A stretch of DNA of 64,000 nt from an uncultured Actinomycetota bacterium (GCA_963740925.1 CAVUFZ010000003.1:337605-401604), one strand, 5' to 3'; positions 1 through 64,000 are shown, counted from the first letter of the stretch. A program made the numbers and translations. Notes: a model not told the origin generated them from the sequence alone.

Positions 1-18
1 GAGCGCGCGGGGAGGTCT

Positions 19-459
19 CTAGAAGGCGGCGGCGATCCGGATCAGGGCGAGTTCGTAGCCCAGCGGGCCGAGACCGGCGATGGTGCCGGTGGCGTAGGCC
101 GAGACCACCGAGTGGTGGCGGAACTCCTCGCGGGTGGCGATGTTGGACAGGTGCACCTCGATCAGGTCGGCGGTGCGCTGGGCCACGGCGTCGGCGACGG
201 CGATCGAGTAATGGCTCCAGGCGGCCGGATTGAGCACGACCGGGACGGCGTCGTCCGCGGCCTCGTGCAACCAGCCGACCAGCTCGGCCTCGGCGTCGGT
301 CTGGCGGACCTCGACCTCCAGCCCCAGCTCGGCGCCGCGACGGCGGCAGCGCTCGGCCAGCTGCTCGTGGGTCTCGGACCCGTAGACGCCGGGTTCGCGT
401 CGTCCGAGCCGGCCCAGGTTGACCCCGTTCAGCACCAGCACGCGCCTGGCTTCGCTCAT
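19..459 (-). CDS. aroQ: type II 3-dehydroquinate dehydratase
   Basis: 146 aa; motifs [25 protein letters not shown] and [17 protein letters not shown] are diagnostic of DHQase II. Confidence 0.95.
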
Positions 460-477
460 GGTCGAATCACCCTCCGG

Positions 478-1461
478 TCAGTGGGCGGGCGCAGCGGGAC
501 GCTCGGGCCGGCCGGCCGGGGCGTACTGCGCGTCGTAGATGTCGGGCTCGAGGTAGACCACGCTGACCAGCGGAGCCGCCGCACGGACCCGGCGTTCGGC
601 CCGGTCGATGGTCTCGGCCACCTCCACTGCCGACTCGGTCGGCTCCACCGCGATCTTGGCCGCCAGCAGCACCTCTTCCGGGCCCAGATGCAGCGTCTTC
701 AGGTGGATCACCCGGGCCACGCCGTCGGTGCCGGCCAGCGTCCGGGTGATCGTCTCGATCACCTCCGGGGTGGCCGATTCGCCGAGCAGCAGGCTCTTGG
801 TCTCGATCGCCAGCGTGATCGCCACCGCCACCAGCAGCAGGCCGATCAGCGCGGTCCCGATCACGTCGAAGATGGCGTTCTCGGTCAGCAGGGTCAGCGC
901 CACCCCGAGCAGGGCGAAGGCCAGGCCGATCAGGGCGGCGAAGTCCTCCAGCAGGATCACCGGCAGCTCCGGCGCCTTGGCCGAGCGGATGAACCGGGGC
1001 CAGCTCTGGGAGCCGCGGGTCTTGTTCGACTCCTTCACCGCCGTCCGGAACGACGTCCCCTCGGCCCCGATGGCCAACACCAGTACGGCCAGCGGCACCC
1101 ACCACCAGCGGCTGGTCAGCAGCTCGCTCTCGTGCCCGGCGTGCACCTCTTCGTACTTGTGGTAGGCCTCGTAGAGGGCGAACAGCCCGCCGACACTGAA
1201 CAGCACCACCGAGACCAGGAAGCCGAAGACGTAGCGCTCCCGGCCGAACCCGAACGGGTGGGCGGCGTTCGGTGCCCGCTTGGCCCGCCGGCCGCCGATC
1301 AGCAGCAGCAACTGGTTGCCCGAGTCGGCGACCGAGTGGATCGCCTCGGCCAGCATCGAGGAGGCCCCGGTCAGGGCGAACGCGGCGAACTTGGTCACCG
1401 CGATGAACGCGTTCGACAGCAGCGCCGCGATGACGGCCTTGGTCCCACCTTCTGCGCTCAC
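478..1461 (-). CDS. cation diffusion facilitator (CDF) family transporter
   Basis: N-terminal AVIAALLSNAFIAVTKF, SMLAEAIHSVADSGNQ and HPFGFGRERY; 6 hydrophobic segments and a C-terminal cytoplasmic domain; TAGACT -10 lies 8 nt before the GTG. Confidence 0.9.
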   Translation of the reverse strand: MSAEGGTKAVIAALLSNAFIAVTKFAAFALTGASSMLAEAIHSVADSGNQLLLLIGGRRAKRAPNAAHPFGFGRERYVFGFLVSVVLFSVGGLFALYEAYHKYEEVHAGHESELLTSRWWWVPLAVLVLAIGAEGTSFRTAVKESNKTRGSQSWPRFIRSAKAPELPVILLEDFAALIGLAFALLGVALTLLTENAIFDVIGTALIGLLLVAVAITLAIETKSLLLGESATPEVIETITRTLAGTDGVARVIHLKTLHLGPEEVLLAAKIAVEPTESAVEVAETIDRAERRVRAAAPLVSVVYLEPDIYDAQYAPAGRPERPAAPAH

Positions 1462-1489
1462 GGAGGATGAGTCTAGGGCTGAGAGGCGC

Positions 1490-2518
1490 TCAGGGACCGT
1501 AACGGCCGAGGCCGACGGCCAGATAGACCGCGGCGTAGAGCCCGGTCTGCAGCAAGGTGGCGTAGCGCTCCAGCTCGGAGCCGCCGGCGTGGCCGATCAC
1601 GCAGACGCCGACATCGTTGCGGTCGGCGCTGCCCCGCAGCCGGGAGGCGGCGATCCGGCTGACGTCGTCGCCCAGCCCGTCGTCGACGATCACCACTCCG
1701 GGCCGACGGTCGCTGGCCCCGACGTCCTCGAACGGGTCGGCGAACGGATCCCGCGGGGCGGCGGCCTCCAGCAGGGGCAGCATCGCCTCGGCGTCGGCGG
1801 CCAGCGCCACCCGTCCGGTCGCCCCCCGGAACGCCTCGGCGATCCTGCGGCTGGCCCGACTGGCCAGCACGGTGCCGCCCCAGACCAGCGGCTGGACGTC
1901 GGCCAGTCGGAGGGCCAGATCCTTGGCCGGGTTCTCGGTCACGTCCAGGAAGGGCGAGCAGTCCTCGGCCACCCGGTCCATCGCGTCGGCGATGGCGTCC
2001 GGGCGCACCTCGGGCCCGAGACCCATCCGGTGCAGACCGGTCAGTGCGACGATCACCGCGGCCAGCGAATCCCCGGTCCGGGTCGGCAGCAACACCGTCT
2101 CCCGGCCGGCCGCGTGCTCGGCCAACGGCGAGGCGGGCGGACAGGCGACGATCAGCTGGCTCCCCCGGCGGACGGCCTCCCGGACGGCGCCGATCAGGGC
2201 CGCGCTGCTGCCCTCGGTGGCCAGCACCACCACCAGGTCGAGGGCCCCGACCCAGCCGGGCAGACCCGCCCACGGCCAGGCCACGAACGGCACCGGGCAG
2301 GCCGGTTCGAGCAGGGCGCGAACCAGTCGCGCCTCGGAGCCGAGGGTGATCACCGCGCGCGGCCGGGGATTGCCGGTCAGGCCGGTCAGCGGCAGCTCGG
2401 CCTCACCGCTCTCCTGCCGGACCCGGGCGCCGGCGCCGGCCAGCCGGCGCAGCACCTCATCGGCCGCGGCCAGGATGCTGCGGTCGTCCAGGGCCGAGTC
2501 GTCGAAGACGCCGGCCAT
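1490..2518 (-). CDS. SIS-domain protein (Rv3256c/TobH-like, phosphosugar isomerase fold)
   Basis: 342 aa; GWVGALDLVVVLATEG SIS-like strand; conserved position after Trm112 and the phosphomannomutase. Confidence 0.75.
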   Translation of the reverse strand: MAGVFDDSALDDRSILAAADEVLRRLAGAGARVRQESGEAELPLTGLTGNPRPRAVITLGSEARLVRALLEPACPVPFVAWPWAGLPGWVGALDLVVVLATEGSSAALIGAVREAVRRGSQLIVACPPASPLAEHAAGRETVLLPTRTGDSLAAVIVALTGLHRMGLGPEVRPDAIADAMDRVAEDCSPFLDVTENPAKDLALRLADVQPLVWGGTVLASRASRRIAEAFRGATGRVALAADAEAMLPLLEAAAPRDPFADPFEDVGASDRRPGVVIVDDGLGDDVSRIAASRLRGSADRNDVGVCVIGHAGGSELERYATLLQTGLYAAVYLAVGLGRYGP

Positions 2519-2521
2519 CGC

Positions 2522-2710
2522 TCAGGACTGGTCCGGGCGGCGGGCCTCGTCGATCAACAGCACCGGGATGCCGTCGCGGACCGGGAAGGCGAGCCGGCAG
2601 TCGACCGAGGAGCAGACGAGTTCGTCGGCGTCGTGGTCCACCAGCAGCGCGCCGTGACAGTCCGGACAGGCCAGGATCTCCAGCAACTCCGGAGCCAGCT
2701 CCACCGCCAT
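2522..2710 (-). CDS. Trm112 family protein
   Basis: 62 aa; [10 protein letters not shown]...[17 protein letters not shown] is the Trm112/YcaR signature. Confidence 0.92.
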
Positions 2711-2807
2711 CGCGTTCCTCTTCTCGTTCGTCGGCTTCTCGTTCGTCGGCTCGACACCCGAGCCGTCGGGCCATCCCGCTCGGTCACCGGCGCCACCTCG
2801 ACCGGCC

Positions 2808-4172
2808 CTAGCCGCGGACGATCTCCAGCACCTCGTCCCGCAGCTGGTCGGTGACCGATTGTGACACGGACTCCACGTTCAACCGCAGCAGCGGCTCGGT
2901 GTTCGAGGGTCGCAGGTTGAACCACCAGTCCGACGCGTTGACCGTCAGCCCGTCCTCGCGGTCGACACTGCCGCGGTCGGTGAACCGCTCGGCCACCGCG
3001 TCCATGCTGGCGGCCGCGTCGGCCACGGTGGAGTTGAGCTCACCGGAGGCGGCGTACCGGTCGTAGCCGGCGGCCAGTGCCGACAGCGGCTGGTCGGAAT
3101 GGCCGGCCAGGGCCAGCACGTGCAACGCGGCCAGCATGCCGGTGTCGGCGCCCCAGAACTCGCGGAAGTAGTAGTGCGCGGAGTGCTCGCCGCCGAAGAT
3201 CGCGTTCTGGGCCGCCATCGCCGCCTTGACGAAGGTGTGCCCGACCTTGGTGGTCACGCACCGGCCACCGGCGTCGGCCACCACCTCGGCCACGGTGCGC
3301 GAGGTGATGGTGTTCTTGACGATCACCCCGCCCGGCTCGCGGGCCAACTCCTGGGCGGCGATCATCGCGGTGATCACCGACGGGCTGACCACCTCGCCGC
3401 GCTCGTCGATGATGAAACAGCGGTCGGCGTCGCCGTCGAAGACCAGGGCCAGATCGGCGCCGTGCTCGCGGACCGCGGCCCGGGCGTCCAGCAGGTTCTG
3501 CGGCTCCAGCGGGTTCGGCGCGTGGTTGGGAAAGGTGCCGTCCAGTTCGGTGAACAACCCGATCAGCTCCAACCCCGGGACCCGGTCGGCGCCCAGGACG
3601 GCCGGCAGGGTGTGCCCGGCCATCCCGTTGCCGGCGTCGGCCACCACCCGCAGCGGCCGGATGCCGGACAGGTCGACGAGCGAGTGCAGATGGTCGGCGT
3701 AGGCCGGCAGCAGATCCTGCTCGGTCCGGCTGCCCGGAGTCGGCGCCGGGCCCGGATCGGCCCCGGTGGCCCGGTCGGCCAGTTCGACCAGCAGATCCGA
3801 GGAGACGGGCTGGGCCCCGGCCAGGCAGAACTTCACCCCGTTGTAGGCGGCGGGATTGTGGCTGGCGGTGAACATCGCCCCGGGCAGGTTCAGCCGCCCG
3901 GAGGCGAACCAGAGCCCGTCGGTGCTGGCCAGGCCGATGTCGACGACGTCCACCCCGCGGCTCAGCACCCCGGCGGTGAAGGCGGCACTGAACTCGGGCC
4001 CGGTCGTCCGCATGTCCCGGGCGAGGACCAGCCGGCCCTCGGCGTTGGTCAGATCGAGGGCGTCGACCAGCGCGGCGCCGATCCGGAAGGCACCGTCGGT
4101 GTCCCACTCGACCTGGTCGCCGACCGCGATCCCGCGGATGTCGTTGGCCTTGAAGATGACTCGATCGATCAC
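2808..4172 (-). CDS. manB: phosphomannomutase/phosphoglucomutase
   Basis: FKANDIRG start, phosphoserine loop TASHNP, metal loop [17 protein letters not shown] and RPSNTEP; start placed at GTG 4172, 7 nt after the TAGTCT -10. Confidence 0.93.
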
Positions 4173-4561
4173 GTCAGTGAGACTATCGGGCGGCCCGGAC
4201 AAGGCAGTAGGCCCCGACGATGTCTCGCCGAGGCCTACCGCGGCTGGGTGAGACCACCCGACGCACACCCCCCGTGCACGTCGAGCAGCTTGGGCCGAAT
4301 GATCTTGGGGTTTCATCGGCCCGCCACCCAGGTTGTCGGGGAAGCCGCCCCCCGGAGGCTTCAACCCGACTCCTATAGATTGAACCGTCAATCCGGGGAT
4401 AACCCAAGGGCTGGAGCAGGATCTGCAGAAGATTCGCCCAGATTCACAGTCTGCGGACAGGTTGCGGCTCGTTGACGTTCTCTTCGGCGTCCCCGGGGGC
4501 GGCGTTCTCGGCTCGGCGTCCCCTGGGTCGGCGTTCTCGGGTCAGCGTTCTCGGGTCAGTC

Positions 4562-4921
4562 TCAGGCGTCCGGATCGGCCAGCACGGTCAGGTGGCGCCG
4601 GCGGGCCAACTCGATCACCGTGGCCTTCGTCTCGGCGGGCTCGTCCAGGCCGTAGCTCAGGCCGACCTCGCGGACGGCGTCGGCCAGGGCGAGCAGGTCG
4701 TCGCTGCTCGGGGCCGGGTCGGGCTCCGGGTCCAGCCGGATCACCTCCCAGCCCCGCGGCACCGAGAGCGCGTGCGCATGCTGGCGACAGAGGTCGTAGC
4801 CGTGCGGTTCGGCTCGGACGGCCAACGGGCCGAGGACGGCGGTCGAGTCGGTGTAGACGTAGGTCAGCGTGGCCTTCGCCGACTGACCGCAGCCTGCGCG
4901 CGAACACCGTCGAAACGTCAC
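4562..4921 (-). CDS. DUF3499 family protein
   Basis: RRCSRAGC..AKATLTYVY.DSTAVLGPLA...EPHGYDLC..HA and DDLLALADAVRE; GTG 4921 follows TAGTTT by 7 nt. Confidence 0.88.
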   Translation of the reverse strand: MTFRRCSRAGCGQSAKATLTYVYTDSTAVLGPLAVRAEPHGYDLCRQHAHALSVPRGWEVIRLDPEPDPAPSSDDLLALADAVREVGLSYGLDEPAETKATVIELARRRHLTVLADPDA

Positions 4922-4968
4922 GAGCGCGAAACTACCCGCGAGCACGGACCTCGGTGGGGCGGCTCGCC

Positions 4969-5023
4969 GGGGTGAGGCGTGGGTGAGTCAGGGGTGACGC
5001 AGGGGTGAGTCACGGGTGAGCCA
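4969..5023. repeat. five tandem 11-bp units, consensus NGGGTGAGTCA
   Basis: ggggtgaggcg/tgggtgagtca/ggggtgacgca/ggggtgagtca/cgggtgagcca read directly, in the divergent intergenic region. Confidence 0.85.
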
Positions 5024-5065
5024 GGAGGTCGAGCACTAGTCTTACCGCCATGCCGGAGCCCCGCG

Positions 5066-5512
5066 ATGTCCGAACGCAGGCGTGATCGGCACGGCCGGGG
5101 CCTGCGCGGGCCGCTGGCCGTCCGTAATCCGCTGACCGGCACCGTGCTGCGCCCGGCCCAGCCGCCCAGCCGGTCGGCCTTCTTCGACGAGGCCGTCTCC
5201 GACGCCGTCGAGCAGATCCGGCGCAACTGCCCGGAAGCGGTGGCCGGCGTCCGGTTCGGCATCGAGGACGTGCCCTATCTGGAGACCGCCTGGTCCGGGG
5301 ACCGGGTGCCGCTGGCCTCCGCCCTCGAGGCCGGCGACACCCGACCCGCGCAACTGGTGCTCTACCGGCGTCCGCTGGAACACCGCGCCGCCACCCGGCA
5401 GGGCCTGCAGATCCTGGTCTACCGGACCCTGGTCGAGCAGTTGGCCGCCCTGAGCGGACGCAGCGTGGACGACCTCGACCCCGAAGGTCTCGGCGAGGAC
5501 GACGAGCTCTAG
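5066..5512 (+). CDS. zincin-like metallopeptidase family protein (Rv3259-like)
   Basis: RRRDRHGRGLRGPL N-terminus, IEDVP and LVLYRRPLEHRA; conserved position divergent from DUF3499. Confidence 0.85.
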   Translation: MSERRRDRHGRGLRGPLAVRNPLTGTVLRPAQPPSRSAFFDEAVSDAVEQIRRNCPEAVAGVRFGIEDVPYLETAWSGDRVPLASALEAGDTRPAQLVLYRRPLEHRAATRQGLQILVYRTLVEQLAALSGRSVDDLDPEGLGEDDEL

Positions 5513-5578
5513 CAGGCTCAGGGAGGGATTGCCCACCGGCCTCGCGGCAACAGCTGGGTGCTTCGGGGCCGACCGGGC

Positions 5579-6142
5579 TCAGTCGATCATGGCGAGGACG
5601 TCGCCGACCAGCTCGCGTGCGTCGTCCTCCGCGACTCCGAGTGCGAAAACGACCCGGTAGTACAAGGGGGCGACGATGTGGTCGAGGATCTGGCGGACCG
5701 TGGGTGACGTCTCGCCCCGCTCACGGGCGCGACGGACCACCTCCGCCGCCTGCTCTCTCCGCTTGTCGCTCACCGGGCAGCTGAGCACGAGGTCGGTGCG
5801 CGAGGACACCATGGCCCGCAGGTAGCGGGCACGTTCGGGCCGGCCGATGTCGTGGGTGATGGCGATCGCCCACTGGGTCAGATCCCCCTCGACCGACCCG
5901 GTGTCGGGCGCCGACTCGCCCTGGCGGGTGAGAGCGGCAGCGGTGACCTCCTCGAGCAGGTCCGCGACGTCGGCCCACCGTCGATACAGCGTCGTCGGCG
6001 CGACACCGGCCCGCTCCGCGATCACCGGGAACGTGATCTTGTCGCAACCCTCGCCCACCAACTCGCCGACCGAGGTGTAGATGGCCGCCACCACCCGGCC
6101 GCTGCGCCCACCGGGCCGGGCCGTTCCGGTCGAAGGAGACAT
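5579..6142 (-). CDS. TetR/AcrR family transcriptional regulator
   Basis: RPGGRS, HTH ITFPVIAERAGVAPTTLYRRW and PDTGSVEGDL; divergent from an MFS gene. Confidence 0.92.
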   Translation of the reverse strand: MSPSTGTARPGGRSGRVVAAIYTSVGELVGEGCDKITFPVIAERAGVAPTTLYRRWADVADLLEEVTAAALTRQGESAPDTGSVEGDLTQWAIAITHDIGRPERARYLRAMVSSRTDLVLSCPVSDKRREQAAEVVRRARERGETSPTVRQILDHIVAPLYYRVVFALGVAEDDARELVGDVLAMID

Positions 6143-6195
6143 GACACGATGATGGCAAAGAAGTTGGCTTTAACCAACCCACGAGTGCTACCGTC

Positions 6196-6222
6196 GCTAA
6201 AGCAAACTACTTTGGCTTTAGC
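6196..6222. promoter_or_regulatory. candidate TetR operator (GCTAAAGC-N11-GCTTTAGC)
   Basis: 8-bp perfect inverted repeat in an AT-rich spacer between divergent tetR and MFS genes. Confidence 0.6.
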
Positions 6223-6234
6223 TCGGAGGTTCTC

Positions 6235-7461
6235 ATGCTCGGTCGGTCAGGCTCCTTTCTCGTGGCGGGAACCGCCGGGGCGGCGACGCTCACCGCTGCC
6301 TCGGCCCCGTCCCCGCTCTACCCGGTCTATCAGCGTCTGTGGGGGTTGTCCGCGTTCACGCTGACCGTCGTGTTCGCGGTCTACGTGCTCGCGCTGCTGG
6401 CTGCGTTGCTGAGCGTCGGCTCCCTGTCCGACCGGGTCGGACGCCGGCCGGTCGCCTCCGCGGCCCTGACGCTCCTCGCCCTGGGCATGGTGCTGTTCAC
6501 CGTCGCCGGGGGTGCCGGCGGGCTGATGGCCGCTCGCGTCGTCCAGGGGCTCGCCGTCGGCGCCGCCACCGGAACCGTCACCGCGATGATCATCGACGCC
6601 GCACCCAGCCCGCGGATCGGCTCGATCGTCAGCAGCGCCGTGCCGACGTTGGGGATCACGGTCGGATCGGTCCTCGCCGGCGCTCTGGTGCAGTACGCGC
6701 CGCTGCCCCGCCAACTCGTCTTCTGGATCCTCGCATCGCTCTACCTGGTGCTGGCTGCGCTCGTCTGGCTGGTGCCCGAGCATGATCGGCCCGGCTCGAC
6801 CTCGACCTCGACCTCGACCATCTGGCGTTCGCTGCTGCCGAGCGCCGGGCTCCCGAAGGTCGCACGACCGGTCTTCTTCTCCCTGGCTCCGCTGATCGGC
6901 GCCACCTGGGCGCTCTCGGGGCTCTACCTGTCGCTCGGGTCGTCCATCATCGGCAGCGTTCTCGGCGTCGGTAACCACTTCGTCGTCGGCCTCGTGCTCG
7001 GGGCGTTCTTCGCCGCCGGGGTCGTGGGCACGGTGGCTTCTGCGGCGGTCCCCGCCCGACTGCGCGACTGGCCCGGTAACGCCGCCCTGGTGCTGGGTGT
7101 GCTGCTCACGATCGCCGCCCTGCCCGCCGGGGAACTGCCGCTCTACCTGGTCGGCTCGGTCATCGCCGGGATCGGTTTCGGCGCGACGTTCCGGTTCGCC
7201 GTCCATGCTCTCGGTACGGCGGCGCCGGACGGCCGGCGCGGTCAGGTGTTCGCGACGATGTACATCCTCAGCTATCTCGCCTTCAGCGTGCCCGCGCTCG
7301 CGGCCGGCCTCGCCGTGCATCGCTTCGGACTGGCCCCGACCGCGATCACGTACGGGGTGCTGGAGGTCGCACTCGTCGTGGTCGCCACCGCCCTCGGACT
7401 CCGCCGAGCGCACCGGGAGGACCGCAGGCACAAGCTGCCGGTGAGGGCCGCCGCCGGATGA
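6235..7461 (+). CDS. MFS transporter (probable efflux)
   Basis: 408 aa, ~12 hydrophobic segments; motif A GSLSDRVGRRPV; PSPLYPVYQ. Confidence 0.9.
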   Translation: MLGRSGSFLVAGTAGAATLTAASAPSPLYPVYQRLWGLSAFTLTVVFAVYVLALLAALLSVGSLSDRVGRRPVASAALTLLALGMVLFTVAGGAGGLMAARVVQGLAVGAATGTVTAMIIDAAPSPRIGSIVSSAVPTLGITVGSVLAGALVQYAPLPRQLVFWILASLYLVLAALVWLVPEHDRPGSTSTSTSTIWRSLLPSAGLPKVARPVFFSLAPLIGATWALSGLYLSLGSSIIGSVLGVGNHFVVGLVLGAFFAAGVVGTVASAAVPARLRDWPGNAALVLGVLLTIAALPAGELPLYLVGSVIAGIGFGATFRFAVHALGTAAPDGRRGQVFATMYILSYLAFSVPALAAGLAVHRFGLAPTAITYGVLEVALVVVATALGLRRAHREDRRHKLPVRAAAG

Positions 7462-7505
7462 TGCCTGGACCTCCTCGGCTCCGGTGCTCGGCTCCGGTGC
7501 TCGGC

Positions 7506-8624
7506 TCAGGTCCGGGGCGGACGGGGCGAGGCCGGGATCCGGACCCGGTTCCACCAGGTCGACAACCCGATGGCCAGCACGATCAGCAGACCGCCGGCCG
7601 CGGCGAACCAGGAGGCGATGTCGACGTGTTCGGTGGCCACCACGATGTGGCTGGGCAGATCACCGAGCGCGCCCTGCAACTGGTCGGCGTTCACGGCCCG
7701 GTAGTACTGGCCGCCGGTGGTGCGGGCGACGTTCTTCAGTGCGTCCTCGTCGATCACCAGCGGGCTGCGGCCACTGCCGCCGTAGCCACCGCCGTAGTTG
7801 CCGTAACCACCGGACCGGCCGCCGCCGCCGCCGTAACCCCCGCCGTAGCCACCGCCGCCGGCCCAGCCGCCGGCCTGCTGACCGGTGCAGGCCATCCGTG
7901 TCGGGGAGGTGGTGCCGAAGCCGATCGTGTAGACCCGGACGCCGCGGACGGCCGCGGTCCGGGCGGCCACCGCCGGCTCCGGGCCCTGGGTGTTGGCGCC
8001 GTCGGTCAGCAGCACGATCACGTCCGGGGCGACGCCGCTCCGCTGGGCCTGCTCGGCGTCCACCCCGCTCGGCGCGACGGTCGGGTCGACGGCGGCGATC
8101 CCGTCGATGGAGGTCAGGATGGCCGAGCCGATCGCCGTGCCGCGGGCGGTGGAGAAGGCGTCGATGGCCTGGATCAGCGTGTCGGTGTCGGTGGTCGGCG
8201 GCACCTGCAGCCCGGCCACGCCGGCGAAGGCGACCAGACCGATCCGGACGCCGCCGTGCTGGGCCTTGATGAACGCCGTCGCCGCCTGTTGGGCCACGGT
8301 GATCCGGTTCGGGTCGACGTCGGTGGAACACATCGAACCGGAGACGTCCATCGCGAGCATGATGGTGGTCGAGTTCGAGGCGACCGGGACGCTGGCCTGC
8401 GGCCGGGCCGCACCGACGGCCAGCAACGCCAGCCCGAGCAGCAGGGCGCCGGAGGGCACCAGCCGGCTCCAGCGGCTGCGGGCCGGCATCGCCGAGCGGA
8501 CCAGGGCGATGGAGGAGACCCGGATCGCCGAGCGACGTCGGCGCCGACGGAGCAGCCAGACCACGCCGACCAGCAGCGGCAGCAACAGCAGCGAGGCCAG
8601 GGCCCAGGGCCAGGTGAAACTCAT
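7506..8624 (-). CDS. VWA domain membrane protein (BatA-like) with Gly/Tyr-rich insert
   Basis: N-terminal TM; MIDAS DVSGS, GTAIG and LTDG; VYTIGFGT; C-terminal TM. Confidence 0.88.
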   Translation of the reverse strand: MSFTWPWALASLLLLPLLVGVVWLLRRRRRRSAIRVSSIALVRSAMPARSRWSRLVPSGALLLGLALLAVGAARPQASVPVASNSTTIMLAMDVSGSMCSTDVDPNRITVAQQAATAFIKAQHGGVRIGLVAFAGVAGLQVPPTTDTDTLIQAIDAFSTARGTAIGSAILTSIDGIAAVDPTVAPSGVDAEQAQRSGVAPDVIVLLTDGANTQGPEPAVAARTAAVRGVRVYTIGFGTTSPTRMACTGQQAGGWAGGGGYGGGYGGGGGRSGGYGNYGGGYGGSGRSPLVIDEDALKNVARTTGGQYYRAVNADQLQGALGDLPSHIVVATEHVDIASWFAAAGGLLIVLAIGLSTWWNRVRIPASPRPPRT

Positions 8625-8627
8625 GGC

Positions 8628-9590
8628 TCAGACCAGCCTTCCGGTGCGGACGCCGTTCAGCACGGCGGCGGCGATCAGCAGGGCCAGCGCGAACGCGGCG
8701 AACCCGCCGGCCAGCGGGACGTCCTGTTCGGCCACGGTCAGCCGCAGGTCGATGCCGTCGGCGACGCCGTTCAGCTCGGCGGCGTCGGAGGCCGGGTGAT
8801 AACTGCCGCCGGTGCTCTGGGCGATCGTGGTCAGCCGGTCGGCGTCCAGCGCGGTGTGCAACTGGTAGCCCTGCTGGGTCACCGTCGCGCCGGTCGCGGT
8901 GCCGACGCCCACGGTCTCGATGTGGACGCCCGCGTTCTGGGCCAGTGTGGTCGCCTGGGTGGTGGCCTCGGTGCCGCTGTCGCCCTGCTGCTCGCCGTCG
9001 GAGAACAACACGATCGTGGCCGAGCCCCAGTAGCCGAGATCGGGCAGGCTGCCGTCCTTGCCGATGGTGACCGTCTTGTGGGTGATCGCGCTCAGCGAGC
9101 CGAGGATGGCCGCGGCCAGCGAGGTGCCGCCCGACGTCCGCAGGTTCTCCACCGCGGCCTTGGTCGCGGCCCGGTCGGCGCTCGGCAACGAGGTGGCCAG
9201 CGAGCCCTGGTCGAAGCCGACCACGCCGATGTCGACGGTGTCGGGCTGGGCATCGACGAACGCGTCCGCGGCCTGTTGGGCCGCCGCCAGCCGGCTGGGT
9301 GTGACGTCGGTGGCGCCCATCGAGTTGGAGGCGTCGATGGCCAGCACCACGGTGCCGGCGCTGCGTCCGACCGGGAGTTTCGCCGCCGGTCCGGCGACGG
9401 CCACGGCGAGCACACCGACCGCGGCCAGCGACAACCAGAGGCCGAGGTGCGCACCGCGTCGACGGGTCAGCCGGACGCCCGCCGCGGCCAACGCCGCGGA
9501 ACGACGCCGAACGGCCAGGATCGCGAAGACGATCAGCGCGGCCGCGACCAGCAGGGCCAGGACGAGCAGCCACGGGTGGGTGAGGGTCAT
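8628..9590 (-). CDS. VWA domain membrane protein
   Basis: N-terminal TM; MIDAS DASNSM, GGTSL and FSDGE; C-terminal TM. Confidence 0.88.
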   Translation of the reverse strand: MTLTHPWLLVLALLVAAALIVFAILAVRRRSAALAAAGVRLTRRRGAHLGLWLSLAAVGVLAVAVAGPAAKLPVGRSAGTVVLAIDASNSMGATDVTPSRLAAAQQAADAFVDAQPDTVDIGVVGFDQGSLATSLPSADRAATKAAVENLRTSGGTSLAAAILGSLSAITHKTVTIGKDGSLPDLGYWGSATIVLFSDGEQQGDSGTEATTQATTLAQNAGVHIETVGVGTATGATVTQQGYQLHTALDADRLTTIAQSTGGSYHPASDAAELNGVADGIDLRLTVAEQDVPLAGGFAAFALALLIAAAVLNGVRTGRLV

Positions 9591-10573
9591 CGGCCGGCCC
9601 CGTTCCGGGCCGACGCGGCGCCCGGACCGGCAGCCGAGGCCCGTCCGGAGCCGGTCTGACGGCCCCGGGCACCTCGGGTACGGGACACGATCGAGACCAG
9701 GGCCTCGATCAGGTCGGCGCCGACCTCGACCTGGTGCAGCGGGACGCCGGCCCGCCGGGTGCCGGCGACCAGGGCGGCGTCGCGTTCGTCCACCCCGTCG
9801 CGGAACCGGGCCCGGAACCAGGGGTCGGCCGAATCGACCAGCAACTGCTCGCCGGTCTCGGCGTCCTCGACCACGATCAGACCGACCGCGGGCAGCGCGT
9901 CGTCGGCCCGGTCGGTGACCCGGATCGCCACCACCTCGTTGCCGTAGGCGAGTTTGATCAGCGGCCGTTCCCAGGCGCCGGTGCCGATGAAGTCGGAGAC
10001 GACCACGACCAGCGACCGCCGCGCCAGCGACGAGACCGCGGCGAGCATCGCGGCCAGGTCGGTGGTGGCCCGGGCAGCACCGAGCGGGGCGCGTTCGACC
10101 TCGCGGCCGATCCGCAGCGCCTGTCGCCGGCCCGTCCCGGGCGTGACCACCCGGACGCTGCCGTCGTCGTAGAGCAGCGCCCCGACCCGGTTGCCGCTGC
10201 GGCCGAGCAGCCGGGCCAGCACCAACGCCAACTCGGTGGCCAGCTGCTGCTTGGTCCCGGCGCTTCCCGCACGCGCGGCGCCGTCCTTCTCAGACGCGGG
10301 ATCGTCGGCCATCGAGGCCGACCGGTCGAGCACCAGCCAGGTGGTCAGCTCGCGATCCTCGGTGAACTCGCGCAACTGCGGCTCGTCCAGCCGGGCGGTG
10401 ACGTTCCAGTCGATGTGGCGGGCGTCGTCACCCTCGACGTAGGCCCGCAGCCCGGCGAAGTCGAGCCCGGACCCTCGCCGTGACGTCCGGACCCCGCCCT
10501 GGATCCGGCCGTCCAGACGACGCAACACCGTCCACTCCAGTCGGTGCAGCAGGGCGTCCGGGGCGGTGGTCAC
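9587..10573 (-). CDS. DUF58 domain protein
   Basis: GLDFAGLRAYVEGDDARHIDWNVTAR and LVLDRSASM; ATGA overlap with the next gene. Confidence 0.9.
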   Translation of the reverse strand: MTTAPDALLHRLEWTVLRRLDGRIQGGVRTSRRGSGLDFAGLRAYVEGDDARHIDWNVTARLDEPQLREFTEDRELTTWLVLDRSASMADDPASEKDGAARAGSAGTKQQLATELALVLARLLGRSGNRVGALLYDDGSVRVVTPGTGRRQALRIGREVERAPLGAARATTDLAAMLAAVSSLARRSLVVVVSDFIGTGAWERPLIKLAYGNEVVAIRVTDRADDALPAVGLIVVEDAETGEQLLVDSADPWFRARFRDGVDERDAALVAGTRRAGVPLHQVEVGADLIEALVSIVSRTRGARGRQTGSGRASAAGPGAASARNGAGR

Positions 10574-10613
10574 CGGGGCGTCCCATCGGCCCGGGGGCAG
10601 GTACGGGGGCGGG

Positions 10614-11729
10614 TCACGGTTGCAGCACCACGTCCGGCACCCGGACAGCCCGCAGCACCCGGGTCAGGATCGTGTCGGCGTCGAGGTCGTCGGCGAGTGC
10701 CTCGTAGGAGAGCACCACCCGGTGCCGCAGCACGTCCAGGGCGATCTCGTCCAGATCCTGGGGCAGCACGTAGTCCCGGCCGCGCAGGTAGGCCAGCGCC
10801 CGGCCGCCGAGCACCAGGGCGATGGAGGCACGCGGGCTGGCGCCGTAGGTGACGTAGCGGTCCAGCTCGCCCTGGCCGACCGAGCCCGGCGACCGGGTGG
10901 CCGAGACCAGCCGGACGGCGTAGTCGGTGATCGCCGGGTCGACGTAGATCTCGCTCACCCGGGCCCGCATCGCGATCAGGTCCTGCGGGTTCAGCATCCG
11001 CTGCGGCAACCCGGGCGGGACCAGGGCCCGCTCGACGATGGCGTGCTCCTCGGCCGCGGACGGATAGCCGATCAGCACCTTCATCATGAACCGGTCGACC
11101 TGGGCCTCGGGCAGCGGATAGGTGCCGTCGGACTCGATCGGGTTCTGGGTGGCCATCACCAGGAACGGATCGGGGACGCGGTGGGTCTCGCGACCGATGG
11201 TGACCTGCCGCTCGGCCATCACCTCCAGCAGTGCGCTCTGCACCTTGGCCGGCGCCCGGTTGATCTCGTCGGCCAGCAACAGGTTGGCGAACACCGGGCC
11301 CAGCGTGATCTCGAACTCACCGGTCCGCTGGTGGTAGACCCGGGTGCCGACCAGATCGGCCGGCACCAGATCGGGGGTGAACTGGATCCGCTGGAACTGC
11401 CCGCCGATCGCGTCGGCCAGCGACTTGACCGCCAGGGTCTTGGCCAGGCCGGGGACGCCCTCGACCAGCAGGTGCCCGCCGGCCAGCATGGCCACGGCCA
11501 TCCGCTCCAGCAGCACGTCCTGGCCGACGATGACCCGCTTGACCTCGAACAGCACCTGCTCCAACGGGCTGCCCGCAGGCCGGCCGGGTTGTCCGGGTCG
11601 GCCGCCGGCGGGGGCCGTCGGGCCGGTGTGAGCGCCCCGGTGCCGGTCGTCCGACCGGGCCTCGAATCCCGCCCGGGACCAGACCGACTCCGGGCCCTGC
11701 GGGCCCCCCGACTCGCTACCTGACCTCAC
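10614..11729 (-). CDS. MoxR family AAA+ ATPase
   Basis: Walker A EGVPGLAKT, RIQFTPDLVPAD, Walker B LLADEINRAPAKVQSALLEVM and GASPRAS. Confidence 0.95.
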   Translation of the reverse strand: MRSGSESGGPQGPESVWSRAGFEARSDDRHRGAHTGPTAPAGGRPGQPGRPAGSPLEQVLFEVKRVIVGQDVLLERMAVAMLAGGHLLVEGVPGLAKTLAVKSLADAIGGQFQRIQFTPDLVPADLVGTRVYHQRTGEFEITLGPVFANLLLADEINRAPAKVQSALLEVMAERQVTIGRETHRVPDPFLVMATQNPIESDGTYPLPEAQVDRFMMKVLIGYPSAAEEHAIVERALVPPGLPQRMLNPQDLIAMRARVSEIYVDPAITDYAVRLVSATRSPGSVGQGELDRYVTYGASPRASIALVLGGRALAYLRGRDYVLPQDLDEIALDVLRHRVVLSYEALADDLDADTILTRVLRAVRVPDVVLQP

Positions 11730-12808
11730 AGCTGTGGTCCTCCTCCTGCTCCGGTCCCGTCGCCACCGCCCAGTGCGGAGCCGATCGGGACGGCGAACCC
11801 GATCCCGGCGAACGCGTCGTCCGCGCCCGGGTCGGCGATCGACAACACCACGCCGATCAGGTTGCCGTGGTCGTCCAACAGCGGGCCGCCGGAACTTCCC
11901 GGGTTGACCGACGCGTCGAACTGGATCAGGCCGGTGATCGTGCCGGCGCTGGTCTTGTTGGTCCGGCCCAGACCGGAGACGACCCCGGTCGAGGTGCTGT
12001 CCCGCAGGCCGAGCGGGTTGCCGATCGCCACCACGTCAGCACCGACGGCCGCACCGCCCCCGACCGTCGCCGCGACGACGACCTCGGGCAGCTCGGCCGG
12101 CACCAGGGTCGCGGTGTCGGTGGCGGTGCTGCGGCTCTGGACCTTCGCGGTGGTCTTGGTGCCGTCGGCGAACTGCACGCTCACCTGTCCGCCGCCGGAG
12201 ATGACGTGGTTCGCGGTCAGGATGGTGCCGGTGTCGGTGACCACCGTGCCCGAGCCGAGCGAGCCCCTGGAGGTGGTGATCAGGACGACCGAGGGAGCCA
12301 GCCGTTGGTACAGCTCGGTGGTGGGCAGCGGTGTCGCGCCGGCCCGGGCCGACGAGGACGCCTCCGACGGGTTCGGCGACGAGGTGGAGCCGGCCGCGGG
12401 ATCGGAAGCCCGGGTCGAGCCGAGCCGGAAGGCCAGCACGGCGATGACCACGATCGCCACCACCAGCACCCCGCCGGCCGCGATCAGCCAGCGCCAGGAC
12501 GCCGACCGGGCGGGACGGAGCTGAGCAGTCGGTGTGCCGGCGGGGACGTCGGCGTCCGGCTCGGCCCGCCGGCGGGTCGCCGGCGGCGGTCCGCCCTGCA
12601 GCACCTCGGCGTTCGCGGACGCGGGCGGGGTCGGCGATCCGGGTGCCGATGATCCGGGTGCCGATGATCCGGGCGCCGATGATCCGGCGGCCCGGGGGCC
12701 GAAGCGGTCGGTCGGCCCGTCCGGGCCGCTCACGTCCTGGACCGGTACGTCCTCGTCCGGCCGGGGCGCACGGAAGCCACGCTCGCGTCCGCCGCCGGAG
12801 CCGTCCAT
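11726..12808 (-). CDS. membrane-anchored S1C (trypsin-like/HtrA-type) serine protease without PDZ domain
   Basis: Single TM; catalytic triad ILTANHV, D(T)A and NPGSSGGPL; ORF ends shortly after the protease domain. Confidence 0.85.
   Translation of the reverse strand: MDGSGGGRERGFRAPRPDEDVPVQDVSGPDGPTDRFGPRAAGSSAPGSSAPGSSAPGSPTPPASANAEVLQGGPPPATRRRAEPDADVPAGTPTAQLRPARSASWRWLIAAGGVLVVAIVVIAVLAFRLGSTRASDPAAGSTSSPNPSEASSSARAGATPLPTTELYQRLAPSVVLITTSRGSLGSGTVVTDTGTILTANHVISGGGQVSVQFADGTKTTAKVQSRSTATDTATLVPAELPEVVVAATVGGGAAVGADVVAIGNPLGLRDSTSTGVVSGLGRTNKTSAGTITGLIQFDASVNPGSSGGPLLDDHGNLIGVVLSIADPGADDAFAGIGFAVPIGSALGGGDGTGAGGGPQL
12636..12687. repeat. 15-bp coding tandem repeat (SSAPG x3.5)
   Basis: gatccgggtgccgat repeated in frame within the protease N-terminus. 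Confidence 0.85.
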
Positions 12809-12887
12809 AGCGGAAGCTTAGAGAGCGTTCCTAGCAGTGGGCTGTGAGTCCTCGTCGCCGCCCTGCCCGGGAGCGAACACACACCGC

Positions 12888-13640
12888 TCAGAGATAGGGG
12901 TCGGCCCAGGCGCTGATCACCCGGCCGGCGCGGGCGGCCTGGCGCCGTTGGGTCAGCAGATGGTCGGCCCCCTCCAGCGAGACGAAGCTGCGCGGGTGCC
13001 GGGCGGCCTGGAAGATCAGGCTGGCGTTGAGGATGCCGACGGTGTTGTCGGTCGGTGAGTGCAGCACCAGCAACGCCCGGTGCAACGTCCGGATCCGTTG
13101 CCGCAGATCCACCGAACGGACGTCGGTGATGAAGTGCCGGCGCAACGTGAGGGCCTTGCCGCCGATCAGGAACGGCGCCTCCCCCTCGGCCATGATCTTC
13201 TCCACCAGGGCGTCGTAGTTGTGCTCGACGTGGGCCGGTTCGAACGGTGAGGCGACCGAGGCGACCGCACGGATCTCGTCCAGTTCGCCCGCCGCCGCGA
13301 TCGCCGCCGCCCCGCCGAAGGAGTGACCCACCAGCAGCCGGACCGGATAGCCCGCATCGATCATGAACCGGACGGCCCGGACGGTGTCGGCCACCTTGCG
13401 CGAGAACGACCCGTCACCCCAGTCACCCTCGGAGTCACCGAGGCCGAGGTTGTCGAAGCGCAGCATCCCGATCCCGTCGCGGGCCAACTGCTTGCAGATC
13501 CGGCTCGCGGCCGGGGAGTCCTTGCTGAGGGTGAACCCGTGCGCGAACACGCCCCAGCCCCGGACGTCCCCCTCGGGCTCGTCGATCAGCCCGGCCAGCT
13601 GTTCGCCGCCGGCGGAGGTGAACCGCACCTGAGTGGCCAT
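12888..13640 (-). CDS. alpha/beta hydrolase (OsmC-associated N-terminal type)
   Basis: FAHGFT, nucleophile GHSFGG, LHSPTDNTV and HPRSFVSLEGADHLL. Confidence 0.88.
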   Translation of the reverse strand: MATQVRFTSAGGEQLAGLIDEPEGDVRGWGVFAHGFTLSKDSPAASRICKQLARDGIGMLRFDNLGLGDSEGDWGDGSFSRKVADTVRAVRFMIDAGYPVRLLVGHSFGGAAAIAAAGELDEIRAVASVASPFEPAHVEHNYDALVEKIMAEGEAPFLIGGKALTLRRHFITDVRSVDLRQRIRTLHRALLVLHSPTDNTVGILNASLIFQAARHPRSFVSLEGADHLLTQRRQAARAGRVISAWADPYL

Positions 13641-13696
13641 TGATCGACTCTTCTCTCTCCGGGCTCACTTGTGTCCGGGCTCAGCTGGATCCGGGC

Positions 13697-15326
13697 TCAG
13701 CGAGCGACGTCGGGATCGCTGAGCACGACGGTGGCCCGGCCGGACTGGTCGGGGCTGGTCAGCGCCGCGGCGGTCAGCCCGGCCACCGAATCCTGGTCTG
13801 AGGACTCGGTCACCCCGGCGTAGATCTCGGCGCCGGTGGGCGCCTTCAGCGTCAGGTAGGCCGGGGCGGGCTGGGTCAGCTGCCGACCGGCCGTCGAATG
13901 CGGCGCGATCGGGATGTCCTCGGTGTAGAGGCTGACCCCGTTCAGGTCGAACAGCCCCAGGCTGACGGTGACCGAGCGGGAGCCCGCGTTGCTGACGGCA
14001 AGTTGGTTGGTCGCCTGGTCGGCGATGGCCAGCGGCGCCAGGGCGAGTGGTCCGAGCTCGGGTTGGGCGGTGGAGACGGCGAGATCCTCACCGGAGTCGG
14101 TGCTCTGCGAGATCGACCGGACGGCGGCCGTCACCGGTTGGTCGCTGGTCAGCTCGACGGTGCCGAGTTGTCCGGCCAGCCCGTCGGTGACGTCGATGCT
14201 GGTGGTGCTCTGGGCGGGCACCGCAACCGTCGAGGCGCCGGCCGGGGCGAAGGCGCCGTCCGGTCCGAGGATCTGGAGCGTCACGGTGGCCCGGCTCAGA
14301 CCGGGGTTGACCAGGTGCAGGGTCCGGCTGCCCTTACCGCCGGGGACGCCGGGGACGATCTGGCGGGTCGCCGGGGCGGCCGAGCCGGGATGGAAATCGA
14401 TGCCGCCCGGGTCGGCCCCGCTGGTGCGGATGTCCTCGGCCATGATGCCGACCCGCCCGGTACTGGCACGGACCTCGACGGCGATCGACCCGGCGGTGTC
14501 GATCAGGTCGGCCAGCGAGATCGTCCGGGAGCCGTCGGCCGGTACGGTCAGCCCGGACGCGCCGGCCGCGGCGACCGGGCCGTCCTCGCCGTAGATCCGC
14601 AGGTCGACGATCGCGTCGACGGCGTCGGGATTGGTCAGGGTGATGTTGCTCCGCAGAGCGCTGGTGCCACCCAGGCCGGTCAGCCACTGGTCGACCCCCG
14701 GCACCACGCAGGGGCCGAGTTCGAGACCGCGGTTCTGGCCGCTCTCGGAGCGCTGGTAGATCACTCCCGCGCTGTCGTCGGACATCGCGCCCTCGGCGTT
14801 CAGGACCAACGACGACTGCGGTGAGCGCAGCAGCTTTCCGCTGCCGCGGGTGGTGAGATCGATCACCGGCGAGCTGTCGGTGCCGCCCATCCGGGACGCC
14901 TGCAGGGTGCCGTCGCCGTCGCTGCCCTCGCGGGCGTTGACCGCGACCACCGAGAGGTTCTCGGGCTCACCCGCCGGGGTGGACGGGGTGGCTGAGGCGG
15001 ATCCGGACGGGGACGACGAACCCGACGGGGACGCCGAACCGGACGGGGTGGACGTCGGGCTCGAGCCCGGATCGGTAGCCGGGCCGGGAGGGGTCGGCCG
15101 GGCTCGGCGAGGTGGCGGAGCCGGTGGACGGGTCGGTGGTGTCCTCACCGGGCAGGATGCAGACCGAGCTGGTCCGTCCGAGACCGGGGGCCAGCGGCTG
15201 TGGCCCGGCCGCGGTCTGCACCGGCAACCGTGAGCCGCCGAGGGCGATGGCGGCGACGACCACGGCGGCGACCGGGGCCGCGATCCATCCCGCCCGGCTC
15301 CGGCCGGACCCGCGTCCGGCCCTCAT
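13697..15326 (-). pseudogene. DUF5719 family secreted/anchored protein, split by a +1 frameshift (real or sequencing error)
   Basis: ATG 15326 (ATGA overlap with the upstream GT2) starts MRAG...WIAAPVAAVVVAAIAL; frame changes at ~15086-15093; downstream frame has LTNPDAVDAIVDLRIYGEDGP and LVNPG repeats. Confidence 0.75.
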
Positions 15327-18300
15327 CGTGTCCCTCCTGCGTTGTCGTCGGAGGTGGCCACCCGACGCGCGCTGCGGGTCGGATCCCTGACCTCCGGCCG
15401 ACGGATCCCGGGGGCGGCCAGCACCGCGGCGATCAGCAGCACGGCGATCTGGACCAGGCCGTACCAGCGCTCGTGGTCGACCAACTGCCACTGCACGAAC
15501 CCGCCGGAGGCCGGCAACTGATAGCTCTGTTGCCAGTCGTCGTCGACGCTGGGCACCAGCGGCACCCCGTTCAGGGTGGCCCGCCACCGCGGGTCCTTGG
15601 CCTCCCCCAGCCGCAGCGTGCGGCTCAGGGCGCTGGAGCCGATCTGCTGACCGCTCCGGTCGTTCAGCACGGTGGTCTGCTCACCGGAGACGATCCGCAC
15701 CCGCCCGGTCGGTTCGGCCAGTTGCCAGACCGTGCTGATCGCGTTGCCGCTGGCGGTGGCCAGACCGGGCGTGTTGCTGATCCGCGACCGCGCGTCCGCG
15801 TCGGCGCCGGTCACCCAGATGTAGTTGATGCCGAGGTCGGAGAGCTGGGTCGCGATGTCCTCGTCCCCGGTGCCCGAGGTGAGCCGGCCGACGAGGGAGG
15901 CGACCTCACTGCGGGCCTGGTCCGAGCCGCCGAAGGTGAAACCGCGATCGGCGTCGCCGAGGCGGAGTTGGTCGGCGTCGACCACGCTGTAGTGCACGGT
16001 GGTTCCGCCCAGGTCGACGGCCAGCGTGCGGACCGCCGTCGGCGACTGCTGCGCGTTCAGCACGTAGGGCGGGATGGCGGCGAGATCGGTGGTCCGGATC
16101 GGCCCGGCGCCGCCGGCGAGCACCCACCAGCCGGCCCCGAGCAGGCTCACCGCACCGACGATCACGGTCATCAGTACCGCCAGCGGCTGCAGCACCGAGA
16201 AGCTCTGCCGGCCGAGTTCGCGGGTCAGCCCGTCCACGCCGATCCCGCCGGCCAGGATCAGCGCACCGAAGCCGAGCAGCAGATAGCCGCCGACCTCGGG
16301 CCGGGTCGGGGCGCCCAGCGGCTCGGCGACCACCACCAGCCGGGACAGTCCGACGGCGGCGGCCAGGCTGAGCAGGGCGACCAGCCAGCCGCCGATCACC
16401 GCCCGCCGGGCGCCGCTGCGGATCAGGCCGATCAGGGCGACCAGCCAGATCGCCCCGAAGACCAGCGCGTCGACCCACAGCGGCGGCAGACCGGTGCCAC
16501 CCGGCCGGCCGAGCAGGAACTCCCACGGCGGGGCGTCCCGCACGGTGCCGTTCAGGGCGGCGTCCGGACCGAGCAGCAGACCTCGCCACCGGGTGAGGAT
16601 GCCGGGCCACCAGGACGCCCAGACCAGCAGCGGGATCGCCAGCGCGATGCCCAGCCGGCCGATCTTGCGGCCGCGACGGGCCACGGTCAACGCCGCCGCC
16701 AGCGCCAGCAGCACCGCCAACGCCATCATCGACGGCGCGAACGCGACCACCACGGTGAGCGCCAGACCGGCCCCCCAGGCGCCTCGCCACGCCTCCGGGT
16801 TACCGGCCCGGCGCAGCACCAGGCCACGGACCGAGAGCACCAGCAGCGGCAACACCAGGGCGAGCACGCTGAGGCTCAACCGGCCCTGGTTGGTGCCGCC
16901 GAGCAGAGCGGGCAGCAGGGCGTAGCTGACGGCCACCCAGAGCCGGAAGCGGCGACCGGCGATGGTGGCCCGGACCAGCGGATAGACGGCGAGCAGGGCC
17001 AACGGGACGACCGCGATCACCAGCACCCGGGCGAACCACTCCGGTTGCCCGGCGAGCACGCTGGAGCCGAGCGCGACCAGGCCCAGCCACGGGGTCTGGC
17101 CGGCCTCGGGGGCGCCGGGCACCGGGTCGAGGAAGGCACCCCAGGAGGCGGCGAGGGTGCTCGGGCTGGGCAGCAGGAACTGGCTCGCCAGCGATCCGGC
17201 ACCGAGGAGCCGGCGGGCGGTGACCAGGCAGGCGACGACCGAGACGGCGACCGCGATCACGATCGGTGAGGTCCACGGGCTGCGGCGGACGTCCTCGCCG
17301 GTGCTGGACAGCTCGTCGCTGGTCAGCTCGTCCAGGGTGGCGGCCTCGGCCTGGCCGGCGATCGCGCTGTAACGGTTGCTGATCGCACCGCTGACCGCTT
17401 CCAGCGAGCCGCGGAGCCCCGCCCACCACGGCGGACGCAGGGTGGCGACCCGCTGCCGGTCCTGCGGCGTCGGGGTGACCCTGTGCAGCCGGTGCCGGAC
17501 CCGGAGGACCCGGCGCGGGTGCAGCACGAAACCGGTGACGGCGCCGAGCTCGTCCCAGGCCCGGCCGGGGGCCTTGCCGACGAGATAGCCGACGGTGCGG
17601 ACCAGACTGCCGAGCACGAGCCGCAGCCAGAAGAGCGGATAGGTCACGGTCCGGGCGTGGGCCGCGACCAGCACCAGGCCGAGTTCGCGGTCGACCCGGC
17701 CCGGTCGGCGTCGGGCGAACCCGGAGGGACGCAGGCCGGCGCGGCCGACGTGGCGGTGGGTCATCCGCGCCGCCGGCGTGGTCACCACCCGGTAGCCGGC
17801 CAGTTGGGCTCGCCAACCGAACTCGAGCCCGTCGCGGAGCCCCGGGACGGCCGGATCGAAGCCACCGAGCCGATCCCAGACCGTCCGCCGGACCAACATG
17901 CCGCAACTCGAGACGGCCAGCCGGGCCGCCGGTTCGTCGCGTTGGCCCTGGTCGATCTCGCCGGACTCCAACCCGAGTTCGCGCCGGCCACTGCCGCTGA
18001 TCGACAGCCCGATCTCACTCAGCTCCGGCGGTCGGTCGCGTCCCTGCGGGCGGAGCAGCTTCGGCCCGGTCACGTCGATGCTCGGATCGACGGCGACGTG
18101 GGCGAGCAACTGGGCCAACGCGTCCGGCGCCGGGGCGGCGTCGTCGTGCAGCAGCCAGAGCCACTCCTCGAGGTCGTCGCCGGTCGGCCGTCCGCTCGAG
18201 GGCGTCGCCGGTCTGGCCGTCCTGCTCGAGGGCGTCGCCGGTCTGCCCGTCCTGCTCGAGGGCGTAGACCAGGGCGTCACCGAAGCCGAAGTCGCGTTCG

Positions 18301-18863
18301 CCGGGATAGACGTGATCGAGGACGCCGTCGGCGCAGGCCTCGGCCAGCATCGCCGCACTACCGTCGGTGCTGGCGTTGTCGATGGCGATGACCCGGGCCG
18401 GAGCGACGTCGAGATCGGCCAACCCGGAAAGCGCCTCCGGCAGCCAGCGCTGACCCTGATGACTGACCAGGACGGCGGTCACCCGCAACTGCGAGACGTC
18501 GGTCGTCTCGGGATCAGGGGCCTGGCTGGCCCAGGCCCAGGGATCGTCGGCGGCGACGTCGTCGTCGGGCCGCGGGCCGAGTTCGAGGGCCTGGATCTCG
18601 TCGGCACTCGGATCGTCGAACGGGCTCGGCGAGGCGGCCGGATTCCGACGCCGGCCCCGCGGCGGCGGACCGGAACGAGCAGACCCCGGTCTCGCCGCCG
18701 ACTGCTCCGGCCCGCTCCGGGCGGTCGCTTCGACCTCGCTCGGAGAGTCGGCGTGCGTGCTCAGGGTCTCGTCCTCACAGTGGGTGTCGGTTCCTCGGAC
18801 CGTCCTGGCCAGGGGCGATCCGGCCCCGGACGTGCCGAAGGGCGCTCCGTGGAGCGCCCTCAA
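15323..18863 (-). pseudogene. large GT2 glycosyltransferase with multi-TM C-terminal domain, frameshifted (real or sequencing error); true start uncertain (CTG 18764 possible)
   Basis: Frame 1 has VTAVLVSHQGQRWL, IAIDNASTDGS and GFGDAL; frame 2 continues EWLWLLHDDAAPAPDAL...GPKL; the break lies in a 30-bp repeat at 18176-18263. Confidence 0.8.
18176..18263. repeat. 30-bp tandem repeat (ALEQDGQTGD), third copy 28 bp
   Basis: Copies at 18234-18263 and 18204-18233, plus degenerate copy 18176-18203 lacking two single bases. Confidence 0.9.
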
Positions 18864-19018
18864 CTGTAGGCGAGGTCACCGACAGACACCATCGTGACGC
18901 TGCTCGCCCGCTCGACAGCCCCCGGCTCTGCCGGCTCGATCCGGCGCGAGGAACTGGCGCGACGACCTGGCGCGCAGGCCGACAACGGGATCAGACGACG
19001 CGAAGGCCGTCGACGGGA

Positions 19019-19444
19019 TCAGACGGCGCGCTTCTTCAGCTTCCGCCGCTCACGCTCGCTGAGCCCACCCCAGATCCCGAACCGCTCGTCCTTGGCCAAG
19101 GCGTACTCCAGGCATTCGGACCGGACGTCGCAGGACAGGCAGACCTTCTTGGCCTCGCGGGTCGACCCACCCTTCTCGGGGAAGAAGGCCTCCGGATCGG
19201 TCTGGGCGCAGAGGGCACGTTCCTGCCAGCTCAGAACGCCGTCGTCCGACTCCCACATCTCTTCGAACTCTTCCACGGCTGACGCCTCCTCGACCCGATC
19301 GTGTGCGTGTGCTGAGCCGTCAGCCAACCGGCCCGGACCACCATCGGGGGCTCCCGCGAGCAGGGATTCGCGGTCCCCGGGGAGCGGCTCGAACGTGACC
19401 GGTCGCCGAGTCCCGGCATCCCGCAACTCAACAGCGAACGACAT
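19019..19444 (-). CDS. whiB: WhiB family Fe-S transcription factor (WhiB2/WhmD orthologue); alternative start GTG 19276
   Basis: WQERALCAQTDPEAFFPEKGGSTREAKKVCLSCDVRSECLEYAL..DERFGIWGGLSERERRKL: four Cys plus the GIWGG turn. Confidence 0.96.
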   Translation of the reverse strand: MSFAVELRDAGTRRPVTFEPLPGDRESLLAGAPDGGPGRLADGSAHAHDRVEEASAVEEFEEMWESDDGVLSWQERALCAQTDPEAFFPEKGGSTREAKKVCLSCDVRSECLEYALAKDERFGIWGGLSERERRKLKKRAV

Positions 19445-19451
19445 GGGTGAA

Positions 19452-19481
19452 ATTACATGCCTGTTGGTAGGCCCACGTCAA
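19452..19481 (-). promoter_or_regulatory. whiB promoter TTGACG-N18-TGTAAT
   Basis: -35 at 19476-19481, -10 at 19452-19457, 7 nt upstream of ATG 19444. Confidence 0.7.
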
Positions 19482-19709
19482 GTGCCGGACCGTTATTGGA
19501 CGGCCATATCAGCACGTCAGCCGAGGATGAGGCATGGGTGTTTCCGGCGGCTGTCGCAGCGCGCCCGGCGGTTCTCAGGACGCGAACGGCGCTTCGACCC
19601 ACCCCGCGAACCGCGATTCGATCTCGCCCCGCGAACCGTGCTTCAACCCCGGCTCACGAACGTCGGTTCGACTCCGGCCCGCGAACCGTGGTTCGACCTC
19701 ACGCGACGA

Positions 19710-21302
19710 TCAGTTGGGCGGCCTGCCCCAGCCGCTCGTCTCGTCGGAGTCGCGGCCCTGGTCGGGGTCGTGGTCGTCGTGGTGATCGTGGTGGGGCTCG
19801 TCCTGCGCCCGCTGATCCCGGTCATGGTCCGGAGTGCCGCTGTCCGCTGCGGTGCCATCGCCCTCGGACGGCTTGCTCGAGTCGTGGTCAGCGAACCGAT
19901 CGCTCTGCTCACCCCGTCGGCCGTAGCCGTGCTCTCCGCCACCGTCCTCCTCATGGTTCTGCGGCCCTGCGTAGCCCTCCGACCCGCCGTGGCTCTGCTC
20001 TCCGCCGTAAGCCTGCTGACCGCCGTAGGACTGCTGACCGCCGTAAGCCTGCTGACCGCCATACGAGTGCCCGCCGGGGTTGTATTCGCCGTAGGACTGC
20101 TGCTGGCCGTGTGCCGGCTCGCCGGCCGACGGCTCATCGGCCCCGACCGCCGGGAAGCCAGCCACGGTGGTGGGCTGGTCTGCCTCGCTCGAGGGCCAGC
20201 CGGACGGCCCGAACGGATCAGGTCCGGGCTGGGTGTCCTGGTCCTGACGCCCCCCGGCCGGCGAGGCATGGGACTGCATCGACCCCGGAGCGGCGAACGG
20301 TCCCGGCTCGGCAGCGGGTGCGGACGGTGCGGACCTCGGGCCGGCGGCCTCCGGCCGTCCGTAAGGCCCCGGTTCCGGGCGACCCTGCTCTGGCCGTCCC
20401 TGCTCGGGCCGTCCCTGCTCGGGATGACCGGCATCGGAGTACGGCCCGCTGCCCCACTGCTCGCGTGGCGGTCCGGACGGATATCCACTTCCGGGCCGGC
20501 TGGCCGGCGCTCCACCCTGGCCCTGCTCACCCTGGCGCCGCTCACCCTGCTGGCCCTGGCCACCCTGGTTCGCACCCGGGTAGGGCGGATAGGACTGACT
20601 GGCCGACGACGCGCTGGCCGGGCCCTGTCGCGACGGGTCGCCCGCGGGACCGCCGGAACCGAACGGGCCGTAGTACATCGCACCACCGGACCCCTCCTGC
20701 TCGGAGCCGACCGGCCGGCCGGATGGCCCCCGTCCCTGCTGACCCTGCTGCTGGCCCTGCTGTTGGCCGTGCTGCTGGCCCTGCTGCTGCCCGTACGGCT
20801 GGCCCGGGAAGCCCGGCCCGGCCTGACCCGGATACCCCTGCTGCGGGTAGTTCCCGGCCGAGACCGCCCTGGGGGCCGCGGCCGGCAGCGCCTGCCGGAT
20901 CGTCAGCAGGCCGAGGAGCGCCAGCGCGGTCACGATCCGCTCCGCCAGGTAGTAGAAGAGCGTGTCGAACTGGAGCCGACCCAGGTCGCCGATCAGGGCC
21001 AGCAGCACACCGATCGCCAGGCTGACACCGACCACGAGCAACGCCGTCCGAGCGATGAACTGACTGCGCCCGGTGGCCGGTTGGCCCAGACACGCCAGCG
21101 TCACCAGGGCAGCGGCCCCACTCAGCAGCGGCGAACCGAACCCGAAGGATGCGCTCGTCGCCCCGATGAGGAATCCGAGATCGGTGGAGTAGTAGATCAG
21201 TGCGATCAGACCGACCAGACCCTCGACGGCGATCGCAGCCAACAGCGCCAGCGCAGCCGGCTCCCGCCAGCGCATCAGTTTGTCGATCACCGTCTTGACC
21301 AT
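19710..21302 (-). CDS. membrane protein with ~4 TM segments and a long Gln/Gly/Pro-rich disordered tail
   Basis: RBS GAAGGAG before ATG 21302; hydrophobic N-terminal ~125 aa then QQGQQ, EQGRP and YGGQQ repeats. Confidence 0.7.
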   Translation of the reverse strand: MVKTVIDKLMRWREPAALALLAAIAVEGLVGLIALIYYSTDLGFLIGATSASFGFGSPLLSGAAALVTLACLGQPATGRSQFIARTALLVVGVSLAIGVLLALIGDLGRLQFDTLFYYLAERIVTALALLGLLTIRQALPAAAPRAVSAGNYPQQGYPGQAGPGFPGQPYGQQQGQQHGQQQGQQQGQQGRGPSGRPVGSEQEGSGGAMYYGPFGSGGPAGDPSRQGPASASSASQSYPPYPGANQGGQGQQGERRQGEQGQGGAPASRPGSGYPSGPPREQWGSGPYSDAGHPEQGRPEQGRPEQGRPEPGPYGRPEAAGPRSAPSAPAAEPGPFAAPGSMQSHASPAGGRQDQDTQPGPDPFGPSGWPSSEADQPTTVAGFPAVGADEPSAGEPAHGQQQSYGEYNPGGHSYGGQQAYGGQQSYGGQQAYGGEQSHGGSEGYAGPQNHEEDGGGEHGYGRRGEQSDRFADHDSSKPSEGDGTAADSGTPDHDRDQRAQDEPHHDHHDDHDPDQGRDSDETSGWGRPPN

Positions 21303-21442
21303 GACCTGCTCCTTCATCCGGGCTGTCCGACTGGTTCTCTGCGACGCGTTCCCCACCCCTGACCGGGGAGCCATCAGACTAAAGCGCCCCGCTGACAGAA
21401 CGTGGGACGCGGTCGCCGGCCGGCCAGGACCGACGTGCCAAG

Positions 21443-22429
21443 ATGGCGCCCGTGCAGGTGGCCATCGTTGCGGGCGGGGTCGGCGGATCCCGGTTCGTCC
21501 GCGGGGTGCGGGCCGCCTATCCCGACGCTCAACTCGACGTGATCGTGAACACCGCCGACGACGTCACGATGCACGGCCTGCGGATCTGCCCCGACCTGGA
21601 CACGATGATGTACTCCCTCGGTGGAGCCATCGATCCGCACCGGGGCTGGGGCCGGGCCGAGGAGACGTGGCGGGTCGGTGCCGAACTCAAGGCCTACGGC
21701 GTCGAGCCGAGCTGGTTCGGGCTCGGCGATCTCGACCTGGCCACCCACCTCGTCCGCAGCCAGATGCTGGACGCCGGCTACCCCCTGTCGCAGGTCACCG
21801 CCGCGTTGTGCAGCCGCTGGCTCGCCGACGTCCCCGGCGTCCGGCTGTTGCCGATGAGCGACGACCGGGTCGAGACCCACGTCGTGATCGCCGACCCGGA
21901 CGCCCCCTCGGGCCAGCGGAGTGTGCACTTCCAGGAGTACTGGGTGCGGTTACGGGCCGTACCAGAGGCGTTGCGGGTGCTGCAGATCGGCATCGAGCAG
22001 GCCTCCCCGGCCCCGGGCGTGGCGGCCGCGCTCGAGCACGCCGATCTGATCCTGCTGGCGCCGAGCAACCCGGTCGTCTCCGTCGGTCCGGTGCTCGCCG
22101 TACCGGGCCTTCGTGCGGTGCTGAGCGCGGCGGCGGCTCCGGTGGTCGGCTTCTCCCCCATCATCGGTGGCGCGCCGGTGCTCGGCATGGCCGATCGGCT
22201 GTTGCCGGCCGTCGGAGTGGCCACCGAGGCGGCCGATGTCGGTCTGCACTACGGCGCCCGATCCGCCGGTGGGGTGCTGGACGCCTGGGCGGTCCACACC
22301 GCCGACGCCGGCCGGGTCGAGGACGTCCGGGCCGCCGGGATCGCCTGCGACAGCACCGATCTGATCATGCACGACCCCGAGGCCACGGCACGGTTCGTCC
22401 GCTTCGGCGTCGATCTCGTGCGGTCGTGA
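21443..22429 (+). CDS. cofD: 2-phospho-L-lactate transferase (F420 biosynthesis)
   Basis: AGGVGGSRF, IVNTADD, ICPDLDT, WFGLGDLDLATH, HFQEYWV and PSNPVVSVGP. Confidence 0.95.
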   Translation: MAPVQVAIVAGGVGGSRFVRGVRAAYPDAQLDVIVNTADDVTMHGLRICPDLDTMMYSLGGAIDPHRGWGRAEETWRVGAELKAYGVEPSWFGLGDLDLATHLVRSQMLDAGYPLSQVTAALCSRWLADVPGVRLLPMSDDRVETHVVIADPDAPSGQRSVHFQEYWVRLRAVPEALRVLQIGIEQASPAPGVAAALEHADLILLAPSNPVVSVGPVLAVPGLRAVLSAAAAPVVGFSPIIGGAPVLGMADRLLPAVGVATEAADVGLHYGARSAGGVLDAWAVHTADAGRVEDVRAAGIACDSTDLIMHDPEATARFVRFGVDLVRS

Positions 22430-22436
22430 GCGGGCC

Positions 22437-23402
22437 ATGAGCACCCTGGACCGGGTGAGCCCCGACCGGTCGACGATCAGCATCATCGCCCCGGACGGCA
22501 TCGGCGAGATCGGTCCGCAGACCGATCTGGCGGGCGTCGTCCACTCCGCTCTGGTCGCGAGGTTGGCCGCGAGCCCGGACGGCCCGCTCCGTGACGGCGA
22601 CATCGTCGTGGTCACCTCGAAGATCCTGAGCAAGCACGAAGGCCGCTTCGCCCCGGCCACCGAACGGCCGGCCGCAATCGAGGCCGAGACCGTCCGGACG
22701 GTCGCCCGGCGTAAGTCGATGGCCATCGTCGAGACCCCGTCCGGGTTGACCCAGACCGCCGCCGGGATCGACAACTCCAACGTCGCCGCCGGGACGATCC
22801 TGCTGCTGCCGCAGGACTCCGACGCCAGTGCCGAACGATTGCGGTCCCGGCTGGCCGACCTGAGCGGCGCCAGGATCGGGGTGATCGTCTCCGACACCGC
22901 CGGCCGGGCCTGGCGGATCGGCCAGACCGACCACGCGATCGGGGCCGCCGGCGTCCGGGTGATCGACGCCTACGACGGCCGCACCGACGCCTACGGCAAC
23001 GAACTCCACGTCACGGCGGTGGCGATCGCCGACGAGCTGGCCGCGGCCGCCGACCTGGTCAAACGCAAGCTGGCCGGACGTCCGGTGGCGGTGATCCGCG
23101 GCCTGGGCGAATTCGTGACCGATCCCGGATCCGGCCCTGGACTTGACAGTGGTGGCGACTCGGGAGCCCGTCCGACCGCGCGCGATCTGGTCCGGCCCGG
23201 CAGTGAGGACCTGTTCCGGATGGGCGTCCGCGAGTCGGTCCTCCATGCGGTGCTGACCGCACTCGGCCGCCAGGACGACTACGAGCGGATCGTCCGGATC
23301 GAAGAGCCCGACGAACTCCGCGCCGCCGTCCTCGGCGAGGGTGTCGAACCGGAGGAACGAGCGCTGGTCGAACGGCTGCTGGACACGCTGCCGGTCTGGT
23401 AA
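22437..23402 (+). CDS. cofE: coenzyme F420-0:L-glutamate ligase
   Basis: DGDIVVVTSKILSK.EGR, AGIDNSN, VSDTAGRAWRIGQTD.AIG and DELAAAADLVK. Confidence 0.92.
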   Translation: MSTLDRVSPDRSTISIIAPDGIGEIGPQTDLAGVVHSALVARLAASPDGPLRDGDIVVVTSKILSKHEGRFAPATERPAAIEAETVRTVARRKSMAIVETPSGLTQTAAGIDNSNVAAGTILLLPQDSDASAERLRSRLADLSGARIGVIVSDTAGRAWRIGQTDHAIGAAGVRVIDAYDGRTDAYGNELHVTAVAIADELAAAADLVKRKLAGRPVAVIRGLGEFVTDPGSGPGLDSGGDSGARPTARDLVRPGSEDLFRMGVRESVLHAVLTALGRQDDYERIVRIEEPDELRAAVLGEGVEPEERALVERLLDTLPVW

Positions 23403-23430
23403 CCGGACGCCGGTCCCCTGGCCGGTCGGA

Positions 23431-24510
23431 TCAGGCGTAGGAGTGACCGAGCCGCTGCGTCACCTCGGCCAGCAGTTCCTTGATCCGCTCGGCCTCGCTC
23501 ATCGGACAGACCAGCGTGATCTCCGCGGTCTGCACGATCACCATCCCGCTCAACCCGACCACCGCGACCACCCGTCCGTCCTCGGTCTTGTTGATCACCA
23601 GGTTGTCGTGGGAGTCGACCAGCACGCTGGCCCCGGAGAGCGCGTTGCCGGCCGGGTCGCGGGGCATCTGCTCACCGAGGGCCTGGAACCCGCCGACGTC
23701 GTGCCAGGTGATCGGCAGCCGGATGGCCAGCACCTCGGCCGTCCCCTTGCCCTGCGAGACCGGCTCCATCACCGCGTAGTCGACGCTGATCCGCTCCAGC
23801 TGGGGGTAGAGCTCGGCCAACCGGGTCGGATCGGCGGCGACCGTGGTGACGATGTCGTAGGTCTGCGGTACCAGGATCCGCAGCTGGTCGAGCAGGGTCT
23901 GCGCCCGCCAGACGAACATGCCGGAATTCCACCAGTACTCACCCGAGGCCAGGTAGCTCTCTGCGGTCGGCCGGTCGGGCTTCTCCCGAAAGCTGGCCAC
24001 TGCGGCCACGTCGGGGAACTCGGCCAGCGCCGGGCCACGCTGCAGATAGCCGAACCCCGTGTGCGGAGTGCTGGGTACGACCCCGAAGGTGATCAGTGCG
24101 TTCGTCCGGGTCTCGGCCACGGTGAACGCCTCCCGGAGCGAATCGCGGAGCTGACCGGCCGGGTTCATGATGTGGTCCGACGTCATCATCGCCACCACCG
24201 CGTCCGGATCCCGGGCGGCCAGGATCGCCGCCGGCCAGGCCACCGCGTTCAACGAATCGCGGCCGACAGGTTCGCCGAGGATGTTCTCGGCCGGCAACTC
24301 GGGCAGCTCGGCCTGGACCAGATCGGCGAAGTCGGCACCGGTACAGACCAGGATCTGTGCGTCCGGGACGACACCGACCACCCGTTCGTAGGCGATCCGC
24401 AACAAACTCTTGCCCTCGACCAGGTTCAGCAGCTGCTTCGGCATGTCCTGACGCGACAACGGCCAGAGCCGTTTGCCCGAGCCGCCGGCAAGGATGACCA
24501 CGTAACGCAT
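23431..24510 (-). CDS. manC: mannose-1-phosphate guanylyltransferase
   Basis: VILAGGSGKRLWPLSR..PKQ, GEPVGRDS, SDH, FREKP, WNSGMF and ISVDYAVME; TAAGGT -10 lies 7 nt before the ATG. Confidence 0.92.
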   Translation of the reverse strand: MRYVVILAGGSGKRLWPLSRQDMPKQLLNLVEGKSLLRIAYERVVGVVPDAQILVCTGADFADLVQAELPELPAENILGEPVGRDSLNAVAWPAAILAARDPDAVVAMMTSDHIMNPAGQLRDSLREAFTVAETRTNALITFGVVPSTPHTGFGYLQRGPALAEFPDVAAVASFREKPDRPTAESYLASGEYWWNSGMFVWRAQTLLDQLRILVPQTYDIVTTVAADPTRLAELYPQLERISVDYAVMEPVSQGKGTAEVLAIRLPITWHDVGGFQALGEQMPRDPAGNALSGASVLVDSHDNLVINKTEDGRVVAVVGLSGMVIVQTAEITLVCPMSEAERIKELLAEVTQRLGHSYA

Positions 24511-24560
24511 GCGCCATACCTTAGAGCTCGCCCGTCGGCAGATGTGTCAGGATCGAGACG

Positions 24561-25298
24561 ATGAAGCCGCTCAGTTCGCTCCTGCGTGACCGGTGCCGTA
24601 CGGCGGGCGCCGAACCGCTGCTCACCTACTACGACCTGGTCGCAGGTGAACGCACCGAGTTGTCGGGTGTCACCTTCGCCAACTGGGTCGACAAGACCTC
24701 CAACCTGCTGAACGACGAGTTCGCGCTGGCTCCCGGGGAGGCCGTCGGGTTCGATCTGGCCATCGACCACCCCGGCCACTGGGTCACCCTGGTCTGGGTG
24801 GCCGCCCTCTGGCAGCTCGAGGCGGTGGTCGCGATCCCCGGGTCGACCTCGGTGCACGCCGCCGATCCGGCGCTGGAGGTGGTCGGCCCCGAACGGGCGC
24901 ACGAGCCGGCCGGGACGATCCCCAGACTGGCCGCCCGACTGCACCCGCTCGGCCTCGGCTTCGACGCGCCACTGCCGGATCAGGTGGTCGACTACGCCGT
25001 CGAGGTGCGCGGCCAGGCCGACCGGTTCGTCGGGGGCGTGCCCGGGCCGAACGCGTTGGCCTGGGTGGACGAACACCGCGAGGTGAGCCAGCGACAGCTT
25101 CTCGAGGATCTCGGCGATCACGTCGCGGACGACGGCGGGACGCGGCGGCTGGTCGTTCCGGACAAGGCCTGGGTCACCGTCCGCGATGCACTGATCCGCC
25201 CGGTCGCGACGGGCGGATCGGTGGTGATCGTCCGCGGCGCTGCCGAGGACGATCTGCGTCGGATCGCCGACACCGAACGCGTCGACCGGTCGGGATAG
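24561..25298 (+). CDS. TIGR03089 family protein
   Basis: PLLTYYD...ERTELSG.TFANWVDKTSNLL and HWVTLVW. Confidence 0.85.
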   Translation: MKPLSSLLRDRCRTAGAEPLLTYYDLVAGERTELSGVTFANWVDKTSNLLNDEFALAPGEAVGFDLAIDHPGHWVTLVWVAALWQLEAVVAIPGSTSVHAADPALEVVGPERAHEPAGTIPRLAARLHPLGLGFDAPLPDQVVDYAVEVRGQADRFVGGVPGPNALAWVDEHREVSQRQLLEDLGDHVADDGGTRRLVVPDKAWVTVRDALIRPVATGGSVVIVRGAAEDDLRRIADTERVDRSG

Positions 25299-25347
25299 CA
25301 GCGACGCGGCTGATGTCCGTCGGCGCCGATGCAGGAACGGTCGCCCG

Positions 25348-26685
25348 TCAGCGGAGCGGGCGTCCGCTGCTGTCCCGGGGATGGCGTCCACGCCAGTGCC
25401 GGCGCATGGCGTGGTGCAACGGGTCGACCGCCGTCCCCTCGGCCAGCATCCCGGCCCGGGTCTGGCGTCGGGTCCGGCGCAGGCTGAGGAAGCCGAAGAT
25501 CCAGCCGATGTACTGGAAGCAGAACGCGAGCTTGAACGCCCCGAGACTGTAGGCGACACCGTCCGGCGTCTGCGCGTCCAGGATCACCCCGACGGCCAGG
25601 ATGGTGACCAGGGAGGCGACGAAACCGCCCATGTTGACGATGCCGGTGGCGCCGCCGAGCCGGGTGGCCGGGTTGAACGTCCGGGCGAAGTCGAAACCGA
25701 CCGCCGAGGCCGGGCCGTTGCTGGCCAGCACCAGGATCAGGAGCACCAGCAGCGGGAACGGGACCGGTCCCGGCCAGATCAGCAGCACCGTCCAGATCAG
25801 CACGGTGGCGATCAGCACGCCGAAGATCAGATTGCTTCTGCGCAACGGATAGCGGGCCGTGAGCTGGCCGAGCACCGGCCCGATGCAGGCGGCCGCGATC
25901 ACCATCAGGGTCAGCATCGAGGCGGCCAGCCGGGGTGAGTAGCCGAGCCCGGTGGTCATGAACGGGAAGCCCCAGAGCAGCGCGAACACCGTGCCCGAGA
26001 ACTGGGTGCTGAAGTGCGACCACAGACCCAGCCGGGTGCCCGGGTGCAGGAAGGAGGCACGCAGGTCGGCCAGCGCCCACTTCAGGCTGCTGGGCGGCTC
26101 GGGCGGTGCGGCGTCGGCCGGGGCGTTCCGGATCACGGCGAAGATCACCACCGCGGCGACGACCCCGATCGCGGCACTGCCGGCGTAGGCGGTGGTCCAG
26201 CCCGGCCCGGCCAACACGGCGGCCAGCGGGATCGCGCTGGCGATCTGGCCGAGCTGGCCGAGCAGCGCCGTCAACTGGGTGATCAGCGGCACCCGTCCGG
26301 CCGGGAACCAGGCCGGGATCAAGCGCAGCACCGAGATGAAGGTCATCGCGTCGCCCGCACCGACCAGCACCCGCGCCATGATGGCCACGCCGGCGTGGGT
26401 GGCGAAGGCCATCGTCAACTGCCCGGTCGCCATCACCAGCGCCCCGACGGCGATCATCTTCCGCGAGCCGATCCGGTCCAGGGCCAACCCGACCGGGATC
26501 TGGGCCCCGGCGTAGACCAGCAGTTGCAGCACCGCGAACAGCGACAGCACCGAGGCGCCGACCCCGAACCGCTCGGTGACCGCGTGGGCGGCGACGGCGA
26601 GCGACGTCCGGTTGAAGACGGCGACGATGTAGGCGAAGACGCCGACCAGCCAGACCCCGAGGGCGCGTCCGGTCGAGGGGTTCAC
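25348..26685 (-). CDS. MFS transporter
   Basis: ~12 TM; GLALDRIGSRK, ARVLVGAGDAMTFISVLRL and GGATGIVNMGGF. Confidence 0.9.
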   Translation of the reverse strand: MNPSTGRALGVWLVGVFAYIVAVFNRTSLAVAAHAVTERFGVGASVLSLFAVLQLLVYAGAQIPVGLALDRIGSRKMIAVGALVMATGQLTMAFATHAGVAIMARVLVGAGDAMTFISVLRLIPAWFPAGRVPLITQLTALLGQLGQIASAIPLAAVLAGPGWTTAYAGSAAIGVVAAVVIFAVIRNAPADAAPPEPPSSLKWALADLRASFLHPGTRLGLWSHFSTQFSGTVFALLWGFPFMTTGLGYSPRLAASMLTLMVIAAACIGPVLGQLTARYPLRRSNLIFGVLIATVLIWTVLLIWPGPVPFPLLVLLILVLASNGPASAVGFDFARTFNPATRLGGATGIVNMGGFVASLVTILAVGVILDAQTPDGVAYSLGAFKLAFCFQYIGWIFGFLSLRRTRRQTRAGMLAEGTAVDPLHHAMRRHWRGRHPRDSSGRPLR

Positions 26686-26795
26686 CCCCTCATCCTCCCC
26701 TGCCGGCGTCCGCGAGCCGGCCCCGTCCGCTCCGGGTCGTTGCCTTTACCCGCCGTCTGCCTCCGGCCGCCCTGCTCGCCCCCGGGTCTGCTACC

Positions 26796-26930
26796 CCGAC
26801 TTTGCGACCGGTTCAGCCAGTTTGCGCCCGCTGCAGCAGACGCAAACTGCACGCAAGGGTCGCAAAGTCGGCACGAAGGGCGGGTGGGACGCCGAAGTCG
26901 GCAACCGGCTCCCACCCCGACTTTGCGACC
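26796..26930. repeat. REP/MITE-like nested inverted repeat with a third arm copy
   Basis: ccgactttgcgacc (26796-26809) pairs with 26858-26871; inner cagtttgcg/cgcaaactg (26818-26826 and 26841-26849); arm recurs at 26917-26930. Confidence 0.75.
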
Positions 26931-27076
26931 GGTCACAGGCTCGCCATGCGGCCGGCCGGCCGGGTCGACCAACCCTCGCCCACGCCCCGACGACCCTCAG
27001 CTACGCCACAGCACTCGTGGTCGCTCCGATCACTTCGGCTCGGTCGCCATCAGAGCTGGGCAACCACAAGGCTGAG

Positions 27077-27433
27077 CTAGGCTCCCGTCTTGATCGCGAG
27101 GACGGGAACGGGCGAATCCAGCAGCAGTTGCTGACTCACGCTGCCGAAGATCGCCTTGCCGAGCGGACTCCGATGCCGTAGCCCGATCACCAATCGAGTG
27201 ACGTCAGGGTGCTCCGCCAGATAGCCGAGCACCACATCTGCCGGCTCGTGTTCTTCAGCGGACCTCTCGACCAGAACCAGGTCGACCCCGGTGGGCAGGC
27301 TCTCTTTGCTCAGCTTATCCAACCCGAAATTGATCACGACGAGATCTGTCCCGAACGTGCGCGCTTCATCTGCGGCGGCCCGCAACGGGGACCACCCTTC
27401 GGAACTCCCCGGGATGGCGGCGAGAATCGTCAT
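27077..27433 (-). CDS. universal stress protein (single short USP domain)
   Basis: LVIGLRHRSPLGKAIFGSVSQQLLLDSPVPVLAIK; RBS GAAGGA before ATG 27433. Confidence 0.88.
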   Translation of the reverse strand: MTILAAIPGSSEGWSPLRAAADEARTFGTDLVVINFGLDKLSKESLPTGVDLVLVERSAEEHEPADVVLGYLAEHPDVTRLVIGLRHRSPLGKAIFGSVSQQLLLDSPVPVLAIKTGA

Positions 27434-27515
27434 AGTTCCTTCTTCCACTGCTTGATGGAGAACTGCCCCTCTCTCCGCAGGGGGAAGGGCAGCTCAGGTC
27501 GACGGCTGCTGAGAC

Positions 27516-28946
27516 CTAGGCGTTGGCTGACCCTGCGGCGGCAGGGACTCGAAGGTGTGCCTCAAGGCTCTCGAGGCTGTGGCCCTTCGTCTCGGGGGCG
27601 ACTCGGAAGATGAAGAAGATGGATACGAGGTTGATGGCCGCGAAGAGCAGGAACGTGACCGTCGAACCCAGGGCGGCGGCCGTCGGCGGGAAAGCGTAGG
27701 AGATCGCGCCGTTGACCGCCCAGACGAAGAACACTGACAGCCCCATGGCGAACCCACGAATGGCCAGCGGAAAGATCTCGGAGAGCATGAGCCAGATGCC
27801 GGTGCCGATGAAACACTGGACGAAGGCGACGAAGACCATCATGGCGGCCAGGATGACGTAGCTGCGAACACTGGATTGAGGCAGCAGGAAGACGAGGGCC
27901 AGGGTGACTTGGGACGAGGCCACGCCGATGAAGCCGGTCAGGAGCATCTTGCGCCGTCCGACAAAGCCCAGCAGCCAGATACCCACGATCGTCATGATCA
28001 CCGAGGTAGCGCCGATGGCGATCGTCGAGACCAACGCCGCCTGGTCGCCCAGGCCACTGTCGGCAAGAATCGTTGTGCCGTAGTAGTTCACAGTATTGAT
28101 GCCAGTGGCCTGCTGCACAGCGGCCAGACCAGCGCCGATCCACAGAAGTCGACGCATCCAGGGGTTCTCCCGCAGCACCTGGCCGATCGACATACGGGCG
28201 GCAGACTTGTCTTCACTTGCGAGGTGGGCAACTTCGCCCAGTTCGCGCTCGGCCTCGGCGTCGCTACGACTCCGGTGCAGAACGGCGCGCGCCTCTACGG
28301 TCCGACCCTTCAGGGCGAGCCAACGGGGGGATTCAGGCAGGACGAACATGCCGATAATCAGGCCGATCGCGGGGATGGCGGCGATGCCGAGCATGACGCG
28401 CCATTCGCCTTGACCCTGATGAAGCGCACCGATGATGGCGTTGATGGCGAACGCGAGCAGTTGGCCGGTCACGATCATGAGCTCATTGATGGTCACCATG
28501 CGAGCGCGGCCGTTCACCGGCGCCATCTCAGCCAGGTACACCGGGCAGATGACAGCGGCTGCTCCTACGCCGAGACCCAAGAGGAAGCGGAAGATCACCA
28601 GGAAAGCAAACCCCGGCGAGAGAGCGCAACCCGAGGCTCCCACCAAGAAGATGACGCCACAGATCATCAGGGTTCGCCGCCGGCCCAGGCGATCGGCGAT
28701 CCGCCCCGCCAGGAGGGCGCCCAGTGCTGCCCCGGGAAGCAGAAGAATCCCGACCGCGACAGCGGTCTGTCCCGTGGACAAACCGAGGTCCTTGGGCATT
28801 GTGAGCAGCGCTCCGGCGATCACACCGGTGTCGTAGCCGAAGAGCAAGCCGCCCAAGGTGGAAATGATCGTCAACCGGACCAGGAAACTCCGGGCTTTCG
28901 GTGTGAGGCGCTCGGACGTGATGCCCGAGGAATGACTGGCTGACAT
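27516..28946 (-). CDS. iolT: sugar porter family MFS, IolT-like
   Basis: LGGLLFGYDTGVIAG, ADRLGRR, VYLAEMAP, PESPRWL, QQATGIN..NYYG and PETKG. Confidence 0.85.
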   Translation of the reverse strand: MSASHSSGITSERLTPKARSFLVRLTIISTLGGLLFGYDTGVIAGALLTMPKDLGLSTGQTAVAVGILLLPGAALGALLAGRIADRLGRRRTLMICGVIFLVGASGCALSPGFAFLVIFRFLLGLGVGAAAVICPVYLAEMAPVNGRARMVTINELMIVTGQLLAFAINAIIGALHQGQGEWRVMLGIAAIPAIGLIIGMFVLPESPRWLALKGRTVEARAVLHRSRSDAEAERELGEVAHLASEDKSAARMSIGQVLRENPWMRRLLWIGAGLAAVQQATGINTVNYYGTTILADSGLGDQAALVSTIAIGATSVIMTIVGIWLLGFVGRRKMLLTGFIGVASSQVTLALVFLLPQSSVRSYVILAAMMVFVAFVQCFIGTGIWLMLSEIFPLAIRGFAMGLSVFFVWAVNGAISYAFPPTAAALGSTVTFLLFAAINLVSIFFIFRVAPETKGHSLESLEAHLRVPAAAGSANA

Positions 28947-29302
28947 CGGTTCTCCCTTGACCGTCGATCTGCGGTGGCGTCATCTGTAGCTGCTGCGTGA
29001 CAGATTGACTGCAGCTTGCATTAGTAGGCAGGACTTGCTTCTAACGTGTGGCTGTCCGTGCTGCGAGCATCCGGTAGCGCTTCCCGTTTTGTGGACGTTG
29101 CGCGCGATCGGGGTGGAGCCGGCGAACGAGCTGGACGCCCCGTCCGGTGGCCCTACTTCTATCCATAATGGCGCCATCCATATTGGCGCCATGGACAGTG
29201 ACGTCGCAGGAGTCCTGCCGGGTTTTGCCCGCAGTGCTCTCCCTCACACCGACATGAAGAAACAGATGTTCCCTCAGCCGGTCTGCTGCGCCACTTGCTC
29301 GA

Positions 29303-29346
29303 ACGCTAGGCGCAACAGGGCGTGCCGTCAACACTTTGTCCAAACA
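29303..29346 (-). promoter_or_regulatory. promoter TTGACG-N17-TAGCGT with adjacent IolR-like box TGTCCAAACA (29337-29346)
   Basis: -35 at 29326-29331 and -10 at 29303-29308; box lies 5 nt upstream of the -35. Confidence 0.55.
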
Positions 29347-29606
29347 AACTTTGAAGGAATGTCGGTGACGTTCTCCGAGGTAATGCGAGGTGTGAGCATC
29401 TGGACTCGAACCGACCCGTCCGGTCGTCGAATCGGTGTGGTGGTGGGAGCTGCGACCGAAGCCTGCTCGAGCGTGTCAGCGCCCGTAGCAGCAAGTTGGT
29501 CACGCCGGTTGCGCGGTGACACGAAGTCGCCTCGGCCGGAGTACGGCCGCACCGGACGTCGTGGGTGACGACGCCTCCGCCGTCTGTTCGCTGCGTCTTT
29601 GGTTCG

Positions 29607-30149
29607 CTAACCCGTCCTGCCCGCGTCGGGGGCGAACCGGTCCCGGTCGTAGGTGACGTCGTGGTAGCCGTGCGGCGCGGGTCGCCCGGCCTCGTCCAGT
29701 CCGACGAAGACGATCGTGCTGATGGTCAAGATCGACGAGCGGGTGATCATGTTGCGGACCTGCGCCTGCATCGTGATCGAGGTCCGCCCGAACGCGGTCG
29801 CCCGGAGGCCCATCTCGACCAGATCACCCTGCCGAGCGGAGCTGACGAAGTCGATCTCGGAGATGAGCTTGGTCACCACTCGGGGGTTGCCGAGCTGCAT
29901 GATCGCGTAGATCGTGGCCTCCTCGTCGATCCACTTCAGCAGGCTGCCGCCGAACAGAGTTCCGTTGGCGTTCAGGTCCTCGGGTCGGATCCACTTTCGC
30001 GTATAGAAGTTGATCGGCGCTGCACCGGCGGCGTCGTCGGGGGGCGTTGAGCCGGCCGGTCGAGACGCCACCTCACCGAAGACGTCGCTGTCCGAGCCGG
30101 CCTCTCCTGCCGCTCCATGTCCCTGGCCGACGCCCTTGGGCGCGGTCAT
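29607..30149 (-). CDS. hotdog-fold acyl-CoA thioesterase (start uncertain)
   Basis: RKWIRPEDLNANGTLFGGSLLKWIDEEA and VTKLISEIDFVSSARQGD. Confidence 0.88.
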   Translation of the reverse strand: MTAPKGVGQGHGAAGEAGSDSDVFGEVASRPAGSTPPDDAAGAAPINFYTRKWIRPEDLNANGTLFGGSLLKWIDEEATIYAIMQLGNPRVVTKLISEIDFVSSARQGDLVEMGLRATAFGRTSITMQAQVRNMITRSSILTISTIVFVGLDEAGRPAPHGYHDVTYDRDRFAPDAGRTG

Positions 30150-30436
30150 CGGCGGCCGCCCGCTCGCTGCCCGGTCACGTTCAACGCCGCAGCCACGCGT
30201 GAACGACCCTCATCGCTCGCTTGCCACCATCGCGTCGACTGTGGGAGGCGCTGACGGCTCTGATCGCGACGGACTCCTGAAGTGTCCGACGGGGATGTTC
30301 CGCTGGACGGAACGCCGTTCTTCACGACGGGATCGTAAGAAGGCTGCCGTTTCAGGGTCAAGAGAGATCGCCGGGGGTCGAGAACGACAGAACCATCTGA
30401 GGTGCTGACGGTGAACCCGGCGGCGCAGAGCAGTCC

Positions 30437-30530
30437 GGTCCTCGAGGACGCCGACCATCTCATGACCGAGGGCGAGGGGCGGGCCAGCCCGCTGATGGGT
30501 ACCGACCAGGATGGCCAGATCCGAACTCTG
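30437..30530 (-). pseudogene. remnant of a zinc-dependent alcohol dehydrogenase (MDR) N-terminus
   Basis: Translates SSDLAILVGTHQRAGPPLALGHEMVGVLED, matching the (C)GSDL..G.HP...PL.LGHE..G.V pattern; catalytic Cys and the rest of the gene are absent. Confidence 0.45.
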
Positions 30531-30537
30531 CTCACCA

Positions 30538-30999
30538 TCAGACCGCACTGGCGGCGTTCAGCGGGTTGTCCGCCACCGTCTCCGACATCGACTCCAGCAA
30601 CTGTGCGACGAGGGCGAGGACCATAGTGTCCTGCCGCATGATCGACTGACCGAACGGGCCTCGCGCCCGCGCGAACGACGACCCCACTCGCAGAATCGCC
30701 TGCTTCGTCTCGCTCCGGTCCGGCCCGGGAACACGCTCCAGCAGATCGGCGACCTGATTCAGACCGGAAACGATCGAGCGGCCGTCCAGGGCGAACTGGT
30801 CGAACATCCAGTTGCGGTTGCGACTGACGGCGTCGAGCAACTGCCAACTGAGCGCACCCCGCTCCGGCGCGTCGTCCACGGCCCGCCAGAACGCCTTCTG
30901 CTCCGGCTCGTCCAGATGGTCACGACCGACCATGGCGCTGACCACCCACAGCGGCGCGAACTGCAGCGTCTGCCATTCGCGCTCTGACCAGTTGCTCAT
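30538..30999 (-). CDS. hypothetical protein (153 aa)
   Basis: High-GC3 codon pattern and globular composition; no motif recognised. Confidence 0.6.
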   Translation of the reverse strand: MSNWSEREWQTLQFAPLWVVSAMVGRDHLDEPEQKAFWRAVDDAPERGALSWQLLDAVSRNRNWMFDQFALDGRSIVSGLNQVADLLERVPGPDRSETKQAILRVGSSFARARGPFGQSIMRQDTMVLALVAQLLESMSETVADNPLNAASAV

Positions 31000-31083
31000 C
31001 AACCCACTACCCGCCGTCTTCAGCCCGAACGCAACGAGACGATCGGCGCCGACCACTCGTGCCCGCCTCTTCGCCCGGCACGA

Positions 31084-31464
31084 TCAAAGGGACGCCCGAG
31101 TGGGAATCTTCACCGTCAGGACGGGGACCGGAGACTGGAGCAGGAGCCGTTGGGTCACGCTGCCCAGCACCGCCTTGCCGACGGGGGTCCGCTTGCGCAT
31201 CCCCAGGACGAGCCGTGCGATGTCCCGCTCGGCGATCTCGTCCAGCACGGCCTCGACCGGGTCGCGGTCGTCGGGCCCGCTGCGCTCCAGCACGGTGACC
31301 GAGAGGTCGGTGCCGTCGGGCAACTCCAGTGGCGCGGCGGCGAACGACCCCAAGCTCAGATGCAGAACCACCAGATCGGTCCGCAGCAGTCGGGCCTCGG
31401 CGACCGCGGCCGTCAGCGCGGCCTGACCCTCGGCGTTGTCGGCCACGACGACCAGCACGCTCAT
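31084..31464 (-). CDS. universal stress protein (single short USP domain)
   Basis: MSVLVVVADNAEG...LVLGMRKRTPVGKAVLGSVTQRLLLQSPVPVLTVK; ATGA overlap with the upstream transporter. Confidence 0.88.
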   Translation of the reverse strand: MSVLVVVADNAEGQAALTAAVAEARLLRTDLVVLHLSLGSFAAAPLELPDGTDLSVTVLERSGPDDRDPVEAVLDEIAERDIARLVLGMRKRTPVGKAVLGSVTQRLLLQSPVPVLTVKIPTRASL

Positions 31465-32906
31465 CGGGCGGTCACCTTCGCGCCGCCGTTCTCGCCGGCT
31501 TCGCGCCGGAAGCGCTCCTCCAACTGCTCGAGGGAAAAGCCCCGGGTCTCGGGGACGAACCGCCAGGCGAACAGCAGGCCGCAAGCGTTCAGCGCGGCGA
31601 AGATGAAGAACGTCGGAGAGATGCCGAGTGCGGCGACCACCGGCGGGAAAGCCGCGGCCACGCCCGCGTTGGCCAGCCACAGCACCAGGATCGAGATACC
31701 CATGGCCAGGCTGCGGATCTTCAGCGGGAACAACTCCGAGATCATCAGCCAGACCAGCGGACCGAGCGTGCCCTGCATCGAGAAGACGAAGAGCACCACG
31801 AAGATCAACACCACCACGGCCTTGACGATGCCGTCCGGCAGCAGCGAGGCCGACAGACCGACCAGCAGGTGGAAGAAGGTGACCAGGCTGAAGCCGGCGA
31901 TCAGCATCGTCCGTCGGTTCAGCTTGTTGATCAGGGCGATGCCGGTCAGACAGCCGGCCAGGCTGAACACCCCGTTGAGGATGTTGGCCAGGATCGCTCC
32001 GCTGGCCGAGAAGCCGGCTGTGGTCAGCAACTGGGTGCCGTAGTACATGATCGAGTTGATGCCGGTGAGCTGCTGGAACACCCCGAGCAGGGCGCCGATG
32101 ACGATCAGCTTCCTGATCCACGGCACCGAGAGATCGGTGGCCCCGCCGGTCTTGGCCTTCTTCTCCTCGTCGGCCAGCGCCCGCACCTCGGCCATCTCGG
32201 CCTCGGCCCGCTCGTCGGTGCGGACCTGTTTCAGCACGGCCAGCGCCTCCTCGTCGCGGCCCTGGGCGACCAGCCAGCGGGGACTCTCCGGCATCCGTAA
32301 CATCCCGATGAACAAGGCGACCGCAGGCAGTACGGCAACGAGCAGCATCACCCGCCAGATGCTTTCGACCTGGCCCCAGATCTGGTAGATCACCGCATTG
32401 ATGACGAAGGCGGCGAACTGACCGCTGACGATCATCACCTCGTTGCGGCTGACCAGGCTGCCGCGGCGCTCGAACGGGGCCACCTCGGCCAGGTAGGCCG
32501 GCACCGTCGCCGATGCGCCACCCACGGCCAGCCCGAGGATGAACCGGAAGCCGGCCAGCACCTCCCACGTCGGCGACAGCACCTCCCCGATGGTGCCGAC
32601 CATGAAGATGATCGACAGCATGATGATGTTGTGCCGACGGCCCTGCTTGTCCGACAACATCCCACCGAACAGCGCTCCGATGGCTGCACCGAAGATCAGC
32701 ACGCTGACCACGAACCCCTCGATCCCCGGGGTCAGGCCGAGGTCGGTGCGTAGCGGTTCGAGGGCGCCGTTGATGACGCCGGTGTCGTAGCCGAACAGGA
32801 GTCCGCCGAAGGTGGCGACGACAGCGATCGTCCCCAGCCGTCGAGAATGCGGGCCCCGGGTGTCCGGGGGTAGATCGATCGTGGGGCTCACCGTGTCGTG
32901 CGCCAT
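31461..32906 (-). CDS. iolT: sugar porter family MFS, IolT-like
   Basis: FGGLLFGYDTGVINGAL, SDKQGRR, AYLAEVAP, PESPRWL, QQLTGINSIMYYG and PETRG; RBS GGAGGA before ATG 32906. Confidence 0.9.
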   Translation of the reverse strand: MAHDTVSPTIDLPPDTRGPHSRRLGTIAVVATFGGLLFGYDTGVINGALEPLRTDLGLTPGIEGFVVSVLIFGAAIGALFGGMLSDKQGRRHNIIMLSIIFMVGTIGEVLSPTWEVLAGFRFILGLAVGGASATVPAYLAEVAPFERRGSLVSRNEVMIVSGQFAAFVINAVIYQIWGQVESIWRVMLLVAVLPAVALFIGMLRMPESPRWLVAQGRDEEALAVLKQVRTDERAEAEMAEVRALADEEKKAKTGGATDLSVPWIRKLIVIGALLGVFQQLTGINSIMYYGTQLLTTAGFSASGAILANILNGVFSLAGCLTGIALINKLNRRTMLIAGFSLVTFFHLLVGLSASLLPDGIVKAVVVLIFVVLFVFSMQGTLGPLVWLMISELFPLKIRSLAMGISILVLWLANAGVAAAFPPVVAALGISPTFFIFAALNACGLLFAWRFVPETRGFSLEQLEERFRREAGENGGAKVTAR

Positions 32907-32971
32907 GCTGGTTCCTCCTCCGTTGGTGGAAACTCCCTGGTCTCTTGACGGGAGACTCGGTCCCGCGCTCG

Positions 32972-34477
32972 TTACTGGTTCTGCGGGAAGCCCAGGTTCA
33001 GCCCGCCGTGACTCGGATCGAGCCAGCGGCTGGTCACCACCTTGCCACGGGTGAAGAAGTGAACGCCTTCGGTGCCGTGGGCGTGGGTGTCGCCGAACAG
33101 GCTGTTCTTCCACCCACCGAAGGAGTAGTAGGCCATCGGCACCGGGACCGGGACGTTGATACCGATCATCCCGACCTTCACCTCGTTCTGGAACTGCCGG
33201 GCGGCACCGCCGTCGTTGGTGAAGATGGCGACGCCGTTGCCGTAGGGGTTGTCGTTGATCAGCTTCACCCCGTCCTCGTAGTTGTCTACCCGGACCACTG
33301 ACAGCACCGGGCCGAAGATCTCGTCGGTGTAGATGCTCATGTCGGTCGTGACGTGGTCGAACAGGGTCGGGCCCACGAAGAAGCCTTCACCGTCGGCGTC
33401 GAAGCCGCCCGCGGTGCTGCTGGCGCGACCGTCGACCACGAGGGTGGCGCCGGCCTCCTCGCCGGCGTCGATGTAGCCCGAAACCCGCTGCTGGGCCACC
33501 GAGGTGACCAGCGGGCCCATGTCGCAGCCGCGAGTGCCGTCACCGGTCCGCAGCGTGTGGGCACGTTCAGCGATCTTGGCCACCAACTCGTCGCCGATGT
33601 CCCCGACGGCCAGTACGGCCGAGATCGCCATACAGCGCTCGCCGGCCGAGCCGAAGCCGGCGTTGATGGCCTGGTCGGCGGCCAGATCGAGATCGGCGTC
33701 CGGCAGCACCAGCATGTGGTTCTTGGCTCCACCCAGCGCCTGGACCCGCTTGCCGTGGCTGGTGCCGGTCTCGTAGACGTAACGGGCGATCGGGGTCGAG
33801 CCGACGAAGCTGATGGAGTCGACCTCGGGGTGGGTCAACAGCGTGTCCACGGCCTCCTTGTCACCGTTGACGACGTTGAAGACACCGTCGGGCAAGCCGG
33901 CCTCCTTCCACAACTGCGCCATCCACAGCGCAGCGGTCGGCACCTTCTCACTCGGCTTGAGCACCACCGCGTTACCGGCGGCGATGGCGATCGGGAAGAA
34001 CCACATCGGCACCATGGCCGGGAAGTTGAACGGGCTGATGATCCCGACCACGCCGAGCGGCTGGCGAACCGAGTGGACGTCGACCTTGGTCGAGGCGTTC
34101 TCGGTGAAGCCGCCCTTGAGCAGGTGGGCGATCCCGCAGGCGAACTCGACCACCTCCTGGCCGCGGCTCACCTCACCGAGGGCGTCGGAGAGGACCTTGC
34201 CGTGTTCGGAGGTGATGATCTCGGCCAGCTCACCCTTCCGGGCGTTGAGCAACTCCCGGAAGGCGAACATGACCGTGGTGCGCTTGGCCAATGACGTGTC
34301 GCGCCACTTCGGGAAGGCCGCCCGGGCGGCCGCGATCACCTCGCCCACCTCGTCGGCCGAGGCGAGCGAGAGCTGGGCGCTGACCTCGCCGGTGGCCGGG
34401 TTGGTCACATCGGAGAACCGGCCCGAGGTGCTCTCGAAGTCGGCGCCGTTCTTCCAGTGGTGCAGGGTGGTGGCCAT
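32972..34477 (-). CDS. iolA: CoA-acylating (methyl)malonate-semialdehyde dehydrogenase
   Basis: PFNFPAMVPMW, KPSE, FVGSTP, LGGAKNH, AGFGSAGERCMA, EIFGPV and FGGWKNSLFGD. Confidence 0.95.
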   Translation of the reverse strand: MATTLHHWKNGADFESTSGRFSDVTNPATGEVSAQLSLASADEVGEVIAAARAAFPKWRDTSLAKRTTVMFAFRELLNARKGELAEIITSEHGKVLSDALGEVSRGQEVVEFACGIAHLLKGGFTENASTKVDVHSVRQPLGVVGIISPFNFPAMVPMWFFPIAIAAGNAVVLKPSEKVPTAALWMAQLWKEAGLPDGVFNVVNGDKEAVDTLLTHPEVDSISFVGSTPIARYVYETGTSHGKRVQALGGAKNHMLVLPDADLDLAADQAINAGFGSAGERCMAISAVLAVGDIGDELVAKIAERAHTLRTGDGTRGCDMGPLVTSVAQQRVSGYIDAGEEAGATLVVDGRASSTAGGFDADGEGFFVGPTLFDHVTTDMSIYTDEIFGPVLSVVRVDNYEDGVKLINDNPYGNGVAIFTNDGGAARQFQNEVKVGMIGINVPVPVPMAYYSFGGWKNSLFGDTHAHGTEGVHFFTRGKVVTSRWLDPSHGGLNLGFPQNQ

Positions 34478-34517
34478 CAGATTCTCTTTCCTGGTTGCGT
34501 TTGCGCTGAAGGAGGGC

Positions 34518-35384
34518 TCAGCTGGTGAAGTGCTGGTCGATCAAGGCCTGGGCCTGTTCGCGCTGCCGGGTGTTCACGCCGTCGGCGTCCTCTTCGAAAC
34601 CGAACACGCAGCTCGAGATCACCCCGTCGAAGTCGACCGAGGCGAGGGCGGCGAAGATGTCGTCGTAAGGCACCTCGCCGCGGCCCATCTCCATGTGCTG
34701 ATGGACCCGGACGGGGTTGCCCGGCGGGTTGGTGATGTAGCGCAACCCGTGGCTGGCCGTGTGGTCGAAGGCGTCGGCCAGATGGACATAGCGGGTCTTC
34801 TCCCCCGCGGCCGCGATGATCTCGGCCGGGCTGTGACCCTGGTGGAAAGCGTGCGGGGTGCAGTAGAGGAAGCCGATCCAGTCCCGGTTCAGCCCGCGCA
34901 GCATCCCGACCGCGTCCAACCCGTCCTCGATGAAGTCGTCCGGATGCGGCTCGATGATCAACTGCAGGCCTTCGCGCTCGAAGACGGGCAGCAACTCGTC
35001 CATCGAGCGCAGGAACATCGCCTCGGCGTGCTCGGGTTCTTCCGGCCGGCCGTTGAACTCGGTGTTGATCACCTCGACCCCGAGATCGACCGCGATCTGG
35101 ATGATCCGCCGGAACGAGCGGACCGCCGCCTGGCGCTCGTCCTCACCCGGACCGGACCAGCGCTGCACGGGCAGCAACGAGGCGATCCCGACCCCGGCGT
35201 CCGCGGCGACCTTCTTCAACTGCGCCACGCCGGCGTCGTCGACCCTGGGGTGTCGGAAGAAGGGCACGAAGTCGCTCTTCGGCGACAACTCCATCCACTG
35301 ATAGCCCAACCGGGCCACGATGTCGGGCAACTCCCAGACCGAGTGGTCGGCGAAGTACATCTGCGGGTCGAGGGCCAGTTTCAT
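34518..35384 (-). CDS. iolH: sugar phosphate isomerase/epimerase, IolH-like
   Basis: MKLALDP.M, IEPHPDDF, HLADAFDH and RVHQH; located in the iol operon. Confidence 0.8.
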   Translation of the reverse strand: MKLALDPQMYFADHSVWELPDIVARLGYQWMELSPKSDFVPFFRHPRVDDAGVAQLKKVAADAGVGIASLLPVQRWSGPGEDERQAAVRSFRRIIQIAVDLGVEVINTEFNGRPEEPEHAEAMFLRSMDELLPVFEREGLQLIIEPHPDDFIEDGLDAVGMLRGLNRDWIGFLYCTPHAFHQGHSPAEIIAAAGEKTRYVHLADAFDHTASHGLRYITNPPGNPVRVHQHMEMGRGEVPYDDIFAALASVDFDGVISSCVFGFEEDADGVNTRQREQAQALIDQHFTS

Positions 35385-36391
35385 GGTCGGCTCCCCAGCT
35401 CGATGGCCACCTTGTCGCCGGTCCGGAACGCCTGCACCCCAGCCTCACAGGCCACGACCGCGGCGTAACCGTCCCAGACGCCCGGGCCATCGATGCCGCC
35501 GGCCCGGGCCGCGTCCACCCAGCGCTGCAGTTCGGTGTCGTAGGCAGCGCCGAAGCGTTCGACGAAGCCTGGGGAGATAGCGCCGGAGCGGCGTCCGTCC
35601 GGACCGGTCCGGATCAGCTGCTGGTCGAGCCCGATCATGGCCGAACCCTGCTCACCGACGACCTCGGTCCGCACCTCGTAGCCGACGCCGGTCCGGACGA
35701 AGACCTCATCGGTGACGATCCGGCCGGAGGCGGTCTCGAAGACGACCAACAACGGGTCGTTGGTGCCCGCGGGCGCGGCCGCGGTGGCGACACCACCGAT
35801 CACCCGGACGCTGCTCAGCTCCTCGCCCAGCAGGAACCGGGCCGCATCCACCTCGTGCACCACCGAGTCCCTGATCATGAATTCGGAGTTGAAATGATCG
35901 CCGACTGCTTCGTTGCGGTGCACGCAGTGCACCATCAGCGGGTTGCCCAGCCCACCCGAGGCGATCAGGTCGCGCAGAGCGACGTACTCGGCGTCGAAAC
36001 GACGCATGAACCCGACCTGCACCAGGGGTCGGCCCACCTTCGCCTCGGCCTGCACCAAGGCGTAGGAGCTCTCGGCGTCGGTGGTCAGCGGCTTCTCGCA
36101 CAACACCGGGATGCCGCGCTTCAGACACGCGCTCACCTGATCGAAGTGGGTGTTGCCCGGCGTGGCCAGCAGGACGGCGTCCACCTCGTCGTCGTTGATC
36201 GCCTCGATCGGGTCGGCCACCGCCCGGGCGCCGATCTTCGCGCCCAGCTCGGTGGCGAGATCGGCTACGTAGTCGTTGACCACACTGACGGTGACGCCCT
36301 TGATCCGGCTGGCCAGGGCCTCGACGTGGAAGGCGCCCATCATGCCGAGGCCGAGCACGGCCACCCGAAGATCGTCCTTGGTCTCGCTCAT
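35381..36391 (-). CDS. iolG: myo-inositol 2-dehydrogenase (Gfo/Idh/MocA)
   Basis: GLGMMG Rossmann motif, CEKP, QVGFMRRFD and SVVHEVD. Confidence 0.85.
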   Translation of the reverse strand: MSETKDDLRVAVLGLGMMGAFHVEALASRIKGVTVSVVNDYVADLATELGAKIGARAVADPIEAINDDEVDAVLLATPGNTHFDQVSACLKRGIPVLCEKPLTTDAESSYALVQAEAKVGRPLVQVGFMRRFDAEYVALRDLIASGGLGNPLMVHCVHRNEAVGDHFNSEFMIRDSVVHEVDAARFLLGEELSSVRVIGGVATAAAPAGTNDPLLVVFETASGRIVTDEVFVRTGVGYEVRTEVVGEQGSAMIGLDQQLIRTGPDGRRSGAISPGFVERFGAAYDTELQRWVDAARAGGIDGPGVWDGYAAVVACEAGVQAFRTGDKVAIELGSRP

Positions 36392-37314
36392 CGTCCGGCT
36401 CCGTCCACTCGGCCCATGTCGATCTTGACGTCGCTGCATCCGGACAGGTAGGTCTTGGTGCGCTTGGCGATCGGCAGCGGAACGTCCGGCGCGCACGGGT
36501 AGAGGTCGTGCTCGATGATCCCCTTGATCGGACGGCCGAGACCGGCCAGCGCCTCCAGCACCGGCGGCATCTCCGGCACCCCGCGCGGCGGCTCGGTCAT
36601 CGCCCCCATCCGGACGGCCTCCGGCCAGACCACGTTCTTCGCCCGCACTTCAGCCATCACGGCCGGGTCGACCTGCTTGAGGTGGACGTAGCCTATCCGG
36701 TCCGGGTACTTCGTGATCAGCTCGACGCAATCGCCGTCGTAGTAGGCGATGTGGCCGGTGTCCAGGCAGAGGTTGACCTTGGCCGGGTCGGTGCTCTCCA
36801 GGAACCGCTCGACGTCGCGCTGATAGCCGACGTGGCTCTCGGCGTGCGGGTGGAACTGGACGTTGAGGCCGTACTCGTCCAGGATCCTTCTGCCCAGCTC
36901 GTCGGTCTGGCTGGTCAGCAGCTGCCACTGCTCGGCGGTAAGTGTCGACGGCTCCAGATCGGCGCCGGTCTTCTCGTCCCGCCACATCGCCGGGATGACC
37001 ACGATGTGCTCGCCACCGACGGCTTTAGTCAGCGCGGCCACGTTGGTGACCTGTTGCCAGACGTGGTCCCACGACCCGGGCTGGTGCAGGCCGGAGAACA
37101 CGGTGCCGGCCAGCACCGACAGGTGGTGCTTCTCCAACGCCTCACTCAGGGCCGCCGGATCGGTCGGCAGGTAGCCGTACGGGCCGAGTTCGATCGCCTC
37201 GTAGCCGGCTTCGGCGACCTCGGCCAGAAATCGATCGGACGGCAGCTGCTCAGGGTCGCTGGGGAACCAGACGCCCCAGCTGTCCGGGGCGGTGCCGATG
37301 GTGAGGGTGGACAC
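36388..37314 (-). CDS. iolE: 2-keto-myo-inositol (inosose) dehydratase
   Basis: GTAPDSWGVWF, ELGPYGYLP, FHPHA, LCLDTGH, HLKQVD and EHDLYP. Confidence 0.85.
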   Translation of the reverse strand: MSTLTIGTAPDSWGVWFPSDPEQLPSDRFLAEVAEAGYEAIELGPYGYLPTDPAALSEALEKHHLSVLAGTVFSGLHQPGSWDHVWQQVTNVAALTKAVGGEHIVVIPAMWRDEKTGADLEPSTLTAEQWQLLTSQTDELGRRILDEYGLNVQFHPHAESHVGYQRDVERFLESTDPAKVNLCLDTGHIAYYDGDCVELITKYPDRIGYVHLKQVDPAVMAEVRAKNVVWPEAVRMGAMTEPPRGVPEMPPVLEALAGLGRPIKGIIEHDLYPCAPDVPLPIAKRTKTYLSGCSDVKIDMGRVDGAGR

Positions 37315-37380
37315 GAGAACGGAACTCCTTGGTCGAGAGGGGTTGGTCGAGCGGGGTCTTGTCGGAAGAAGTGAACCGGC

Positions 37381-39279
37381 TCAGCTGGTCGGACGGAGAT
37401 AGCGGCGCTGGTCGGCTTTGTGTTCGTCATAGGTGATCCGGGCTGCCCGGGTGGACTCCAGGGTTGAGGTCTCACTCACCGGGACGTCCCACCACGACTC
37501 CGAACTCGGGGCATCGATCAACGGGTCGGTCTCCACGTAGATCACGCACGGATCGGTGCCGGCCTTGGCCTGCTTGATCGCGTCCGCCAGCTCGGACTTG
37601 GTGGCGGCCCGGATCACCTCCAGGCCGAAGCTGGCTGCGTTGGCGGCGAGGTCGATCGGCAGTTTGGCCCCATCGAGCCGACCGGATTCGCTGTCGCGGT
37701 AGCGATATCGGGTCCCGAAGCGCTGCGAGCCGAGGGACTCCGAGAGCGAACCGATCGAGGCGAAGCCGTGGTTCTGGACCAGCACCAGGATGACCTTCAG
37801 GCCCTCCTGGACCGCAGTGGCCAGCTCGGTCGCCATCATCAGGTACGAGCCGTCCCCGACCATGACGAAGACGTCTCGGTCCGGACAGGCCAGCCGGACC
37901 CCGAGGCCGCCGGCTACTTCGTAGCCCATACAGGAATAGCCGTACTCGACGTGGTAGCCCTTCGGATCGCGAACCCGCCACAGCTTGTGCAGATCACCGG
38001 GCATCGACCCGGCCGCACAGACCACCACGTCACGCGGATCGGACAGCTCGTTGACCGCGCCGATCACCGAGTTCTGGGTCAGTAGTCCGTCGGCCGGCTC
38101 TTCCTCGGCGTAGGCCTGCTCCACCGTGCTTTCCCAGGCAGCGTTCTGCTCGGCGACGCTGTTCGCGTACTCGGTGCTGACCTGATAGTCACCGAGGGCG
38201 GAGGCCAACGCCAGCAGCGATTCCCTGGCGTCGGCCTGCACTGCGTAGCCGGCCTGCTTGACCGCATCGATCGGCGCGACGTTGACGTTGACGAACCGCA
38301 CGTCAGGGTTGGCGAAGGCCGTCCGGCTGGCCGTGGTGAAGTCCTCGTAACGAGTACCGATCCCGATCACCACGTCGGTCTCGTGGGCGATGGTGTTGGC
38401 GGCCGTGGTGCCGGTGGAGCCGATCGCCCCCAGGCACTGCGGGTGGTCATAGACCAGCGTTCCCTTGCCGGCCTGCGTTTGTCCGACCGGGATGCCGGTC
38501 TGCTCGCACAGCGCAGCCAGAGCGTCGGTGGCGCCGGAGTAGTGCACGCCGCCGCCGGCCACGATCAGCGGCTTCTTTGCGCTGGCGATGATCTCTGCCG
38601 CGTGTTGCAGCCGTCCGGTCTCGGGCAGCGGACGGGCGATGTGCCAGACCCGCTTGGCGAACAGCTCGTTCGGCCAGTTGTGGGCCTGTGCCTGCACGTC
38701 CTGAGGGAAGCAGACGGTGACGGCGCCCGTCTCGGCCGGATCGGTCAGCACCCGCATCGCCGAGATCATCGCTGCCGGCAGCTGCTCGGGTCGCCATATC
38801 CGGTCGAAATACTTGCTGACCGGGCGGAAGACGTCGTTGACGGTGGTGTCACCGGACCAGGGCAGCTCGAGTTCCTGCAGCAGCGGCGATGCGGCACGGT
38901 CGGCGAACGTATCGGCGGGCAGCAGCAACACCGGCAGCCGGTTGATGGTGGCCAGCGCGGCGCCGGTGACCATGTTGGTCGCACCCGGGCCGACCGAGGA
39001 GGAGATCGCGTAGGTCTGCAGCCGGTTCTTCATCCGGGCGTAGGCGACCGCGCTGTGCACCATGGCCTGTTCGTTGCGGCCCAGGATGTAGGGCAGGCAG
39101 TCCGGCTCTTCGAGTTCGGCCTGCAGCAACGCCTGACCGATGCCGGCGACGTTGCCGTGGCCGAAGATGCCGAAGCACCCGGCGAACAACTTCTGCTCGA
39201 CCCCGTCGGACTCGCTGTACTGCGCGCCGAGGAACTTCACCAGTGCCTGGGCGACGGTCAGCCGCACCGTCTCGTTCAT
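37381..39279 (-). CDS. iolD: 3D-(3,5/4)-trihydroxycyclohexane-1,2-dione acylhydrolase
   Basis: RLTVAQALVKFL, GIFGHGNVAG, RNEQAMVH, EYGYSCMGYE and TPP motif GDGSYLM. Confidence 0.97.
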   Translation of the reverse strand: MNETVRLTVAQALVKFLGAQYSESDGVEQKLFAGCFGIFGHGNVAGIGQALLQAELEEPDCLPYILGRNEQAMVHSAVAYARMKNRLQTYAISSSVGPGATNMVTGAALATINRLPVLLLPADTFADRAASPLLQELELPWSGDTTVNDVFRPVSKYFDRIWRPEQLPAAMISAMRVLTDPAETGAVTVCFPQDVQAQAHNWPNELFAKRVWHIARPLPETGRLQHAAEIIASAKKPLIVAGGGVHYSGATDALAALCEQTGIPVGQTQAGKGTLVYDHPQCLGAIGSTGTTAANTIAHETDVVIGIGTRYEDFTTASRTAFANPDVRFVNVNVAPIDAVKQAGYAVQADARESLLALASALGDYQVSTEYANSVAEQNAAWESTVEQAYAEEEPADGLLTQNSVIGAVNELSDPRDVVVCAAGSMPGDLHKLWRVRDPKGYHVEYGYSCMGYEVAGGLGVRLACPDRDVFVMVGDGSYLMMATELATAVQEGLKVILVLVQNHGFASIGSLSESLGSQRFGTRYRYRDSESGRLDGAKLPIDLAANAASFGLEVIRAATKSELADAIKQAKAGTDPCVIYVETDPLIDAPSSESWWDVPVSETSTLESTRAARITYDEHKADQRRYLRPTS

Positions 39280-39290
39280 CTCTGCCTCTC

Positions 39291-40163
39291 TCACTTGCTC
39301 GTCAGCCGCGGGTCGATCTGCTGGTCGGCCCAGCCCGCCCGGATCCAGGCCTGGTCGGGGTGATCGGAGATCTTCCACACCCGCTCCCCCGGACCGGCCA
39401 TCACGTTCAGGTAGTACATGGTCTGGCCGGGCGCGGCGCTGGCCGGACCGTGCCAGCCGTAGGGCACCAGTACGGTGTCGCGATCGTGCACCTCCAGACA
39501 CAGATCGATGTCGTGGCCCGGTGAGGACGACGTGCGGAAGAAGCCGATCCCCGGCTCACCCTGCGGGCCGGACTCGATCTCGAAGTAATAGATCTCCTCC
39601 AGTTCGCTCTCGTGCTCACTCGCCTGGTCGTGCTTGTGCGCCGGGTAGGACGACCAGTTGCCGCCCGGGGTGATCACCTCACACGCGATGATCGAACCGG
39701 CCTCGAGCGCCTCGGGGGTGCCGAAGTTGCGGACCTGCCGGGAGCACTGCCCCGCTCCGCGCAATTCCACCGGGACCTCGGCGGCCGGGCCGTACCGCAG
39801 CGGCAGATCAGCCTCGGTGCGGGCACCGCAGAGGGCGAAGCGGCCACCGGAGACACTGCCGATCGCCATCGTCGAGTTCCGTGGTACGTAGGCGAAATCG
39901 GTCGGACCGGCGAACACCGACGGCCGTCCGGCCAGTTCGAGGTGGTCATCCCCGACAGCCACCAACGCCGACCCGCTCAGCGGCACCACGATGATCTCGT
40001 CCGGCCCGGTGTGCAGGGTCTCGGTCTGGTTGGCGTCCAGGGCGAGGACCTTCAGCGACGAATAGCCCCAGCCTGCCGACTCGGGACTGACGTCGACCTG
40101 GTAGCCGTCTCCGCCGGCCTCCCGGGCCGGTAGGTAGAGGTTCGCTCGATCAGAGCTGGGCAT
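39291..40163 (-). CDS. iolB: 5-deoxy-glucuronate isomerase
   Basis: EVITPGGNWSSYPAHKHD, LEEIYY and VPYGWHGP...YYLNVMAGP. Confidence 0.95.
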   Translation of the reverse strand: MPSSDRANLYLPAREAGGDGYQVDVSPESAGWGYSSLKVLALDANQTETLHTGPDEIIVVPLSGSALVAVGDDHLELAGRPSVFAGPTDFAYVPRNSTMAIGSVSGGRFALCGARTEADLPLRYGPAAEVPVELRGAGQCSRQVRNFGTPEALEAGSIIACEVITPGGNWSSYPAHKHDQASEHESELEEIYYFEIESGPQGEPGIGFFRTSSSPGHDIDLCLEVHDRDTVLVPYGWHGPASAAPGQTMYYLNVMAGPGERVWKISDHPDQAWIRAGWADQQIDPRLTSK

Positions 40164-40173
40164 GGTCGCCTCC

Positions 40174-41061
40174 TCAGCGAACCAGCGAGACGGCGGTGTC
40201 CACCGCTCCCGCCACGTTGTCGTCCGGTGGGTACAGCATGGTTCGCCCGACCACCAGCCCACGGACGGACGGCAGGGCCAGTGCGCGCTGCCATTTCGCG
40301 TACGTCTCATCCGGCGAACCCTCGGGATCCCCACCCAGCAACAGGGTCGGCAGTGTGGTGGCGGCCATCACCCGTTCCATCTCGGCCACCACCGGCAACT
40401 TCATCCAGGTAAAGGCGCTGGTGGTGCCCAGACCCTGGGCGATGTGCACCGACTTGATCACCGCATCGGAGCTCAGGTCGTTGACCACCTTGCCCTGTTC
40501 GTTGCGTGCCGACATGAACGGCTCGACCAACGCGATCAGCTCGGCCCGGTTCAGCTCGCTGATGACGCGGGCACAGGTCTCCATGGTGGCCACGGTGCCA
40601 GGATCGGAGAGGTCGATCCGCAACAGCATCTTGGCTCCGTCGAAGCCGGACTCGACGGTCCCGGTGACGTCGTACCCGGTCATCCGGTCGTCCAGCTCGA
40701 AGCTGGAGCCGGCCAGCCCGCCGCGGTTCATCGAGCTGAAGACGACCTTGTCCTCCAGCGCGCCGAGCAGCAGTAGGTCCTCGGCGATGTCGGCGGTGGC
40801 CAGTAGGCCGTCCACCCCCGGCCGAGCCAGCGCGGTGACCAGCCGGTCGAGCAGGTCGACACGGTCGTTCATCGCGTCCGGGCGTCCGGAAGCAGCCAAG
40901 GCGCCTCGAGCCGGGTGGTCGCAGGCGATGATCATCAATTTGCCGTCCGGCGGCACCACCTCGGCCCGACGGGCGCGTCCGGCCAGCAACTTCTTGATCC
41001 GGCGCGGATCGCGTAACCGGACCTCGTTGATATCGGCCACTGAGCCGACGAAGTCGGTCAT
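40174..41061 (-). CDS. Cgl0159-like (beta/alpha)8 protein, probable class I aldolase
   Basis: IIACDHPARG, MNRGGLAG, DGAKMLLRID, WMKLP and GLVVGR; sits between iolC and iolB. Confidence 0.75.
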   Translation of the reverse strand: MTDFVGSVADINEVRLRDPRRIKKLLAGRARRAEVVPPDGKLMIIACDHPARGALAASGRPDAMNDRVDLLDRLVTALARPGVDGLLATADIAEDLLLLGALEDKVVFSSMNRGGLAGSSFELDDRMTGYDVTGTVESGFDGAKMLLRIDLSDPGTVATMETCARVISELNRAELIALVEPFMSARNEQGKVVNDLSSDAVIKSVHIAQGLGTTSAFTWMKLPVVAEMERVMAATTLPTLLLGGDPEGSPDETYAKWQRALALPSVRGLVVGRTMLYPPDDNVAGAVDTAVSLVR

Positions 41062-42083
41062 CGCCGGCCCGCCGGCACGTGCACGGCCTGGTCGTCGGAG
41101 AGGCCGGCGTTCGGATCGCCACCGTCGAGCAGGGTGTCGATCTCGGCATCGGTGGGCATCGCCGTCGAGCACTCCAGCCGGGAGGCGACGATCGCCCCGG
41201 CGGCGTTGGCCCGCTGCAGGATGCGCTCCAGTGGCCAGCCCCGCAACAGACCGTGACACAGGGATCCGCCGAAGCTGTCCCCGGCCCCCAGACCGTTCAT
41301 CGGCTCGATCAGGATCGGCGCGGACTCGACCCGCTGTCCGTCGCGGGTCTTGGCCAGCACCCCCTTCGGCCCCTGCTTGACCACCGCCAGTTCGACCCCT
41401 GCGGCAAGCAGCGCGTCGGCGGCCCGCTCCGGCTCGGTCTCACCGACCGCGACCTCGCACTCCTCGCGGTTGCCGACGGCCACGGTGATGAAGGGCAACG
41501 CCTTCTGTACCTGCTCGGTGGCCGCTGCCGCGTCGGCCCAGAACATCGGGCGGTAGTCCAGATCGAGAACGGTGAACGGTTGACGGTCACGAGCCTGCAG
41601 CACCTCGAAGTGCGACTGCCGGCTCGGCTCCTCACTCAGACCCGAGACCGACAACCACATCAGCCTGGCGGCCCGAACGGCGTCGAAGTCGACGTCGGAG
41701 GGCGCGACCTGCAGATCCGGCGCAGTCGGCTTCCGGTAGAACCAGAGCGGGAAGTTGTCGGGCGGGAAGATCTCGCAGAACGTCACCGGCGTGGCGTACG
41801 TGGTGTTCGTGACCACGTGAGAGTCGTCCACGCCGAGATCGCGCAACTCGCGGCGGACGTAGCGACCGAACGGATCGTCGCCGACACCGGTGATGATGCC
41901 AGCCCGCTCCCCCAGCCGGGCCGCGGCCACGGCCACGTTGGCCGTGGTGCCACCGAGATATTTGCCGAACGAGGTGACGTCCTCCAGGCCGACACCGATC
42001 TGCAACGGGTAGATGTCCACCCCGGCCCGGCCGAACGTCAACACGTCCAGAGCCGTGGCTTCGGCCTGGTCAGCGTTGCTCAT
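41058..42083 (-). CDS. iolC: 5-dehydro-2-deoxygluconokinase (PfkB family)
   Basis: GRAGVDIYP, LGGTTANVAVAAARLG, LDLDYRP and NGLGAGDSFGG. Confidence 0.95.
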   Translation of the reverse strand: MSNADQAEATALDVLTFGRAGVDIYPLQIGVGLEDVTSFGKYLGGTTANVAVAAARLGERAGIITGVGDDPFGRYVRRELRDLGVDDSHVVTNTTYATPVTFCEIFPPDNFPLWFYRKPTAPDLQVAPSDVDFDAVRAARLMWLSVSGLSEEPSRQSHFEVLQARDRQPFTVLDLDYRPMFWADAAAATEQVQKALPFITVAVGNREECEVAVGETEPERAADALLAAGVELAVVKQGPKGVLAKTRDGQRVESAPILIEPMNGLGAGDSFGGSLCHGLLRGWPLERILQRANAAGAIVASRLECSTAMPTDAEIDTLLDGGDPNAGLSDDQAVHVPAGRR

Positions 42084-42165
42084 CGCTCTCCTTTGAATCG
42101 AGATCAGAATCGGGATCGAATAAAACGAGCTCGAAATGACGGATCTGAATCAGGCCCGTCGAACC

Positions 42166-42555
42166 TCACAGCTCACCGGTGAGGAACTGCGCGCGACCCA
42201 GGCCGAAGGACCAGTCATCCACTGTATTCGTACTGATCGAGACGACGAGATCCTGGGGTCGAAGTTCACACTGCGCTTCCAGCCGGAGGGCCAACTGCTC
42301 GTAGACCGCGACCTTCTGATCGCGTGACCGGCCCTGCTGAAAGATATGGATCACCGTGACCTCGCTGCTGCGGGTCAGGCCCAGGCCACTGTCGTCGGCG
42401 ATGATGTGGCCGACCGGATGCTCGGTGATGATCTGGTACCGGTCGTTCACCGGCGCCGCGAACACATCCACCATCACGTCTTGCACCACGTCCGCCAACC
42501 GTCGCAACTCGGCCGGTGACCGGCCCTGCTGAACATCGATCCGCACCAACGGCAC
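42166..42555 (-). CDS. tautomerase superfamily protein, malonate semialdehyde decarboxylase (MSAD)/IolK-like
   Basis: Pro-1 after Met removal; P.NDRYQ (Asp37), DSGLG..RS, QQGR (Gln73, Arg75) and DWSFG.GRAQFLTGEL. Confidence 0.82.
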   Translation of the reverse strand: MPLVRIDVQQGRSPAELRRLADVVQDVMVDVFAAPVNDRYQIITEHPVGHIIADDSGLGLTRSSEVTVIHIFQQGRSRDQKVAVYEQLALRLEAQCELRPQDLVVSISTNTVDDWSFGLGRAQFLTGEL

Positions 42556-42577
42556 AGCTGCCTCCCTCGACGACCCA

Positions 42578-42607
42578 ATTCTAGACTTTGTCAGGACATT
42601 AGATCAA
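42578..42607 (-). promoter_or_regulatory. iol operon promoter TTGATC-N18-TAGAAT with IolR-like box TGTCAGGACA in the spacer (42589-42598)
   Basis: Read directly upstream of the tautomerase start. Confidence 0.7.
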
Positions 42608-42679
42608 ACCAAGATCCTTCATGGTTCGGAGGCTGCGGCAGGCTCTCAGCGCTGGCGATCTGCCGCTCCGTCCGTTAGC

Positions 42680-43495
42680 TCAGCGCTGCAGCTCATGACT
42701 GAGCTCGGCGAGTTCGTCGCCGCCGGCCATCTGTCGGGTGAGTTCGTCCAGACCGACATCGGACCGCTTCTTGTCGAGCACCGCCTGGCCCAGCTTCAAG
42801 ATGATGAAGTGGTTGCCGACGAGATAGGCGTGGTGCGGGTTGTGGGTGATGAAGACCACGCCCAGGCCGGCGTCACGGGCCGCAGCGGTGTACTTCAGCA
42901 CCACCCCGGACTGCTTGACGCCGAGAGCAGCGGTGGGCTCGTCGAGGATCAACACCCTCGCTCCGAAATAGACCGCACGGGCGATGGCGACACATTGGCG
43001 CTGACCGCCGGACAGCTCGCCGATCGGCTGATCGATGTTCTTGACGACGATGCCCATCTTGCGCAGTTCTTCGTCCGCGATGCGCTTCATGTCCTTGGAC
43101 TTGAGTCCCGAGAGCGGGAACTTGCTGCCGGTCATTTCCGAGCCGAGGAAGAAGTTGCGCCACACCTCCATCAGTCCGACTACCGCCAGATCCTGGTACA
43201 CCGTGGCGATGCCGTGGGACAGCGCGTCCCGCGGGTTGCTGAAGGTCTGCGGCTTGCCGTCGATGAGCATCTCGCCCTCGTTGTGCGGATGCAAACCGGC
43301 CATGATCTTGATCAGGGTCGATTTGCCGGCCCCGTTGTCACCCAGGACGCAACTGACCTCACCCGCCTTGACGGTGAGATTGATGCCCTTCAGGGCTCGG
43401 ATGGCTCCGTAGCTCTTGCCCACGTTGCGCATCTGGATGAGCGACTCGCCATCGTGCAGTTCCGGGTCGGCGTGTTCGTGCAGCGTGTCAGTCAC
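42680..43495 (-). CDS. sugar (inositol) ABC transporter ATP-binding protein
   Basis: Walker A GDNGAGKST, LSGGQRQ and Walker B ILDEPT. Confidence 0.95.
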   Translation of the reverse strand: MTDTLHEHADPELHDGESLIQMRNVGKSYGAIRALKGINLTVKAGEVSCVLGDNGAGKSTLIKIMAGLHPHNEGEMLIDGKPQTFSNPRDALSHGIATVYQDLAVVGLMEVWRNFFLGSEMTGSKFPLSGLKSKDMKRIADEELRKMGIVVKNIDQPIGELSGGQRQCVAIARAVYFGARVLILDEPTAALGVKQSGVVLKYTAAARDAGLGVVFITHNPHHAYLVGNHFIILKLGQAVLDKKRSDVGLDELTRQMAGGDELAELSHELQR

Positions 43496-44563
43496 CTAAC
43501 CCACCTTTCTCGTCGTCGACAGTTTCTTCACGTAGAGGTTGACCAGCACGGCGAGCAGGAGCATGACGCCGAGGAAGGCCTTGAACCAGTTCGGGTCCCA
43601 GCCCGCGTAGACGATGCCGAGGTTGGTCATGCCGAAGATGAACGCCCCGATGGCGACACCCCAGGCGTTGCCGAACCCGCCCGTCATCAGCGTTCCGCCG
43701 ACCACAGCCGCGATGATGTAGAGGAATTCGTTCCCGACGCCGTTCCCGGCCTGCAGGGTGTTGAAGTTGTACAGGCTGTGCATGCCGATGAACCAGCCGA
43801 GGAACGACGTGGCCATGAAGAGCCCGATCTTCACCCGCCGGACGGGCACGCCCACGGCGCGGGCGCTGGCGGCATTGCCGCCGACGGCGTAGATCCAGTT
43901 GCCCATCCTGGTTCGCTGCAGGATGTAGCCGGACAACCCGACGAACACCAGCCACCAGATCACGGTCCCCCACACGGTGACGGGACCGACGTGGAAGCTG
44001 GAGGCGAAGATCGCGTGCAGGATGTTGTAACCGTCCATCTGGTTGATGTTGACGGTCGACACCGAGCCCGTGACCAACTTGGTCACACCGAGATTGGCTC
44101 CCTGCAGGACGAAGAAGGTGCCCAGGGTGATCAGGAAGCTCGGGATCCCTGTTCGCATCACGAGGTATCCGTTGACGAAACCGATGGCCAGGGCGAAGAC
44201 CAGGGAGAGAACGGCACCGACGATGAGGTTGATTCCCAGCTGGTAGCAGAACATCGCGTTCAGCAGACCGGCCGAGACGGGGACGACGCCGGCGGAGAGG
44301 TCGAATTCACCGCCGATCATCAGCATGCCGACCCCGACGGCCACGATGCCGATGGTCGAGGACTGATAGAGAACCGTGAAGAAGGAAGCGGGCGAACGGA
44401 AGGCCGGCGCGACGATCAGGAAGAAGATGAAGATCGCGATGGCCGCGACCAGTGCCCCGACCTCGGGGCGAGCAAGCAAACGGTTCGACAGACCAAGTGA
44501 CACCCGGTTCGATGATTCCGCCGGTGCCCCGGTGGGCGGTCGTGTCTGTACGGAATGACTCAT
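43496..44563 (-). CDS. sugar (inositol) ABC transporter permease (CUT2)
   Basis: GEFDLS, RTGIPSFLITLG, GNWIYAVGGN and AVVGGTLMTGG. Confidence 0.93.
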   Translation of the reverse strand: MSHSVQTRPPTGAPAESSNRVSLGLSNRLLARPEVGALVAAIAIFIFFLIVAPAFRSPASFFTVLYQSSTIGIVAVGVGMLMIGGEFDLSAGVVPVSAGLLNAMFCYQLGINLIVGAVLSLVFALAIGFVNGYLVMRTGIPSFLITLGTFFVLQGANLGVTKLVTGSVSTVNINQMDGYNILHAIFASSFHVGPVTVWGTVIWWLVFVGLSGYILQRTRMGNWIYAVGGNAASARAVGVPVRRVKIGLFMATSFLGWFIGMHSLYNFNTLQAGNGVGNEFLYIIAAVVGGTLMTGGFGNAWGVAIGAFIFGMTNLGIVYAGWDPNWFKAFLGVMLLLAVLVNLYVKKLSTTRKVG

Positions 44564-44635
44564 GAGTTGGCTCCGATTGACGAGGGTCGCACGGGCGGCC
44601 GGGACGCGATGGCCCCGGCCACCCGTTGCGGTGAC

Positions 44636-45631
44636 CTAGCGGGTGTTGTTCTTGGCGAACGGGAGGATGGTGTCGATGTTGGTGCTGTCGACGATGGACG
44701 GGCCGGTGAGCACGGGCTGACCGCCCCCGATGTCGTTGCCGTTCTTCTTGTACAGGTACAGCGAAGTGACGGCCATGAAACCCTGCACGTAAGGCTGCTG
44801 ATCGACCGAGAACTGGATCTGTCCGTCCTTGATCGCCTGCGCGGCGTCGACGTTCAGATCGAAGGTTGCCAGCTTGGCGCTGCTGCTCGACTGGCTGATG
44901 GCCTTGATCGCGTCGAGCGCGATCGGTGCCCCCAGCGTGACGATGTAGTCGATGGACTTGTCCTGGCTGAGCTTGGCCTGCAAGCTCGAGACCACCGAGG
45001 AGTCATCCGCCCCGTTGACCTGCAGGTTCTCGGTGTTCGAGAGGCCCTGCTTGACGCCGGCGCAGCGTGCTTCGAGCGCCACCGAACCGGAGGCCTGGAT
45101 GATGCACAGGCCGTGCTTGGCGCCTTCCGACGCCGCGCGCTTGCCGACGGTCTGCCCGGCGAGGGTCTCATCGGAGCCGAAGTACATCAGGGCTCCGACC
45201 GATTTGTACTCATCGATCCCGGAGTTGAACGCGACGACCGGGATGTTCGCCGACTTCGCGTTCTGGACCGCACCCTTGAGCGCGTCCGGCGTGGCCAGGG
45301 TGGTGGCGATGCCGTCGACCTTCGAGTCGACCGCGTTCTGGATCAGCGTGGACTGCTTGCTCGGGTCGGGGTCGTTGGAGTACTTCAGCGTGACGCCCTC
45401 GTTCTTGGCGGCCTGCTGGGCACCCGCCTTGATCTTGTCCCAGAAGGTGTCGCCGGGGGTCTCGTGGGTGACCATGGCAAAGGTGTAGCCGGAGCTGTCG
45501 CCGGCTCCCCCACTACCGCTGTTGTCGCTGGTGGAAGGAGCGGCGCCGCCGCCGCTGCACGCGGTGAGAGAAATGGCGGTTGCTGTGGCCAGGGCCAAGC
45601 CGGCCAGAAGCCGGGGACGTGGACGAATCAT
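44636..45631 (-). CDS. sugar (inositol) ABC transporter substrate-binding lipoprotein
   Basis: Lipobox SLTAC, VTHETPGDTFW and DQQPYVQG; RBS GAAAGG before ATG 45631. Confidence 0.92.
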   Translation of the reverse strand: MIRPRPRLLAGLALATATAISLTACSGGGAAPSTSDNSGSGGAGDSSGYTFAMVTHETPGDTFWDKIKAGAQQAAKNEGVTLKYSNDPDPSKQSTLIQNAVDSKVDGIATTLATPDALKGAVQNAKSANIPVVAFNSGIDEYKSVGALMYFGSDETLAGQTVGKRAASEGAKHGLCIIQASGSVALEARCAGVKQGLSNTENLQVNGADDSSVVSSLQAKLSQDKSIDYIVTLGAPIALDAIKAISQSSSSAKLATFDLNVDAAQAIKDGQIQFSVDQQPYVQGFMAVTSLYLYKKNGNDIGGGQPVLTGPSIVDSTNIDTILPFAKNNTR

Positions 45632-45879
45632 CGATGATCCTTTCGTGAGGTCGCAGGACCGCGACCGCGGGACAGGGGTGAATCCGCGAGAATGTGACCT
45701 CGCGGCCGCCACGAGCGGCCGGGGTCACGGGATCGCATGTCGGGGCCACCGAGCCGGTTGCCTTCGAGCGAACCGGCGGTCACCGACTGGCGCAGCACCG
45801 GAATCGCGATCCCGGTCAATGTCCCTGCACTCATCGATGAGCCCTCCACGTTGTCGTCGGCCGCGGTGCCGACGGGCTA

Positions 45880-45923
45880 ACTGTGATGGTGAGTTCACGC
45901 CGTGTCAAGTGTTTGTCTTAACA
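45880..45923 (-). promoter_or_regulatory. ABC operon promoter TTGACA-N17-CACAGT with IolR-like box TGTCTTAACA (45914-45923)
   Basis: -35 at 45903-45908; box lies 5 nt upstream of it, the same geometry as at 29326-29346. Confidence 0.65.
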
Positions 45924-46018
45924 TCTTGACCAATTCGTGTCTTGTCGGGGCGAACGGGTCACGCAACAATCGGACTCGGCCCGTCGGCGGCAGCAGTGAG
46001 CGAGCGTGAAGGAGCGAC

Positions 46019-47056
46019 ATGAGGATCGGGCTGGTCGGATACGGTACGGGCGGACGGCACTTCCACGCCCCGTTCATCGAGGCTGCTGACGATTGCGACC
46101 TGGTGGGCATCGTCACCCAGAACCCGGAGCGGGTGTCCCAGGCCGAAGCCGAATGGCCGTCCGTACCGGTCGTGAACTCCTTGCCCGAGCTCATCGACGC
46201 CGGTGTCGACGCGGTCGCCATCTCGACCCCGCCGGCCTCGCGCCGAGAGCTCGTGCTCGAGGCCGTGGGCCGGGGTGTGCACGTGGTGGCTGACAAGCCG
46301 TTCGCGCCGGACGCCGCTTCGGCGGTCGAATTGATCGACGCGGCCGAGGCAGCCGGCGTGGTGCTGAACGTGTTCCACAATCGGCGTTGGGACACCGACA
46401 TCCGCACCCTGGCGGCCGTTCTGGGCGAGGGCCTGGTGCTGACACCCTGGCGATTCGACTCACGATTCGACTTCGATGACCCAGCCACCCTCGAGATGGG
46501 CCCGAGTGGGGGCCTGCTGCGAGATATCGGCAGTCATCTGGTGGACCAGGCGCTCTGGCTCTTCGGCGCAGTCGATGACGTCTACGCCGATCTGGACTGG
46601 GTCGGGGAGAACGACCAGCGCACCGATGCGGGCTTTGCGCTGGTTCTGCACCATCGAGCCGGCGTCCACTCCCACCTGTCGGCCAGCAAGGTCAACGCAC
46701 TGATCTCCCGTGAACTCAGACTCCTCGGATCCGGGGGGAGCTACGTCTCGGACCAGACCGATGTCCAGGCCCAGGCGGTCTTCGCGGGCCTTCGGCCGTC
46801 TCAGGACCCGGCGGGCTGGGGGTATGAGGCTCGGCCACGGTGGGGATCGCTGACCGTTCCCGGCGCGGCACCCCTCGAGATCCCCTCCGAACAGGGGCGC
46901 TATCACGACTTCTACAGCCAGTTCGCCCGCGCTTGTGCTGGTTCGGCGGCAGAACCCGTGCCGGCCATCGAGGGACTGGCGGTGCTCGAGGTTCTTGACG
47001 CCGCACGGGCCAGCGCGGCGTCCGGTCAGGTCGTGGCCGTCGCCCACTCACGCTGA
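46019..47056 (+). CDS. Gfo/Idh/MocA oxidoreductase, IolW-like (scyllo-inositol dehydrogenase type)
   Basis: GLVGYGTGGRHFHAP, VADKPF, FHNRRWD and DIGSHLVDQ. Confidence 0.85.
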   Translation: MRIGLVGYGTGGRHFHAPFIEAADDCDLVGIVTQNPERVSQAEAEWPSVPVVNSLPELIDAGVDAVAISTPPASRRELVLEAVGRGVHVVADKPFAPDAASAVELIDAAEAAGVVLNVFHNRRWDTDIRTLAAVLGEGLVLTPWRFDSRFDFDDPATLEMGPSGGLLRDIGSHLVDQALWLFGAVDDVYADLDWVGENDQRTDAGFALVLHHRAGVHSHLSASKVNALISRELRLLGSGGSYVSDQTDVQAQAVFAGLRPSQDPAGWGYEARPRWGSLTVPGAAPLEIPSEQGRYHDFYSQFARACAGSAAEPVPAIEGLAVLEVLDAARASAASGQVVAVAHSR

Positions 47057-47071
47057 TCGCCAGCCCCCGTT

Positions 47072-47812
47072 TCAGGCGACCAGAGAGGCCTGGATGTGGT
47101 AGTCGGTGGCCCGGTAGATGTGCCGACCGGCCTCGACCACCCGGCCGGTGTCGTCATAGACCACCCGAGAGGCGGTCAGGCACGCGGCCGGGAGGGTCTC
47201 GGCCAGCAGTTCGGCTTCCGCCGGATCGAGCAGCCGGGCACCGACCTGCTGATGGGCGATGCGCAGATTGACCCCGAGTCTGCGCAGACATTCATAGAGC
47301 CCCCCCTGCTGCAACTCCTCGGCAGGAACCGCCCAACGGCTCGGCAGGTAGTTGGTCAGAATGGCCAATGGGTGCCCGTCGGCCGAGCGCAGTCGCCTGA
47401 TCCGGAGGACGCGTTCGTCCTCCGAGGCCAGCTCCTGGGGGGCGTTGCCGAGATCGACCCAGTGGTAGGCGAGCAGTTGCGTGCCCGGAGTCCGGCCGGC
47501 AGTGACCAGGTCGTCCTGCAGGCTGGTCAACCGCTCTTCGCGGCTGAAGCTCCGCGGCACCACCTGGGTACCGACACCCCGTTTGCGCACCAGCAGACCT
47601 TTACGGACCAGCTCCTGGATCGCCTGCCGCGCGGTCGGCCGTGACAGACCCAGCCGAGCGGTCAGCGACATTTCGTTCTCCAGCCGCTCTCCGGGCGCGA
47701 GCGTGCCGTCGGCAATCGCGCTCTCGATGGACTGCGCCAGTTGGTGGTAGAGCGGCACCGGCGAGCTGCGCTCGAGGGCGATCTCGAGCTGCCGGGCATC
47801 CGATCGCGACAT
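47072..47812 (-). CDS. iolR: GntR (HutC subfamily, UTRA domain) regulator, IolR-like
   Basis: SPVPLYHQL, LGLSRPTARQAI and LLVRKRGVGT followed by a UTRA domain; embedded in the iol cluster. Confidence 0.8.
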   Translation of the reverse strand: MSRSDARQLEIALERSSPVPLYHQLAQSIESAIADGTLAPGERLENEMSLTARLGLSRPTARQAIQELVRKGLLVRKRGVGTQVVPRSFSREERLTSLQDDLVTAGRTPGTQLLAYHWVDLGNAPQELASEDERVLRIRRLRSADGHPLAILTNYLPSRWAVPAEELQQGGLYECLRRLGVNLRIAHQQVGARLLDPAEAELLAETLPAACLTASRVVYDDTGRVVEAGRHIYRATDYHIQASLVA

Positions 47813-47838
47813 AGCCACAGTATGGCGCCGATGCTGCT

Positions 47839-47848
47839 TGTTCGTACA
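47839..47848. promoter_or_regulatory. IolR-like box TGTTCGTACA between gntR and usp
   Basis: TGT-N4-ACA box in an AT-rich divergent intergenic region. Confidence 0.5.
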
Positions 47849-47894
47849 TAATGACAAGACTTGTTTGTCCAACCGTCTTGATCGGAGTTCGCAG

Positions 47895-48308
47895 ATGACC
47901 GTCGCGGTAGCCCATCAGGCAGCCTCCAACGCCCGGACGATCGCGCTGCAGGAAGCAGCCCGCGAGGCGGGGGCCCGAGCCACCGATCTGGTCGTTCTGC
48001 ACGTCGTCGAAGCTCTCGATCTGGACATCGAGGCCGCCTACCGCAGCGGACTCTCCGACGAGATCGAGCAGGCACTGGCCAGCCAGGACGTCTCCTCGGT
48101 GCCGTGGACGCTGAAGCTGGCGGCCTCCACCAAGGACGATGACGTCGCTGAGCAGATCCTGCGACTGGCCGACGAAGCGAAGGCCGAGGTTCTCGTCATC
48201 GGGGCCCGACGACGATCGCCCCTCGGCAAGTTCCTGATGGGCTCAGCCACCCAGACGCTCATCCTGGAGGCCAAGATGCCCGTCGTCGTGGTCAAGGCGC
48301 CGGCCTGA
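47895..48308 (+). CDS. universal stress protein
   Basis: LVIGARRRSPLGKFLMGSATQTLILEAKMPVVVVK. Confidence 0.88.
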   Translation: MTVAVAHQAASNARTIALQEAAREAGARATDLVVLHVVEALDLDIEAAYRSGLSDEIEQALASQDVSSVPWTLKLAASTKDDDVAEQILRLADEAKAEVLVIGARRRSPLGKFLMGSATQTLILEAKMPVVVVKAPA

Positions 48309-48332
48309 GTCAGCCGAGCCCGACCGCCGATC

Positions 48333-49352
48333 GTGCCTGAGCGGGGAGGCCGAGGGGTCTCCGGTCGGGTCACGCTCGAGCAGGTGGCGCGGCACGCCGG
48401 GGTGTCCCGGGCCCTGGTCTCGATCGTGATGCGGGACGCCCCCGGGGCCAGTACGTCCACCCGTGACCGGGTGCGGGCGGCCGCGGCCGAACTGGGTTAT
48501 CGACCGGACGTGCGGGCCCGCGCGCTGGCCGGGCAGAGCTCACGCCTGATCGGGGTGATGTTCGGCGTCGGCGCCGGAACCTTCCACTTCGACCTGCTGG
48601 AAGGTCTCTACCAGGCCGCCGAGGCCCGTGATCTGAACCTGCTGTTGACCGCGGTCACGCCGCGGCGAAACGAACAGAAAGCGGCAGAATCCCTACAGGG
48701 CTTCAGTTTCGACGGGTTGATCATGCTCGGGCCGCCCACCGGGCAGCCGCTGCTGGCGGGGCGGGTGCCGGTCGTCGTCGTCGGCTGGCAGGTCGACGAT
48801 CCGGCGGTCGACGTGGTCAGAACCTCCGACACCGAGGGGATGTCGGCCGCACTGGCGCACCTGGTCGAGCTGGGACATCGCCGGATCGCCCATCTGGACG
48901 GGGGCTCGAGCGTGATCGCAAAGGCGCGTCGCGAGGCCTACGTCCAGCAGATGCAGGTCGCCGGGTTGGGGGCGAACGTAAGAGTCGTACCGGGTGGGCA
49001 GAGCCAGCTTGACGGCCAGCACGCCGCCCACACACTGCTCGGCGAACCCGACCGGCCCACGGCGCTGATCTGCTACAACGACGACACGGCCGCGGCCGCG
49101 ATCAGCGTCTTCGCCCAGCAGGGCCTACGGGTTCCCGTCGACATCTCGGTGCTCGGCTGGGACGACAACGAGGCCGCGGCCCTGGCTCCGGTGCGACTGA
49201 CCAGCGTGGCCCAGCACCCGCACGAACTGGCCCGGCTGGCGGTGGCGCGGATCGCGGCCCGGAGGCAGCACGATCTCGTCGAGCCGCGCGACGTCGTGCT
49301 GTCACCGGAGCTGCGAGTTCGCGACAGCACGTCGGCGCCGCCACCGGCCTGA
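48333..49352 (+). CDS. LacI family transcriptional regulator (start uncertain)
   Basis: VTLEQVARHAGVSRALVS, LGYRPD..AR.L, ICYNDDTA, VPVDISVLGWDD and LTSV. Confidence 0.93.
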   Translation: MPERGGRGVSGRVTLEQVARHAGVSRALVSIVMRDAPGASTSTRDRVRAAAAELGYRPDVRARALAGQSSRLIGVMFGVGAGTFHFDLLEGLYQAAEARDLNLLLTAVTPRRNEQKAAESLQGFSFDGLIMLGPPTGQPLLAGRVPVVVVGWQVDDPAVDVVRTSDTEGMSAALAHLVELGHRRIAHLDGGSSVIAKARREAYVQQMQVAGLGANVRVVPGGQSQLDGQHAAHTLLGEPDRPTALICYNDDTAAAAISVFAQQGLRVPVDISVLGWDDNEAAALAPVRLTSVAQHPHELARLAVARIAARRQHDLVEPRDVVLSPELRVRDSTSAPPPA

Positions 49353-49403
49353 TCTCGTCAGGCACGCACGGTCGAGGCGAGGGCCGGGATCGATCTCGAC
49401 CCG

Positions 49404-49445
49404 CTCGTCACAGATCAAGCACCACTCGTCACAGATCAAGCACCA
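49404..49445. repeat. perfect 21-bp tandem duplication of the P450 gene 3' end
   Basis: ctcgtcacagatcaagcacca at 49404-49424 and 49425-49445. Confidence 0.9.
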
Positions 49446-51663
49446 ATTGTGGCGTCCTGGCCCGGGACACACAGATCATCATGCAGGTGCCGGCGGACTG
49501 CTCCTGCGGATCGAGCACCGAGTCGCGGTGATCGGCGACCCCCTCGACGATTCTCACCTCGCAGGTGCCGCAGGTGCCCTCGGCGCAGGACGACAACACC
49601 CCGACACCCGCTTCCTCCACGACGGAGAGGATCGAGCGCTCGGGCGGCACGGTCAGGGTGAGACCGCTCCGACGCAGCTTCACGGTGAACGCGTCCGAAC
49701 GCGCAGGCTCCGCGAGGGGTTTGGCCGCGAACCGCTCGACGTGGAGTGCGCCGCGGGGCCAGGGACCGACCCGTTGTTCGACAGCGGCCAGCAGCGGCTC
49801 GGGACCACAGCAGTAGACCAGGGTGTCCGCCCGCGGTGTCGACAGCAACGAGTCCAGATCGAGCAGGCCCGATTCGTCCTGCGGTCGTACCGACACCCGG
49901 TCGCCGTAACCGGCCAGCTCGTCGAGGAACGCCATCGACGCTCGCTGTCGACCGCCGTAGACCAACTGCCACTCTCGCCCACCGGCTTCGGCCGCTCTGA
50001 TCATGGCCAGGATGGGGGTGATACCGATACCGCCGGCGATGAACAGGTAGCGCGGAGAGTCGATCAGCCGGAAGTGGTTGCGAGGCCCGCGAACGCCGAC
50101 GGTGTCTCCGATCTCGAGCCGGTCGTGGACGAAAAGTGACCCGCCGCTGCCGAGCGGGTCACGCAACACCCCGATTCGCCAGCGCTCCCCGTCGGCGGGA
50201 TCTCCGCACAACGAGTACTGCCGGGTCGGGGCGTCGGGCAGCACCAGGTCGATGTGGGCGCCCGCTGACCACGGCGGTAGCACCTGGCCGTCGGCGGCGC
50301 GCAGGGTCAGCGCGACCACCCCGTCGGCGAGGACCTCCTTGGCCTCGACGATCGCCCCGGCCTCGAACTCCTCGGTCCGGCCGGTCAGGTCCGCACCGAG
50401 CTGCTCGCCACGGTCGACCGCAGCGGCCGTCTGCGCGTCCTCCGGGGCTGCGTCGAACCGCACCGGCAGAGCCGACCAGACGTACATGTTGGGCGTCGTC
50501 TTGTAGCGCACGGCCGAGCCGTCGATGCGGTAGTCCCCCAGGACCGGCAGCGCCTCCTCCAGAGCGACCTTCACCTCCAGCCGAGCCAGCGGTGCGCCGA
50601 GACAGCCGTGCATCCCCTCGGAGAATCCGAGGTGCCGGGTGACCCCGCGACGGATGTCGAACCGGGTCGGGTCGGCAAAGCGACGCTCGTCGCGGTTGGC
50701 CGCCCCGTAGACGAGGACGACACGGCCGCCGGCCGGAATCGTCACCCCGTGGATCGTCACCTCCCGGGAGGTGGTCCGCCCGGCGAGCTGGAGCGGGGTG
50801 GCGACGCGGATCGCCTCCTCCACCGCGGCCGGGATGAGGGCGGGATCCTCGTGCAGCAGGGCTCGCTGATCGGGATTCTCGGCCAACAGTTTCAGCACCG
50901 TCGCGGTCAATCCGGCCGTGCTCTCCACCCCGCCGAGAAACAACACCATCATCAGACCGAGGATCTCCGAGGCGGGCTCGAGGTGTTCCTCGGCGAACGG
51001 GACACCGCCGATCTCGGCGTTGACCAGATGGGTGACCAGATCGGGACGCGGGTGGCGGCGGCGCTCGGCCAGCAGGTCGATGAAGTAGCGCTGGATGCCT
51101 TCGGTCGCCGCCTTGGCGACGGGGGTCAGACGTGCGTCGTCGGGCCGGCGGTCCTTGAGCTCGTGGATCCACCGTTCGAGTTGCTCTCGGCCCTGCTCGC
51201 GGGCGCTGGGTAGCCCGAGCACGTTGAAGAACACCTCGTTGGGCATCGGCCAGGCGAGTTCGCTCGCCACGTCCACCGTGCCGCGAGTACGCCAGGGATC
51301 GATGAGCCCGCGGACCACCGCACGGATGCTCTCCTCCTGCTGGGCGATCCGGCGCGGCAGGAACCACGGCTGGACCACGGCCCGAACCTGGTCGTGGCGC
51401 GGGTTGTCCAGGTCGGGCAGGAATCCCGGACCGCTCTGGTCCTTGGCCGTGTCGTCGATGTCGATGCCCTGATAGCTGAGGAAAAGGCTCGGATCGAGCG
51501 CGGCCGCCCGGACGTCATCGAATCTCGACAGCGCCCACCAGTTCCATTTCTGACTGTAGAAGACCGGCGACTCGTCACGCATCCACTGGTAGACGGGGAA
51601 CGGATCGGCCTGGAACTCGGCGCTGAACGGGTCGTATTCCATCGCCGTGGGCGTTGTGGTCAT
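49429..51663 (-). CDS. self-sufficient cytochrome P450 fused to a phthalate-dioxygenase-type reductase (FMN/NAD(P)H/2Fe-2S)
   Basis: 744 aa single ORF: I-helix GGVEST, EEAIR, heme FSEGMHGCLG (Cys at 50602-50604), then RQYSLC, IAGGIGITP, YCCGP and CAEGTCGTC...ICVSR. Confidence 0.95.
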   Translation of the reverse strand: MTTTPTAMEYDPFSAEFQADPFPVYQWMRDESPVFYSQKWNWWALSRFDDVRAAALDPSLFLSYQGIDIDDTAKDQSGPGFLPDLDNPRHDQVRAVVQPWFLPRRIAQQEESIRAVVRGLIDPWRTRGTVDVASELAWPMPNEVFFNVLGLPSAREQGREQLERWIHELKDRRPDDARLTPVAKAATEGIQRYFIDLLAERRRHPRPDLVTHLVNAEIGGVPFAEEHLEPASEILGLMMVLFLGGVESTAGLTATVLKLLAENPDQRALLHEDPALIPAAVEEAIRVATPLQLAGRTTSREVTIHGVTIPAGGRVVLVYGAANRDERRFADPTRFDIRRGVTRHLGFSEGMHGCLGAPLARLEVKVALEEALPVLGDYRIDGSAVRYKTTPNMYVWSALPVRFDAAPEDAQTAAAVDRGEQLGADLTGRTEEFEAGAIVEAKEVLADGVVALTLRAADGQVLPPWSAGAHIDLVLPDAPTRQYSLCGDPADGERWRIGVLRDPLGSGGSLFVHDRLEIGDTVGVRGPRNHFRLIDSPRYLFIAGGIGITPILAMIRAAEAGGREWQLVYGGRQRASMAFLDELAGYGDRVSVRPQDESGLLDLDSLLSTPRADTLVYCCGPEPLLAAVEQRVGPWPRGALHVERFAAKPLAEPARSDAFTVKLRRSGLTLTVPPERSILSVVEEAGVGVLSSCAEGTCGTCEVRIVEGVADHRDSVLDPQEQSAGTCMMICVSRARTPQLVLDL

Positions 51664-51757
51664 CGGTGATCCTTCTCTCCAGCTCGGTGCGAGTGCTGCG
51701 CCCGGCCCCACCTGGTCCGGACGAAGTTTCCAGGACGCGTGCAGGACGACCTTCGCC

Positions 51758-51809
51758 TTGACACCCGCCGCGCAATGTTCATACCCTGACATCTCCTAGA
51801 GCGCTCTAG
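51758..51809. promoter_or_regulatory. promoter TTGACA-N18-TACCCT (+) and perfect LacI-type palindrome CTAGAGCGCTCTAG (51796-51809)
   Basis: 14-bp perfect palindrome with central CG between the divergent P450 and isomerase genes. Confidence 0.75.
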
Positions 51810-51870
51810 CAAGTGCCGCCCGGCAACAGCTCGATGATCAGCTCGATAATCAGACGGTAGGAGCAGTCCG

Positions 51871-52872
51871 ATGAAGTTCGGTGTCTACAACGCGATTCTG
51901 CACGACCGGAGCCTGCCCGAGGCGCTGAGCGTGATCGGCGGGCTCGGCCTGAGTGGGATCGAGCTCAACTCCGGCGGCTTCCTGCCGGCCACCCACATCC
52001 CGACCTTCGACGACATCCTCACCTCCGACGACGCGCGGGACGACTTCCTCGGCCAGTTCGAGGGCACCGGGGTCGAGATCGCCGGGCTCAACTGCAACGG
52101 CAACCCGCTGCACCCCGACCCCACGATCGGCGATGCGCACGCCGAGGACGTCCGGCGCAGCATCCGGCTGGCCCATCGGCTGGGCCAGACCCGGGTGGTC
52201 ACGATGTCCGGGCTGCCGGCTGGTGAGCCGGACGCGACCCGGCCCAACTGGATCGTCAACGCCTGGAACTCCAGCGCGCTCGACGTACTGGACTATCAGT
52301 GGAGCGTGGCCGAGACCTTCTGGCGCGAGATCGACCGGGAAGCGGCCGACCTGGGCGTCAAGGTCGCCCTGGAGCTGCACCCGCAGAACCTGGTGTTCAA
52401 CCCGGCCGGCATCCGTGAGCTGGTGGAACGGACCGACGCCACCCATATCGGCGTCGAACTGGACGCCTCGCACCTGTTCTGGCAGTGGATGGATCCGGTC
52501 GCCGTGGTCCAGGATCTCGGCCCGCTGGTTTTCCACGCCGCCGCCAAGGACGTCAGGATCAACCCGGCGGCGGCGGTGTACGGCGTGCTCGACAACCGGT
52601 TCCGGAAGCTGTCACCGGAGGAGAAGCGGACCAACCTCGGCGGGGACGAGTGGGCCAACGAGTGGCCGGCGAACGCCGCCTGGGACTTCGTCGCCCTCGG
52701 TCGCGGTCATGACGCCGTCTACTGGTCGACCTGGCTGGCCGCGCTGGCTGCCGTCGACCCCGAGATGGCCGTCAACATCGAGCACGAGGACACCTCACTC
52801 GGCGCGGTGGAGGGCCTGGAGATGGCCGCCGGCGTGCTGCTGGACGCGGCCCGACGGGCCGGCCTGGCCTGA
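51871..52872 (+). CDS. TIM-barrel sugar phosphate isomerase/epimerase (resembles C. glutamicum Cg3390)
   Basis: MKFGVYNAILHDR, LNCNGNPLHP, VVTMSGLP, LELHP, ELDASHLFWQ, HAAAKD and NIEHED. Confidence 0.85.
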   Translation: MKFGVYNAILHDRSLPEALSVIGGLGLSGIELNSGGFLPATHIPTFDDILTSDDARDDFLGQFEGTGVEIAGLNCNGNPLHPDPTIGDAHAEDVRRSIRLAHRLGQTRVVTMSGLPAGEPDATRPNWIVNAWNSSALDVLDYQWSVAETFWREIDREAADLGVKVALELHPQNLVFNPAGIRELVERTDATHIGVELDASHLFWQWMDPVAVVQDLGPLVFHAAAKDVRINPAAAVYGVLDNRFRKLSPEEKRTNLGGDEWANEWPANAAWDFVALGRGHDAVYWSTWLAALAAVDPEMAVNIEHEDTSLGAVEGLEMAAGVLLDAARRAGLA

Positions 52873-52900
52873 GACCCGACCTGCCCGGGCACAGCCCGGG

Positions 52901-54121
52901 TCAGCCGAGCGGGACCCATCGGCGCTCGGCCGCCGAGGTCGCCATCGCGTCGACCACCCGGGCCACGCTCAGTGCGTCCTCGATCGTCGCACCGGAGACG
53001 ATGCCGGTGCTGATCGAGGTCAGCAGCCGGCGGGCCTCGATCACCTTCAGGTCGTCATAGCTCATCGAGGTCGCCGAACCCGGCTGGAAGACCCGGTACT
53101 CGCCGTCGCCGGGCCGGGCCAGCCGGGTCTGGGTGAACGCGTCGGTGTAGCCCTGATCGAGGCAGACCTGCAACTCCCCCATCCGGCGGAAATCCCAGGC
53201 CAGCGAGCCGCGGTCGCCGTGCACCTCGATGCCGTAGCGGTTCTGGTCGCCGACGGAGACCCGGCTCGATTCGAGCGTCCCGCGGGCCCCGCCGGCCAGC
53301 CGCAGCAGCGCCGAGACGTGATCCTCGTTCTCCACCGGGCCGGGTTCACCGGTGCCGACCGCGCCGTGACCGGTGCTGGCCGCGGCGAGCCGGCGCCGTT
53401 GCGGGATGAAGATCGCGGTGTCGGCGACCACCTCCTCGACCTCGCCGACGACGTAGCGGGCCAGGTCGACGCCGTGGCTGACCAGGTCGCCCAGCACCCC
53501 AGAGCCCGCCCACTGGTTCTCATACCGCCAGGTCAGGGCGCCGTCGGGATCGGCGGCGTAGTCGGAGCAGAAGGTGATCCGGACCGTCTCGATCCGGCCG
53601 AGCCGCCCGTCGGCCACCAGCCCGCGGGCCGCCTCGACCGCCGGCGCGTTGCGGTAGTTGAAGCCGGCGGCGCTCTGCACCCCGGCCTCGGCCACCGCGG
53701 CCGCGATCTCCGCGGTCTCCCCGCTGTTGCGTCCGGCCGGCTTCTCGATCCACAGGTGTTTGCCGGCCCGGGCCACGGCCACGCCGACGTCGCGGTGGAC
53801 GAAGTTCGGCCCGGTCACGCTGACCAGGTCGATGTCGTCCCGGTCGACCAGCTCACGCCAGTCGGTGTGCACGTCGGCGAAGCCGTAGGCCTCGACCGCA
53901 GCCCGCAGTCGTTCGTCGGTGGCGTTGTCGGCCACGGCCACGAACTCGATCGGTGCGTTGTCCGGGTAGTACTGCCGGACCCTGCTGTAGGCCCGGGAAT
54001 GCACTTGGCCCATCCAGCCGAAGCCGACGACGCCGACCCGGATCGGACGGATCCGCTCGGCCGCAGCAGGATCGACAGCAGGATCGACAGCAGCAGGATC
54101 GACGGCGGGGTCGACAGTCAT
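52901..54121 (-). CDS. Gfo/Idh/MocA oxidoreductase
   Basis: GVVGFGWMGQVH, IEKP, GFNYR and GVLGDLVSHGVD; N-terminal VDPA repeats. Confidence 0.9.
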   Translation of the reverse strand: MTVDPAVDPAAVDPAVDPAAAERIRPIRVGVVGFGWMGQVHSRAYSRVRQYYPDNAPIEFVAVADNATDERLRAAVEAYGFADVHTDWRELVDRDDIDLVSVTGPNFVHRDVGVAVARAGKHLWIEKPAGRNSGETAEIAAAVAEAGVQSAAGFNYRNAPAVEAARGLVADGRLGRIETVRITFCSDYAADPDGALTWRYENQWAGSGVLGDLVSHGVDLARYVVGEVEEVVADTAIFIPQRRRLAAASTGHGAVGTGEPGPVENEDHVSALLRLAGGARGTLESSRVSVGDQNRYGIEVHGDRGSLAWDFRRMGELQVCLDQGYTDAFTQTRLARPGDGEYRVFQPGSATSMSYDDLKVIEARRLLTSISTGIVSGATIEDALSVARVVDAMATSAAERRWVPLG

Positions 54122-54164
54122 GATCAGGATCTCCGAAACGTCGTGCGGGTTGAGAAGCGGCTGC

Positions 54165-55181
54165 TCAGCCGCGGCTGCGCAGCTCGTCCAGCCGGACCGG
54201 ACGGTGCTCGCGCCAGGACAAGGTGGCGGCCTCGGCGACCCAGCTGGCCTCCAGCCCGTCGACCACCGTGCACGGGGTCGGCCGCTCGCCCGCGACCACC
54301 TCGCAGAAGGCGGCCATCTCGGCAGCGAAGGCGGTGGCCAACCGGTCCATGAAGAAGGTGTGGGCCGGACCGGGCGGGAATTCGGTGGCCGGATCGGCCG
54401 AGCGCATCGGCAGCCCGGCGTCCAGGCCGGCGGCGATCGAGCCGTCCGAGCCGTGCAACTCCAACCGGACGTCGTAGCCCTCGGCGTTGTAGCGGGTGTT
54501 GGAGACCACGCCGATGGCCCCGTCGTCGAAGGTCAGCAGGGTGGAGGCCGTGTCGGCGTCGCCGAGCTCGGTGAACCACTTCTCACCGCGGTTCGAGCCG
54601 ACCGCATAGACCTCGACCACCTCGCGGCCCGACGCCCAGCGGACGGCGTCGAAGTCGTGGATGGCGCAGTCGTGGAAGATGCCGCCGGAGCGGGCGATGT
54701 AGGCCGCGGGCGGCGGCGCCGGATCCATGGTGGTGGAGCGGATGGTGGACAACCAGCCGAGCTCACCGCCGTCCAGGGCGGCCTTGGCGGCGACGAACGC
54801 CGGGTCGAAGCGCCGCGGGAAACCGATCTGGACGCTGACCTGGGAGTCGGCGACGAAACCGGCCAGATCCGCGGTGGCGTAGGGATCCCCGGAGACCGGC
54901 TTCTCACAGAAGGTGGTGATGCCGGCGCCGACGCTGGCCCGCAGCAACTCCAGGTGGGAGTCGGTGGAGGAGGCGATCAGGACGCCGTCCACCCCGGCGG
55001 CCAGCAGCGCCTCCGGGGAATCGGCGACGCTGACCGAGGTGCCGCTGAGCCGTCCGGCCGCCTGCTCGGCGACGCCGGGCACGACGTCGGCCAGCACCAG
55101 CTCGTCCACCCGCTCCAGACCGCTGAGCGTGGTGGCGTGGTACGCCCCGATCCGACCCAGCCCGATGATGCCGATCCGCAT
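54165..55181 (-). CDS. Gfo/Idh/MocA inositol dehydrogenase-like oxidoreductase
   Basis: GIIGLGRIG, FCEKP, QIGFPRRFD and SGGIFHDCAIHDFD. Confidence 0.9.
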   Translation of the reverse strand: MRIGIIGLGRIGAYHATTLSGLERVDELVLADVVPGVAEQAAGRLSGTSVSVADSPEALLAAGVDGVLIASSTDSHLELLRASVGAGITTFCEKPVSGDPYATADLAGFVADSQVSVQIGFPRRFDPAFVAAKAALDGGELGWLSTIRSTTMDPAPPPAAYIARSGGIFHDCAIHDFDAVRWASGREVVEVYAVGSNRGEKWFTELGDADTASTLLTFDDGAIGVVSNTRYNAEGYDVRLELHGSDGSIAAGLDAGLPMRSADPATEFPPGPAHTFFMDRLATAFAAEMAAFCEVVAGERPTPCTVVDGLEASWVAEAATLSWREHRPVRLDELRSRG

Positions 55182-55263
55182 TGACCCACTCCCCGTTCGT
55201 CGACCCGGCCGTGGAGACTCTCCGGCGGCCCAGCGCCCGCTCGTGCGGACGCTCACCTCATGT

Positions 55264-55273
55264 TGTCAGGACA
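55264..55273. promoter_or_regulatory. IolR-like box TGTCAGGACA upstream of the dehydrogenase at 55181
   Basis: Identical 10-mer to the box at 42589-42598. Confidence 0.6.
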
Positions 55274-55305
55274 AACCCGGACCTGCCAAGCGCACTCGCC
55301 GGTGC

Positions 55306-56085
55306 TCAGTCGTGCGCACCGGGGACGTTCTGGTCCCAGTCGATCACCGATCCGGTCACCACGCCGCTGTCGGGTGAGAGCAGCAGGACGGCCAACCGGG
55401 CCACCTCGTCCGGTTCGATCAGCTGCCCCATCGGCAACCGGTCGGCCGCCTGATCGGCCCAGCCGTCCTCGGCCTGGTGGAACCGGCGCTGGATCTCGTC
55501 CTCGCCCTCGGTCCGGGTCCAGCCGAGGTTGATCCCGTTCACCCGGATCTTGTCCCAGCGGTGAGCATGGGCGACGTTCTTGGTCAACCCGATCAGCCCG
55601 GCCTTGGTCGCGGCGTAGGCGGCCAGATAGGGCTGACCGCCGAGCGCGCTCATGGTGATCACGTTGACGATCGACCCGGCCGCCTCACGACGGAGCAGAT
55701 CGGCCACCACCGCCTGCATCAGGAAGAACGGACCGCGCAGGTTGACCGCGACGTGGTCGTCGAACAACTCCGGCGTGGTCTCCAGCAGCGTGCCCCGAGT
55801 CGTCAGCCCGGCCGCGTTCACCAGGCCGTCCACCCGGCCGAACCGCCGCACCAGCTCGGCCACCACCGTGCGTCCGGACTCGACGTCACCGGCGTCGCCG
55901 GCCAGATAGACGGCCTCGGCGGAGCCTGCCGCACGCAGTTCTTCGACCGCGGCCTCACCCCGCTCGGCACGTCGGCCGGTGACGGCCACGGTGGCCCCGG
56001 CACGGGCGGCGGCCCGGCCGATGGCCAGACCGACACCCTGGGTGCCGCCGCTGATCAGGATCACCTTGTCGTTCAGGTCAGCCAT
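55306..56085 (-). CDS. short-chain dehydrogenase/reductase
   Basis: ISGGTQGVG, LVNAAG and catalytic YAATK. Confidence 0.93.
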   Translation of the reverse strand: MADLNDKVILISGGTQGVGLAIGRAAARAGATVAVTGRRAERGEAAVEELRAAGSAEAVYLAGDAGDVESGRTVVAELVRRFGRVDGLVNAAGLTTRGTLLETTPELFDDHVAVNLRGPFFLMQAVVADLLRREAAGSIVNVITMSALGGQPYLAAYAATKAGLIGLTKNVAHAHRWDKIRVNGINLGWTRTEGEDEIQRRFHQAEDGWADQAADRLPMGQLIEPDEVARLAVLLLSPDSGVVTGSVIDWDQNVPGAHD

Positions 56086-56093
56086 CGGGCGGG

Positions 56094-57311
56094 TCAGATC
56101 TCGTCGGTACGGTGCCGGACGCCGTAGCCGTCCAGATCGGCCTGCAGCTGGTCGGCGCTGGCCTCAGCGGCCAGCGACTGCTCCAGCAGGGCCGCCTGGG
56201 ACAGCGGAGTCAGGCCGTCCACGTTGTGGTCCAGATCGAGGTTGGTGGGGAACGGGTACCCCTCGGCGGCGCAGGCGATCGCGTTGTGCAGCAGGGAATC
56301 CGCGACCCCGGCCGCCCGGCGGGACTGCAGCGCCGGATAGATCGCACGGCTGATCTTGGCCCGGTCGACGCTCTCCATCGCCCGGCCGAAGGCGGAGGAA
56401 ACCTGCAGCAGGTTGGCCATCCGCTGCACGTCGGTGGAGACGTTGTTGCCGGCCCCGTGGAACAGCGCGGGGTTGAAGAAGGCGGCGTCGCCCTTGGCCA
56501 AGGGCAGCTGGACGTAGTGGTGGTTGAAGTAGTCCCGGAATTCGGGCCGCCGCCAGGCCAGGTAGCCCGGGCCGTAGGTGTGGGAGTAGGGCAGATACAT
56601 CGTCGGGCCGCTCTCCACCGGCATGTCGGAGTGCGCGACCGCCCCCTGCAGGGTGAGGACGGGCGAGAGCAGATGGACGTGCGCCGGGTAGCTCGCCGCG
56701 ACCTCGTTGGAGAGGAAGCCGAGATGGTAGTCGCGGTGCGGATCCTGGGCCTTGCCGCCGGGCCGGACCTGGTTGACCTGGGACGTCAGCTGAAAACCGG
56801 GGCCGAGCCAGGCGGTGCTGATCAGCGCCAGCAGTTCGTTGCCGTAGTAGTCGACGAATGTCTCGGGATCACGGACGGCCAGCTTCTCCAGCGCGTTCCA
56901 GACCCGGTCGTTGGCCCCGGCCTTGGCGAAGTGGTCGTTGCCACCGCCCCCGTGCTCTGCGGCCGCGGCCTTCTCGTCGGCGATGATCGCGTCGAAGGCG
57001 GCGGTGGCCCGGTCGACGACCGACGTGTCGGCGAAGGCGCCCTTCAGGGCGACGATGCCGGGCCCTTCGGTCAGCGCACGGACGAGCTCGGCCTCGACGG
57101 CCTGACGCCCTTGGACCGAAGCGAGCTCGCGGCGCAGCCGGGCGCTGTCGTAGACCAGCACGTTCTGGACGACGTCGGCGGCGAACGGGTAGTCCGTCAC
57201 CTCGGTGCGTCGATCGAGGGAGGCGACGAACTCATCCAGCCGGCAGTCGTCTTCGGTGAAACGGCCGGGGATGGTGGTGGCCGCGGACGGGGTGGGTGCG
57301 GTAGTGGTCAT
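56094..57311 (-). CDS. phytanoyl-CoA dioxygenase (PhyH) family Fe(II)/2-oxoglutarate-type dioxygenase
   Basis: Facial triad PHRDYH...FHGAG; TAGGCT -10 lies 7 nt before the ATG. Confidence 0.85.
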   Translation of the reverse strand: MTTTAPTPSAATTIPGRFTEDDCRLDEFVASLDRRTEVTDYPFAADVVQNVLVYDSARLRRELASVQGRQAVEAELVRALTEGPGIVALKGAFADTSVVDRATAAFDAIIADEKAAAAEHGGGGNDHFAKAGANDRVWNALEKLAVRDPETFVDYYGNELLALISTAWLGPGFQLTSQVNQVRPGGKAQDPHRDYHLGFLSNEVAASYPAHVHLLSPVLTLQGAVAHSDMPVESGPTMYLPYSHTYGPGYLAWRRPEFRDYFNHHYVQLPLAKGDAAFFNPALFHGAGNNVSTDVQRMANLLQVSSAFGRAMESVDRAKISRAIYPALQSRRAAGVADSLLHNAIACAAEGYPFPTNLDLDHNVDGLTPLSQAALLEQSLAAEASADQLQADLDGYGVRHRTDEI

Positions 57312-57433
57312 GTCCGAAAGCCTAGAGAATCCGGCCCGGGCGATACGATGCGAAAACCATCAAAAAGACCTCAGGCGGTCCGCTCCCGGTTCCAGGTCCG
57401 GGTCGACCGAAACGCTTGGACAAGGGGCGAACC

Positions 57434-58447
57434 GTGCATCGACACCGGATCCGGACCATCGCCGAGCAGGCTGGGCTGAGCGAGGCCACCGTGGACCGGG
57501 TGCTGAACGGGCGTCCCGGGGTCCGGGCGTCCACCGTGGCCGAGGTGGGCCGGGCCGTCGACGAACTCGACCGGCAACGCGACCAGATCCGACTCGGCAA
57601 GCGCCGGTTCCTGATCGATCTGGTGATGCAGGCCCCGGCCCGGTTCAGCTCGGTCGTCCAGCGCGCGCTGGAGGCCGAACTGCCGAATCTGGCCCCGGCG
57701 GCGATCCGCTGCCGCTTCCACCTCCGCGAAGAGGGCCGGCCGGCTGACGTCGCCGAGGTGTTGGCCCGGGTCGGTCGTCGCGGCTCGGCCGGTGTCCTGC
57801 TGAAGGCACCCGACGATCCCCGGATCGTCGAGGCGGTGGATTCTCTGCAGCAGCAGGGAATCCCGGTGGTCACCCTGGTCACCGATCTGGTCGACAGCCG
57901 GCGGGTCGGCTATGTCGGCATGGACAACCGGGCCGCCGGCGCGACCGCCGGCTATCTGATGCACCACCTGTCTCCCGACCGGTCGCGCGGCGTGCTGATC
58001 ACGCTGAGCCGGACCAGCTTCCGCGGCGAGGAAGAACGAGAAGCCGGCTTCCGGGCCCTGCTCGCCGAGCTCGAGCCGGAACGGCCGGTGGTCGAGGTGA
58101 CCGAGACCGACGGGCTGGACACCGTCCTGCTGCGGATGGTGTCGGTGGCCCTGGCCGAGCATCCCCACCTCGGCGCCGTCTACTCCGTCGGCGGCGGCAA
58201 CCTCGCCATCCTGGAGGCGTTCCGGCAGGCCGGCCGTCGAGCCGATCCGTTCCTGGCCCACGATCTGGACGCCGACAACCGGGCGCTGCTGCGGCAACGT
58301 CGGATCACCGCCGTGCTGCATCACGATCTGCGCGCCGATCTCCGGTCAGCCTGCCAGCTGGTGCTTCGGGTACACGGCGCGTTACCCGGTCCGCCGCTCG
58401 CTTCGCCATCCGCGATCCAGGTGGTGACCCCGTTCAACGCCCCGTGA
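57434..58447 (+). CDS. LacI family transcriptional regulator
   Basis: IRTIAEQAGLSEATVDRVLNGR, YVGMDN.AAG and HDL; divergent from the PhyH operon. Confidence 0.9.
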   Translation: MHRHRIRTIAEQAGLSEATVDRVLNGRPGVRASTVAEVGRAVDELDRQRDQIRLGKRRFLIDLVMQAPARFSSVVQRALEAELPNLAPAAIRCRFHLREEGRPADVAEVLARVGRRGSAGVLLKAPDDPRIVEAVDSLQQQGIPVVTLVTDLVDSRRVGYVGMDNRAAGATAGYLMHHLSPDRSRGVLITLSRTSFRGEEEREAGFRALLAELEPERPVVEVTETDGLDTVLLRMVSVALAEHPHLGAVYSVGGGNLAILEAFRQAGRRADPFLAHDLDADNRALLRQRRITAVLHHDLRADLRSACQLVLRVHGALPGPPLASPSAIQVVTPFNAP

Positions 58448-58492
58448 CACCACCGAGGTGAAGCGTCATGAGCCCTGACAGCGCCGGCCCGG

Positions 58493-59564
58493 TCAGCGGG
58501 ACGGCTTCGGCCGGGACGGCAGCCCGATCAGGAATCCCGTGCCCCAGGCCAGGTGCATCGAGGCCAGCACGAACGGCAGCCGCGCCCGGGCGGCTGCGGA
58601 CAACGCCGGCCCGGCGGTCAGCGCTCCCCCGGTGACCAGGGCCGCATAGCCGGCCGGGGCCAGCCAGCCGATCCGCAGCCAGCGGTGTCCGGTGGCTCTC
58701 GCGGCCAACCCGGCGAGCACGCCGGCGACCACGCCGACGGTGGCCACCGGCGGGGCCAGATAGCGCACGCTGACGGTGTCGGGATGACGCCGGGCGACCT
58801 CACGGCGCCATTGTCCGGTCCGGAAGAACTGTGGGATCAGCGTCCGGAAGGACGACCGTGGCCGGTAGGTCACCTTCAACTCCGGTGAGAACCAGATCAG
58901 GCCGCCGCCCTTGCGCAGCCGGTAGTTCAGCTCCCAGTCCTGGGCCCGGTGCATGCTCTCGTCGAAGCCGCCGGCGGCCAGCACGGCCTGCTTGCGGAAC
59001 ACCCCGAGGAAGACGGTCTCGGCCTCGCCCTCGGCCGACTCCTCCAGGTGGAACTTCGCTCCGCCGATGCCCAGCCGCGAGGTGTAGGCGAAGGCGACGG
59101 CCTGCTCGAACGGGGTCTCACCCTGGGCGTCCATCACCCCGCCGACGTTGACCGCACCGGTGGTCTGCAACAGCTCGACCGCCCGGGCGATGTAGCCGGT
59201 GGTGAGCTCGCCGTGCCCGTCCACCCGGACCAGGATGTCGTGCTCGGCGGCGGCGATGGCCAGATTCAGCGCCGTCGGGGTCTTGCCCCGCGGGTTGTCG
59301 ACCAGCCGGATCCGTGGGTCGGAATCGGCCAGCTCCTCGGCGATCTGGTGGGTCGCGTCCCGGCTGGGCCCGACGGCCATGATCACCTCGAGCGGGCCGG
59401 CGTACTGCTGGGCCAGGATCTCCCGGACGGCGTGCGCCAGATGCTGTTCTTCGTTCAGCACCGGCATCACCACCGAGACGCCGGGCGGCCGGGTCGCCTC
59501 CGTCGAGCCCTGTCCCGTCGAGCCCTGTCCCGCTCGAACCCTGGCCCGCCGAACCCTGACTCAC
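58493..59564 (-). CDS. GT2 glycosyltransferase (ExoA-like); unshifted ORF starts 59473, probable true start GTG 59564 across a +1 frameshift
   Basis: VSVVMPVLNE, AVGPS.D.T, RVDGH and RAQDWELNYR. Confidence 0.85.
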
Positions 59565-59571
59565 CGACGCC

Positions 59572-61107
59572 TCAGGCCGAGCAGACGGCGTCGAGGTTGT
59601 CGGTGTCGTCCGCCGCCGCGGCCGACGAGGTCGCCGAGGACTTCGCCTTGGCGGTGGCCGAGGAGGTGGCCGTGGGCGTGCCGGTGGGGCTGTCGGTCGG
59701 CGCGCTGGTGGACGCCTTCTTCTTCGCCTTCGGCTCGTCCGCGGCTTCGGCCTTGGCGATCTTCGCAGCCACCATGGCGTGCATCTCGGCGAAGTCCGGG
59801 TTCGACGGGACGACCTTCGGCGGCACGAACGCGACGCTGGTGATCGGCTTGGAGCGGGCCTTGGTGGCCAGCGTCATCAGGGTGTCGATCTGGGAGGTCG
59901 GGATGTCGGTGGCCACGATCTGCTTGCCGGCCGAGGCGATCTGGTTGAACTTGGTCAGCACGGTGACCGGGTCGAGCTGGTTCAGCATCGCGTTCATCAC
60001 GCACTTCTGCCGCTCCATCCGGGCGTAGTCGGAGTCCGCGTGCCGGGAGCGGGCGAACCACAGGGCGTGATAGCCGTCCAGGTGCTGGCGACCGGGCTCG
60101 ATGTAGTTCTTGACCGGCGCCCCGGGCACCTGACCGCCGATCGGCAACCGGGTGTTGACGGTGACCGTGATGCCCCCGACCGCGTCGATCAGGGCCCGGA
60201 AGCCCTTGAGATCGATCAGCGCCCAGTAGTTGATGGACAGCCCGGTGGCGCCCTCGGCGGCTTCCAACGTCGCCTGCGCACCGGGATCCCGCACGCCCGG
60301 GTACAGGTCCTTGTGCGCCATCGCGTAGGTGTAGACGGCGTTCAGCATGCAGGAATGGTCGGCGCAGGAGTAGCCGTGCGGGAACTTCGCGTGCAACGGC
60401 GAGCTGGCCGGGAACGGCACCTTCTCCATGTTGCGGGGCAGGCTGAGCAGGACGGTCCGGCCGGTCTTGGCGTCGATGCTGGCCACGGTCATGCTGTCCG
60501 GTCGCAGCCCGACCCGGTCGGCCCCGGCGTCCCCACCCATCAGCAGGACGTTGATCCGGCCGTCGGCGGCGGTCGAGTCGCCGCCACCGGCGAAGACGGA
60601 GGCCATCAGGTCGTGCTGGGCCGAGATCATCGAGGCACTGGCCACCATGCCGCCGGTCAACAACAGGACGAGCGCCAGGTTCAGGCTGGCGAAGGCGACC
60701 CGGTGGCCGCGGGCCAGCTCCGGCGGACGACTGATCCGCCAGGCGTCCACGAAGAGGCCGATCCAGCCGATCCCGAGCACGATCACCAACGCCTGCACGA
60801 TCCGCAGGGTGGGCGGGAAGGTGACGATCGAGATGGCCGTGCCGTGCGAGACCAGGGCGAGCAGCGCGAAGGCGATCGCCAGGATCCACAGGGCGGCCCA
60901 GATCCGCAGCGCGACCCGGCCGACCCGCCGGTTGCCGGCCGCCAGCTGGGCCGATCCCGGCAGGACGATGGTCATCGCCACGAACGTCAGGGCCCGGCGG
61001 AGCTTGATCTGATCGCTGCGTTGTTCGGTCCGCAGGCTCGGCCGGCCGGCGCTCGTAGTGCCGGGGTTCGGCTCGGGCGCGGCGGACTGGTGGGTACGTG
61101 AGGACAC
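59572..61107 (-). CDS. LCP (LytR-CpsA-Psr) family glycopolymer transferase with multi-TM N-terminus
   Basis: LLMGGDAG.DR.G.RPDS, SLPRN, NAVY and RSRHADSDYARMERQ. Confidence 0.9.
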   Translation of the reverse strand: MSSRTHQSAAPEPNPGTTSAGRPSLRTEQRSDQIKLRRALTFVAMTIVLPGSAQLAAGNRRVGRVALRIWAALWILAIAFALLALVSHGTAISIVTFPPTLRIVQALVIVLGIGWIGLFVDAWRISRPPELARGHRVAFASLNLALVLLLTGGMVASASMISAQHDLMASVFAGGGDSTAADGRINVLLMGGDAGADRVGLRPDSMTVASIDAKTGRTVLLSLPRNMEKVPFPASSPLHAKFPHGYSCADHSCMLNAVYTYAMAHKDLYPGVRDPGAQATLEAAEGATGLSINYWALIDLKGFRALIDAVGGITVTVNTRLPIGGQVPGAPVKNYIEPGRQHLDGYHALWFARSRHADSDYARMERQKCVMNAMLNQLDPVTVLTKFNQIASAGKQIVATDIPTSQIDTLMTLATKARSKPITSVAFVPPKVVPSNPDFAEMHAMVAAKIAKAEAADEPKAKKKASTSAPTDSPTGTPTATSSATAKAKSSATSSAAAADDTDNLDAVCSA

Positions 61108-61267
61108 CGTACGGACCTTTCGAGCTGACGCCACCGGAACGGAGACGCTGGGACCTGGGGAAGGCCCTCAGTATCGCCGGGGTGTCCGCCGCGACCGGGC
61201 CCGCCACGCCGATAACGGAACGGTTTCGAAACCGGCCGGACGGCGCGGTCCGCGTACCGTGGATGCC

Positions 61268-62560
61268 ATGTCACCCGGGCGCGACGAGGATCTCGACTGG
61301 CTCTACGGGCGCGGCCAGACCGGCGCGCCGGACGAGCCGGAGCCCACCCGCGTCTTCGCACCGCCCCCCTCGTCCCGAGCCCGGAACCGGCCCCAGAACC
61401 CGCCTCAGAACTCGCCTCAGGCCCAACCTCGGAACCCGGCCCAGAACCCTGCTTCGCGAGGGCCGTCCGCCAGCTCAGCAGCCGGGCCGCCGCGGCCGCA
61501 CCCCGCGGTCCAGCCGGCGCCACGGCCGCTCCCGGGCTCCTCGGACGGTTCGGGTGACGGCTCCGGCGGCTCAGCGCCCCGGGGGGCGGTGAAGAGGCGA
61601 CGGTCCCCCGTCCGCCGGTTCTTCGCCGTGTTCGGCGTGTTCATCGCCCTCGTCCTGGTCTGGCTGATCGCCGTCCCGATCTGGGCCTGGAACCAGATCT
61701 CCCGGGTCGACAACGACCCGAGCGGGAGCCGTCCGGACGACCAGCCCGGCTACACCTTCTTGCTGCTGGGCTCGGATTCCCGGGCCGGGCTGACCAAGGC
61801 CCAGCGCAAGGCCCTGGGCACCGGCAGTGCGGCCGGTCAGCGCACCGACACCATCATGCTGTTGTCGGTGCCGGCCAGTGGCGAGCCCGCGCTGATCTCC
61901 ATTCCCCGCGACTCCTACGTCTCGATCCCCGGCAACGGGAAGAACAAGATCAACGCCGCCTACGCGTTCGGCGGCCCGAAGTTGATCACCCAGACCGTGG
62001 AGCAGGACACCGGGCTGAAGATCGACGGTTACGTCGAGGTCGGCTTCGGCGGTTTCGTCAACGTGATCGACGCGCTCGGCGGGATCCGGCTCTGCCTGCC
62101 GAACGCGATCAAGGACAAGGACGCCCACATCGACCTGCCCAAGGGGTGCCAGAACCTGAGCGGCGCGAACGCGCTCGGCTACGTCCGGGAACGACACGCC
62201 GATCCGCTCGGCGACCTGGGCCGGGTGCAGCGGCAACGACAGATGCTGTCGGCGATGATCACGAAGGCCGCGTCCCCGTCCTCGGTGCTGAACCCGGTCG
62301 CCTACCGCAATCTCAGCAAGGCCGGCGCCCAGTCGATCACCCTCGGCGACTCCACCTCGGCCTGGGAGATGCTGCATTTCGTGCTGGCCATGAAGCGGGT
62401 CTCCTCCGGTGAGGGCTACACGCTGACCGTCCCGGTCAGCAACGCCAACGCCTCCACCAGCGCCGGCTCCGCGGTGTTGTGGGACACGACGCGGTCGAAG
62501 GCGATGTTCGCCGACCTGGCCCGGGGTGACACCTCGGAGATGAAGAAGTACGCCAAGTAG
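61268..62560 (+). CDS. LCP (LytR-CpsA-Psr) family protein
   Basis: LLGSDSR, RTDTIML, SIPRDS, KINAAYAFGG and GDLGRVQRQ; TACCGT -10 lies 7 nt before ATG 61268. Confidence 0.92.
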   Translation: MSPGRDEDLDWLYGRGQTGAPDEPEPTRVFAPPPSSRARNRPQNPPQNSPQAQPRNPAQNPASRGPSASSAAGPPRPHPAVQPAPRPLPGSSDGSGDGSGGSAPRGAVKRRRSPVRRFFAVFGVFIALVLVWLIAVPIWAWNQISRVDNDPSGSRPDDQPGYTFLLLGSDSRAGLTKAQRKALGTGSAAGQRTDTIMLLSVPASGEPALISIPRDSYVSIPGNGKNKINAAYAFGGPKLITQTVEQDTGLKIDGYVEVGFGGFVNVIDALGGIRLCLPNAIKDKDAHIDLPKGCQNLSGANALGYVRERHADPLGDLGRVQRQRQMLSAMITKAASPSSVLNPVAYRNLSKAGAQSITLGDSTSAWEMLHFVLAMKRVSSGEGYTLTVPVSNANASTSAGSAVLWDTTRSKAMFADLARGDTSEMKKYAK

Positions 62561-62570
62561 CGTGAGGCGG

Positions 62571-64000
62571 GTGTCCACCGAACCCACGAACCCGCACACC
62601 CGGTCCGTCACCGCACTGCTCGACCTGCGCAGTTGGGTGGCCTTCGACATCGACGCCGACGGGCGGGTGCTGGCCGGGCACGACGAGCTGGGCAGCGTGC
62701 AACTGGTGGAGATCGCGGCGGACGGCGGCCGGACGTCGTTGACCGATCTGCCCGGGAAGTGTCGCGGTCGCTACGTCCCCGGGAGCCGGCAGGTCGTGGT
62801 CGAACACGACAACGGCGGGGACGAGAAGATGCAGCTTTCCCTGCTGGGGTTGGACGATCCCGACCTCGACTACCCGGTCGGGCTGGCCGACCTCACCCCG
62901 CTGGTCGCCGACCCGCGCTTCATGCACGTGCTCGGTGACGTCACCGCAGAGCGCCTCGTCTACAGCACCAACCGGCGTAACGGCGTGGACATGGACGTCG
63001 TCGTCCGGGAGTGGCGGAGCGGTGACGAGCAGGTGTTGTACGACGGCGGCGGTTACGTCGGCGAGCTGTCCGTGGCCCACGACGGCGCGACCGTGGCGCT
63101 CACCCTGCTCAGCCGGCAGCCGAACTCGACCCAGCTGTTGCTGGCCGGCCCCGACTCGACCACGTCACTGACCGCGGCCGACGAACACGCCCTGCACCGT
63201 TCCGCCGGCTGGAGCACCGGGGACGAGGCGCTCGTCCTCGCCTCCGACCACGATCGCGACTTCGCGGCGATCTTCTCCCTGGCCACCGGCTCCCCCTCGA
63301 CCGATTCCTCCTCGACCGGCGAGCCGACCTGGACGACCCTGGTCGCCGACGACGAGCACGATCTCGATCTCTGGGTCTCCCCCGACGGATCCGCGATGGT
63401 GGTCGGCACTCTGGACGACGGCGCCCTCACCTTGGCCGTGCACGAGATCGACGGGCGCGTGCGCTGCCCCGTCCGGCTGCCCCGCGAGGGGGCACTGGAT
63501 CTGGTCTGGGCCGCCGACGGCTCCCGGTTCGTGGTGACGCTGTCCAGCCCGACCGTGCCGGCCTCACTGTTCGGGGTCGACGCCGCCACCGGCGAGGTGA
63601 CCTCGCTGGCCGACGGAGCGGACCAGACCGCGGCCGAGTTGTCGGGCCCGACGGTCGAGCCGAGCCGGCACCGGGTGCCGACCCCGGACGGCGAGCGCAT
63701 CCCCTGCTTCGTCTACTCCCCGGCCGGTTCGAGCGGCGGTCCCGATGCCGCCGGCGCCTCGGTGCTGCTGGTGCACGGCGGGCCCGAGGGCGCCTCGACC
63801 CGGGCCTTCAACCCGACGGTGCAGGCGCTGGTGGCGAGCGGGCTGACCGTGCTGGTGCCGAACGTCCGCGGTTCCACCGGCTACGGCAAACGGTGGTACA
63901 GCCTGGACGACGTCGATCTGCGCCTGGACTCGGTCGCCGATCTGGCCGCCCTGCACGCCTGGCTGCCCGAGATCGGCCTCGACCCGCAGCGCTCGGCGTT
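62571..64000 (+). CDS. S9 family (prolyl oligopeptidase/acylaminoacyl) peptidase, truncated by the window edge
   Basis: Open from GTG 62571 to the end (absent from the ORF track); VHGGPEG and PNVRGSTGYGKRW. Confidence 0.88.
   Translation, partial: MSTEPTNPHTRSVTALLDLRSWVAFDIDADGRVLAGHDELGSVQLVEIAADGGRTSLTDLPGKCRGRYVPGSRQVVVEHDNGGDEKMQLSLLGLDDPDLDYPVGLADLTPLVADPRFMHVLGDVTAERLVYSTNRRNGVDMDVVVREWRSGDEQVLYDGGGYVGELSVAHDGATVALTLLSRQPNSTQLLLAGPDSTTSLTAADEHALHRSAGWSTGDEALVLASDHDRDFAAIFSLATGSPSTDSSSTGEPTWTTLVADDEHDLDLWVSPDGSAMVVGTLDDGALTLAVHEIDGRVRCPVRLPREGALDLVWAADGSRFVVTLSSPTVPASLFGVDAATGEVTSLADGADQTAAELSGPTVEPSRHRVPTPDGERIPCFVYSPAGSSGGPDAAGASVLLVHGGPEGASTRAFNPTVQALVASGLTVLVPNVRGSTGYGKRWYSLDDVDLRLDSVADLAALHAWLPEIGLDPQRSA

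Follow-up and report, generated by a model that had tools for sequence, protein, structure and literature searches.

Which substrate is handled by a PhyH-family dioxygenase that carries its own repressor and stands near the genes of inositol (iol) breakdown? The question is raised by a locus in a 64,000-nt stretch of DNA (the window) from an uncultured Actinomycetota bacterium (GCA_963740925.1 CAVUFZ010000003.1:337605-401604). PhyH-fold 2-oxoglutarate (2OG) dioxygenases are capable of varied chemistry: KanJ, together with the NADPH-dependent reductase KanK, converts an aminosugar amine to a ketone and then to an alcohol, and 2OG dioxygenases also O-demethylate. An earlier note, made from the sequence alone, had invoked this precedent and proposed a route that would deaminate, demethylate, or epimerise a cyclitol before its entry into the iol pathway. 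Here, we examine that proposal by family assignment, structure comparison, motif statistics, and synteny.

Results

The module comprises four co-oriented genes on the minus strand and a divergent regulator. The PhyH-family Fe(II)/2OG dioxygenase (P0001, 405 aa; 56094–57311) is followed by a classical SDR oxidoreductase (259 aa; 55306–56085; Pfam adh_short_C2, 175 bits), an IolG-like inositol dehydrogenase of the Gfo/Idh/MocA family (338 aa; 54165–55181), and a second Gfo/Idh/MocA dehydrogenase, last of the string (406 aa; 52901–54121). On the plus strand, a LacI-family gene (57416–58447) encodes an HTH domain and a Peripla_BP_4 sensor. Pfam families and coordinates for all five genes agree with the arrangement described in the earlier note, namely four co-oriented genes from 57311 to 52901 opposite a LacI gene, with 8 nt (56086–56093) separating the PhyH stop from the SDR start. 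At this spacing, the PhyH and SDR genes are probably translationally coupled. The two Gfo genes are 43 nt apart, with a GGAG Shine-Dalgarno sequence inside the gap. The longest open reading frame of the IolG-like gene reaches a GTG at 55256 (54165–55256); the most likely start is the ATG at 55181 (MRIGIIGLGRIG, with GGGGAG ahead), which leaves an SDR–Gfo intergenic region of 124 bp. Judged from its N-terminus, the LacI protein probably begins with the GTG at 57434. No transporter gene is dedicated to the locus. Just past the LacI gene in the window lie a GT2 glycosyltransferase gene and an LCP-family gene, neighbors that are not conserved.

The oxygenase matches PF05721 with 113.4 bits (cutoff 22 bits) over residues 84–297. 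Among 32 aligned sequences, His196, His227, Asp275, and His285 are invariant, His192 and Asp194 are kept in 30, and Arg297 in 28. The facial triad HxD/E...H and its accompanying basic residue are present as H192-R-D194, H285, and R297; His192, Asp194, and His285 are the proposed Fe(II) ligands and Arg297 the proposed 2OG-binding residue. TlxJ and PrhA align across this HRD...H region. The AlphaFold model (pLDDT 93.3) displays the double-stranded β-helix, with 297 PDB matches at E ≤ 0.001 in Foldseek, and the top matches are all PhyH-type oxygenases (TlxJ, AndA, EasH, PrhA, and KanJ; TMt 0.6–0.68, 15–24% identity). Helical extensions at both termini are specific to the ~400-aa subfamily. No NCBIfam family was retrieved at E ≤ 1e-5, and a single unrelated 12-bit match appeared at E ≤ 10; phmmer and Foldseek returned no close solved structure, and literature searches yielded no substrate for any member of this family. 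Neither solved structures, curated families, nor publications assign it a function, and the ~400-aa PhyH oxygenase is a conserved but uncharacterised protein without a characterised close relative. Its fungal homologues occur in unrelated contexts.

Database entries often label these proteins "ectoine hydroxylase-related." EctD is likewise a 2OG dioxygenase of the PhyH superfamily that acts on small polar substrates. An EctD identity was rejected, as no NCBIfam EctD model matched at E ≤ 10, no ect genes lie nearby, and the length and extensions differ.

The SDR scores 376 bits against NCBIfam PRK06198, above the 240-bit cutoff, and its translation contains the classical TGxxxGxG (ISGGTQGVG) and YxxxK (YAATK) motifs. 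A TGRR sequence (VTGRR) after β2 suggests the use of NADP(H), and the SDR is the probable ketoreductase partner of the oxygenase. The 338-aa protein scores 308.5 bits against TIGR04380 (IolG), below the 355-bit cutoff, and this is still its best-scoring family. Among solved structures, those closest to it are inositol dehydrogenases (4hkt at 206 bits, 3euw, and 4n54), and the catalytic EKP lysine (FCEKPV) and DxxxH dyad (HDCAIHDFD) are in place. The 406-aa protein reaches 287.8 bits against NF052479 (levoglucosan dehydrogenase), far under the 650-bit cutoff, and matches 6a3f (242 bits) and the scyllo-inositol/L-glucose dehydrogenase 5ya8 (182 bits). By these matches, it belongs to the levoglucosan-dehydrogenase/scyllo-inositol-dehydrogenase clade. 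In Streptomyces, its orthologue lies upstream with a LacI339-like gene, outside the PhyH operon.

Two candidate control elements divide the module. Within the SDR–Gfo intergenic region, TTGTCAGGACAA (55263–55274) forms an exact palindrome with a 2-nt center, situated ~87 nt upstream of the IolG-like ATG and overlapping a putative promoter, TTGGCA-N18-CAACAT (55289–55260, minus strand). We take this IolR-type box to resemble the Corynebacterium glutamicum IolR consensus. The wider pattern TTTGTCNNRACA occurs four times in the window versus 0.01 expected, a count reached in 0 of 100 shuffles. The sites lie upstream of an MFS sugar transporter (IolT-like; 29335), within the iol operon ahead of an MSAD-like gene and iolC (42587), in the divergent promoter between an ABC-transporter binding-protein gene and a 345-aa Gfo gene (45912), and in the SDR–Gfo intergenic region (55264). 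Given this excess and the position of every site beside inositol-type genes, TTTGTCNNRACA is probably an IolR operator, and the internal box that had been noticed at 55264 is borne out. The GntR/UTRA regulator encoded at 47072–47872 would be the protein that binds the 55263 box. In 24 Streptomyces loci, the same box precedes PhyH by 37–55 nt, and related boxes are found at Streptomyces iol promoters.

The second element, motif A (TGAGGTCTTTTTGATGG; 57357–57373, minus strand), is a TGAKG-N6-TGAKG direct repeat overlapping the PhyH promoter at its −35 region; it occurs once in the window versus 0.02 expected. It is found upstream of PhyH in 58 of 80 actinobacterial loci (2.25 sites per kb versus 0.004 per kb elsewhere), and in five proteobacterial loci it adjoins the start of LacI. 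The divergent regulator qualifies as a LacI-family protein (PF00356, 31.3 bits with a cutoff of 27; Peripla_BP_4, 83 bits), and motif A is its probable operator. A search of the LacI–PhyH intergenic regions for a palindromic operator with a central CG revealed no conserved palindrome; the conserved element is the direct repeat. A −10-like hexamer by consensus resemblance, TAGGCT (57319–57324, minus strand), lies 7 nt before the PhyH ATG, implying a putatively leaderless or near-leaderless mRNA; orthologous intergenic regions have TAGCGT, TAGTGT, or TAGGCT at the same spacing from motif A. The module probably forms two transcription units, PhyH–SDR under the LacI motif and Gfo–Gfo behind the IolR box.

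The arrangement was compared across 80 species-level actinobacterial loci, 32 from Streptomyces and 48 from other genera. The divergent LacI–PhyH pair (LacI343) is kept in 61, an SDR adjoins PhyH in 47 (likewise in Pantoea and Sinorhizobium meliloti), and an IolG-like gene follows PhyH or the SDR in 43. The full order, LacI divergent from PhyH–SDR–IolG-like, recurs in Streptomycetales, Propionibacteriales, Kineosporiales, and Micrococcales, with parts of it in Proteobacteria. Intergenic spacing is tight, with 8 nt in the window and overlaps of 4 nt at other loci. The synteny of the module is far beyond chance. PhyH homologues in plant-associated Proteobacteria are likewise accompanied by the LacI regulator and motif A; the pair stands at 56–59% identity in Rhizobium, Agrobacterium, Ralstonia, and Pantoea, and the divergent pairing extends to Sinorhizobium and Tritonibacter.

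The window encodes a complete iol pathway on the same strand, 10–20 kb upstream of the module, comprising IolA, a TIM barrel, IolG, an IolE-like protein, IolD, IolB, a Cgl0159 aldolase, IolC, and an ABC importer. Elsewhere, iolC, iolD, or the aldolase gene falls within 10 kb in 23 of the 80 actinobacterial loci: 17 of 32 in Streptomyces, only 6 of 48 outside it. The earlier note had named missing iol linkage among PhyH homologues as grounds for abandoning its proposal, and linkage was found. No adjacent iol genes were seen at the Ralstonia, Pantoea, S. meliloti, or Tritonibacter cassettes. In Shinella, the PhyH gene sits between two sugar ABC importers, beside iolE and Gfo genes, and locus L003 runs PhyH, IolG-like, TIM barrel, then an ABC importer homologous to the iol importer of the window. 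The LacI–PhyH(–SDR) cassette is an autonomous unit across phyla, often without iol or Gfo neighbors; since it so often stands alone, its iol linkage is frequent but not obligatory.

A paralogous module offers a further indication of substrate class. The oxygenase P0133 (locus L082) is 47% identical to the PhyH protein of the window, and its partners resemble those of the module (IolG-like, 56% identity; c7 Gfo, 61%; c27 TIM, 58%). Immediately upstream of this set are genes for a ValA-like 2-epi-5-epi-valiolone synthase (4p53, 263 bits) and a DegT aminotransferase, and the surroundings also encode ThiS/ThiF-type proteins, a GT8 glycosyltransferase, and NRPS-type domains. Its position behind a cyclitol synthase argues that the module acts on a cyclitol scaffold there.

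Discussion

An oxygenase with its own repressor and three sugar-alcohol dehydrogenases adjoins iol genes and shares their control site, and so probably prepares a cyclitol. We consider it moderately likely that the locus serves the inositol regulon as an accessory module for processing cyclitols, feeding the inositol dehydrogenases and the iol pathway by a KanJ/KanK-like logic. In a first part, a LacI-family sensor/repressor would govern the ~400-aa PhyH dioxygenase and the NADP(H)-type SDR, the cassette found in several phyla; in a second, the IolG-like and scyllo-inositol/levoglucosan-dehydrogenase-like genes would be expressed from an internal promoter with the operator of the iol promoters. 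The oxygenase would attack a ring C–H of a cyclitol, substituted or deoxy, that comes from plants or microbes; an O-methyl-inositol (for example pinitol), an inosamine, and a deoxy-inositol/carbasugar are candidates. The chemistries it may perform are demethylation, deamination, and ring hydroxylation; the outcome would be either an inosose, with methanol/formaldehyde or ammonia released, or an added hydroxyl group. The SDR would then reduce the ketone and set its stereochemistry, the inositol dehydrogenases would oxidize the resulting inositol isomer to scyllo-inosose, and the IolE/D/B/C/aldolase/IolA route encoded at 33001–42555 would complete the breakdown. For O-demethylation, a P450-reductase fusion 1 kb away (49429–51792) is just as good a candidate, and the case for that chemistry in PhyH is weaker for it. 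In this scheme, we infer the substrate class, the reaction type, and the pairing of regulators with motifs. The iol link at the core of the earlier proposal gained support from the nearby iol set, the synteny, the common box, and the paralogue behind the ValA-like synthase.

Known systems resemble the module in part. KanJ/KanK (6s0r, 7cl5) shares the PhyH fold, the HxD...H triad, and an oxygenase gene immediately beside an NAD(P)H reductase gene, and KanJ takes a polyhydroxylated aminoglycoside from C–X through C=O to C–OH. The suggested kinship with KanJ holds at the level of fold (Foldseek rank 18, TMt 0.63) and fails at the level of sequence: identity is 18%, phmmer gave no match at E ≤ 0.01, and KanJ is no closer than the fungal meroterpenoid oxygenases, so the sequence shows no specific tie to KanJ-type oxidative deaminases. 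The PhyH protein is also ~120 residues longer, with extra helical parts, and its context is catabolic and repressor-controlled, whereas KanJ and KanK belong to a biosynthetic cluster. The moc genes of Sinorhizobium (mocABCDEF/mocR) serve rhizopine catabolism as an accessory to the iol pathway: an oxygenase unmasks 3-O-methyl-scyllo-inosamine, and MocA (Gfo/Idh/MocA) and MocC (TIM-barrel, IolE-like) convert the product for IolG/IolE onwards. By description, the module would similarly be an accessory in front of the iol pathway that combines an oxygenase with a Gfo/Idh/MocA dehydrogenase, but the moc oxygenase is the Rieske/ferredoxin-dependent MocD/E/F rather than a 2OG enzyme, and MocR is of the GntR-aminotransferase type rather than LacI. 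The Bacillus subtilis funnel (IolG, IolX, IolW, IolI) also employs several Gfo/Idh/MocA dehydrogenases of differing stereospecificity and cofactor, which, in concert with TIM-barrel isomerases, convert scyllo- and D-chiro-inositol into scyllo-inosose; unlike the module, it has neither oxygenase nor SDR. TIM barrels beside orthologous modules match IolI weakly (1i60, E = 1.6e-4). VldW is a 2OG dioxygenase that reportedly hydroxylates a cyclitol ring, converting validamycin A to validamycin B. As a precedent for oxygenation of a C7-cyclitol ring methylene, VldW can be likened by description to P0133, which follows a ValA-like cyclitol synthase, although VldW acts in biosynthesis.

The 406-aa dehydrogenase complicates the choice of substrate. 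As it scores best against levoglucosan dehydrogenase (NF052479 and 6a3f), a non-cyclitol pyranose is possible, and the cassette could act on a plant or pyrolysis metabolite that resembles a sugar (a glycoside or an anhydro-, deoxy-, or 3-keto-sugar), its proximity to iol genes reflecting merely the common use of Gfo/Idh/MocA dehydrogenases and TIM-barrel enzymes. The many cassettes without iol neighbors and the sugar-sensing LacI/PBP type of the regulator are in line with this, as are the aldehyde dehydrogenase, HpcH/HpaI aldolase, and 2-hydroxyacid dehydrogenase, a set typical of a sugar-acid route, at an enterobacterial locus and in Shinella. We nevertheless regard it as unlikely, because the commonest adjacent gene is IolG-like with solved relatives that are all inositol dehydrogenases, the IolR-type box is common to the iol promoters and the IolT-like transporter, a paralogous module lies behind a cyclitol synthase, and the 406-aa protein also matches 5ya8 and falls far below the levoglucosan-dehydrogenase cutoff. 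An internal origin of the substrate appears rather improbable: here, the oxygenase and SDR would salvage or bypass an inosose or deoxy-inosose derivative arising from myo-inositol catabolism instead of an external substituted cyclitol. In Ensifer adhaerens, a PhyH gene belongs to a small group regulated along with iolG, iolC, and the inositol ABC transporter in a medium with myo-inositol as the only cyclitol (PMC6637203); this response counts for the accessory-module reading too, and it fits salvage, as do the IolR-type box and the lack of a transporter belonging to the cassette in the window and at most proteobacterial loci. The Ensifer gene is only a putative orthologue, however, and the cassette's own LacI-type sensor, separate from IolR, points to a different inducer; the window's canonical iol pathway is complete without the cassette, which in some genomes is coupled to ABC importers of its own.

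A biosynthetic role, in which the module modifies a cyclitol destined for a secondary metabolite or cell-envelope component, would suit the L082 paralogue amid its cyclitol synthase, aminotransferase, glycosyltransferase, ThiS/ThiF-type, and NRPS-type neighbors, and the GT2 and LCP genes past the LacI gene. We judge it very improbable for the window unit and its orthologues, which contain no cyclase, aminotransferase, or glycosyltransferase, have a sugar-type repressor, and adjoin importers and catabolic iol genes, while the GT2 and LCP genes are not conserved neighbors. High-GC actinobacterial genomes are rich in oxidoreductase genes, and four could in principle meet without a common function, but the recurrence of the gene order in four actinobacterial orders, with parts in Proteobacteria, contradicts chance, as do the short intergenic gaps, leaving it a negligible prospect.

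Conclusion

Together, these findings favor the cyclitol reading, in which the oxygenase module probably prepares an unusual plant cyclitol for inositol breakdown.

Results and Discussion

The earlier note had described a PhyH oxygenase followed by an SDR and two further dehydrogenases, with a divergent LacI gene, and Pfam supports all five genes in a window of about 70% GC. The minus strand carries the oxygenase (56094-57311; 113 bits), a classical SDR (55306-56085), an IolG-like Gfo/Idh/MocA (Gfo) dehydrogenase (54165-55256 as the longest ORF; 338 aa from the corrected start given below), and a second Gfo dehydrogenase of 406 aa (52901-54121), while the LacI-family gene lies on the plus strand (57416-58447). 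The gap between the PhyH and SDR genes is indeed 8 nt, and the two Gfo genes are separated by 43 nt containing a GGAG. Judging from the sequence, the IolG-like gene almost certainly starts with the ATG at 55181 (MRIGIIGLGRIG after GGGGAG), giving an SDR-Gfo spacer of 124 bp; the regulator probably starts with the GTG at 57434. A simple promoter and terminator scan gave no signal above chance. The translated SDR displays TGxxxGxG and YxxxK motifs, and a TGRR signature points to NADP(H) as the likely cofactor. The 338-aa dehydrogenase contains EKP and DxxxH motifs and best matches inositol dehydrogenases (4hkt, 206 bits), scoring 308 bits against TIGR04380, under the cutoff of 355. The 406-aa enzyme groups with levoglucosan dehydrogenase and scyllo-inositol/L-glucose dehydrogenase.

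The nearest relatives of the oxygenase, at 74-76% identity, are found in Microlunatus, Friedmanniella, and other Propionibacteriaceae. Across a 32-sequence alignment extending down to 35% identity, H192-x-D194, H285, and R297 are conserved, H196, H227, and D275 are invariant, and many polar residues are likewise conserved. A confident AlphaFold model (pLDDT 93.3) places the protein closest to the solved folds of TlxJ, AndA, EasH, PrhA, and the kanamycin-biosynthesis oxygenase KanJ (15-24% identity; TM ~0.6-0.68 on target), describing a PhyH-fold enzyme without a close characterized relative. A sequence search of solved structures returned weak matches to fungal meroterpenoid oxygenases and nothing else, and no NCBIfam model matched, which rules out EctD despite the frequent "ectoine hydroxylase-related" label. 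With more than 8000 close relatives scored and ~350 clusters (50% identity) at E<1e-30, the family is large and highly conserved and has no characterized member. Fungi have homologues of the oxygenase alone (38-44% identity); the domains fused to long homologues (multicopper oxidase, HET, rhodanese) appear to stem from joined eukaryotic gene models and are uninformative on function. Literature searches combining PhyH with inositol/iolG, or covering pinitol demethylase, the IolR operator, VldW, and S. meliloti locus tags, turned up no functional assignment, and a Klebsiella PhyH gene is situated in an unrelated PTS locus (PMC6020474).

Conservation and apparent mobility of the cassette

To define the gene neighborhood, one genome per species was scanned, yielding 488 relatives from which 80 loci with 10-kb flanks were kept; neighbors were counted by tblastn with the window proteins and by de novo ORF clustering. 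All 32 Streptomyces loci have the divergent LacI, 28 the SDR, 29 the IolG-like gene, and 17 iolC, iolD, or the aldolase within 10 kb, compared with 29, 19, 14, and 6 of the 48 loci from other actinobacteria. The expected linkage of PhyH homologues to iol genes is thus frequent in Streptomyces and often absent elsewhere, and the many stand-alone cassettes of LacI and PhyH, with or without the SDR, indicate that it is not a defining feature. Other repeated partners are a Gfo cluster (c7) and the TIM-barrel clusters c27, c26, and the IolE-like c81; one locus (L003) has the order PhyH, IolG-like, TIM barrel, and then an ABC importer homologous to the iol importer of the window. For two distant representatives the contigs were not long enough to reveal the neighborhood.

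The 406-aa dehydrogenase has a Streptomyces orthologue that forms a divergent pair with a second type of LacI gene, LacI339-like, just upstream of the cassette with its own regulator type, LacI343 (L036, L043, L052, L057, and others). The 406-aa gene therefore belongs with LacI339-like in that genus, and its position at the end of the string in the window is a local arrangement. In the window, at 48333-54121, the LacI339-like regulator instead faces a P450-reductase fusion and a TIM-barrel gene. By gene order, these are two repressor-controlled units that are neighbors in both lineages, yet shuffled. A perfect palindrome, CTAGAGCGCTCTAG, lies at 51796-51809 and is the sole copy in the window even with three mismatches allowed.

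Beyond Actinobacteria, homologues of 47-59% identity reside on plasmids or megaplasmids of Agrobacterium, Rhizobium, Sinorhizobium, Neorhizobium, Ralstonia solanacearum, Caballeronia, Pantoea, Shinella, and marine Rhodobacterales. Every non-actinobacterial plasmid locus examined, except that of Shinella, has the same divergent LacI beside PhyH. What accompanies the pair varies: a Gfo gene follows PhyH in Agrobacterium and an SDR gene in S. meliloti, where the oxygenase gene adjoins bluB, an SDR gene precedes PhyH by 9 nt in Pantoea, and Ralstonia has the LacI-PhyH pair alone. In an enterobacterial locus the pair is joined by genes for an IolG-like protein, a binding protein, a TIM barrel, and a second Gfo protein; the Shinella oxygenase gene has a sugar ABC importer on either side and adjoins iolE and Gfo genes. 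On a conjugative plasmid of Tritonibacter scottomollicae (L097, 4079-7642), LacI and PhyH have no other companions and are bounded by a DDE transposase fragment and IS5 elements, suggesting joint horizontal transfer of the two genes as one cassette. The cassette is common to soil actinobacteria and plant-associated Proteobacteria. At the enterobacterial (L089, 568-9146) and Shinella (L098, 13151-18835) loci, the oxygenase also occurs with an aldehyde dehydrogenase, an HpcH/HpaI aldolase, a 2-hydroxyacid dehydrogenase, and Gfo and TIM-barrel genes, a set that may constitute a lower pathway other than the canonical IolD/B/C route.

Proposed regulation by a dedicated sensor and the inositol regulon

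A direct repeat, TGAGGTCTTTTTGATGG (motif A, general form TGAKG-N6-TGAKG; 57357-57373, minus strand), occurs once in the window. Motif A lies upstream of PhyH in 58 of the 80 actinobacterial loci, at 2.25 sites/kb versus 0.004/kb elsewhere, and adjoins the LacI start in five proteobacterial loci (L093, 8864; L094, 8869; L095, 8876; L096, 8016; L097, 5094), so that its conservation spans Actinobacteria to Alpha-, Beta-, and Gammaproteobacteria. Where LacI is missing, as in Shinella and in the actinobacterial locus L082, motif A is missing too. From this distribution we infer that motif A is the operator of the LacI-type regulator and overlaps the -35 element of the PhyH promoter. A conserved -10-like TAGGCT lies 7 nt before the PhyH ATG, suggesting a leaderless mRNA. 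LacI-family regulators normally bind palindromes; a palindromic operator was sought in the LacI-PhyH intergenic region and none was found, the conserved element being the direct repeat. If bound as proposed, this repeat is an unusual operator architecture for the family. The TTGTCnnGACAA box was another candidate for the LacI operator; we rejected it, as it is absent from LacI-PhyH regions outside Streptomyces, unlike motif A.

A second element links the module to inositol catabolism. The IolR-like box reported in the earlier note recurs as TTTGTCNNRACA (motif B) four times in the window versus 0.01 expected: once before the IolG-like gene (55263), twice at iol promoters (42587 and 45912), and once upstream of an MFS sugar transporter gene. 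We take motif B to fit the C. glutamicum IolR consensus. In 24 Streptomyces loci it lies 37-55 nt upstream of PhyH, and a close variant occupies the Streptomyces promoter that separates iolC from the ABC binding-protein gene. Sharing this box with the iol promoters would wire the module into the inositol regulon, in addition to its own sensor, and the module is predicted to be transcribed as two units. In a published Ensifer adhaerens transcriptome (PMC6637203), a PhyH gene (putative orthologue) is among the few that change in step with iolG, iolC, and the inositol ABC transporter.

The window contains a complete inositol pathway (33001-45712, minus strand). Its genes encode, in order, an IolA-type aldehyde dehydrogenase, a TIM barrel, IolG (B. 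subtilis type), an IolE-like protein, IolD, IolB, a Cgl0159-type aldolase, IolC, a small MSAD-like protein, and the ATPase, permease, and binding protein of an ABC importer. GC3 identifies the last three (271, 355, and 358 aa; 42680-45712) as the true minus-strand genes of the iol operon; the overlapping plus-strand ORFs at 42695-44500 (601 aa) and 44555-45637 (360 aa) have no Pfam matches and were discarded. One more Gfo gene and a GntR/UTRA regulator (47072-47872), presumed to be IolR, follow, and a second LacI gene (48333-49352), the P450-reductase fusion, and the TIM-barrel gene separate the cluster from the module. The MFS transporter (27516-28946, minus strand; Sugar_tr, 364 bits) is probably an IolT-like inositol transporter. 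Upstream of it lie 660 bp of lower GC (28947-29606) with no family-supported gene, and the fourth IolR-type box (29335-29346) is ~390 nt from its start codon; the leader of the gene is probably unusually long, unless an unannotated element lies between box and start.

A cyclase-linked paralogue and the proposed chemistry

A paralogue in locus L082, P0133, is 47% identical to the window oxygenase. Directly upstream are a sugar-phosphate cyclase (best solved match ValA, 2-epi-5-epi-valiolone synthase, 263 bits) and a DegT aminotransferase; downstream are orthologues of the IolG-like dehydrogenase (56%), the c7 Gfo (61%), and the c27 TIM barrel (58%), with a GT8 glycosyltransferase inserted among them. 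The same four-protein module behind a ValA-like cyclase argues for its recruitment to work on a cyclitol scaffold. The surrounding region (1158-16182; CP109149.1, a 10.4-Mb actinobacterial genome) encodes, besides the cyclase, aminotransferase, PhyH, two Gfo, and GT8 proteins, a ThiF/rhodanese protein, a PIG-L deacetylase, a TIM barrel, an NRPS condensation domain, and a PCP-thioesterase, and looks like an undescribed cyclitol biosynthetic cluster. A ThiS gene was called at the matching position of a sister contig (L083), and the ThiS/ThiF sulfur-carrier pair hints at a thio-cyclitol product.

Synteny, the shared box, and this paralogue support the proposal that the module converts a cyclitol for entry into the iol pathway, with the amendment that iol linkage is not obligatory. 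On this evidence the cassette would be a cyclitol-directed oxygenase/reductase feeding inositol dehydrogenases and then the iol pathway. The tight coupling of oxygenase and SDR, in either gene order, together with the NADP(H)-type SDR, suggests a logic like that of KanJ and its reductase KanK: oxidation of a substituted ring carbon by the oxygenase would release methanol/formaldehyde or ammonia and leave a ketone, which the SDR would reduce stereospecifically before the product is handed on. Another option for the oxygenase, hinted at by the cyclase-linked paralogue, is hydroxylation of a ring methylene. We assign about one third of the likelihood to ring hydroxylation of deoxy- or carba-cyclitols, somewhat under one third to O-demethylation, for which the nearby P450 fusion is an alternative candidate, about one sixth to deamination, and the rest to other chemistry. 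The substrate may also be a non-cyclitol, sugar-like compound, or the oxygenase and SDR may salvage an intermediate of myo-inositol catabolism.

Returning to a cyclitol substrate, we tentatively propose, as an idea slightly more apt to fail than to hold, that this ~400-aa PhyH subfamily is an unrecognized class of cyclitol oxygenases performing the first 2OG-dependent step of bacterial inositol-type catabolism and opening methyl-, amino-, or deoxy-cyclitols (e.g., pinitol) to the iol pathway. In function, rhizopine catabolism (moc) comes closest as a precedent; it too is an accessory module before iol, although the moc oxygenase is of a different type. PhyH oxygenases, SDRs, inositol dehydrogenases, and LacI repressors are all known kinds; their combination is a widely conserved variant of such a module, for which we found no paper, solved structure, or curated family assigning a function.

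Conclusion

Legumes, conifers, and root exudates contain substituted cyclitols, such as pinitol, ononitol, quercitols, and inosamines, that rank among their most abundant soluble carbon compounds. To our knowledge, the bacterial enzymes that strip cyclitol substituents are largely unknown, and the step of bacterial pinitol demethylation has not been identified. The one pinitol study retrieved reports no bacterial demethylase (PMC9788770). Should the module supply the missing step, thousands of "phytanoyl-CoA dioxygenase family" annotations would gain a function, the inositol pathway would acquire a branch that depends on oxygen, and a sensor with its operator would become available for a plant cyclitol. 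Were the substrate not a cyclitol, the cassette would still represent a conserved, mobile, repressor-controlled oxygenase/reductase pair in plant-associated bacteria.
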